NCBI GenBank assembly: GCA_002633005.1 | Contig: NMRA01000039.1 | Coordinates: forward strand, 365,225-429,224 | Source: Phoronis australis | Taxonomy: Eukaryota > Animalia > Phoronida | Length of the DNA stretch: 64,000 nucleotides | Direction: 5' to 3' | In this document: in pieces, positions 1 to 64,000 of the stretch | Position numbering within the stretch: the stretch's first letter is position 1 | Layout: the number at the start of each line of letters is the position of its first letter | Position numbers and translations under genes: made by a program | Notes under the pieces: model-generated | The model's input: only the letters and a program-made list of their open reading frames with translations | Told to the model about the DNA's origin: nothing | The model's database searches: none

Positions 1-453
1 CCGGTGTCGGAGGTCGTGACCTTTTACGACAAGTTGAGATATTTTTGTAAAATAATGCTTTTACTCAAAACCAATTGAAAATTAAAACAAAATAGAAATA
101 AAGTGAATCTATAAATTAAGGTGTAGCAACTGTTATAGCTTACTACATATTTTATCACGCTAAGCTTCGACCGGGAATATATCGTCTGCTAAAGTAGGTT
201 ACCACTAGTAACTGACTATAATGCTCAAGTCAAAGGATCCCGACCACACGACACCTGCATTCAAATTGGAGATCGGTGATTTACAAGTGAGAGAACACGA
301 GAGAAAAATTTCACTGAATAAAAATGTCGTTTTTATGGAAATTATGCGTCTTATTTTTCGTAGCGTATAATTGTCGGTGCAATGCCCTTTGCTGAGCATG
401 CGATTGTTACGCGTGCTCATTTAAGTATTCTATTTTCACGTTCGATGACGTCA

Positions 454-526
454 GCCGCTGAGTGGTGTAGTGGTAAAGGCGGCGACTCGCAACTGTTGAG
501 GCCCGGGTTCGAATTCGTCCTCGGTT
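454..526 (+). pseudogene. Degenerate tRNA-like sequence (A and B boxes)
   Basis: TGGTGTAGTGG A-box, GGTTCGAATTC B-box, loop CT-CGC-AA; stems pair poorly. Confidence 0.6.
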
Positions 527-1231
527 TCCCGCCAAAATGTTATCTCACTAGTCGGTTATTACACGGTTGTATCTGCCAATCGAGGCTAATATTTTGTTAT
601 AAATATAGGTTATTACATGGCGAAGTCGTTATCTAGAGCCCGAGTGGATTTTGGATTTTGGATTTTAGATAAGGGGATTACGGCTAAGGACATGTAATAA
701 TCTATTTATACCACATACTAAACGAGAAACATTGCAATGACTCTCCACGGCTTTGTAACTACTTTCTTTGTCAGAGGCCCGGGGTCGGAGGTCGTGACTT
801 TTTAAGAAAAGCCGGGCTATTTTTGTCAAATAATGCTTTTACTCAAAACCAATTGAAAACTTAAATATAATAGAAATAAATTGAATTTATAAATTAAGGT
901 TTACCAACTATTATAGCTTAAAACACGTTTTTTTTCACGCTAAGCTTCGACCGGGAAATTATCGTCTGCTAAAGTAGGTTACCACTGGTAACTGAATATA
1001 ATTCTCAAGTCAAAGATCCTGATGACACGAAACCCGCATTCAAACTGTAGATCGGTGATTTACAAGTAAGAGGACATGAGAGAAGATTTTTACTGAATTA
1101 CGATATCATTTTTATGGAAATTATGTGTATTATTTTTCGTAGCGTATAAGTACAGTACAATGCGGTTTGTTGAACATGCGATTATTGCGCGTGCTCATTT
1201 GAGTATTCTATTTTCACTCTTGGTGACGTCA

Positions 1232-1304
1232 GTCGCTGCATGGTGTAGTGGTAAAGTCGGCGACCAGCAATTTCAAGGTCCCGGGTTCGACTCCGTCCTC
1301 GGTT
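1232..1304 (+). pseudogene. Degenerate tRNA-like sequence (A and B boxes)
   Basis: TGGTGTAGTGG, GGTTCGACTCC, loop CC-AGC-AA; stems pair poorly. Confidence 0.6.
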
Positions 1305-1999
1305 TCCCGCCAAATCGTTATCTCACTAGTGAGATAACTTTATGGGTTATTACACGGCTGTATCTGCCATTTGACGCTAACATTAGCACACGTTAACGCT
1401 GGCACTTGAAGCGTCCGAAGCCGATCGCGTGGACCGGCCACATTCCTCACAGGCAACGTCGTGTTTGCCATGAAATAAGTTGTACGTAACTCAGTACACA
1501 GATATTCGGTGAGAGGTGTATATACGATAGGATTCACAACAATTCTGTCATGCGATCGGTGGACTTCGCGTGCAGGCCGCTTCGGGACCGAATCTGAGTT
1601 GGACTGGGGCGGAAACTCGAGTCTCACGTGGTGTTGGCGCCTGCTTCCTTTACATTACAGTCTGAATTCCATGCGGCCATAACGATGACTGAAACTGTTC
1701 AGAACTTTGAAACGATTTTATACATAGGGTATAGACAGCTGATTCACTCGACACAGTGTGTGGGTTGACAAATAATAGGGCTTTGAAATTTGAAAAAGCT
1801 TTCGCTGGAGATTTCATTTGACTGTCAGGTTGCACATAAACAAGACGTGCAGGTGAGTGACGGCCTTTCCAAAGGCGGCGATTTTTACCAAAAAGCAACA
1901 AGTGTTTGATATGAAAGCCACGCATATTTTGGTACATGCGCAGCATGTTTTCCTAAAAATAACATTTTTGTGAAATTGTAGTACCGTACGTAACTTTAA

Positions 2000-3651
2000 A
2001 GGAGAATGCCACCCAAAAAACAGTCTATTTTGTATCAATTTAGATAGAATAGTTCCACGGCTGACGAAGGTGTTGAAATTATTCAATGACGTAATTGGTT
2101 TCACACGCACTCTGTTCTGCAGTTCACAACACGGGTTAGTGGTGTCCGCTTATCGCTTGAATTCATCGTTTAACACCAATAAATCGTCAAACTTCGATGT
2201 AAAACCCTTAAGAATACACCGAGTTCTTATAAAAACGTGTTGTTTTATTTCGCTGTTACAGATTTACTGGCATTTGGACACACCGTAGCCTACAAAGTTC
2301 GCGGGCAGGCCAATTTACCAAGGTCCGTAGCAGGAGTTTGGGGTCTGTTCGGAGATGAATTCGAAGTATTCTTCCGTGAAATACAGACAGGAGAACCTAG
2401 ATCTGTGTTGTTTATACTTGTGATTTTTTGAGTTCTAAACACACAAAACGCTTTATATCCCGGCCAGTGGCTCGGAACCCGAGCACGAATATAAACCAGC
2501 TTGAGTTGGAAACTAAACCTCCAGTCACGGAAAGCCTATAATAGTGAGTCAAAAAAATAATGTGCACGTAATTATTTATGTGAATTAGCCACGAAACTGA
2601 AAATCTACTCTTCATGTACTTGTCGGGGGCGGCGAAGTCGGGTTCCCTTTCCACAGACCGTCAGGGCAAAGGTTGTTCAGTAACAATGATTTGAATAAGG
2701 TATTTGTATTTGTAACTAAAGATTCTCCTAACAGGTGACCATAGCATATAAAATCGAGTAATTGTTTCACAACAGCTTTCTGTCAGCAAACACTGAATTA
2801 GCATGCGCTCACATGACGGCCTCGATGCCCGGTCAATTACCTTTGTTGCCGGCATCAAAAGCCGGTAACGCAGTGGTTTATTCATTGCTGGCTTCTCAAA
2901 ACATTTGCCCTCACGAGCACTCCAAGGCATTACAAATTGTATTTAATGAGACAGACTTTGTTTCAGTTTCACATAAGCATTAGTTGACTTTGTTTCAGTT
3001 TCATATAAGCATTGGTTAGGATTCTTTTAGGATGAGAATAATTCACTTTGAAACAGAACGCAGAATAATAAACGTCTACATGGCAACTCGCCCGGCGCCA
3101 ATCCCGATTTAGTCAAGAGCTCATCCAACGAAGACTTCACGGGTCGGATCGGTAGTTTTCACAGGCTATCAGTTCGAACCGGAATGCACTGATCAAGAAA
3201 TACTAGAGAGGTGCCTTGAACATTCATAGGCAACGGACGTATGGATAGTTCTTTGATAAGCCGGAATTCGTCAGAAAAATCACTGTCGACGAAATGCCGG
3301 CAACAGACACGGAGATATTTCACGGCCTCATACTTGCTATTAACAGCATACCTTTCATTCTTCACTACCGCGAGCCACTTCCTAAGCATTTCGGCCTCTC
3401 GAGGAAGTCGAAAAAACGATATACCTGCTTTCTTCGCAGCTTCATAGTTCGGACAAGCGGCAACGTTGCACCACGATGTAGCGGCATTCACTCTGCAGAC
3501 GAACCACTGACGTCGCTGCGTCGTTTCTCACCTTCCTCACAGGTTAACGCGACACCTCTCGGCAAGGTGAGGTCGGCCGTATAAGAGGCGATGTGGATAT
3601 AGGCCGATTCAGACGGTAAAAAAGACTAATTAAATCGGGTGGCATTCTCCT
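2000..3651 (-). mobile_element. Non-autonomous Kolobok-type DNA transposon
   Basis: Perfect 15-bp TIR AGGAGAATGCCACCC, TTAA on both sides (1996-1999, 3652-3655), AG..CT termini, internal THAP ORF. Confidence 0.85.
3159..3491 (-). CDS. THAP zinc-finger ORF (transposase N-terminal remnant)
   Basis: CNVAAC...FFRLP...W...VCCRHF matches C2CH THAP with conserved P, W, F; C-terminal AVPTIF box not evident. Confidence 0.75.
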   Translation of the reverse strand: MNAATSWCNVAACPNYEAAKKAGISFFRLPREAEMLRKWLAVVKNERYAVNSKYEAVKYLRVCCRHFVDSDFSDEFRLIKELSIRPLPMNVQGTSLVFLDQCIPVRTDSL

Positions 3652-6600
3652 TTAAGGAGTCCAGCCGATCCAAACGTAATCCCATAAACGACAATGTCCT
3701 TTTAACTAGGGGCTTCCTCGTCAATGAAAAGGTAGAACACAGTCTGCATTTTTTCGTTTAATTGGGAATGACAAATCGATTGGGATTGGAGAAATTGAAA
3801 ACCCTATTAGACAACAGGTCGCGATTTTGATACTGCTCAAGACTTCCTTTCCGTGCACTGAGGCGACTTTTACGCCGATCCTCTGTGAAACTATTCTAGA
3901 CAGTTTTGTTTATGTTTTCATTGAGTGAACTTTGGCAGAATGCGTTCATTAGCCATATACGAAACAAAAAACGTTTATATAAACCAGATGGGTGTACCTT
4001 AGATTTTGTTTACACTCGTATGACCTCGGTTAGTATTTGACAGTTTAATGTTTATAAGAAAGGTCACATAAACATTATGTTATACACAGGTCCGATGGTT
4101 TTAAGTGACACTGATGTGTGCAACACACGCTGTACAAATTTGCCACGTGTGAAGTGTTCATGTGGAGTTGTTTGTGCAGACAGCAAGTGCATATTAGAAA
4201 GATCAGGCACACTGTTCTTGCAAAATAGCTTCATCGGCAGGATAGGTGCGCTGTTGATTCCAACTGAAGCCCATGTGACAAAAAGAGAGCAAAATGAACT
4301 TTCTAACTTCGCCAGTTTCCTTAGGTCAAATCAACTCACCCAGCGCGCAACGTAGTCTGGCTCAGAACCGTTCAGTCGCGTTCACCTTCAGTCAAATCTT
4401 CATTAGTCAAATATCTACAAAACTGTTGATTTTATTTCAGTAAAAGTGCACATTTACTGAAAGTAGAAAGCCTGCATAATACGGACTTTTTAGCAATCTA
4501 CGTGATAATGGCTTTTTAGCAAAAAGACATGATCGGGTTTTATTCGATATAAATGATCAAAATGAGATCTCTGTTACAGAAGAAGACTGTTGCAATTTTA
4601 TTTTTGCGCTTTCGTTTTGTGCAACTTCTTTTCACGAGAAAGTCCCATTTTTGATAGCCTCTCATACAAAAACGGGCAGGATTATTTTAAAAACAATTCA
4701 CAACAGGAGAAAATTGCATAAAACATAGTTTCTCAGAATTCCGATCTGCCATTTCTTAGATAAGATGTTCCTAAGTAAGCAAACTTTGAATATTTTTCTA
4801 GGGTCAAGATAATCCAGATTATCTAATACAGTCTATGGTTAGACTCCACCCCAGGTACATACTCCTAAATGAACCATGGAATATGGGTTATTTTTTATAA
4901 TTGAATTCAACGGTGAGTAGCGAGTTGTACTTTCAATATCCTGGAAAATATTAACATCTCGAAATTGAATTTCTTTGATGTATTAATGTTGTTTTCACAT
5001 GTAGCGCAGTTTGTGTGTAACGTTTTAAAAACGTTTTGAGATATACAGGTCACCGGCTGACCACTAAAATTAATATATTCATCTAAATGTGCGGTAAAAT
5101 GACGTTATCAAACGTTGCTGTGACTTTTAAACAAAAATACATGCAACGTTGATGCAAGCCGTGTTATAGGCAGGGTGGATTTCAATGGACTATCACATCG
5201 GTGCTATTGCGCATGCCCACTTCAATGGTGCCACCTGTGGGAGGGCCAGCTACAACTCTTCATCCGTGCGTCACAATTAAATTGACCCTTTGATTTGAGG
5301 TGAGTGAAAAGCCTTTGAAGATTGACCATTCAAACAGAGCATTAGTTAATGTCAAAGATTCAACAGGTCCAACTGCAGCTCGTCAGTAGAGGATGTCCGA
5401 TATACTGGGTTCGATAAAATTGTCCAATCGATCGATTAGTGTTGAATTTGAATGTCTTTGACGTCCGAGGTAACTTCCAAGGAATAGTTGTAAAGCAAGT
5501 AAGGAATCTTTTTCAAACTTTCGAAATATGAAGGCGATTACACGTCACGGAACCCTAATATCTGATGAAATCGACGTGCTCAGGCATTGATATTTTTAAA
5601 TTCACCTAGAATTCATCGACTTAACGTCACTGGTTTCGACCTCCTGACCTATAATCAACGGGGAGCATCTCCATATTACCATATTCCAAACAAGAATATT
5701 TCAATCAATTTTTATATACCGCCATGAATGATAAATGAAGTGATTGGCCAGTAATATTGCATGATTTCCGTATTCTGTTGGGTCAAAGTATATAATATCG
5801 GTATTTAATCGCACGCTTGCCGATGTGACCGTCATTTTACCAAAAAGTAACATGTTACGTTTCGGTGCCTTAATGTGTGGGAAAGGTTCAAAATTGTTTG
5901 AAAGTGTGGTAAGTTTTGGAGCGTGACCGGTCACGTTTCGTGAATTCAGCAACTAAGTTTTGAAAACGCGTTTGTTGAGTGGCACTCGCCGTACTAAAGC
6001 CGTCATCAGCAATGCCGGTGAGGTAGCATTCGGACGACCTGGCATTCGCCCAGTTGGATGATTCATGAAATCTCTCAGTTTATGATCAGGTTGGTAGGCC
6101 GCGGCGGCCGGCTTTGACTTGAAGTATCTTTAATTAATTTTGTCAAAGAGTTAAAACGGGATTAAATGGATTTCAATCTATGCATTAGTTAAACGTTGTG
6201 GAGTGAAAGGATTCCATGTCGCCGGATCTAATAAGCAAAAGTGCTGGATGAAAACCTAGCAGAAATAGCATATGCTACGGACCCCGCGCTGTTTGAGGCC
6301 CCGCGTTGACAGCATTCATAGAGGCACCAATAATGACATGACGTATGCATGCATGTTTCTACGCCAATAGAACCACTGACCTCAAGTGATGCGAACATGA
6401 TTTGAAAAGTTTTGTTGGGGCAACGCCATTCTGATATGTGCATGGTGAAGGGTACGGGGCCAAAAAACAGTGTGAATAAAGGTGTCCGCGTAATGCAGCT
6501 CAACGCTTACGCGCACACAAAAAAACACGAGCCGTTAAAGAAGCAGAGACTGGGCAAGGCGGGCGCCATTGATTGTTTTAACGACTCTTCAATTTACAGT

Positions 6601-6913
6601 TTTCTTGAAGTATAGCGCGGCGAAATCTTCAAAACTCGAATTTGCGCAAAATGCATATATTTGACAAAGGTAGCATTCTTTGTGTTGTAATTGGCACAGG
6701 TGTGTGCCCCTGATTAGCTGTGTGTGACTTAACCACAGCTAGGGTTGCCCAGTGGACACTCTGTCTCATCACCCAGGCAACGCTGGTTACCAGCCAAGGT
6801 CCTGTACACAATGTATGTTAAGAAGCACAATTCAAGCACAAGGGTTCCCAATGTTTTAGCTGAATTGAGTAGATCCTTGATGTCGACATACAAATCACAC
6901 TGTGTCGCATGTG

Positions 6914-7177
6914 CATGCACGCACCCAAGGGCTCGGGGGGCTCGAACGAGCCCCCTCCCCCCCATTTGACGGAGAGGGCAAAAAGGTCCGCCTGTGATAA
7001 ACAATAAGTCCGGAAAAATGAGACAAAACTCCACTAGACAAGCACAGACGCGTAATTCACAGTGGTGCGCCCGATTTTTTTTTAGTTTTTTAGTCCGCCG
7101 GCTTTTTTGTTACCAAAATTCCACGGCGTTAGGAATTCGAGCCCCCCCACCGATATTGAAGGCTGGGTGCGCGCATA
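6914..7177 (+). mobile_element. MITE (hAT-like, 5-bp TSD)
   Basis: TIR catgcacgcaccca / tgggtgcgcgcata; flanks ATGTG/ATGTA; inverted relative at 33638-33895. Confidence 0.7.
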
Positions 7178-7394
7178 ATGTATTTAAATGTTTAAATACT
7201 TAACATTTTTCACTGAACATAATTTCTAAAACAACTTAAACTTTTTGTTGATGTTTCACTAATTTCGGGAGGCTTGCTTGACTATGAACTTCGCGGCCGG
7301 ACTTATTTTGTGCAAAGCTGCTGATTGGTTGTACATGGAACCAAGAGCATACTGGCAGATAAAGAAAACAAAACCGAGCTTACTGTGACTTTAG

Positions 7395-8561
7395 CAGCCG
7401 ATTTCATAAAGGTGGTTTAACAAAATCCGGTTTAAGACTTAAACCCGGTCTTCCTAAACCTAGAATAATTTTAGACCTGACTTGCATTTCACCAACGTGG
7501 TTTAAAAGTCTGAAAGCCTGGTTTTGCTAGACCAGGGGGGAGCTGGTTCAATAAAACCAGGTTTAAAGTATCAAAGGCACCCCACTGTGTCGAGCTGGGT
7601 AAACCCAACAAAGAAACTATTGAAGTGCTTCAATGAAACCTTGATCACGTGGGTATACAATGGCATATACTAGTAGAATCAGTGCAAACATTGACGAAAA
7701 ACATCTAAAAACTTTTCTCATGAGGAAAACTGTAATTTCTGTGCCAAACACACACATTAAAGAACATGCTCATGATTAGATTTAACATGGTAAATGCCCA
7801 AATTTATTTCCTTGTCATTTTAGTGTTTATTTTTCGCGGCAAAAGGGGAACAAGGCCCCTTCGTGGCAACATTACATTGGAGAACAGTGAAGGGAACTCA
7901 GTCAGAAGAATCAGAAGATGTTGTCTTTAGTCAAATCCGTAGCGCTTACGACGATGACACCCTGCTCGACCAGTCGTAATCTGAGAAATCCGCAGGACAC
8001 ACTCCAGGAAGTACTGGTCTACGCATAGGCGGATCCACGGGGGTCAAGGGGTCCGGAGTCCCCTTTTTCCCTTGATTTTAGTGATATCAAATCTATAATT
8101 TTCAAGTTATTGACTTAGCCCCCCTTTCAAAAAGTCCTTGACCGTCCCCCCCTTTAAAAATGCTGGATCCGCCCCTGCTACGTTTGATCTTGTGTCATAG
8201 TAAAACTGAATATTGAAAATAGTCCATTTTCGCTCTAAAACTGCGTGGCAATTGCACTCCGCGGCATCATTCAGTTGTACCTATACCATGCAAGTCTGAT
8301 ATATTTAACAGTTTAACCTGGGTCTGACCAAGTCTAAAGTTAAACATGGTTTAAGATTTTAATACAGGTCTAAAGAGTATAGACCTCGTTGGTGAAATGA
8401 AAACTGACTTAGTTCAGGTCCAAACTGGAGATAAACCAGGTTTTACTAGACCACTGGTCTAAAAGTTAAACCACCTTTATGAAATGCAGATTATTTTTAA
8501 ACCTGGTCCAAGTCCAGTTTAAACCAGGTTTAGCTGTAAACCACCTTTATGAAATCGGCTG
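7395..8561. mobile_element. Non-autonomous PIF/Harbinger-like element
   Basis: 25-bp TIR cagccgatttcataaaggtggttta; 3-bp TSD TAG; many subterminal aaaccagg/cctggttt motifs. Confidence 0.8.
8024..8177. mobile_element. MITE (hAT5-like)
   Basis: TIR cataggcggatcca / tggatccgcccctg; exact 5-bp TSD CTACG. Confidence 0.85.
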
Positions 8562-8579
8562 TAGTTGTTCGGGCAATCT

Positions 8580-9080
8580 CAACCCGGTCACTCCGTCTGC
8601 GAGATTTATAACGCGAGTGTTCTTAGTTGTTATCGAAGCTTGCTTGCTCTGTCAAAGCTCCAAAAGCCTACGGAATTTGCAACAGTATATACGGTCACTT
8701 CGATAGCTGACAATTTGAACAGTCGACGAAACCATAACAGTATCAGCTAATCTGTTCAACAAATGTCGTCAAGACTTGGAGGAAAGTCTCGGTGAACTGC
8801 TGAAAACCGACCTAGGTAGTCACATTGGCAGCAAAAACAACCAAGATCCAGCATCGGTCTATAACCGACAGGGGTCTGGAGTCGTGTTTTCCAAATGTCG
8901 AAATCGTCATAAACATCTACCAGTCTCTCATGGTTACTAATTGGTGCGGCGAACGTTCGTTTTCAAAACTAATACGCTCAGAAGCAAAATGAGACTGGTA
9001 AAGTAGAACAACCTGACACTGATGACTATTGAGCATGAACTGTTACGTGACATTGACGCTTCATCTATAATTGGTAATGC
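8580..9080 (+). pseudogene. hAT transposase C-terminal dimerisation domain fossil (ZMYM1-like)
   Basis: FPNVEIVINIYQSLMVTNWCGERSFSKL / NTLRSKM...NNLTLMTIEHELLRDID, with frameshift and stops. Confidence 0.85.
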
Positions 9081-10077
9081 GAAGTGCAGAAATTGTCCAC
9101 AGAACTTCAGACATGCAACCTAAGCAGGGCGAGATCGAAGTTGCCATTCCAAGTCGGATACATACACAAGGGTGACTGCAGACAACAACACTGAGAACTG
9201 AGCTGTCTGTGTCAAGTGATGAACGATAGCTCACCTCACACCTCACGTCATGGCTCAAACCCGTTAGAAGATGTTAAAAACGATTTTTCCATCCAATTCC
9301 GTGAAATGAAATGATGCTCTATAACCCTCGACAACCCTCAAGTCTACTGGACGAGCAAGCGTGACCTACTCTTCAACGGTAACACATGTAAATTTGGTTC
9401 CAACAGTATGTTAAGAGCATCGCTCTGAGCCCACTAGTGCCATAAATTGACAAATGTAACGAACTGTGAGGCGTATTGGCTCTCTTTTGTCTACGTCACC
9501 GCGAGAATCACCTTTTAATATTCAAACAGATCTCGCGGTGACGCAACATGGCCCGAAACGGCAGCTTCACTTATCATTTGACGGGCTCACACTTGTGTGA
9601 TTGTACTCGCGTTTTTTTATTTTACTAAAGACTTTGCTAGGACTATCTGGTTAGCCTAATACATCTAAAGTAACAAAATTCCGTTGAAGTTAGGCTTTAA
9701 GCGAATTACATGGCAACTGTGGGGAAAGACCACCCACCAAGAACCACCATATCCAATTTGTGACATAAGGAGTATAAATTTTTAGTTGATTCATTCATTC
9801 ATCTTTAAAGATTGACGCCAATGATGCATTAATAGGTGACAGAACGAGGTTTGACCGAAATCATCAGGACAACACCTTTTATGTCGGGAGAAGATGCGGT
9901 CTCAATTACTTTCTTTCCCAACAATGAAAATTGCACCTATTTTGCTTTTGCTTCGAGATAATCGTCGGGTGAGCATCTGAGTGGGGCCCCGCGTTTTGCT
10001 ACGGACCCTGGAACTGCTTGATCCGGCTCTGAATAAGTGGCGGACCAAAAATGTTTGTAATGTGATGTCAATGTAAT

Positions 10078-10258
10078 AATCAACAGTTCAATATCTGGGT
10101 AGAGTTCAGTAACGCTAGGACCTCGTTAAAATATAGCCAAAGTCACGTGTTCTAATTTGAAATACACGGCAATATCTCACGTAATCTCGCGAAGTCTTGC
10201 TTTTTGGCGTGGCGCTAGCGCTACTGAACTCTTTCCTGGTCTTGATCTGCTGTTGATT
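10078..10258. mobile_element. Old palindromic MITE
   Basis: aatcaacag...agagttcagta.cgctag pairs with ctagcg.tactgaactct...ctgttgatt. Confidence 0.55.
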
Positions 10259-11333
10259 GATTATCTGCTCATGGTTTACTTTCCTTTGAAAGTCGGTCGC
10301 TTAAGATTACTGTTTGCGTAACGTAACGGTTCAGTCTGTAAGTTAGTTTTAGTGTTACAAGTAAGATAAGTTGTGTTAGTGTTGTAGTAAAGGGTTCAAA
10401 ATTTATTTATCAATTTGAACTCAGCTGATCACGTCGTGTAGTTGCATAACGGCGTGGGTCTTGTTAAGGTTACATGTATGTAGTACCGTGTAAAAACAGC
10501 CAAAATTCAGAACATCATTTCTCAGAAACGGCTGATTGGATTCATATGTAACTATCGGATGCAATGCGTCATGCACTATTCTCAAAACGGCCTTTAGGAA
10601 TTGTTTTGAGAATGTTTCACTTTTGCGTGAAGAGCTATCACAAAAAGTACTCTTATGATTTTCACGAACAATCGTTAAAGTTGATAAAACGAAAACGAAA
10701 TAATATTTTTGAAAACTGTTACAGCGTTTTTGAAATCTCGTCCTGAGCATTTATATCAAATAAAATTTGATCATGTTATTGATACCGTTGTTTTGCCATC
10801 AATGTACCTTTCTTTTTTGTTAAATTTTACTAAAAAGGCATGGTCACGTGACCCAATTAATAACAGTTTGCTCAAAATTCCGCAGCCTTAAATATATACT
10901 TTTACTTAGTTAATATTTATACTTTTCTAAATATGTTGTTAAATGCACAGACATGTCGATAAGACACTACATGTACATAACCTAAGTAATGTAAAAACCT
11001 TTAAAAATGATAAAAGTTTCATTTTTAAAATTCACACCTCGGCGTTTTAGGTTTTATCGAAGCTTCTAATCATAAGACACCGACTTCAAAACCGACGGCA
11101 CAAAATGATGTTATTAATTGCTTTGTACTATTTTTGCGGAAGCTTTCACTTTCGCTAAGTCTTATCGCAAAACTGTAGAAAATCTGCATTTTAAGAGGGT
11201 ACTTATCCCTTAACGGAAATTGTTTTTGTTCCGAGTACTTGACAGTTGCGCATCCCGGTTGCGCATGCAACGTGTGAGTCTCATTTTAAGATTAATCAAA
11301 TACAACACAGAAATGTGGTAATCTGACCAAAGA

Positions 11334-11343
11334 TTTATTTATT
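11334..11343 (-). terminator. Polyadenylation signal of the collagen gene
   Basis: Overlapping AATAAATAAA about 690 nt past the stop, followed by GU-rich TTTCTGTGTTGTATTTG. Confidence 0.65.
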
Positions 11344-12027
11344 GTATAAAATCTACATCGAGCTTTTAGTTCGTCTACATCTCCTTCAAAGCTAGTTCCA
11401 ACCTGACACTATTATTATTTCAGTGCCTCTATACCAGTAGTGAGATTTATGGCAAAGCGTATCTTGCGAAAGGACTAGCCGCTGTCTGGTCGTCTTAGTG
11501 ATGTCAGCAGTGACGTCACAGGAGGTAGAACCAGAAACTATGTCAATACTAGAGTCACCTACTATCATACAAAATAAGCACCATCATGAAATCACGTTAG
11601 TGAGCGAGACATTGAGAGATTATCCTCTCCAGCACACTCATTTTTATTAATAGTATTATGGTCTTCAATAATAAAATGGCAGTATTTAGCTGTTATCACA
11701 AAGTGGGAATTGTTCTAAAATAAACAAATAAAACCCTTTCCTCCGAGGGTCAGAGATCATTTTAAAAATCACTCGAGATGAGTGCTTGACTCTGCGTGAA
11801 AGGGTTTCGTTTATTGCATGGTACATTACCACTTATAAATTGAGCTGCGAGGATTTTTAAAATGATCCCATGGAGGCCATGGTTCTGATATCAAATCTCC
11901 ACCCCATTTAAATACCCTCAACGAACAAATCTCGAATGCTATTCGCTTGATCTCGGAACGAGAGTGTAATTTGACAAATATTTAAAACATAATTAATGCA
12001 GATCGAATCTTCAAATGAAAAATGCTT

Positions 12028-12174
12028 TTATGAGTAGAAGCAGACTTCGCCAATTGTGATTCCAAACTTGGCGTCTCCTTGTGAATCCTTTAGATAGATA
12101 TCTGTAATTGGTAGTCGCTCTGCATTCTTTGTGTCAACTTTCAGTACTGTCGATGCCCATTTGCTGGCCTTGAA
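12028..12174 (-). CDS. Collagen exon 34 (COLFI end, stop TAA)
   Basis: [48 protein letters not shown]. Confidence 0.96.
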   Translation of the reverse strand, partial: FKASKWASTVLKVDTKNAERLPITDIYLKDSQGDAKFGITIGEVCFYS

Positions 12175-15100
12175 CTGTAAAGTATTTCAGTCGCGATAAG
12201 AAAAGAGAATAAGATCAGCCCAAAAGCGAAAATTAAAACTTCAATTTTAGTGTTAGGCTGAATAATTGACAAAAGAAGGTAGTAACTCAATTCAGAGGTT
12301 TTGGATTTTTTGTCCAGGCAAAACGGTTCATGTATTTGTAATTGCATTTCCACAAATGTAAAACTTAAATACAAGTAACAAGATAGAGAACTTCATATCA
12401 ATGAGCCTATTATCTTTGTCAAAAACTCATCTGGAAAACAAAACTGCTTCTGCAATGTTCTATAACTCACCCGACAATCGTCGTCTCCGACTACAGAGTA
12501 AATTCTTGAGCTCCTGCCTTCTGCCTTTATTAGAGACTCGTTGGCTCCCTCCAAAGTTGCAGCCATGCCAAAGTTACCGTCTTCATCCCCGTAGACCACA
12601 GAGTTTTTACAGTGGTACGTGATCGTCTGCTCGGCACGTGCACTGAGGAGTTGTAGGAAGTTGAGCTGTACTGGGCTGATGTCATAAGTGAACTGGAAAA
12701 GTTCATTAGAATCTACTATAAACAAAGCCTAGAATATAACAAATGTAGACCTCTACCTATGAAGTTGGGCAGGCCTTTCTGATTTGAGACTATACAGTGT
12801 TGTCTAGGTGGTTATCACTGATGTGAGTCTTTTGAAGTTTCTCAGAATAGAAAAAGCTGCACATTAATACCATTTCATAAATGAGATACTTCTCTAAATC
12901 ACTGACGTCTGCAAATTGACCATCGAGAATTTCTTCGTCACTTTGACTAAACGTACATAGCCAGGTTAGTGATCTTACACCCTCCCGCCTGTACTCAAAT
13001 CCCTTGACCCCCCCCCCGCATCCCCCGTGTCTGTGATGTATGAATGAGGTGTGCGACCCGTGGGCGCAACACATTTGTAGTTTCTACAGGTAGTCGATCT
13101 TCCGCCACAATTCATGGCGCAGGCGACTTAATGTTTTTTCAACAAATTAAGACAATAAGTGGTGCTTACCACAAAACCGCCAGTTTCTATTTCACTGAAT
13201 GGTAGTCCTTCCTTCTCTTCTGCATTAATGCTGGGGTATGCTCTCTTGTCAACGTGTTTGACAGCCTTGATGCAGGTCTTGCCGCGTCTGCACGTGACAG
13301 GGACGGCATCCTTTACGTGCCCGCCGTTAGGATCGACCATGTATTCACCTATAAACAGATGAAAACCCCTCAACTAGTCTGTTGATGTCTGGAAGGCAGC
13401 TGCTAGCATTTGCTGGCTAGTTTTAAAAATCACTTGATAATTGTTATAATTAAACACATCGGTGGATTACATAAGATTAGTATTATTTAAAGTCGAATGC
13501 CGTCAAGGCATAAATTTTACATGAAACTATATAGACCAACAGTGCACTAACCAACACAACTATCCCCAGTATTCCATGGTTCTTTTTGTAAGTTCTCGTG
13601 TGCGCGTTCCTTTTGTTCATTTATAAGCCTAACATGATATTCCCTTTGAGATTGGTCAACGTGTTCTGATACTTCTACTGCATGATGAGCAGACCTAGGT
13701 GAACTCCTATGTGAAGAGCTGCTCGTCTCAAATGAAGCCTTTCTCAACTAAATTATTACCATCTTCCATGTCTGGATTTGCCTTCAGGAGATCGTCGCAT
13801 GACTTTCCGGGGTAAAGTTTGTCGCCTCGTGGTTGATTCAGCTGAGAAAGAGCGTCGCGTAGGTTGCCCAGTCCTTCAAGTAAGTTTTCGTCTTCCTCGT
13901 CGTTGTATGCGTTAGGATCGTCACCCTGGTCAATATTTTGGTTTGTTAAGAATCTCACGCAAAGTGCGCAACTATCGGTGATTACTGGTTATTAAAGATT
14001 GACTCCTTGTAGGCTTTTATACCATCTGGTAACGTAACTTGCGTTGCATGAATCGGCGCTTCAGATATCAGATACGAACAAAAAGAAATTCTGCAAAACT
14101 TTAGATAATTGAAGTTTCTTCAGGCCTGTATTTAAGTAACTGCTTCTCGTTGGCATTTCATTAATCGCGTACCAGCTGTCTTAGAAGCAGCTTCAATTAA
14201 TTGACAAAAAGGTCCTTATCTGCGCCAAATGTGTTAATGCGTTACCAAAAGCTGAATGATATAAAGAACATGTGTGACATACCTGGCCTTTGCCACGGCT
14301 GAACATGCGACTGAAAGATTCAGGGCCGAAGGCAGGAGATCCGCCTGGTGGTCCGGGAGGTCCCGGGGGTCCAGGAGTACCTGATGGACCGGGACGGCCA
14401 TCTTCACCGGCAGCACCTCGTGATCCCTAGTAAGTGTGATGACACAATCGAAATATCGTAAAAACGATGCTAACGGTGATGATGCTGGTGATTAAAACGA
14501 TAATAAAAGCGATGGCAAGGGTTGTAGTAATAAAATTCCAGCGAGTAGATATTAGCTACTTTAAAGCAAGCGCCATACTCGTTGCAACTCATTGTGAACT
14601 CATTTAAAGATACCCCGTTTTAAGCCAGGTATTACCTTTCTGCAATTATGGATTCTTTTTATTTTTCACCCTCGTGAAGACCATTGCCAATGGCCATGGG
14701 AAAGGAGTGACCTCTACAAGGAACTGGGAAGAAATAACAGTTCTATGCGAAATATTGAACCTGTTACCTTGTCTTATTTTCAGATCTACTAAAACACATT
14801 TTGATAGAAAAGCAGTGTTAACATGCCCCACGATTAACTTCTAGTCTTGACTTCCAACTGAACTATACATCAAAGATGAAATGTCATTACTCACTGGTGC
14901 ACCAGCCGGGCCAGGCAAGCCTGCAGGTCCTGTGAGACCAGCAATGCCACGTTCTCCAGGTTCACCCTGGAATGATCGAAATGTATCTTAAACTTTAATT
15001 ATGAGATATGTGATGACATTCATAGTCTAGGACAGCCCAGCTCTGGTAAAAATTGTGAGTTTTACTGGTCCAGACGCTACAGTCATATAGAAAATAGGAG

Positions 15101-18100
15101 ACTTTGCTACAGTAGAAAAATTCCAACTGTTAATTTACAAAAACCTATGTAATGCTTAAGATGCCTGCACTGATAAATCAGAAAACGGTTTGCTTGCGTC
15201 AAGTCAAAATTTGACTAGTAGATACTGGAAAAACATTGTCGCTAACAGTTAAAAAAGGCTTCCACATATCACGCCTAGTTTGCTTACTCTTGCTCCTGGT
15301 GGTCCTGCGTTTCCGGTGGGTCCAGTTTCGCCAGGGGCACCGGTTGGACCAGGTGGGCCCTGTAGACCAGGAAGACCAACGTATCCGGGATCACCCTTTT
15401 CTCCCTGGGGACCGGATTCGCCCTTCTCACCTTGAAGCCCAGTGTTACCCTGTTTGAAGGAAAATCAAGTTATAACCACAATCATCTGGTTGTACGTAGC
15501 TCAGAATAATTCAAGACATCAGAGTAAACGTGTAACCCTGCGGATAACAATATATACACAAAACGTACCGAGAGTGGCGTACATGAAGTAATATCCCACG
15601 AGACATTATTCCGCGTATCGACCTCGACCTTCGGTCTCGCGGAGTAATGTCGAGTGGGCTATTACTTCATGTACCCCAATCGAGGTAGGTTTTGCATTTA
15701 TCCCATACGCTTCAAATTCCTAAGTTTCTTTCATTTTTTCCGCAGATTTTTAAGTACTTCACTCAGACTGTTCACGTGGCGGATCACATCCCATATGTAT
15801 GTACTTGCGCGTTAGCCTGCAAGTTTTATCTAGTAAAAGAAACAGTTTTAAATGCCACGATTTATCACTTGAAAAGAGATAACAAAGATGAAAACAAGGG
15901 TAACTTTTTATTGAACTTGTAACATCTCCTGAAAATAGTTAAATAACAACAATATTTGATATTGTAGTTACGAGGAATCGGCGCCTGAGTTGCAGACGAT
16001 AAAATATTTAGCAACTGAAAACTGAGACAGAACTGTCATGTAGTTAACAGTCCTGTTCCAGATGTTACGATTGAGACCTGATTGTATATTGAGCGTTATT
16101 TACACTGCTATAATTGTATTACTTTAAACTATTTTTTTGAAAATTTGGTGATCGAACCGGCTAACGACGTCTAGTCGACATTGACCTACCTTTTGAACTT
16201 TCCATGTCAGAGGTCAACGTTGAAGTAGTGCGGGAGGTGAATACGGAAAATGTTATTACATGGCCGTATTTCCCTCAACAGATTCAACGTGTATGGGATA
16301 AATGCTACTACACATGTAATCAGAAGGATTATCAAAGAGGGACAAATGGATCGATTTTACGTGACGTCAACAAAGGTCTGGGTTTGTTAATGATTGGAAA
16401 CGTTGAATGTAGCAGCTCCTAACAGTTCATCTATCAGCCTTCTTTTGTTTTCATTGTGTGGCGCATGGAATTTAACATTTATTGACCTCAAACGAAAAAG
16501 AATAGTGTGAACGCACGCGAAGTAAGGCCTGAACATATTGAAAACACCTTAGAAGATACAGCATGTTCATAATAACTACAGACGTAGCAAAGGGACGGCA
16601 TCAACTCACCNTTGGTGATCGAACCGGCTAACGACGTCTAGTCGACATTGACCTACCTTTTGAACTTTCCATGTCAGAGGTCAACGTTGAAGTAGTGCGG
16701 GAGGTGAATACGGAAAATGTTATTACATGGCCGTATTTCCCTCAACAGATTCAACGTGTATGGGATAAATGCTACTACACATGTAATCAGAAGGATTATC
16801 AAAGAGGGACAAATGGATCGATTTTACGTGACGTCAACAAAGGTCTGGGTTTGTTAATGATTGGAAACGTTGAATGTAGCAGCTCCTAACAGTTCATCTA
16901 TCAGCCTTCTTTTGTTTTCATTGTGTGGCGCATGGAATTTTACATTTATTGACCTCAAACGAAAAAGAATAGTGTGAACGCACGCGAAGTAAGGCCTGAA
17001 CATATTGAAAACACCTTAGAAGATACGGCATGTTCATAATAACTACAGACATAGCAAAGGGACGGCATCAACTCACCGGTGCTCCACGAGGTCCTTGGTT
17101 ACCTTCTGGACCTTCCGGGCCCATTTCACCCCGTGGGCCGCGCTCACCAGAGGCCCCCGGAGGACCCTGGGGTCCTGGACGTCCTATAGCGCCAGGAAGA
17201 CCAGAGGGTCCTGGTGGACCCTGGGAACCAACAGGACCCTTCTCGCCCTGTCGTCCAGACAAACCAGGGTTGCCGTCTTTACCCGGTGGACCCTGAAAAT
17301 ATGATTTGAATTCAGTGACCCAAACGCTCATGTGATACAATGATTTGAGGAATTTTTCATCGGCAAATAAACAAGTTATGACCTTATACGAGTTTCGCAG
17401 ATTTGTTTTCAGATGAAACCATAATCGAATAAGTGCAACCATTATAAAAGAGATAATATACTATTTTTCGGTCGTGATTAGTCACGGCACTAGGCTAGGG
17501 CCTGTACATCATTATCGTTGGAACGCATTATTGAGTTTATGTTTTGGGGTGGAACCCTTTGATTTGTTTGTTACGTCAAGTTAGCAAAAAATTCATTAAT
17601 TGCTTTAACGGAAAATTCGCTGCGGCTATAGTTGATCCATTCGAGTTTGAAGTTTACAGCTTCGGCTTGATCCTAATTGTACAGGACTATAATCAGGACG
17701 AAACCATTTGGAACATGAAAGAGCAAGATTGTTTATACTGACGCCCCGGATTGTTAAACTCTTCGATTAACTTAGCACTCACCGGTGCGCCCGGCTCTCC
17801 GGGAGCCCCAGGGGATCCTGGTACGCCTGGTGCTCCAACCTGACCTGGAGTTCCATCCTGTCCGTCCTGACCGGAGGGTCCATCTTCGCCCTGAGGTTGA
17901 TAAAATACAACAGGTTTTTCTCAGATCGTATAATGGAGTATCGCCAAGTCTAATGTATCTTCTACAGCAAATACTCCCGTAACCCTTGTTTTGTAAAAAC
18001 CGCTTGCACCAATCGCACGATTTGCTAAATGCTGCTGAATGATTCTTGAATGGCTTGAATTTCACGACATGTCCATTCAATGAAACTCGGGTCAATCGCA

Positions 18101-21100
18101 TAACATCTAGTAAGGACATGGTGTTCTTTGTTTACCCAAAACAAGGACCATGAGAAAGTTTACTAGCAGCGTATAGTCAATGTGTGCACGTCCAACTTAC
18201 ATTTACTTCCATTTAGGTAATGAATTATTAATCAGTCAATGTTATTATTGCGTAACATTAGACGGTAGTCATACCCTGTCACCCTCTGGACCCTGAGGAC
18301 CTGGCTCTCCTTGTTTGCCTGGCAAGCCTGCCAATCCGCGATCTCCCTGTTGACCTGGTGGTCCCTGTGGTCCGGTTAAACCCTGGGAACAGAGATTTTA
18401 CATTGCTTTACTTCTGCCACTATCTATAGAGTTGTTCTAGACGCCAATAAACGTTTTTCGAGGCCGTTTTCTCCTCACACACGATAAATGACTATGGTCA
18501 GCCAGAACAAATAGTCGGTCAAGACCGGCATTAAGAATCATATAAGCCAATTACACAGAGAAATAACGTACATTACTTGGCAAACACTTAAAATAAAACG
18601 CTCTTTTACACATTTAGCAGCATTAATAAGCCTTTTATGATGATCAATGAAGTTTTTTATTTTACGTTCAACTCCACCTCGCGAACTACACCCAAGTTCA
18701 CAACAATCAATCAATTAATTTCAGCAAATCACTGCGCGGGAAAGTGTAAACATTACGATCGTCTTTTGTCTTGTCCCACTTACATTCGTTGCTAACCAAA
18801 GCAGAAATATGGTTTTTCAATGCGCCATTTCTTTGTCTACCAGATAGTAATGAGATTACCGACGCTCAATACCTTCAAACGTTATTCGACACCCGCCAGA
18901 AAACTGTCCAATCTCATTTTGCGAAAACTGAAAGTGACCCGAGCCGTGCCACGCAATTGGTCAATTGTCGAGTCTGGAGTGACGTGTGGCACTCTCGAGT
19001 CCAAGTCCCATTAGAATGCAGGCTATGCATTGATGAATGAGTTACATAATTCTGGGCCCTGTTTCATGAAAAGTGAATTAATACTTAAGTCAGAAATTTG
19101 GTCGTTTGCTCCACACAACTATTTCTGAAAAACAATTAGTTTTCACTTGAGCAAAAATGCTGTCTCAGAGAATATGCGCATAACTGCTAGTTACTGAGAT
19201 AATGTGTATTAATTATTTTTAGACAGTGATGCACTCATAATTACTTGGCTAAACATCTATTCAGAAATTGTTAATTGCGGGCGTAACACCAGATTGCTGA
19301 TGTCACCTTCATGAAACAGACTCTTGAACTCTCAAGGGTTTATTAGGTGAGTCCAAACTCATACCTGTACTAAGAGATCTTACCGGCGCACCATCAGCTC
19401 CTCTCTCGCCTTTGTCTCCAGCTAGACCAGCAACTCCTGGGTTTCCAGCCTGGCCGGGCGGGCCCTGTGGACCAACTGGGCCACGCGAGCCCTTGGTGCC
19501 CTGGGGGCCAATTGGGCCCTGGTTGCCCTGAGTGCCGGGAGCTCCTTGCTGGCCGGGACTGCCGGGCGTCCCCGGCTGTCCGGGGGAGCCACGTTCTCCC
19601 TGCTGACCGGTGTCTCCTGGTCGACCCCTCTGCCCTTGCACGCCCTCTTTACCCTAGAAAGGAGTCAGTATAACTGAGGTTCAGAACATCTGGTGTACGT
19701 ATACATGGAACAGCTACCCCCGGCTTAATTGAAGCGTTGGAGCCTTGACGCAAAATACTTTAGCAAAAGAATTTTCTAACTTAAGTAAGCTTACGACTCA
19801 GTAAAACAGGTTCTTCCTTTGGGTGTATCTCAGAGGATACGTTTCGTTCATCGGAAATTTCACTCGTTGATACCATTACCTCCTATTGTCAAAATATGAT
19901 GCACACCAATAAATACGTATGCTTACCGTTTCGCCGATGGGACCTGCATCACCACGCTCACCAGGAGATCCTTGGTCTCCTTTCACGCCAGGAGCGCCTG
20001 TGTCGCCCTTTGGTCCGGGAGGTCCAGCAACACCCTGATCGCACACCACAAGTAAAATTGAGCAGAAGACATTAAAACCGTGATCAGCAGTAGGCCTAAT
20101 GTTTTGGTTCAATCCTATCCAACGATGTTAAACTGTCTAAGACAGCACCCAGGAGAGAAAAACGGAAGAGTGCTTTGAACAATCCATTAAACCTCCTATA
20201 GTAACTAGATTATTGAGGCCACCAGAAACGAACCTAGACAGTGGATTTTATCTAAAAATACAGATTAAATAAACGAACAGCAAATTTTCTACATTAAAAT
20301 GTCATAAAGTAGACCACACATGAGACATGTTGGGTAAATACGTGCATAAATTTGGTTTGGTTATGGGTGTCCATGCTTTAGTATTTCAGTATAAAAAGCT
20401 GTCCTGTCTAGCACTGAATGGTGCATCTCACCCTTTCACCAGGAGGACCTCGGGGTCCGGTACCACCCCTGGGACCCTCGTCTCCTTGCGGACCTTCAGC
20501 ACCACCTTCACCTGGAAGCCCACGGTCGCCAGTTTTCCCTTTCCTTCCAGGCTCACCGGCTGACCCTTTGCTGCCCGGAATTCCTTGATCGCCCTATATT
20601 CAATCGGTCAGAAAGCGTAAGTTTTAGGGAGGGGAGATGTTAGTACCAAATGTTAGTGAGAGTGTGTGTGTGCTCGGATATCTTGCTGGCTACTCCTGGA
20701 AATGGTCGTCGTTGAAGGAGACTGAAAAGTGTCAACAGTGCTGTTAGATACTCGCAGCTGTGTGTGAGCGTGTTTATCTACATGTACCACACGCATACGT
20801 GAAACACACCAACGCACAAGTGGAGGGTGTCACATTAGTTGGGTGTGATGGGAAATTAGGGCAGAGTGCAAAGTCTCTTCAAACTGAAATGGTTGAAGCA
20901 GATGCCACTGGGTGTTTAGCTGGATAGGTGTGCCTATGTAGGATGGATCCTGAAATGAAATCATCGAGGTGACTGGTGGATGTTTGCTTTCGGGTGGAGG
21001 TGTCCTGAAACTAAACTACAACTGAGGTTAGTGAGGATATCGGAGGGTCTTCGGGGGGGGTGGAGCGGTGGGTATCTTTCTTACCCTTTCACCGGGGAAA

Positions 21101-24100
21101 CCCTGTATGCCCTGTGGACCTTGAGGTCCATCGGGTCCTTCTGCGCCATCCTGACCTCTCTCACCGGGGAATCCCGCTTCTCCTTGTTCTCCCTTAGCGC
21201 CAGTAAAACCAACTGGACCAGCGAGACCTACAGGTCCCGGTAGACCCTAACGAGTAAGCTGATGTGATTATGTTGAAACTAAGTGCAAAAGTGGACACGC
21301 GGCAAGTGATGTAATAGAAACGAAGTGAGACATTTGTGGAACTTGCCGTTCTATTTCAGTACATCATGAGTGACAAAATACATTGTGAAAATCAACGCTT
21401 TTGTTTTAAAAACAACTTAGTTAACATTTTTTTTTCTCAGAAGGCGTTTACTCTTTGCGGGAGAAATAGTCTCCTAATTATTCAATATTTAATTTCCGTT
21501 GAAAAGTTGAATGTTCTTAGTTCGAATAACTTACCCGAGAGCCATCTTTGCCGTTCTCACCAGGTTTGCCTGTGTCTCCGGGCTCGCCCTAAAACACAAA
21601 CATACGGCTTTCGTGAATTAGTGAGGAAATGCTTATTTTCAATTCCATTACTAATTTTCTGACATGAAACGGTGAATGTGAAGAATGCGTCTGCTTATCC
21701 TCTTTTAGGTGACAAGTGTAATAATTCGAGTCCATACCACTTTGTTCTACTCATCCAACGTACCCTAGCACCTTTCTGTCCCGGTGGTCCGTCTGCTCCC
21801 CTTTCGCCTGGAAGACCCTGAAAGTGAAAATGCGTACAATATACGACCTGACTGTGCAAAATCGAATCCACATAGTTCATGTTAATTCATTAAAACGAAT
21901 TAGGTAACAACTCATGAATTATTTCTGCTTCCAACACTGACGTCAACTACAGCGAACTAAGTAGATTGCAACACCGGTTCTAAATATAGTCTTTGTCTGG
22001 TGTTTCCCGTGTTGTTTAGGTTTACTAGCATCGTCGAGAAAACCATAACATCATTCTCCGGTGGATTTAACCAATATTGATGCATGAGTAAAGACCTTCC
22101 CAAATTATCTCTGGCTTTGGTCGTTGATTGATTGACTGATTGGCTTATTGAGCACCAATTAGCCAAACAATACAATACAACACAACAAAGCACATACGAG
22201 GTGATGCACGGGATTTAAGGATGAAAATAAGGCCAAGATAGATGGCGCCTAGAGGCAGAACTTTATAGTCGTACATGCGCATGCCTCAGACTTCAAACTT
22301 CGTAAAGGTACTAGATAGACCTTTATAGCGTACTTTGTGGCATTGATGTTTAAACCCTGTTTACTTACGACCAGTCCTTGATCGCCTCGTTCACCCATAT
22401 CCCCGGGCTTGCCGGGTGCTCCAGGGGCGCCGTCTGAACCACTTGGACCTGGTGCACCCCTTTCGCCCGGTGCACCAGTGGCTCCTGGTGATCCACGCTC
22501 GCCGGGAAGGCCAGGATCTCCCTGGAAACATAATAGAGACGTTTTACAGGCACATTGCTATTACACAAGCACAGTGCGGGACATCTTACATCTTAAGAGA
22601 TGATTTGGTGGGAGGTCAAAACTAAATTGCAGACTATGGAAAAATGTTGTTGGTCACAGAAAAAGGAGCAATGTTGGCAGAAAGTCGTCAATGCCACCGC
22701 GCATTCCTTGGCTGCATAATGCTGGCAACCAAGAAACAATTCAGTGATACAGAATTACTTTAAATTTTAAACGGATACAAAGTAACAATATCAGCAACCC
22801 CTTTTCTTGAAATAATCGTACCGTTGTAATGAGAAATGAAAACAAACAATGCATATTTCTGGAAAGCATTGCCAAAAGTAAACCTAAATAATGTGAGCAA
22901 TACATATTTGAGTACTGCCATGTGTGATACGTACTCTTGGACCTTGCTCTCCTGTAGTTCCTTGTGAGCCATCTTTTCCTGGTTCACCTGGAAGACCCTG
23001 ACTGCCGGGTACTCCTGGGGCTCCGGGGAGACCCTGGAAACCTGTGGAGCCTGGTGCGCCCTCGGGACCGCGCTCACCTGGGAAACCCTGTCAGGGCAAA
23101 ATAATCGCAAAAATCAAACGCCCCTACCGTACAGAACAACGTTAGCAGGGAAAATTGCCTTAATTTGTTTTATACCTTTACCACTTTTGAATGATGACTG
23201 GGTTATTTCGCTAGAGTAGGACCCATGACTATGTCTTTGGGATCGAATTTGTCCAACATTTTGCACATTTATACACGTATGATACGCATGCAAGAGTTGT
23301 GGTGCCATTTTGGCTGCTTTAAAGCCATCGGCACCTGTGTAGACATTTGTTGATCATGTGGTCGGTTGGCGACGTTTTGTCCTTTTTTCCTGTCTTGAGA
23401 AAATAGCAGGAGTGATCGATTTCAAATACTGATTTCGAAAGTTTTTTTATTACTCCTGTTTTAATAATGGAATGTACCGCACATGGTTTCAAAACAGATG
23501 AATAGGGAGTACGAGCAACAACAAAAAGGAACGCAGCTTTTCCAGTTTTATAATTTATTTACTACGTTCATGTGATTTCTCAAAAATCTCAGTTAGGTAT
23601 AGTTCTGTATTTGCCGAATTTTATGTTATTGGATTGGATAATACACAAAGATGGTAGGTGTCGTACAAAACGTTTAGATGGCTGCAAAGTGCCGTAAAAT
23701 TTGGGTCAAAATTCTCGTCTGCAATTCGTGCGTTTTTGTACCGACGACATGTTTGAGCTCCTCGTACTCATTCTTCAGCAGTATCCATTGAATCAAACTT
23801 TTCGCCTTTGAATATATTTTTCCTTAATAATCACATTAAAGTGACAATATCGGCGAGGAAAGTGAAGTCAGCCTTATCTCGGATTCGGTCCTGAAAGGTT
23901 CGTGCTGGTCGCAACGAAACGCTCTTCTGCGCAAAATCGCATTCAATAAATGGCAGAGTTTTTAAGCGTATTTAAGTGGTAAAGGCGTCAGCCTTCATTT
24001 CAGCTAACTTCTGGCAGACATAGACGAGAATTGGCGATTTGTGATCAAATCACAAAAGGCAACGGATTTTATTGTATTGTAGCTCTGATCAAAGCAAATA

Positions 24101-27100
24101 GCTCCAAAGCTTCTATCCACTTAACAAAAATGCCCAAAATGCTGATTTCGACAGTAAAAACGATAATTTCCGTTTAAAACTAAAACAGCAGTTCATCTAT
24201 ACTTAGGCATTATTGTCCTACCTGTTGACCGGGATCACCTTGCTTGCCTTGCAGACCTGGTTTGCCGCGTTCACCCTGGGCTCCAGGAGATCCCTGTGGG
24301 CCCTGGGCTCCGTCCTTGCCTGGCACACCCTGCGACCCTGCCTCACCTGGCGACCCTTGTAGGCCTGGGAGACCAGGTGGACCCTGGACTCCTTGTTCGC
24401 CCTGTTTGCCGTCTGTGCCTGGTGGACCCTGTAGTGTCATGATATTTCTTCCGTAAGAACATAAACAATTTACTACAACCCCGGTTGGCCAATGGCTACA
24501 CTGGATTCACTACGCCGGTCATGTCTGGTTGGTTCTCTGTGACGACATCCGGCTTACAATCCAATCAGATTTGATACGGCTGAACCGGCGGAGTCAACCC
24601 AGTGCAACCAATAAGCACGCTGTCCCTACTCCCCGTCATATACATTTCGTTAAACACGAGAACGGAATTACTACTCACTTAAAATGGGCAAGCAAGCAAC
24701 TGGCGCCCAACAACGCCTCTCCTGTGAAAAGGTATGCCATGTATACGGCAGTCTTCTTAGCTCTACTGAAAATTATGCTTCCGAAATGTGCTTCAGTATT
24801 GTTTCCTTCATTTCGTTTGAAATCGGTACTCCGGTGTTCAGACTTGCAAAGATATATTTTACGATGTCTGTTAGAAGATTCTGATGCAGGACACTCTGGA
24901 CAGGTGTCGAGTAAATGCTCATCGTCCACCATTTTATCAGGTACTCAGTCCTGAGTTGGGATCTTAACCAGTGAGTGTAGTTCATGCAAAGGTTTTGCAC
25001 CGCTGCAACGGCTGTCGCCCTCGACATGTAAAGTCGCGAAAAGAAAATGATTGCCTTACCATCGGGCCTGGTTTCCCTTGAATACCGTCAGATCCAGGTC
25101 GGCCGGGGATGCCCTGTTGGATATTGAAATTCAATCATCACATTATTTCAAAATCGACCATTCGTTGTATTCTAAAAACAAAACATTGGTACCCTACATA
25201 AGCAGCTCTATATGTTCATTGGTGCTAAGACCCTTGCAATGCTTGACAATTTGATGCTTGTTGTTTACATTCTACTTCTACTACAGACGTTCACTGAAAA
25301 CCGCCAGCATGCAAACGTTATTTACATCATCCTAACTTAGAAATAATACCGTGGTAAAAAATTCTTCACTTACCCTTAGACCGCTTAAACCTTGTGAACC
25401 GGGGTTGCCGCGATCACCCTGAAAAGCATATAATTCTGTGAGAGATTGTTCATAATAGGGGACTTTTCATATTTTCGCACTCTAGAGTAATGAGTGTACA
25501 AAAGTGACTTTTGATTGATCCTGACTCAGATTTGGTGGACAGGAATTCAATTACTACATAGTGATTCATAAGTATGAAAGCAGAGGAATACATTCCACTA
25601 TCACCCACTCCCATTGTTTGATTATTTAAAGTTTACTAACTTATTTTAGTTTTTTTACTCGGGCTGGGATCGAAATCCTCCCGCTTTATCAACGACAACA
25701 CTGGCTTTGTCGCGGATACATCTTCACATTTGCAAATGCATGGAAAAGGACGTCCTTGCACATCAAAGGGTTTGCCTTTTTTCGTGAAGCATTGAAACAT
25801 CCCACCGCACAGCGACTATTTTTTATGATAAATTTAAGCAAATATTTTAATTCTAAAACTAACAACTCACCGTTGTCTTTCTCTCCAGGTGACCCATAAG
25901 TCTGTGTATTGAATATCTTACTAATTCTTCAGAGTTATAAATAATAAGCGGGACAGGTATTTATTAAGACGACTTATTAAGGTCATTTTAGCGTTAACAA
26001 AAAATCTCATTGCTGTACACTTGTCGCACATTCCAGGTCCACGGATTCACATTCCACGAACTTATCCTCCTCGGACTTTGTCATGCGTGACACCTACCGT
26101 TGTTCCATCGGGACCAGCTTCGCCAGGGAAGCCTCGATTGCCTGGATTCCCTCGAGTCCCTAGCTCACCGTCAGGCCCGGGGTAACCACGTCCACCGGGA
26201 AGACCCTATAACAGTGCAAAATAGTGCAGCATGTGTGTGCGTGTTATATAAACGAAGCTCACCTTCCTGTCTTCAACGGCACACCTGAAACTTGAAGGGA
26301 GAAGCGGGAGTTAAACTTGCCACGTTTTATTCGGTCAGTCCATAGTCAAATTAACAAAGAAGATTCTGTAATTGGTAAATATAGGCTAGCCACGGTTGAG
26401 TTCAGTAAGGCGAGATCACGCCAGGCATCGCATGTCAGTTCCGGGATCTCACTGGCGTGGCCTCGCAATAACTAGCATTACACATAAGTTGCTCTCTGAG
26501 ACAGCAATACCGGGATTCACGCTGTTCAAGACTTTGTAGACTTAAGCTATTGGGTGGAATTCTCGCGTATAGTAACATGGCAAGCTTGATGATCATTAGT
26601 ACGGTAGGTGAAATGGCAGGGTTTCATGTGAGGGACGTTGTTAAGGCTCCACTGGGTGAAGTGGTCTCTTACTGACTAAACTGTACAAGTTTCGTTCCCA
26701 GAAAGCGTAGGCAATGTAGCCAGGTTGATTCTTGGTCGACGCAGTTTGATACAGGAAGCAGGTTGGGAGCATTAGTCACAAATGTTAACGTTGATATTTG
26801 AAGTGACTCACAGCCTGAAAAGTAGAACTAGAGGACGCACGTGCGGCTAATGAGGTTAGAATTAGTCTGTAATAAAAATAATTCAATGGGTCGGTGTCTG
26901 GGAAGCTACAATGGCAAAGGAAAGCGATGAATTGACAAGTTATGGTGGCACTTGCTAAGGTAAAAACGAAATGGAAGGTGGTCGTGCAATGGAGGGGGTT
27001 ATGGTTCTTACCATGGATTATGACTTGTGTCGCCATCTGGTGGAACGCCTCGCGCCTTACCAACATGGGGAGGGGGGAAAAGGGAGTTGTTGTATTATAC

Positions 27101-30100
27101 CTGGTTACCCCTGGGCCCCTCTGCGCCGGGTTTACCACGTTCGCCTAGGTCTCCTTTTGGTCCCTGCTCACCATCAACACCAGGATGACCCCGATTACCT
27201 TGCACCCCCTAAAACATTTAATAAATTAATAAACGGCTTTGCTGGTTCTCTTTGTACCCATTTCCGATCACAGAACAGCAGATCTGAGAACTCTTGGTCA
27301 ACGAATCATTTGCATAACTTTCTGATTCCTGCAATTCATGCAAACGAAGTATCCATTGCCTACGGCTGACTTTTGAATATGTCTAGATGCTCAGGTGTCG
27401 TGGGACACAACACCTAAATACAGTTGTGCTAACAGTGATACAAAGTTATAAGCAATAGTTAACGTCACTATAAAACATGTACCCTGGTACATATATTTTT
27501 ATGTCACGCCCTGCATCACTACCATCACGCTCAACAATAAAGCCAGGTAGATGGTTTACTTACACGAGGTCCCAAAGGTCCAGTTGCCCCAGGAGGTCCA
27601 GCAGGTCCGCGTGCACCCTGTAAGAAACCAACGTCACTGTATCACGCATACATGGCGGTGCCACCAAAAAACATATCGTACATGTCAGTGCATCTAGGAA
27701 AACATCCTTCAAGTGACATTGTTTCTTAAAATGTTTCCACGACCAGAGTTCCGATCAAACACCTTGCCTATTAGTTCCACTCGAAACCGTAGATAACTGA
27801 AGAGTCGCTGTTGGATAAATCATGCACAATATCCCCCATTGCAGATGGACAACTCTTTTTGAAAGATGTCATGATACTTCTTACTTAGCAACGATTTTGA
27901 ACTTATTTTGCACTATCAAGATTATTTTAAACAGCATTTTGTCATTTGCACTTAAGCGCAAAGCATTTTTATTTAAGCTCAAAGGGTAATGTTACTGAGT
28001 TTTAAGAAAGTGTAATTTTAAAATCCACTTACGCGTGTTCCTGGTTCACCTTGAGCACCCGTGGAGCCAGGCTCACCGGGGGCACCTTGCTCACCACGAG
28101 GACCAGTAGCGCCGGGAGAGCCTGGCAGACCTGGCGAGCCAACGTCACCTCGTGCACCCGGCGTGCCTGAAGCGCCCATTTCACCTTGAGGTCCTTGCTG
28201 ACCGGGGAAACCTGGAGAGCCGGGTTCGCCTGGGGAACCAGGGGCACCTTTCTCACCAGGGGTTCCGTCGCGACCTGGGGATCCCTGAAATGAATAGTTA
28301 GAACAATGCAAACGCTCGGTTGGTATTTCTCGTTCATCTGTTGGTATTTCTCGTTCATCTGTTGGTATTTCTCGTTCATCTAATTGCTCACCGTTTCTTA
28401 TCACAGCTAACGAATCCACAAGGAAAGCGATCGAGTAATTGATGCTAGTTTTCGTTGTACACATGGTTACTAATTAATCCATCCACATCTACTCACACTG
28501 ATACCGGGTATTCCGGGGTCTCCTTCCTGTCCAGGGTTGCCTCGTGGTCCCTGAAGTCCGGTGCCACCTTTAGGTCCCTGTGGGCCGGCGTCTCCTTTAG
28601 CTCCTGGAGACCCTGGGAAGCCTGGTGGACCAGGTGGTCCCATAGCACCCGGATCTCCAGCGTTTCCTGGCAAGCCATTTACACCACGTTGTCCCTTGAA
28701 ACAGATTGATTGCAATTATCTGGTGAGGCTGCCGAAGATTTGAATTGGTAAGATTTAAAGACCAATCGACAGGACTTTGTCGACTGGTTATAGAATTTGT
28801 TGTTTGTCGTAAAGTTGATATTTCGTTTCTTAAGGAAATCTGTGGATTTGTGAAAACTCGTTGACTATCAGTGGAGTGAAATCTGAACTGCCTGCTTGAT
28901 TGTGCGACTCCACTTGAGCAATGGCATAATTTAGAACTTTTAAGATAACTTTCTCTGTAATTTGCGCTCACTGATGACTTGTAGTGATTGTTAGCCATCT
29001 CAAATTCTTCTATGCCTGTTTCTTTATCTTTTTTTGTGGTGACTTCTGACTAGGCGCTTAAAACGACGTAATCCGTTGCAACATTTGTACTGCCAGAAGC
29101 CTTGTCGATTCCATGCATATCGGCGACAAACCTCTTGTACCTTTGCACACTACTTACGTATCTCCCGGGATATCCTGGTCTTCCAGGTGAACCCGTGTCC
29201 CCACGTTGACCCTTAAAAATCAAAGTTTTCTATTGTAACGTCCAATTCAATTGGCACACACAGACATTACTTACTGGTACACCTGGGGCTCCCACACGAC
29301 CCTGCTCACCCTGTGCGCCTTGTTGTCCCTGCAAAATAACTTTCAATTTAGCTCTGTTCGCCGACATGATCGCCAGGCTTGGTTAGCTTAGTAAGCGGAG
29401 CTATTTCGGGGTTTCTGTGCGCTGCCAACACATAGACTATGCTGTTGAGTCTTTACGGAAGAGCATTTTCCATCGAACTATTCCTTAGGGCTCATTAAGA
29501 AGTTGGCATCGTTAGGGCGGTCCTAAGCTGGTAGCCAGTGCTGTACTAGTAAAGAATGTTATGCTGCGACATTTTATTTTTTCCTTTTATTGATATCTCA
29601 GAGTCAGCCAAATATCAATCCTAGTGCCAGTAAAACAAGGTTATAGCAAAACTGTTATCTCAAAACAAAAGGAGCTTGTTCCACGCTCCTTCCTTTTTTC
29701 CGCCAATGGAAAAGGAGAATTAAGAGTGCAGAAACTTTCTTGGGGAAGTATTTGACGACACTGGCTACCAGAACCTGAAGCAGACATTAGTTAAGCGAAA
29801 AAGGCAGGATAAATACGTAACGTGAGACGGCGCTGTAACATTATGTCATGCATGATAAAAATTAAGAAATAATTTAAAGCATAGTATTAATACAGTTATA
29901 TTGCATCAGTACTATTGTGCCTTAAGAAACGCTTTTCCTTCAAGTTCACCAATTATGAACGTGTAAACAGTTCCAACAACAGTCGAGATACATCACTAAA
30001 ATAGAAACGTTTCATGAATTACAGTCCGGCATGTTTTTACGTAAAAATTTAAGTTCATTGCCGTTTAATGGTGGCTGACATTTTGTTGGTGCACTGCCAG

Positions 30101-33100
30101 AAAATCAAAAAATATTCTTTAAATTAAGTGTTTAATGCCGATGATTTTGAAAATATTGATTACGTGTTGAAAGAGCATGAATCGGTAACACGTATAAACT
30201 GGATTGGTTTTCGTTCAAATTCGTTCAAAGCATTTGTATGAAAGGAAAATAATTTGCGACGAACATGACGTAATATAAGAGATAATATAAGCATACATAC
30301 AAAACCTGTTGTGTAAATGCAAAACTGTGGCTATGTACTAGTAGAATTCAAAGAGTCCAGCACAATTTTTTGTCAAAATAAACCCAGTAACTGCAACACA
30401 ATTGATAGAAGCCAACCACGCATCGCTCTTCTTCTATGTCCCGATTTGCGTGAAATTGATTTCACGGTTGTAACATGCTTTGCTACAAAGACTTAAGAAT
30501 AGTAATAACGCGTGTCATAACAGTATCGAATGGCACTTTAAAGTCTAGGAATATACAATAAAAATAACAGACATTGACAACAAACAAGCCAGCAACAAAA
30601 TGATACAAAAAGCAAGCTTAAAACTAATAGCGACAGTATAGAGGACGTGTTACTTCTCTGGTTATTTACCTAGTTCTTAGGGTGTGTACAAGTATTGGAT
30701 TTACAGCCTGTCCCTCTAAGAGAGACTGGGATAATTTATCTTCTTCTTGACAAACTATTTATTGTTTGTCACACTTAAAAGGCCTTAACAAACAAATTAT
30801 ATGTAGGTCTTCGCATCAAAAAGTTTGAGTGCTAATTGGGTATCATTCTGTACTGATGATTAGTCGTGCTAAGAAGTCAAGACAAAACTTAGTAGTCACC
30901 GAAACTGGATCCTATGCACTACGGAATGGCATGGCATGAAAAGTATTTTAAGAGCTCTCGCGCTTGTAGGTGGTGTTTACGCGTAAATTAATTCTCGGTT
31001 CAATGCAAAAGCACCGACCATTTCTCATCAAGACTAGATGAGAGCGATTCTTCTCAAAAGAAGGCTGACCTAAAGTCACACACTCACCTGTTGTCCAGGA
31101 GGACCCGGGGGTCCCGCAGGTCCACTTTCCCCCTTATCACCCTCTTTGCCTTGTTCACCTTGGGTACCTGGTGGGCCGTTAAGACCCTGGATAGAAAAGT
31201 ATATGCTAGTAAGGTTTGTGCAAAATATCTGAAACGGATGTATTTTTAACCGCAATCCTTCTTAATAAGACGAAAACTCTCTCTATTACCACCATCATGT
31301 GAATTTGTTTACAGAGACATTGAAAATTGGGGTTGCAATGACGATACGAGTATGAATACAATTCGCAAACCAAGTAACATAATGTATTTGATCAGGACTG
31401 GGCTGCATAAAAACTTCAAAATTATCTGCTAGATAAATTTGATTGTTGCATGACGTCAGGTGCATTGTTCAACAATAACGACGTGATAATGCGACGTCAT
31501 TGTTGCTATGCAACGTATAACTTTTTATGCAACTGGGCCCGGTCACCATTTGCAGATTGCTTTCTAATCGGCACGCATGAAACAATCTTTGACGGCGTTC
31601 TTTGGTAATTTCCAAAACTGTTAACTCCGCTTACTTACTCGATGTCCCTTAGGTCCCGGAAGTCCTGGGATTCCATTTGCTCCGCGTATACCTGGAGCTC
31701 CCGGCATTCCCTGGGCTCCAATCTCACCGTCTCGTCCTTGTTCGCCCTATGGAAAGAAACAAGGCGAGGTGTCGAACTAGCCATTTCATTCTTAACTGTT
31801 TTCATAATAAAGACGTTATTAATATATTAGTTTTATGCTTTTCTCCTCGGCTCTAATATTAGACAAACCCGATGTGGTACACGCCACAGAATATCACTTG
31901 CAGACTCCCGGTAAAGCGCCAATAAGCGTTTCAGGACGTACTCGTCAAGTGCCACGGCAGTTTCGTGATTTGGATTTCACTAGGTGGCGCTAATGAGGTT
32001 CTTTTTGTATTTATAATCTAACTAAAATCAATACAATTTGATCGACAGTATGACAACGTTCGTGAGATCAGGGTTCCACGTGAGCCACTTACACATGTAG
32101 TTATTTCGAACTCATTAACACAGGTCACCTGAATCCAAATAGTGGATATGTTGTCTTTTGGTAATCCAACCATTCACTGTAACACTGGCATGTACAGCAC
32201 GCCTACGAATGGAACTGAAAAGGCGTGTTGACTTACATCCTTTCCTGGTGTTCCTGGAATACCGGGAGCTCCTCTCATACCTGGTGCTCCCGGGGGGCCT
32301 GCTTCACCTGGTTCGCCACGAACACCGGGGGCTCCCTGAGCGCCCTGAATTCCGGGGGGTCCTGATGAACCACGTGGGCCTGCTGGTCCCTGCAATACAC
32401 AAAAAGCGGAAGAGTTGGTGCACACGTGACTCTGAACACGCGCCAATCTCTTAAAAAATCCGTTGGAAGTTTCAGGTGGTAATTCCTTGTGTATGTAGAC
32501 CAAAAGAAAATCTCTAGAAGGTTGGATATCTCTAGAGACTAGCTTTTAGACTCCGCACATTAGGAATCAGTTGGTGTTGCAATCAATGTGGATCGCATGT
32601 TCTGCAATTGTATATTATACGAACATGCGTTACGTACAGAAAGGCAAGAACAAACACACCTATAATACGTCGCGATATAGCGTTATATGCTCTTGCTATC
32701 AAGTCTCATAATCAATAAAGAAATACAAAATGTATTTGGTTCTCCAGTACGTTCCCGAATCTTTACATAGTTATTCGAACAAATATGCAGGGTGTTCAGC
32801 CACTATAGACATAGGAACGCTTCGCATGTGTAATCAGTTTAATTTCTCTCGATATCAAGGTTTTACAGGTAGTCACATACAATTAGTTGGCTTCTACGGG
32901 AGCGTTCACACTTACGACTTGAGCCTGTAAGTACTGAACAGAGGCTGCTGCGCCAGAAGCCTTGTCATTCTGGAATTGTGCTAGCAGGGAGCCGACGTCG
33001 CCTGGAGGTCCTGGTGGACCCGGGGGTCCCGGTACACCGTTGACACCGTCCTTTCCTGGGTCGCCCTGAATAAATAAGGTTGTTGAGACACCACATTCAG

Positions 33101-36100
33101 ATGCACCGATTGCAATGAAAGTGTTCCCAAAGTTGCGATTTGTACATGTAGCTATGATAGCATCAGCGTTCAGTGTAGAATAAACTTATAAATAATATTA
33201 GTTTTGGCTAAATTAGAAGCAAAAAGTGGAAAACAAAACTACGCTGGAGTGCATTATGAAATGACGTTTCGGTATAAATTAAATATCACCATCAGTACAA
33301 TAGTACATAGAAAACAAAATATAGTGTCATAATTTCTTACCTACAATAAACTAACACGTTGTTTTCCAGTTGCGCTTTAAAGAGGAATGATTGTAACTTC
33401 TTCGTATTAGATAGCGTTCTATTGACACCACTTTTTACACGTTTTCGTGTACGCTGGCGCGCATTTTGCTTTCCTATTCACAGTGTCTGCGTTCCAACAG
33501 CAAGAATTGTTGACTTAGCTGACAGCTACTTTAGACAAAATAACACCGTGTAATCAAATTATTTGCCTCAACAACCACCTCAACTATATCAATGAAAGAT
33601 AACCTAAGACAGATGGGTATACATGTACTTCAATGTGCATACGCCCACCCAGCCGTAAAATATGGGGGCTCGAATTTTTGAGAATGTGGACCTTTTACTA
33701 AGATTCGCGGGGTACGTAACAGCTATGAATGAATTGTGCATTCGGCGAATTTTGGTGGTTCCTGCCTTTTTAGTGGACTTGTTGCTCGTTTTCTACTTTT
33801 TTGGTATTTTTGTTTCTCTGAGGAGGACTTTTTTGCTCACTTCGCCAAATAGGGGGCTCATTCGAGCCCCCCGAACCCCCCTTGGTGCGCTCATGGTGTG
33901 GAAGTAATGAAGAACGCGCATCTGAGGAATGACTACAAGAATATGATACCGTAAACTCTCGTTTACACGCCGGTAAAATCACGATTGGAAAATAAAAAAC
34001 GCAAATTTCGCGAAAGGAAGTCCTTGGTGTTGCACTTGAATATGAGCCGATGTCGTTTCTTCGGTATAAGGCAAGTCGCTAAGTTCTTGTCTTCTTACGC
34101 TCAACCATGACCACATCAAGAGATATGTATTGTCAAAGTTTCAGAGATATTGGTTGGCTAAAACCAGTCCATAAAAATAACGATTAAATGATAAAACAGG
34201 GCATGATATCAATTCGAACATCGAATATGGCGGGCGCGTGTAGTTGTCACTACCTTCTTATGCATAAATTCGATAAACTCCAAATAAACTTGAAGAGCTG
34301 GGGACTGTTTTATCAACTTTGCAATTTTAATATGCACAAATTAAGAAAATTTTCGACTTGAACGCCAGTGGCAAAACGGCCCCCTGATTTCTTTATCTCA
34401 AACACATTGATTAATATGATTACCTATAATATCCAGAGATGTAGCTTAAATTCCAACAAACTCCCTCGATGTAAGGACGACTCGAGTCGAGGAAACTACA
34501 GCTTAGATGCTCAAATCGCGACAATTGAAAACTCATTCGTTAAATGAATTAAGGTCGTGCGGTTTCCCTTACACCCAACCTCAGGCATTTCCCACCATTT
34601 ATACTCTAACAACGACTTATAACCAATTTAACTCAAACGTGTTGGTTCATTTGGCTTAAGTTTGTTTTACTTATTAGAATCTGCAATCGCTAATACGACT
34701 ACTAAATACTTGCAATTCGGTTATTATTGAAAACAGATTCAGTGTCAGCAGCAGCTCAAGTATCGTCTGACAACTTTCGCTTCGCGTATCAACCCTTTCT
34801 TACACCGGGTTCCGAGCATGGAAATTTTCGCGCCACGTGGATTATGCAAATAACTATACTAGCGCGAACTAGTTTTTTAAATTCCGTGTTTCTTATGGAC
34901 AATAACTTTTGCCATTCCACTACTTGTATGCACATTAGCCAATCTCGCAACTGTACTCCTTGGCTGTTGAATGTATAATTAAAATTACATATAAACAAGA
35001 GACTCGGTTACTTACCCGCAATCCCATTTTACCCATCGCACCAGTAGGGCCGGAAGGTCCGGCTGGTCCCTACAATCAATAATCGATACTCTTTCAAAGA
35101 TAAGCCAATGACACTTTTCCCAAAGACTCAGATGAATTTTCCACGACTACAATCGTACTATTCAGTGATAGTAGTTTTTAGGTTCTGGAATAAGCATGCT
35201 AACTATAGCCTAATAAATGCTGCGATAACATTATTTTTTGCAGTCAATCATAATCGACGTGTAAACGCTTATTGACAAACTGCACGTCATAACATTGTGT
35301 CTTAGCCATTTACTCAATTTCCGCATAGTAAAGAGGTTATGTCTAATTAAAGTTACAAATGAAAATATTGGTTAAGACAATGAAATAAAAAGCCGGATTT
35401 AAATTAGATATTAAACTGTGGTGATGGCGTTATGTTTATCGATATTTAAAAATCAAACCTGTAAACCTTGATACGCCACGGCAAATCCGTCTCCATTGCC
35501 CGCAACCTGGAAAGTGAATAATTCCAACAGTGTTACTTACATTGGCGATGTTCGTGATTTTCATTCGTTTTAGCACGTTTGATTAAGATATGACTCATTT
35601 ATTTCTCCTGAAGGGTTTATGAATATCCAAGTGCGAGTGCCATGGTAACTTTGTGCAAGTCGATCACTAGATTTTCTATCGCCACGTTTTCAGTTTAATT
35701 ATGCAAAAAGGACCAGGTATCTTCTTGGTAGGTACTTACAGCCGCCGCGTCTGCTGGGTCATCTGAAATACAAAAAATATTTCAACTCAGTGGTTTTTAC
35801 AAATATTTCTACACATGCTAATAAACGTCGTTATCCATCTGTACTGTTTAATCAAAAGTGAACTCCATTTGCATCTTATAAAAGGGACATGATCGGTGAA
35901 TAAAGTGATTTTCTGAGAGCGCGTAATCGAACCGAGAATCTCTGCAATCGTAGACTGACGCTCTGCTGGTAGCGCTCAATCCCACGCGATAAATGGCAAA
36001 GTATTTGAGCGCGTTAACATGTTGATGGGAAAGTCATTGGCCTTGATTTCAGCGAATACCTTTGTTGTCTGGCAGACAACGGCGAGAATTGGTGGTTTAT

Positions 36101-39100
36101 GCTAAAATCATAAAACTCAACGGATTTTTTTTTTCAACACCCAAATATAATCTCATAGAAATGTGGTTTCGGCCACAAAACCGGTAATGACCCTTTAAGG
36201 GAAACATCGTGCACTAAGTGTCTCCACGTGCAGTTCTACCTACGTGCCCAATCACATCTAGTTCTCTAGTCACGTGAACAGAGGAGTCATATTCCAAGAG
36301 TAGTGCGCATGCAACGTGCTTCGTGCGCATGCGTGTCTTCTGGGGTAGACCTGACAGCCCGGCGAATTAGCAATGGCAAATTTAAAATTTTGTTTCCTGT
36401 GTATTAGGTTCCAAAATAGTTTCGTCGTGTTTTTAGTAAAAATACTGTCACTGTCTACTCCATTTAGAATCAAACTGTTGGTCTTACTTGGGCAACGCGG
36501 GCAACATTGGTTCAAAGGTATATATGACTCCTCGACGGGGCATCCAGATAATGGTGGGCACTCTATTTTCTTGCAATGAACTTCGCCGTTATCGCACAAA
36601 CAAGTTTTACAATTGTTATCGGGTTGTGTAAATTCTTGTTTGTGGGCGTATTTCACACCATAATAGATGCAGTCTGTAATTGAAAAAATAAACAATGCTA
36701 ATTTTAGTCTGTTTGTCTCAAATTACTTTGAAGTATTCTTTATTGGCCTACTAAAATCCTAAGTTTAAATGAAAGTATGTAAGCTTACGTTTAGCTCAAG
36801 TGGAAAAATGGTAAGCTTTGGCACACATTATTATGTTTTGATTTCCCTCATAAGAATATCCATATGGTAAACGATAGGCTTACATCAATAGTTTATATAT
36901 TGGTACCAAGTCGTTTCTAATCCAAAAACGGTTTGTGATGGGAAAAGGTGCGTTTTATGTTGTACGTCTTTTCGTCAACCCATTCTATTTTCTAAATATA
37001 CTAGAACTTCCTGGTCGCTAGGCATCGCTTGCTGATGACAAAAAGTTCGAATTATGGACACATGTGGCCAGCATATACATTCATTGAGTTAAAGTTCAAT
37101 TATGGCATTGCGATGAAATCAATGGAATTGGCCCCATGTAAAAACGTGAGTCTTAAAGCTGACATGTATTTGTAGCCTATCAAATCAGCGATGAACGTCA
37201 AGTGCCTACGTCGTCATTGGAACAAGAACCGGAAGTCAATGAGTACTCTCAAGAAAACCAGTTGTCTGGTGTTGGTGTTATATGTGTTAATTGATCAACG
37301 CCAAGTTACGTAAAAATCTTATTTGAATTGAGAAGCGTCATATAGCGCGCCTCCTTATCGGGCCATGTAATCGAGAACACTTGTTCTGGTTTCTCATAAT
37401 AACTAACAGCTCAGTCATACATCACCAGGTTATTGTTACCACGTGAACAAGCAACATCGCGTGAGACCAGACAATTTAGAAATTTTGATTCCAAGCCAAG
37501 CTCGCGATTTCACAAACTGCAGCTTAATCAGTAACACTACTGGCGAACACGGCGCTCGTCTGCTTTATTAAAAAAGTCAAGCTTGCCATATTCAATTTCA
37601 ACCCGAGACCTTGTCATTAATTTCCGCCCAAATTGATAGTCTCCCGAGAAATTTCTGTGGATTTGCCCGACGGACGTCGCAGCAGGACTTCGTTAGCGAA
37701 ACTGGAGCTAGCCAACCACGAGCACCTGCCGCATTAACTTGTTTGACCCGTCAATTAAGGTAAAATTTAGTTACAGGAGGAAAAACTTTGCCGCACTTTT
37801 TATTTACAAGTGGGGCTAACGTCATTAGATATGGTTAAACGAAAGCGGAAACTGTACTAGTTAATATAATAACGTGCCAAAGTAAAAAACAAAAGTATGT
37901 CTGGCGATTCCCGCTATCAGTATTTCGCGTTTCTTTAATCTTATCCACTTCTTCAATGGCGGATAAATCATGACTCAAAGGGGGCCTCACTACAAATTTC
38001 GGAGGAAAATGTCCATCTAAGCGTTAAAACAAGCATGTCTACGGCGTTTTTGGTCGTGTCCGTAGGGTTCCGCCATCCCCCTCAACCCGTCTGTGTCCTT
38101 TGGTATGGGTCGCGGTAAAATAAAGCGTCTAGTAAGTTACCAGGGTATCTGCAAATTCAAACATTTACCAAAATGTTTTTTCCATTTTTTGGGTTAGGAT
38201 AAAATTCACCTCAATAGGTACGGTACATTGTTTTTGATGCTGTAGCCAAAATATTGACTTAGTGTATCTATGACCACGCCCATTCACAATACATAAGGTT
38301 GCTCTATCTATGTCCAGTCAAATAGGTTGCAGACTCCCAACGTTTCAATTTCTGTAGGAATATTCAAGCAACGGTTTTCAGCTTGTTCCTAACAACTTAC
38401 AATGTTGCTAAAATTTTCCAAGACCCGACAATGCTCGACTGCAAACACCACAAAATTCCGTAGCACTTTCTATAAGATTATTTTCTCAACTGGCCGTATA
38501 CTTCAGAAAACGTTTGAAGCTGAAAACTGAGGTCGGCATTTTCCCATGTTTTTGCAAATTGAAAAAACATGATCTCGCATTAAAAAGCAACTGAGACGTG
38601 TGCATCGCAGCTAAAGGAAATGTGTCTACTGCCTGTTTCAATGACCTCTGAACTCGTGCAATCGACAAGTTGGTACTTTTAATGGTGAATGACTTTTCTC
38701 TGAAATCGAAGGAGGTCGCCACTTTCCAGTGACTTAGGCTTACAGTACAGAAATTCTCTGCATAACGTGTTTTGGGAAAAATATAATTTCCGGTACTAAG
38801 CGTGTACTATCCCTCGTTTTTAGAAGACAATTACGTAGATTTTTTAAAAACCCGCAGTTAAACAAGAGAAGCTTCCAAAGGGATAACCTGTTGTCTATAA
38901 ATACCTGAGCAGTTATTAACTAGGACTCACGAAGCCTGACTTTGTCCACGAATAAGTGTTCTACCTTGGTAGTCATTTGAGTAGAATGGTTGTAACATCG
39001 CCAAGATGGTCATTTTTCCAGCAAAGAACACGGAGTTAGCTATTAGAATGTCAGTATGTCCAACGCTGAGCAGTATAAAAGTTTTGAAAATTGAAAATTT

Positions 39101-40564
39101 TCCCTTAAATTCAGACGAGCAGAATGTTGGCCCGTATGCTGGTATGGCAAACACTGACTTCCCGTTATTATTGTTCACAGCAAAAAGTGCTGCTCACGTC
39201 ACAATCGGCACCATAAATCGCACCATGTCACCATTTTATCGGCATTTTATGCCTATGTCTACCATTGGTGCAAAGCCCAGTCACTTTTTGTGAAATGAAC
39301 ACCACTTTACGCTAATCTCTGTCTGAGCGTTAATGGACATCGAAATCAGAAGAGACACTGACGGTGGCCTGAACGCCATCTGGTCGGTGAAAACCTAAAT
39401 ATTTCGTTTCGGGTGACTTGTTTAAGCAAATTTCATTCCAGCAGGCATCGAGGTCAGCCAGTCAATGGAGCTTGTCGAAAGTTAGGCGAATCGCGGTTCG
39501 CGTCCTTTTGTGGGCTCGACGACCGCACTTGACCGCTTTGTGAAAGACATTACAAACACATACAATATCACAATTTCTGTAAAACTAAAACCGTTATTCC
39601 ATACTTTCATTTGAACTTTGTCACGTTGTCTTCTTTACTTAAAGGTAAATAAATTAAGTAAAAAAGATGCAAGAGGCATTCCAAAAGAATTGAGTTGGTC
39701 AATGCAGCGTTACATTTCTTTTTTCTAAATGCATTTTCCAGGCCACTTTAGTCTAATGTTTAGGTTAACTCGGTGTCCAAATAGGAAACAAGAGGGGAAT
39801 GAAGAAAAGAAAAATGGGAAACGATAAAGTAGGTCAATGTCAACAAACTGTCAGTCGCGTTGCTTTTTGGTTAAGCTTCAGTAGAAACTTTAGTGAAAAG
39901 TCGTTCTATCGCATTGGATACAAGTTTTGGGTGTAATTTTTCTCGTGCGAGAGTTCCTTTCCAGACATTGGATTATAGACAAGAGATGCTTTCTGTGTGG
40001 AGACAGCAAGTCATAAATTTTTGGGGATCTAAAATATTAACACTGAGTTGTCGAATATGAACATGTCTTAAATAATAAAATATATAAGAATGCGAATGAT
40101 TGATAACGCTGACGAGTGAAGAAACAGCATCTCAATAAGTTAAATTGAAATGACGACCCAAAATGCCTCGTTTTGAAAGTTGAAAAAAAACATTTCCTAC
40201 AGTCCGTATTTATGACAGTCTCGCTGTGGTATCGGTCATCCGCCATGACAGGTGTTGTCCGCCATTGATCTCCCACGCACCATCTGCGTAATGAGAGACG
40301 GGACTATTTTCCTACGCGCAAGCACACCATTACCCAGATGTGTGTTTCGGCCACGTTTAGGTCTCCACCTTTTTCTAACTTTCCAGCTGGATTTTAATTT
40401 AGAACCATAAACGACCCTCTTATGTCGCCTATCATAATTGTTTATTTAAAAACAATAATATGTAAAACCATACCTTTTTGTCCTCCTAGCTGAGGAGCTG
40501 CTATTGTGAGCTGTATAAAAAGAACAAGTTGACATAGCGTCAACGATTTTTTCCAACTATCCAT
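12028..40564 (-). CDS. Clade-A fibrillar procollagen alpha chain (COL1A1/COL2A1-like); 37 coding exons, 34 per predicted isoform, about 1453 aa
   Basis: All exons have GT-AG boundaries and consistent phase. Order: signal peptide, vWC, minor helix, N-telopeptide, uninterrupted Gly-X-Y major helix (337-338 triplets with one exon from each twin pair), C-telopeptide, COLFI ending IGEVCFYS*. Helix exon boundaries largely line up with the COL1A1 54/45/99/108/162 pattern. Confidence 0.97.
12471..12692 (-). CDS. Collagen exon 33 (COLFI)
   Basis: [32 protein letters not shown]...DDDCR. Confidence 0.96.
13170..13348 (-). CDS. Collagen exon 32 (COLFI)
   Basis: [27 protein letters not shown]...GGFV. 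Confidence 0.95.
13760..13925 (-). CDS. Collagen exon 31 (BMP1-type G/DD site, COLFI start)
   Basis: GDDPNAY...[25 protein letters not shown]. Confidence 0.93.
14283..14426 (-). CDS. Collagen exon 30 (helix end and C-telopeptide)
   Basis: [48 protein letters not shown]. Confidence 0.95.
14895..14966 (-). CDS. Collagen exon 29 (72 nt)
   Basis: [24 protein letters not shown]. Confidence 0.93.
15288..15449 (-). CDS. Collagen exon 28 (162 nt)
   Basis: [30 protein letters not shown]...GPPGAR. Confidence 0.95.
15559..16305. mobile_element. Hairpin-bearing non-autonomous DNA element (possibly Crypton-like)
   Basis: 136-bp imperfect palindrome 15559-15694, then 15-bp inverted repeat gcatttatcccatac (15694-15708 / 16291-16305); family is inference. 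Confidence 0.55.
16145..17077. repeat. 466-bp direct duplication around a single N (probable assembly artefact)
   Basis: 16145-16610 and 16612-17077 differ at about 3 positions; N at 16611. Confidence 0.9.
17077..17292 (-). CDS. Collagen exon 27 (216 nt)
   Basis: GPPGKD...GPRGAP, 24 triplets. Confidence 0.95.
17783..17890 (-). CDS. Collagen exon 26 (108 nt)
   Basis: GEDGPS...GEPGAP. Confidence 0.95.
18275..18382 (-). CDS. Collagen exon 25 (108 nt)
   Basis: GLTGPQ...GPEGDR. Confidence 0.95.
19384..19653 (-). CDS. Collagen exon 24 (270 nt)
   Basis: GKEGVQ...GADGAP, 30 triplets. Confidence 0.95.
19927..20034 (-). CDS. Collagen exon 23 (108 nt)
   Basis: GVAGPPGPK...GPIGET. Confidence 0.95.
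20432..20593 (-). CDS. Collagen exon 22b (162 nt, predicted mutually exclusive)
   Basis: [54 protein letters not shown]; ends in the same GGTGAAAGG as 22a; TACTAAC branch site at 20639-20645. Confidence 0.9.
21085..21246 (-). CDS. Collagen exon 22a (162 nt, predicted mutually exclusive)
   Basis: [54 protein letters not shown]. Confidence 0.92.
21535..21588 (-). CDS. Collagen exon 21 (54 nt)
   Basis: [18 protein letters not shown]. Confidence 0.95.
21764..21817 (-). CDS. Collagen exon 20 (54 nt)
   Basis: [18 protein letters not shown]. Confidence 0.95.
22369..22521 (-). CDS. Collagen exon 19 (153 nt)
   Basis: GDPGLPGER...GDQGLV. Confidence 0.95.
22935..23087 (-). CDS. Collagen exon 18 (153 nt)
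   Basis: GFPGER...GFQGLP...GEQGPR. Confidence 0.95.
24222..24428 (-). CDS. Collagen exon 17 (207 nt)
   Basis: GPPGTD...GDPGQQ, 23 triplets. Confidence 0.95.
25060..25113 (-). CDS. Collagen exon 16 (54 nt)
   Basis: [18 protein letters not shown]. Confidence 0.95.
25374..25418 (-). CDS. Collagen exon 15 (45 nt)
   Basis: [15 protein letters not shown]. Confidence 0.93.
26098..26205 (-). CDS. Collagen exon 14b (108 nt, predicted mutually exclusive)
   Basis: [36 protein letters not shown]; TAG/GTAGGT; same register as 14a (G-x-R-G-[HYF]-P-G-x-D-G-E). Confidence 0.9.
27101..27208 (-). CDS. Collagen exon 14a (108 nt, predicted mutually exclusive)
   Basis: [36 protein letters not shown]; weak donor GTATAA. 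Confidence 0.92.
27564..27617 (-). CDS. Collagen exon 13 (54 nt)
   Basis: [18 protein letters not shown]. Confidence 0.95.
28033..28284 (-). CDS. Collagen exon 12 (252 nt)
   Basis: GSPGRD...GEPGTR, 28 triplets. Confidence 0.95.
28319..28381. repeat. 21-bp minisatellite x3
   Basis: gttggtatttctcgttcatct repeated three times exactly. Confidence 0.95.
28497..28694 (-). CDS. Collagen exon 11 (198 nt)
   Basis: GQRGVN...GIPGIS, 22 triplets. Confidence 0.95.
29158..29211 (-). CDS. Collagen exon 10b (54 nt, predicted mutually exclusive)
   Basis: [18 protein letters not shown]; AAG acceptor, GTAAGT donor; 63 nt from 10a; surplus to the canonical helix. Confidence 0.85.
29275..29328 (-). CDS. Collagen exon 10a (54 nt, predicted mutually exclusive)
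   Basis: [18 protein letters not shown]; aligns with COL1A1 GPRGLPGERGRPGAPGPA. Confidence 0.93.
31088..31186 (-). CDS. Collagen exon 9 (99 nt)
   Basis: GLNGPP...GPPGQQ. Confidence 0.95.
31639..31746 (-). CDS. Collagen exon 8 (108 nt, KGHR cross-link site)
   Basis: GEQGRD...GLPGPKGHR. Confidence 0.95.
32237..32389 (-). CDS. Collagen exon 7 (major helix start, 153 nt)
   Basis: GPAGPRGSS...GTPGKD, 17 triplets. Confidence 0.95.
32916..33065 (-). CDS. Collagen exon 6 (minor helix end and N-telopeptide)
   Basis: [50 protein letters not shown]; A-Q N-proteinase-like site, telopeptide Lys. Confidence 0.93.
33638..33895 (-). mobile_element. MITE, same family as 6914-7177
   Basis: TIR catacgcccacc / ggtgcgctcatg; flanks ATGTG/GTGTG; shared gggggctcga motifs. 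Confidence 0.7.
35016..35069 (-). CDS. Collagen exon 5 (minor helix, 54 nt)
   Basis: [18 protein letters not shown]; AG/GTAAGT. Confidence 0.93.
35459..35506 (-). CDS. Collagen exon 4
   Basis: [16 protein letters not shown], 48 nt; good acceptor, weak donor GTTTGA. Confidence 0.7.
35740..35762 (-). CDS. Collagen exon 3 (23-nt microexon)
   Basis: tttcag|AT GAC CCA GCA GAC GCG GCG GCT|gtaagt; converts phase 1 to phase 0 as required. Confidence 0.75.
35883..36194. mobile_element. Kolobok-like MITE
   Basis: agggacatgatcgg / ccggtaatgaccct followed by TTAA; interior resembles 23945-24070. Confidence 0.5.
36488..36673 (-). CDS. Collagen exon 2 (vWC domain)
   Basis: DCIYYG...[25 protein letters not shown]...QCCPRCP, 10-Cys vWC pattern; AG/GTAAGA. 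Confidence 0.95.
40474..40564 (-). CDS. Collagen exon 1 (signal peptide)
   Basis: [30 protein letters not shown]+G, donor GTATGG, phase 1 matches exon 2; TATA and CCAAT upstream. Confidence 0.85.
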
Positions 40565-40607
40565 ATTGTCCAGTTCTATCGCATAGCCTGTGCGGACAGT
40601 CTTTAGA
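40552..40607 (-). promoter_or_regulatory. 5' stem-loop enclosing the start codon, with mini-uORF (AUG CGA UAG)
   Basis: Nested pairings UCUAA/UUGGA, UGUCC/GGACA and GCA/UGC; uORF at 40584-40576. Confidence 0.45.
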
Positions 40608-40770
40608 GAGAGAGATGCGAGCAGAACACGACCCTTCCTGACGAGCCTTGGCCGATGGACTCTGTGCTACCGCGCGCTAAGCCAGCAACACCAGAATATC
40701 CAAACAGCTCGATAGTTGTAGCACAACTCTCGCGTATGAGAAATAATATGGCTAAGGCTGCGGATGAAAT

Positions 40771-40819
40771 GACCGCCCCTTGCTTTATAAACGGCGCTAA
40801 GCCACGCCTCGCGACCAAT
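40771..40819 (-). promoter_or_regulatory. Collagen core promoter: TATAAA, inverted CCAAT, GC-box-like site
   Basis: TATAAA on minus strand at 40784-40789, about 220 nt upstream of the ATG; CCAAT on plus strand at 40815-40819; GGGGCGGTC at 40771-40779. Confidence 0.65.
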
Positions 40820-42219
40820 CAAGAGAGCGCGCGTGTAATCAAATCCTGATGGGGCACGGCGAAACTTTTGAAGGCCGGACTACTCCAAATGATTGAAAAC
40901 ATTGAGCGATGTCGATGAAATTTTATCCCCGGCAGTGAAATTACCACCAAATGTTTTTTAAGCCTCTCAGGTCAAACCCCAGACGGACCAACCTCTGGTA
41001 TGAATTTGATGGAAACAACAGACTAACAAACGGTCCAAAACGACTTTATTGCGCTAATTTCAAACAGCCGAGAGAAATTCCTTGTGACACGTTGGGCCAC
41101 GGTTAGTCGAAAATGTGGTATATATGTCGGCGTGACCGCATACTGATATTTGGGTAGACCGGCGGTTCCCACACCGTTTAAACTTTTAGCATGCGTCTAC
41201 CAGTCTTAAGAAAATAACAAAAGCAGAATTCTTAAATTATTCTCTTTAGGTGAAAATTGCCATCTTCAGGGTCAAATTACTGATCGTCAACTGGTGTCTG
41301 CGGCTGCCGATTTAATAGTATAAAAGTGTATTGCAGTGCAACATTTTACATTTTCATTAACGATAGTTCGGTGGATCTCTCCGTTTGCTGTGAAGTTAAT
41401 TCGGTATTCATAATCTCTTTCGCTTTATTAGAAATGCACCATGATTAATTATCATTTATTCAAAAATATTTCCAGTCAACCGGAAATTACAATTCTTCCA
41501 TATCCGAATTCCTGAAGACACCCGTTTAACTATTTCATTTTATTTGCGGTTTCCAACTTCATCGGCCACATCACACATAGATGTCTGATATTTCCTTTTT
41601 GTTTCGTTACCAAAAAAGCTTTCTCCTCATAATTTACTGATCTATGTCCTCCTCTAACAGTAAGTCAAAGTGCATTTTGATATTTTATCACAAAACCAAA
41701 GATGAATATAGTTTAGTTTGTAAACTACACTTCTCCTCGGTGAATTTAGTTTTATTTGTAAACCAAGAAAACTAGGTTGACATAACGGAAAACACTTATT
41801 AATGTATGGAGCGTTGCTTCACTTAAAACTGTATAGTTGTCAGATGGACTTGGAGTTTGCAAGTTCAATATAAAGTATGATAGAATAGCAGGCACTTGCA
41901 CATGAGTGCCGGTACAGCCTGAATTGGTGGAGCTTGGGGCTCTGAGTATGTACATTAGTCACATAGGAGCTCACACCCGGGTTTTCCATTCAACACTCCG
42001 ACGTCTCCATTACATGGTAATGGATACTGTCCACGATGACCAACTAATGGTACAAAGGGTGTCTTGTTCTTCAGACTGAATATTGAAAACGAGTTCTCTC
42101 CGGTTACTTTATGATAACAAATGCTTTCAGGTGGTGCTAGGACCTCAAACGAGATATTTTACCGTGGCCAAAATTTAATATTTTCTTTGCGTCGTGCGGT
42201 ATAGGTTGCGTGTAAAGTG

Positions 42220-42488
42220 AGGCAAATGCACACGATGCAGAATGTCGTCGACAAAAGATCGTTTAGTGTTCACTGGTTCACTGCAGCTCAACGATAACAT
42301 CGATGTGCTTTATGTCCACTGGTTCCCAATCAAAATAGTTACAAGCATTATTTTGATAATTTTCGCGAAGCCGCTCGCAAACACCTCGGTTACGAAGAAA
42401 TTTTTCTTTGCGCGTTGGTTTAGTTACCACGACAATTTGTCGCCGATAGGGATTTCCCCTACAAAAATTGCATCGTGTGCGTTTGCCT
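42220..42488. mobile_element. Harbinger-like MITE
   Basis: TIR aggcaaatgcacacgatgca / tgcatcgtgtgcgtttgcct; a related end at 43141-43175. Confidence 0.55.
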
Positions 42489-44409
42489 TTAAAGATAAAG
42501 ATAAATAAAATGCAATTATGCTATTTAAGAACACGATAGATTTTTCATCGCCGACAATATCGCCTTTCAAACTTCGTTTCGTGTTTGTTGGTTAACCACA
42601 ACTCACGCCGTGCTGTAGTGGGGCGTAGGCGCACGTATAGGCGCAGCCAATCACCTTTTGGCATTTTAGCATAGCGCCTACGCACCATAAGTTACGTTTA
42701 GTGCTCAAGGTGATACGGTGGGTTCTGGGCGCCTACTTGCCTCTAATTTTACCACTACAGCACCGAACTCACGAAAAAATCGCAAGTTGTCAAGGAATAT
42801 AAATATGCTAGTTAGATGCAAATTTCGTTCATTTCCGTGTGACGTTTTACATCGTACGAATATTGTAAAATATAAGCGCGCAGATATCAGACATGTTTGA
42901 CGAATGACGTCTTGCCTCGCCTTACCGTGTCGTATATGATGTGTTTGGTGCCGATTTTTTGTCGTGACTGAGGTCAATTTCAACAATGTGCACTACACCG
43001 TGTATATAGTTCCTAACCCTAGAAGTCGATTACTTTGTTGTCTGCACATGACACCCTCTGCTTTGGTATCGACAAAAATCGTATCGTGTGCTCTGGCTTA
43101 GTGGACACGACAACTTGTCGCCGATAAAAAATCGTGAAATTTCCCGACAAAAATCGCATCGTGTGCGTCGGCCTTCAGATAATCAACAATTTGCCACCGA
43201 CAGGTTGTATATGCCTACAGCTCGACGTCTTATATTTTTAATGTAAATAACCCCACTTGTTTTGTCAGCATGTTCCCCAACTCATAACAATGTTCTATTT
43301 GCGGTGACTACAAACATGTTACGCTATTAAACGAATGGCAGACCTCTTCTAAAATTTCCGGGTCAGTATAAAAATCCCGAAATGTGACAACGTATGGATC
43401 ATGACAACTTATAGGCGCAAAAAACCGCGCCTTTTATCAAAACCAACATTTGATATAGTTGACAAAAGTGTAATGAACCAATATCATAATGTTTCCGGCT
43501 CAGTTCTAGGCTTGAAATGAACCGATAGGTCGCAATGGCTTCATTGATTGTCGCTGCGGGTTCTGTGTGGTTACCAAAGCGGTATGGCCATCAAACGAAT
43601 TGATTCCTGGCAATTTCTTTTCAGCAGTTTCAACAAAGCATACGAACAGGACGATGTTGCTGTAATAGAACGAATACTACTGTGAGCAAAATTTGAATCA
43701 CTTCGGAATATCTATATCAAAAACGACTGGTCAGATTCAAATGAAACTTTTAGATGCAGTGAATTATTCGCTGGAAAATTTTTCTGAGATATTATGAGAG
43801 TGAAACTTGTGTTATCCTCACAAAGTGATTGATTTTGAAATGTAATGATTTTAACAATAAAAAGGAAAAATGCTAAAAGTAAATCATAAACTCACGCGAA
43901 TAATTACTGCAAGGTATTGCCATTATCACCTATGGGTGAAATTTAGGTAAATGCAGGGGAATTTTGAGTATTAGCCAAGATTTTGCCTGTCAGACATTCG
44001 CACCCCCGAACTGCCGAATGGAATCTGGGAGAATTTTAGGGGAGCCATGGCCCCCTTCTAAATCCACCACTGAAATGCGCCTATGTGTGAAACATACTTA
44101 GATCGTATTGTTTCGGATGCAAAAGCATGGGTCTAACTTCGTGAATACTATTAGATAGCAAATAGTAAAACTAGCAAAACTAAAATGACGAGCGTCGGTA
44201 CTAAAATATATTAAAATATCCCCACGTATCGAGGGATGCTCTTTTTCTCAAGGGTGTGCTATAGACTGCTGAATACATGTGGATAGATCTAAAATAAAAC
44301 GGCACAGGGGATCACATAGTGACATACAATAAACGTGAACAATATGAACACAACAGGACATAACAACTACCAGTGGGGTAGGCCTAGGTGTAGGCCTGCG
44401 TTTGACAAC

Positions 44410-44414
44410 AGAGA

Positions 44415-44459
<45 letters not shown>
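44410..44459. repeat. (AG)n microsatellite
   Basis: About 25 AG units with one interruption. Confidence 0.95.
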
Positions 44460-44460
<1 letters not shown>

Positions 44461-45639
44461 CCCAAACAGAGACATACGCAGATTAGATAGCGTTCGCGCG
44501 GGACGAACTCGATATGCAACGTTCACGTGAACAGCTTGCTTTTCAAGACGGTACCGCGTCTCCTTGTGTATGTTGAACTAACCATTGAACCTAAACTGCT
44601 TATTGTGCGTGAGTAGTATGCAAAGTGGAAACATAATGGCTATTTGGTTTGTCTGAACAGATAGTTGTAGTTCTGAAATGAGGCGAGTCAAAGCGGTCAG
44701 TTTTCATTGTGGGCCTAATATATTAGGAGTGGAGCTCATGAGCGTCGTTCTAAAATGTTTCAAAATTGTTTTTCCTTAGTTTGAATTTTAGATATCTGCC
44801 CTGCTGCGGCGTCATTTGCACTTAGTCTAGAAACTCGGTGTATTTAGGGCTGTGACTGGACACGTTCAAAATTGTGTTGAATATCTGTCCCTAATTAAGC
44901 AGAACAAGACTCAATTCCTGAATACCTAAAATTGCTTGCGATCTGAAGCTCGGTTGCCTGGAGATCTCTGGCCACCAAGTGTTCCACAAACACATATATT
45001 ACGAATTTTCTATTTTCCTTGTGTAACCTGGTCTGGTTGGTTCGTCATTTCTAGGTTACTGGGGTTTGCAAATCTTGCTAAAGGAGGGGAAATTGGACGG
45101 GATTGTCAGTGTGTGGTTCTTGACTAGACACTGTGAAATTCATGTAATTGCAGCAGAAAATGCGGACTTCGTTACCTTTCACTGTCCCACGATCTGTGTC
45201 TTACTGACTCGTTTTTTAAGTTCCACATGTGTTTTGTGAACAACTGCGTGACCGGGGATTGTGGCACAATTTTGCTCTACTCCATGAAGTACACGAGGCG
45301 TCACCGCCGACCAAGTGTGTTTTTTGGCTTTGCTTTGTACGTTTGCTTAGTTTAACCGGTTCCCAAGAGATGGCGGAATAATGCAGTGCTTTTCTCTGTA
45401 ACGTTCTTGACGGACACCGTTGGTAGACATGTGTCGGTGTGTATCAACGTTGGTCGAACCCAGACTCGGCTTCTGGTTGTTTATTGGTCAGTCAAGTGTA
45501 TGATCAAACGTACAGGACGAACGTCAGCATATCAAGCGTCATCTAAATCTACTGAAGATGAAATGCATGTTTTAGAGTCAACAATCGGCTGATAAACGCT
45601 GTGATGTCCACTGCTCTGCTCATTCGAGCTATCAATAAA

Positions 45640-46421
45640 GGAACAACATGCAACAAAAGTTTCTGAGAAATAATTTACTAAACATGTGTCTCAGAAAATC
45701 ACTGAAGATGTGAGATTTACGTTTAGGAGACAAACACAAATTTTAAGACACGGCATACAAACCATATCGAAGCTTAGTGTGGAAAAAATGGCTCAGATTG
45801 ATAATTCGATGACACTGGTTCTTTTGAATTTGAAATAGAAAACATTCTAAGACGCAGTATATGTCAATGGGTGATTGGAATACCGAGTGGGCGTCTTTTA
45901 AAGTGGTATGGAACGCGAAATCTCTTTTTACGAGTTTTCGCGTTTCATGTCACTTTAAAACGGCTATTAATTCCGTTTCGATCAATCATTCTGTAGTGGG
46001 TACAATCAAATCAACACTTCAGTTCTTAGAGTGGTTGGCCAACCCTAAAGCTGCCGAAAATGGCGCATGTACGCAATGTCTGTGACTTGAAATGCCGGCT
46101 CATTTGGCAACAGTTCATGATTGGATGAGCGCTTTAAATATAACCCCGAATGTACTTCGGTTAAGAAATGAGAGTTATTATGTCGATGAAATGCTCCCTC
46201 AAGCACGTGCACATTCACGTGTACATGAGTATGAAGCCGCGCCTATGCTTACGCCTGTTTTGCAAAACGCTTTAGTAAACCTAGGGAGCAAAATTTTGAG
46301 ACAGCGAGTGAAGGTTGACCGTTGGAAAACGGTGGATATTGGTTTGCTTCTAATTAAAGATCACGTAGTTAATTGGAAAGAAGAGCGAAAACGCAAACGC
46401 CATACAAAACATCGCTATTAA
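45640..46421 (+). mobile_element. Tx1/L1-like LINE ORF2 3' fragment
   Basis: W..FKVVW...CHFK...LEW...CTQCL*LE..HL...W...LVNLGSKILRQR resembles the zf-RVT/C-terminal region; contains stops. Confidence 0.5.
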
Positions 46422-46979
46422 AAATGTAGTGAATGCATCTGAAATATCGTGTGTTTATGTTGTTATTATCTTGTATCTAGTCAATTATTCAGAGTCTAAG
46501 TATAAGTAGTAATTACTGGCGTACATTCTCTACGAAGGGGTTTGCATCAGTGCTGCACATTTAGTACAAACTAACACCGCTTAGACGACGTCCGTAAAAT
46601 TAACTTCGTGATTCACACTCGTATACGCTAGTGAAGTGCGCTCGTAATTTGCGACCAGTCTGAACGCTCGAAAAACAGGGGAGTGAAAAGTGTCTTGCGA
46701 GCGGAAATTACGTACGGTGACACTTTCTCCCCAAGGGCAGACGTTACTTATTGAGGTGCTTCCATTGCCGAGCGTAATCATCATGTTTTATTAAAATGCA
46801 CGAAATGGCTATCATTGTTGGGATGACCACCCCAAACCTTGTTGAGAGGATCAGCCTTCCTTGCTATTATACTTCATATTACGTCATTTTAATACGAATC
46901 ACAAGTCAGAAGAGATTCGATTCGCCTTGTCTGTCCAAGGTCAAGATGTACAGTACATCTTTGGAGAATTGCTGAACAT

Positions 46980-47217
46980 ATCAGTTGGTGCAAGCCCAAT
47001 CTCAATAGGCAACTGACACACAGGTTGTCATTGTTGGTATAGTTCATTGTCACTCCCTGTAACTGACTGTATCTGTGCTTCATTACTTGTTGCTGGGCCT
47101 AGCTAGGTGGCCACTGTATTATGACTTCTGAGGATGGTGTTTAATAAATGACACCGAAACATGTCAAGTTTTAAATCCGTTGTTGTTTTCGTGAACATAT
47201 GCTGTTACTTGCTATCA
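46980..47217 (+). mobile_element. 5'-truncated Penelope-like retroelement
   Basis: 18-bp direct repeat tggagaattgctgaacat at 46962-46979 and 47218-47235; GIY-YIG C-terminus ISWCKPNLNRQLTHRLSLLV*; hammerhead downstream. Confidence 0.85.
47123..47170 (+). ncRNA. Minimal type I hammerhead ribozyme
   Basis: Stem I GACUU/AAGUU, CUGAGGA, stem II GGUGU/ACACC, GAAA, C-AU-G, GUC cleavage triplet (C47165). Confidence 0.8.
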
Positions 47218-59604: not shown

Positions 59605-60806
59605 ATATAAATATCATTCCATGCCCTATTCATACAGTATAATTATGTCAATAAGCGTGACCTGCACCCTTATGATAACCCGCCAAGAATATCTGTACCT
59701 TTTGTCCTCGCTCAGGCACTGGCTCGCTACACCAGCCTAAGACTTATCACTGCCTTATTGAGTCTGAAAGGATTCAGTTTAACGCTTTAGCTGCCAATAA
59801 AGTTACTTTTCAATTTACGTTTAAGGATGGTAACAAACAAATTAACCAACCCCATCTGCAATGCTACATTTTAACCATCTACCCGCAGGAAGATCCACCG
59901 TCTTGTTATACGGTACAAGTAGACATGGACTTCTAGGCGTTCATGATTTAGTTGCCTAGGTGTCCTCGTTGTCTATGCGACTCGTCTAAACTTAATTCGC
60001 TGTGGTGTAGATTTTTATTATTGATATCGTTTACGGTAATTCCTCGTTCATTTAGCTCACAATCTTGGCCAACAAGTGAAATTCTATTTTGTCAAAATTT
60101 CTCTACAAAAATTAAGATTGAGATTACTTTATTCTGTTAGGACTACCGGGGTTTTTCTCACTGTAGACGTCATATAACAACTTGCCCAATGTTGCCGTAA
60201 AGTAATCAGTCTTTGAAAAATTGGAAATGGACAATGTTGGCATATTTCTGTGCCATATAAGTGGTGAATTACTTAGGTATTATGCGTTTGTCGTATAATT
60301 TTTCGAACATATAAAAATGACTTTTATAACTTTCGTGTCTCCTTACATTTCGGTGCGTTAGTGCTCTGCGTGTGTATGTTTAGTATTGTTTTACCCCGAA
60401 GACAACTAGTTGAAGTATTCGGCGAAGCAGGTATGAGATGTGTAAAGTACAGGATTACTCGAGTGTGTCTCAGACAACAGTTCAATAGCCGTTAAGATCT
60501 TTTTCATCAAAATATTAAGAATTTCCTTTTTTTCTGTTTCATTTTCGCCACTGCAAGGCAGTGAACTTCAATTGTGCTTAATTAAACCACCTCAGATAAG
60601 TTACTCGTGAGCTCATTTTGCCCATCACATAATGTGGCCGATGTCATTAAAAAGTGTTGAGACTGACCACAAGGGATTCAATCCAATAATTAGTCAAAGA
60701 TTGGAAACATTATAAGTTTTGATTCACGCCTAAAATTATAAAAAATCTAAGCTGAGCATGAATGCCAAGCCATTTCTGAAAAACAAAAAGGTTCATGTAG
60801 ACTCAC

Positions 60807-62050
60807 CCTGCTATAACAATGCAGGAATTCAAAAGGCCCTATATGAGCCTTTATAAAACCGTTCACATAGCTCTTTCGTAGAACATGATAGAGCGGGGGT
60901 ACTTACTCAAAAATTTTACACTGAGGGAAATGGCCTCTTTGCTTACATCAAACCAAAAATAGAATGATTAGTTCTAGCTTGTACCTGAGGACTCGTTTTG
61001 AAGTCTAGTGCGTGTAACTATTTAAAGAACAATCGCAAAGTATCTACCTGAAGGCGACCCATAAATGTACTCTTTCCTTTGCAGTCACCAATTTAAAACA
61101 CAGGGTGACTTTCATCAGTTGAAAGATATCAGTAGAATATAACGTTTCGTAACTTTCAGACCTGCTTTTGTTTGTCCTATTTTTTTTAAATGGACTTGGT
61201 TTCCTCAGTAACCTCATTACTTTTGGCGGGAGTTGAGTGAGTACCCATAATGCCTGAGTCATCTGTCACTCACTTCCGTTGGCCATTTCATTTGGCGGTG
61301 CACCACCAAAATAGAAATTAAACTTAACATTGAGTTATCTTGAGTGACCATTATATGGGCTTAAGTTTCGATTGAACTAACTTGCTTTAAAATTCTTATG
61401 ATTTTTTTATTAAAATGAAGCGGAAAGTGTATCTTTAAACGTGGCGTTCCCGAGAGTTTTGAAGGAGGCCGAGGTCCTGATAATAATTGCCGGGATTTTT
61501 TAAATAATACCCTTCAGGTACTCGGTCGCTCCTGTCCTTATTGTTCGTGTATAGACGTGTCATGCAGGTAGTCAGGTATGCAAGATAACTCCTGGGGGTA
61601 TTCTTTGTGCAATGGCTTGTGTTCGTGAAACACGCACTCTGCGGCAGCTTGATTTCTCAGGAGAAGGGCACGTAGTGCGATCGGCTAGTCGACACTGAGG
61701 TCTAAGTCAACCTGGTGCGATGTTGCCTGACGTTATTTCAGGCACAGTTGTAGGTTACTTGTTGAAGTGCAAGGTCTCTGGTGTCTGTATTTTCCACTCA
61801 AACTATCTGTAATAGACGTCACGGACAACAATAGACACCCTCTAATCGGACTTACTTTACATTTTATAACCGGCAACTTGCGAACAAGCTCCACAACTGG
61901 TACATGATCGTTTGGACACATTTCTATGACGGGCGTGAGACTCGCCCCGCCCACGTTTTCGCACCAGTCAACCACGCCGTGGTGGTAGATCAGCTTCGGG
62001 CCAGCCGTGTTTAGCAAGATGGAGTAAATCTTGTCGTCGCTGAGTATACC
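60807..62050 (-). pseudogene. Possible terminal nucleotidyltransferase (TUT1/MTPAP-like) multi-exon pseudogene
   Basis: Exon 62050-61856 (GTAAGT donor) spliced to an exon starting 61726 gives RKLPVIKCK-ATSHQVDLDLSVD*PIALR, like the P-x-[IV]-K...D-[IL]-S..N..AL motif; in-frame stops; further donors near 61047 and 60806. Confidence 0.4.
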
Positions 62051-64000
62051 CTCATGTCATAAAATAAACAATTTACTGTAACAGAAACCTGACAGGAGAA
62101 CAAATGTAAAGAAAATTTAACCTTCTTTCTGTCCTCTGATGTAGAGGTCGCGTTCCCGCAGAGATAAAATTTCTCTCCGCCGGTACCTTAGTCTTAAAAT
62201 AACAACGAACTGTGTGTCTGAAATTTTGCTGCAAAATTTGATTATCGAGAACAATCTATTGAAGCCCTAGTTTCCAAACGAACTGTGTCGATGAGACGAT
62301 TTTTGCACAAAAAGCGGGGGTGATTTTGATTGAAGGGATTAGGCCAGACTAAACAACTGAGCGAAGCCAGAAGGAGTGAAATTTATAATAGTTGTCTGTG
62401 TGTTTTCTATTTTCTGTCTGTCTGGAGGGTTGTAAGGAATCAGCTGAAGATTGAAACAAAATGTGCAAACATGAAAATGTCCAACGAAGTTCGCTGATTT
62501 CGGTTGGACCTTGTCTGCATTGTGTGCCTGCCGTATATTTTTGAGCTGACGTTGTGTCACTTAGCTGCCCTGCGCACAATTTAATTGTTGCGCGAGTTTT
62601 GCGTGTGCACATTTTTAGACTCTGTCCAAAGGCGAATATGGACTCTAAAGGAATAATGAGAGACGTCTTGTGCACAAAGGACTGTGGGACAGGGGTCCGC
62701 ACCGCTAACATACGTAGATATCCGATCTGTAGAGGTCATTTCATTCACCGATGCCGATTTCAAGCAGCCAGATTGCAGCTATCAAACAGTAGATACAAGT
62801 GAACAGGTAGTATCTAGAAAAAAATCAAGTGCCAGCTCGGCGAGCGGACGACCGCCTACGTGACTCTTTCTAGTCTGGATTAGAGAACCGTTTTTCGCAA
62901 ATTTATACTCCAAGGATGGGATGCGTACGCATCGAATTTCACTGTCCAATGGCGGGTCATGTTTTATTTTTTCATGTCAGGCGAACTAATAATCCAAGTT
63001 ATCAAATACAAATGCGAACAACAGTTTTAGTTCAGTTTGTGTTCGGTTTGACGGTATTTTTGGATTGTCATTATCTCAAACTTGTTTACTTTTAGTTTGC
63101 AGATTTTCCTGCCTCCGGGAGCACGACAAGTTTCGCTTTATCCGTCGATAGTTCGTAGTTAAAGGGCAATATTTCCTGTATAAATGCGTTATTAGTTAAT
63201 TTGGCATATTTCCCTGGGCGGTATTTTTTCTATTGATAGTCGAGTTTTGTCAAAACGGATTCAATAAACTAAGGTGCTAATTCTTCAAACCCGAAGTGTG
63301 GCTTTGTGCGATGGTCGCACAGTCATGATGCAAACACTGTGTGTACGGTCAGCTGAATAGCCTTTGTATTTCATCGTCAGTTTTTCAGTGGGATCATTGG
63401 TCAAGTAAATTGTTTTACCGGGGCTTGGACTGAAACGCAGCGGGCGTCTCCACCATTAAGCACAGTAACCGGAACGGAAAAGCAAGAAAACTCGGATGCA
63501 TGGGCTAACCTGTTCGGAACTTACTTATTCCCCTGTAACAGTGCCCTCTATAGGGGAGAGTGGCCTCTTGAAATGATGACAACAAAGACGGAATAGGTAG
63601 GTCTCTGATGACAATCAATACACGAGCCCACGGTTTCGAGCTGGGCATGCGCTGCACGTGAACAGTAGCGTGGTACACAACTACTTAGAACTGGGTAGAG
63701 TTCAACGATGATAGTACCTCGCTAGAAAAGCAAGATGTCGCGAGATTCTTCGATATATTGTTGTGTATTTGCAATGAGAGCACGTAATTTTGACCAATTT
63801 TTTCTCGCCCCGAGACAGCTATTTAACTCTACTCCGGTTTTTACATTCCACTTCATCGAAACCCCATAATAAAATGCAAATATCTCTTAAAATGACGCGT
63901 GAATGGCGAAAACAGCGTAATGAATATATTTATGCGATGAGTTCGTGAATGCCATGGGGTTGTTGGCCAGTGTCGGAAAACATCGACTGCTTTTCTTCTT

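What the first reader, a model, noticed from the sequence alone, without database searches (positions are those of the whole stretch)
20432..29328. Three pairs of equal-length, apparently mutually exclusive exons inside the major triple helix of a fibrillar collagen
Seen: exon pairs 10a/10b (54 nt; 29275-29328 / 29158-29211), 14a/14b (108 nt; 27101-27208 / 26098-26205) and 22a/22b (162 nt; 21085-21246 / 20432-20593) are adjacent, identical in length, phase 0, perfect Gly-X-Y and have intact splice sites, yet differ strongly at X/Y positions. One exon per pair gives 337-338 triplets, with the flanking exons staying in register with COL1A1; all six give 373-374. Established: the fibrillar helix is fixed at about 338 triplets by D-period packing. 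The alternative splicing I know in fibrillar collagens is in the N-propeptide (COL2A1 exon 2, COL11A1/A2 variable region); helix-internal exclusive exons are known for C. elegans let-2, a type IV collagen. Inference: one gene makes 2 (coordinated) to 8 length-matched alpha chains with a shared C-propeptide, so splicing could replace gene duplication for tissue/stage-specific fibrils or heterotrimers.
Basis: partly seen in the sequence, partly recalled or inferred. Interest (0 to 1): 0.92.

Follow-up and report, generated by a model that had tools for sequence, protein, structure and literature searches.

The report
Swappable helix exons in fibrillar collagen
A fibril-forming collagen gene of an animal (likely an invertebrate) carries three pairs of same-length exons inside its triple helix; RNA reads show the main message using one exon of each pair, and one pair used either way, so the gene likely makes several equal-length versions of a rod whose sequence is normally fixed.

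Summary
All six exons lie at the stated places on the minus strand, phase 0, pure Gly-X-Y, with AG/GT ends; one per pair gives 338 triplets, all six 374. RNA-seq rules out the 374-triplet helix as the main form: all four runs splice 10a-14b-22b. Pair 14 is shown to be mutually exclusive: one run has 13>14a (4 reads) and 14a>15 (9) beside 13>14b (98) and 14b>15 (110), with no 14a>14b or skip-both joint listed. Exons 10b and 22a were not seen spliced; their use is inferred from intact glycines and splice sites although 29 of 45 silent sites differ between partners. A simple all-a/all-b switch is not supported. Tissue or stage control, protein products and conservation are untested; no close orthologue was found. 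Known: exclusive exons in type IV collagen (let-2) and in the COL5A1 C-propeptide. My literature searches found no equal-length Gly-X-Y swap in a fibrillar main helix, but this scan has noted such swaps in other genomes (an invertebrate gene, shark COL1A2). New variant of a known kind.

The parts
29275..29328 (-). Exon 10a, 54 nt, 6 triplets, helix residues 124-141; the form used in all four runs
   Evidence: 9>10a 24/24/125 reads, 10a>11 18/19/84 reads (X2/X3/X4), and X1 contig
29158..29211 (-). Exon 10b, 54 nt alternative to 10a; intact; not seen spliced
   Evidence: no joint among the 15 of 19 shown; depth leaves at most a few reads
29212..29274 (-). 63-nt intron between 10a and 10b; likely too short between donor and branch point for the two exons to be joined
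   Evidence: adenines 15-41 nt from the 3' end lie 23-49 nt from the donor; branch point not mapped; threshold under 50 nt from PMC5740500
27101..27208 (-). Exon 14a, 108 nt, 12 triplets, helix residues 310-345; minor form, spliced 13>14a>15
   Evidence: 4 and 9 reads (4 and 8 starts) in X4; none listed in X1-X3
26098..26205 (-). Exon 14b, 108 nt; major form, spliced 13>14b>15
   Evidence: 19/29/98 and 7/22/110 reads (X2/X3/X4), and X1 contig
21085..21246 (-). Exon 22a, 162 nt, 18 triplets, helix residues 586-639; intact, acidic and hydrophobic, two GFPGER motifs; not seen spliced
   Evidence: no joint among all 14 listed; depth at intron level
20432..20593 (-). Exon 22b, 162 nt; the form used in all four runs
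   Evidence: 21>22b 17/15/108 reads, 22b>23 21/22/91 reads (X2/X3/X4), and X1 contig
14337..32389 (-). Main triple helix, exons 7-30 (27 exons with the alternatives); 338 triplets on the spliced path
   Evidence: joints from exon 9 to exon 24 read directly
36488..36673 (-). VWC exon of the N-propeptide
   Evidence: PF00093, E 1.7e-10
32916..35069 (-). Minor helix and N-telopeptide exons (35016-35069 and 32916-33065)
12028..13945 (-). C-propeptide (COLFI) exons, shared by all isoforms; lacks cysteines 2 and 3
   Evidence: (PF01410 in four pieces)
25780..27064 (-). Predicted RNA duplex between 27028-27064 and 25780-25817 that would loop out exon 14b; candidate only
   Evidence: -39 to -40 kcal/mol, 0 of 20 shuffles as stable; strongest of 25 exon-flanking intron pairs in raw energy, third after length scaling

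Best explanation
This clade A-type fibrillar collagen gene holds three pairs of alternative helix exons; the main message takes one exon of each pair, pair 14 is spliced either way, and pairs 10 and 22 are likely switched in the same manner in tissues or stages not sampled here, so the gene likely makes several chains of one length (338 triplets) that differ in sequence over up to 108 residues. Shown: main path 10a-14b-22b; minor path 13>14a>15; no double inclusion or double skipping listed for pairs 14 and 22. Inferred: each pair arose by tandem exon duplication long ago and both copies have been kept by selection; exclusion must be done by the spliceosome, because every exon is a multiple of nine bases and no frame-shift decay can remove wrong products; pair 10 is likely kept apart by its 63-nt intron, pairs 14 and 22 by regulated choice (splicing factors, perhaps RNA pairing). 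Equal length would be enforced because chains must stay in register within the trimer and the fibril. The swaps would change charge, lysine number and binding motifs of the fibril surface, not its period.
For:: every major joint from exon 9 to exon 24 follows 10a-14b-22b in three raw RNA runs and one contig set. One search lists all 14 joints in 19900-28419: 13>14a 4 reads, 14a>15 9 reads, against 98 and 110 for 14b in X4 (14a share 13 of 221); no 14a>14b, 13>15, 22a>22b or 21>23; partners differ at 155 of 252 non-glycine-fixed bases and 29 of 45 four-fold silent sites, yet at 0 of 72 glycine first/second bases; 22a would stay intact with P 0.003 if it had been free of selection for a tenth of that divergence; splice-site scores of 10b and 22a lie within the range of the constitutive exons. 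Register with solved collagens: both 14a and 14b match best at the same place of type II collagen (9wxp_BD residue 146); 14b ties for best at rat alpha2(I) residue 321, the place predicted by the 338 path; exon 11 follows rat alpha1(I) in register (13 of 26 X/Y residues, counted by hand) only with one exon 10; unspliced intron reads collect around clusters 22 and 14 and are absent from constitutive introns 16-17, 17-18 and 19-20. About 338 triplets is the family norm (PMC2852846, passage).
Against: 10b and 22a were not seen spliced in any run. 14a rests on 13 reads in one run of one study. One of the 19 joints was never displayed; it lies outside 19900-28419 and could be a weak 10a>10b joint as well as a 10b joint or a spurious one. 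Recent loss of 10b (P 0.3-0.6) or 22a (P 0.05-0.3) within the last 2-5% of the divergence cannot be excluded. Pairs 10 and 22 are no more alike than random helix windows, and profile searches did not place 22a or 22b at the expected register. No orthologue from a relative was found, so conservation is untested. No protein evidence.
Confidence: 0.8

Rival explanations
1. Only pair 14 is a live switch; 10b and 22a are old alternative exons that fell silent recently and have not yet decayed.
For: No joint to 10b or 22a was listed; 22a depth is at intron level (0.04-0.18 of 22b); recent loss fits the intact sequence with P 0.05-0.6.
Against: Both would have had to fall silent within a few percent of their long history; their splice sites score like constitutive ones; intron reads pile up around cluster 22 as around the live cluster 14; only one study and 18-19% of each raw run were read.
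Confidence: 0.12
2. The extra exons are cassettes that are added to their partners in some tissue, giving a longer helix (344-374 triplets) for fibrils of a different period.
For: Double inclusion keeps the frame and the Gly-X-Y pattern; the 491- and 895-nt introns are long enough to splice; one joint was not displayed.
Against: When 14a is used it joins exon 15 and skips 14b (9 reads, none listed to 14b); three pairs of exactly equal length are not expected of cassettes; both members of pairs 10 and 14 match the same vertebrate position; the family norm is about 338 triplets.
Confidence: 0.04
3. All three minor exons are relics and the 14a reads are splicing noise.
For: 14a appears in one of three raw runs at about 6%; it has the weakest donor of 26 scored.
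Against: Both of its joints are read, from 4 and 8 separate starts; its absence in X2 and X3 is expected from their depth (P 0.87 and 0.61); it keeps all 12 glycines and is closer than 14b to type V alpha2 collagen at this place (10 versus 6 of 24 X/Y residues, counted by hand).
Confidence: 0.04

Closest known systems
C. elegans let-2, alpha2(IV) collagen, exons 9/10 (PMC2119826, abstract; PMC4165533, passages)
   Same: Mutually exclusive duplicated exons in the collagenous part of a collagen gene; a very short intron between the partners (30 nt there, 63 nt in pair 10 here).
   Different: let-2 is a basement-membrane collagen with an interrupted helix; its exons are 108 and 111 nt, very similar, and differ mainly in the interruption; one pair only; a developmental switch is shown. 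Here: fibrillar collagen, three pairs, identical lengths, no interruption, partners differ at 55 of 72 X/Y positions; no switch shown.
Human collagen entries in the mutually exclusive exon catalogue of Hatje et al. 2017 (PMC5740500; passages and supplement rows)
   Same: Lists exclusive exons in fibrillar collagen genes: COL5A1 (two 69-nt exons) and COL24A1 (a 54-nt helix exon).
   Different: The COL5A1 pair encodes non-helical sequence (C-propeptide, by my recall); the COL24A1 partner is 42 nt and not Gly-X-Y. No equal-length Gly-X-Y pair in a fibrillar gene among the collagen rows shown from supplement file 3.
N-propeptide splicing of fibrillar collagens: COL2A1 exon 2 (PMC2289128, abstract start in listing); sea urchin 1alpha and 2alpha chains (PMC2852846, passages)
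   Same: One fibrillar collagen gene gives several chains by alternative splicing.
   Different: The variable part lies in the N-propeptide; the main helix is unchanged. Here the variable part is the main helix, which stays in the fibril.
Earlier notes of this scan on other genomes: e1-7275146, e1-7275148 (invertebrate), e1-8584717 and related (shark/fish COL1A2 exon 24) (AI notes, not checked here)
   Same: Equal-length alternative exons within a fibrillar main helix.
   Different: Other genomes and at least partly other exons (five clusters, a 99-nt triplet, one 54-nt pair); no look-alike stretch of this locus was found among the notes.

Membership tests
Fibrillar collagen | COLFI C-propeptide | tested here: met
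   PF01410 in four exon pieces, three above the curated cut-off; best solved matches are type III and type I C-propeptides
Fibrillar collagen | Unbroken main helix of about 338 Gly-X-Y triplets | tested here: met
   338 on the spliced path; joints read from exon 9 to 24; norm from PMC2852846
Fibrillar collagen | Phase-0 helix exons built of 54- and 45-nt units | tested here: met
   23 of 24 exons on the path fit; exon 29 (72 nt) does not
Fibrillar collagen, clade A | VWC module and minor helix in the N-propeptide | tested here: met
   PF00093 E 1.7e-10; minor helix exons
Fibrillar collagen, clade A | Groups with types I-III and alpha2(V) in a tree | not tested
   No tree built; no full-length uninterrupted homologue was obtained
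Fibrillar collagen | Signal peptide | tested here: inconclusive
   No convincing first exon found upstream in the window
Mutually exclusive exon cluster | Adjacent exons of like length and phase for the same protein region | tested here: met
   same vertebrate position for pairs 10 and 14
Mutually exclusive exon cluster | Each member is spliced to both flanking exons: pair 14 | tested here: met
   run X4
Mutually exclusive exon cluster | Each member is spliced to both flanking exons: pairs 10 and 22 | tested here: inconclusive
   Only 10a and 22b seen spliced
Mutually exclusive exon cluster | No joint between members and no skipping of both: pairs 14 and 22 | tested here: met
   None among all 14 joints listed (listing needs 3 reads from 2 starts, or a contig)
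Mutually exclusive exon cluster | No joint between members and no skipping of both: pair 10 | tested here: inconclusive
   None among 15 of 19 joints shown; one joint never displayed
Mutually exclusive exon cluster | Partners homologous by tandem duplication | tested here: inconclusive
   Pair 14 above background; pairs 10 and 22 not
Mutually exclusive exon cluster | Both members conserved in related species | not testable with these tools
   No genome held; no close orthologue found
Exclusion by steric hindrance | Donor to branch point under about 50 nt | tested here: inconclusive
   Fits pair 10 for any branch adenine 15 nt or more from the 3' end; branch point not mapped; cannot be judged for the long introns of pairs 14 and 22
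Exclusion by frame shift and decay | Exon length not divisible by three | tested here: not met
   54, 108 and 162 nt
Exclusion by competing RNA pairing (Dscam-type docking and selector sites) | Conserved complementary intron elements competing for one site | tested here: inconclusive
   One candidate duplex around 14b; no shared docking site seen; no conservation data
let-2-type collagen IV switch | Partners differ mainly in a Gly-X-Y interruption of a type IV chain | tested here: not met
   No interruption in any of the six exons; COLFI C-terminus; let-2 abstract
let-2-type collagen IV switch | Developmentally regulated exon choice | not testable with these tools
   Three raw runs of one study, tissue and stage not given

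The most novel reading that the evidence does not exclude
All three pairs are live and are switched by tissue or stage, at least partly independently, so that one gene writes up to eight fibril-compatible collagen chains: a splice code for fibril surface chemistry. Pairs 10 and 22 lie side by side in a D-staggered fibril and may be chosen together to balance charge. With the notes on other genomes, this would make equal-length helix swapping a repeatedly evolved and so far undescribed way of diversifying fibrillar collagen without gene duplication.
Probability: 0.45. Interest if true: 0.82.

Novelty: new variant of a known kind. Interest (0 to 1): 0.66.

Why it matters
The main helix of a fibrillar collagen is treated as one fixed sequence per gene; chain variety comes from extra genes and from N-propeptide splicing. 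Here splicing replaces up to 108 of about 1014 helix residues while keeping the length. The swaps are not neutral-looking: 22a has net charge -4, one lysine and eight large hydrophobic residues against 0, three and two in 22b; 14a has two lysines, 14b none; 22a adds two GFPGER motifs, the unmodified form of the vertebrate integrin site GFOGER, though the receptors for it are reported absent from invertebrates (PMC2784866, passage). The isoforms are natural matched pairs for asking how local helix sequence sets fibril diameter, cross-linking, mineral or ligand binding. It also warns that gene predictors will join such exons into over-long helices or drop one copy.

Tried and rejected
No whole genome is held for this window. 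Orthologue hunt failed: 22a as query gave only generic collagen repeats, best identity 59%; a C-propeptide exon found nothing among 186 candidates and at most 59% identity among the 150 of 234 representatives listed; 10 of those 150 were looked up and the named members were a lamprey and a fish protein; a follow-up gave 7 partial proteins. The word-based searches are weak for short queries, so this is no proof of absence. The Atlas search gave unrelated phage clusters, rejected. An in-register script had nothing to work on: no fetched protein had 250 unbroken triplets; the lamprey model is frame-broken. Profile searches with 22a, 22b and exon 24 against solved collagens gave out-of-register best hits; by hand, 22a shares 6 and 22b 4 of 31 X/Y residues with type II collagen at the expected place, which does not tell them apart. 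The joint 20503>24337 in X1 has non-splice ends and 21 matching letters, and is taken as another collagen contig. Assembly duplication rejected. RNA pairing: 1 of 7 intron pairs beat all 20 shuffles, not outstanding after length scaling. The RGD in 10b is not special: exons 12, 19 and 23 have one too. No listed sequencing holder was on record as RNA; the raw runs came by species label. Literature: 10 searches; eight looked for prior reports and found none of equal-length Gly-X-Y swaps in a fibrillar helix; subscription journals are mostly missing.
Full report
The gene. The window holds most of a fibrillar collagen gene on the minus strand: a VWC exon at 36488-36673, minor-helix exons at 35016-35069 and 32916-33065, 27 main-helix exons from 32389 to 14337, and C-propeptide exons from about 13945 to 12028. 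The VWC module and minor helix point to clade A; no tree was built. The first exon was not found. The organism is not known. The C-propeptide exon tested is at most 59% identical to anything listed, and I take the animal to be an invertebrate; that is an inference.

The observation. All six exons are as described. All main-helix exons together give 374 triplets; one exon per pair gives 338, the family norm (PMC2852846, passage). No further Gly-X-Y exon hides in the introns. Partners share only 3 of 12, 7 of 24 and 7 of 36 X/Y residues; only pair 14 stands above the background of other helix windows.

Register. With a one-triplet offset the lysine before GHR in exon 8 is helix residue 87, and the pairs cover residues 124-141, 310-345 and 586-639. 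Solved collagen sequences agree for two pairs. Both 14a and 14b match best at the same residue of type II collagen (9wxp_BD 146), and 14b ties for best at rat alpha2(I) residue 321, the predicted place. In the printed alignments, 10a shares 5 of 12 X/Y residues with rat alpha2(I) and 10b 4 of 12 with rat alpha1(I) at the same position, and exon 11 follows on in register (13 of 26); these were counted by hand. For pair 22, exons 20 and 21 sit in register with type II collagen (9 of 24, by hand), but the exons themselves were not placed by the searches.

RNA evidence. One contig set (X1, RNA by guess) and three raw RNA-seq runs of one study (X2-X4, 18-19% of each read) were laid. All follow 9>10a>11, 13>14b>15 and 21>22b>23. 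The main message is therefore 10a-14b-22b with 338 triplets, and the 374-triplet form is not the main product. One search showed 15 of 19 joints. One search, on 19900-28419, showed all 14 in its range, three of them new: one spurious contig joint, and 13>14a (4 reads, 4 starts) and 14a>15 (9 reads, 8 starts) in X4, beside 98 and 110 reads for 14b. No 14a>14b, 13>15, 22a>22b or 21>23 joint was listed. Pair 14 is thus mutually exclusive, with 14a at 13 of 221 joint reads in X4; its absence from X2 and X3 is expected at their depth. Exon 22a had no listed joint, and its depth equals that of the introns beside it. Exon 10b had no joint among those shown; calibrated depth leaves between none and about six reads for it. 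One joint was never displayed and may concern pair 10 in either direction. The tool lists a joint only from 3 reads and silently drops human-like reads, so absences are soft.

Are 10b and 22a alive? Partners differ at 29 of 45 four-fold silent sites and 155 of 252 other bases, but at none of the 72 glycine-fixing bases. Both copies were therefore selected as collagen for nearly all their history. Loss in the last tenth of it is unlikely for 22a (P 0.003), but loss in the last 2-5% is not excluded for either exon. Their splice sites score like those of constitutive exons. Unspliced reads collect around cluster 22 (7-18% of exon depth) and, more weakly, cluster 14, and are absent from constitutive introns 16-17, 17-18 and 19-20, as expected where splicing is slow and regulated. 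Conservation could not be tested: no genome is held and no close orthologue was found.

Coordination. The main form mixes a and b. If 22a were coupled to 14a, X4 should show about 4-9 reads at each 22a joint; seeing fewer than three at both has P 0.0002-0.05. So 14a probably goes with 22b in X4, and pair 14 is chosen apart from pair 22. Phasing needs long reads.

Mechanism. All six exons are multiples of nine bases, so decay of frame-shifted messages cannot enforce the choice, and all ends are ordinary GT-AG. For pair 10 the 63-nt intron, the shortest of 28 measured by far, puts any usual branch adenine within 49 nt of the donor, under the 50-nt limit used by Hatje et al.; steric exclusion is likely but unproven. 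For pairs 14 and 22 the introns are long. A predicted duplex that would loop out 14b beat 20 of 20 shuffles, but it was one of seven pairs tried and ranks third of 25 after length scaling; it is a lead only. Regulated choice by splicing factors, as shown for let-2 (PMC4165533, passage), is the default guess.

Consequence for the protein. The swaps keep the length and change the surface: charge, lysines, hydrophobic residues and two GFPGER motifs in 22a. Pairs 10 and 22 fall in the same band of a D-staggered fibril (234-residue period recalled); the dominant 10a+22b gives +3 in that band, 10b+22a +1, 10b+22b +5. This overlap could be chance. The C-propeptide is common to all forms and lacks cysteines 2 and 3. 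By the vertebrate rule such a chain makes no disulphide-linked homotrimer (PMC6181919, passages), but invertebrate chains can lack both, and helix sequence near the C-terminus also guides assembly (PMC11573663, abstract); none of the pairs lies there. Whether isoforms mix in one trimer is open.

Comparison and novelty. let-2 has exclusive exons in a type IV helix that differ mainly at an interruption (abstract). The human catalogue lists a non-helical COL5A1 pair and a COL24A1 helix exon with a shorter non-Gly-X-Y partner (supplement rows; files other than 3 seen only in part). Eight searches for prior reports found no equal-length Gly-X-Y swap in a fibrillar main helix; most subscription papers and bioRxiv supplements were out of reach. 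This scan has noted the same design in other genomes; those notes are unchecked and are not evidence here. Papers seen: PMC2119826 and PMC11573663 abstracts; PMC2852846, PMC5740500, PMC6181919, PMC2784866 and PMC4165533 passages; the rest as listings only.

Verdict. A real, RNA-supported case of mutually exclusive, length-matched exons inside a fibrillar collagen helix: shown for one pair, likely for three. New variant of a known kind; interest 0.66.

Noticed in passing
window 13731-13988 and 13131-13373 (-): The C-propeptide lacks both interchain cysteines (Ala at Cys2, His at Cys3) by alignment to type I and III C-propeptides.
   Followed up: partly
window 20035-21534: Both introns flanking 22b and the 21-22a intron carry sense-strand reads at 7-18% of exon depth, unlike constitutive introns: possibly a detained-intron block at cluster 22.
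   Followed up: partly
window 21085-21246 (-): Exon 22a encodes two GFPGER motifs; 22b has none (one GPPGER); constitutive exon 18 has one GFPGER and exons 19 and 20 a GLPGER each.
   Followed up: partly
window 27101-27208 and 21085-21246: The minor exon 14a is closer than 14b to a vertebrate clade A chain at that place (10 versus 6 of 24); 22a shows the same trend weakly (6 versus 4 of 31). The dominant message may use the more derived copies (hand counts).
   Followed up: partly
window 14895-14966 (-): Exon 29 is 72 nt, outside the 54/45-nt pattern of the other helix exons.
   Followed up: no
window 3162-3527 (-): THAP-domain reading frame downstream of the collagen gene (PF05485, E 3.7e-11); perhaps a transposon-derived gene.
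   Followed up: no
window 24010-24093 and 25474-25564: Short intronic stretches draw reads at 90-95% likeness with loose ends on both sides: small dispersed repeats transcribed elsewhere.
   Followed up: no
window 28316-28381: Three tandem copies of a 21-nt unit in the intron between exons 11 and 12.
   Followed up: no
run X1, laid on window 20483-20503 and 24337-24360: A different collagen contig (depth 115.6) matches short pieces of the helix, so at least one other collagen is abundant in that run, a possible partner chain.
   Followed up: no
window 16611: The window's single N lies in the intron between exons 27 and 28.
   Followed up: yes
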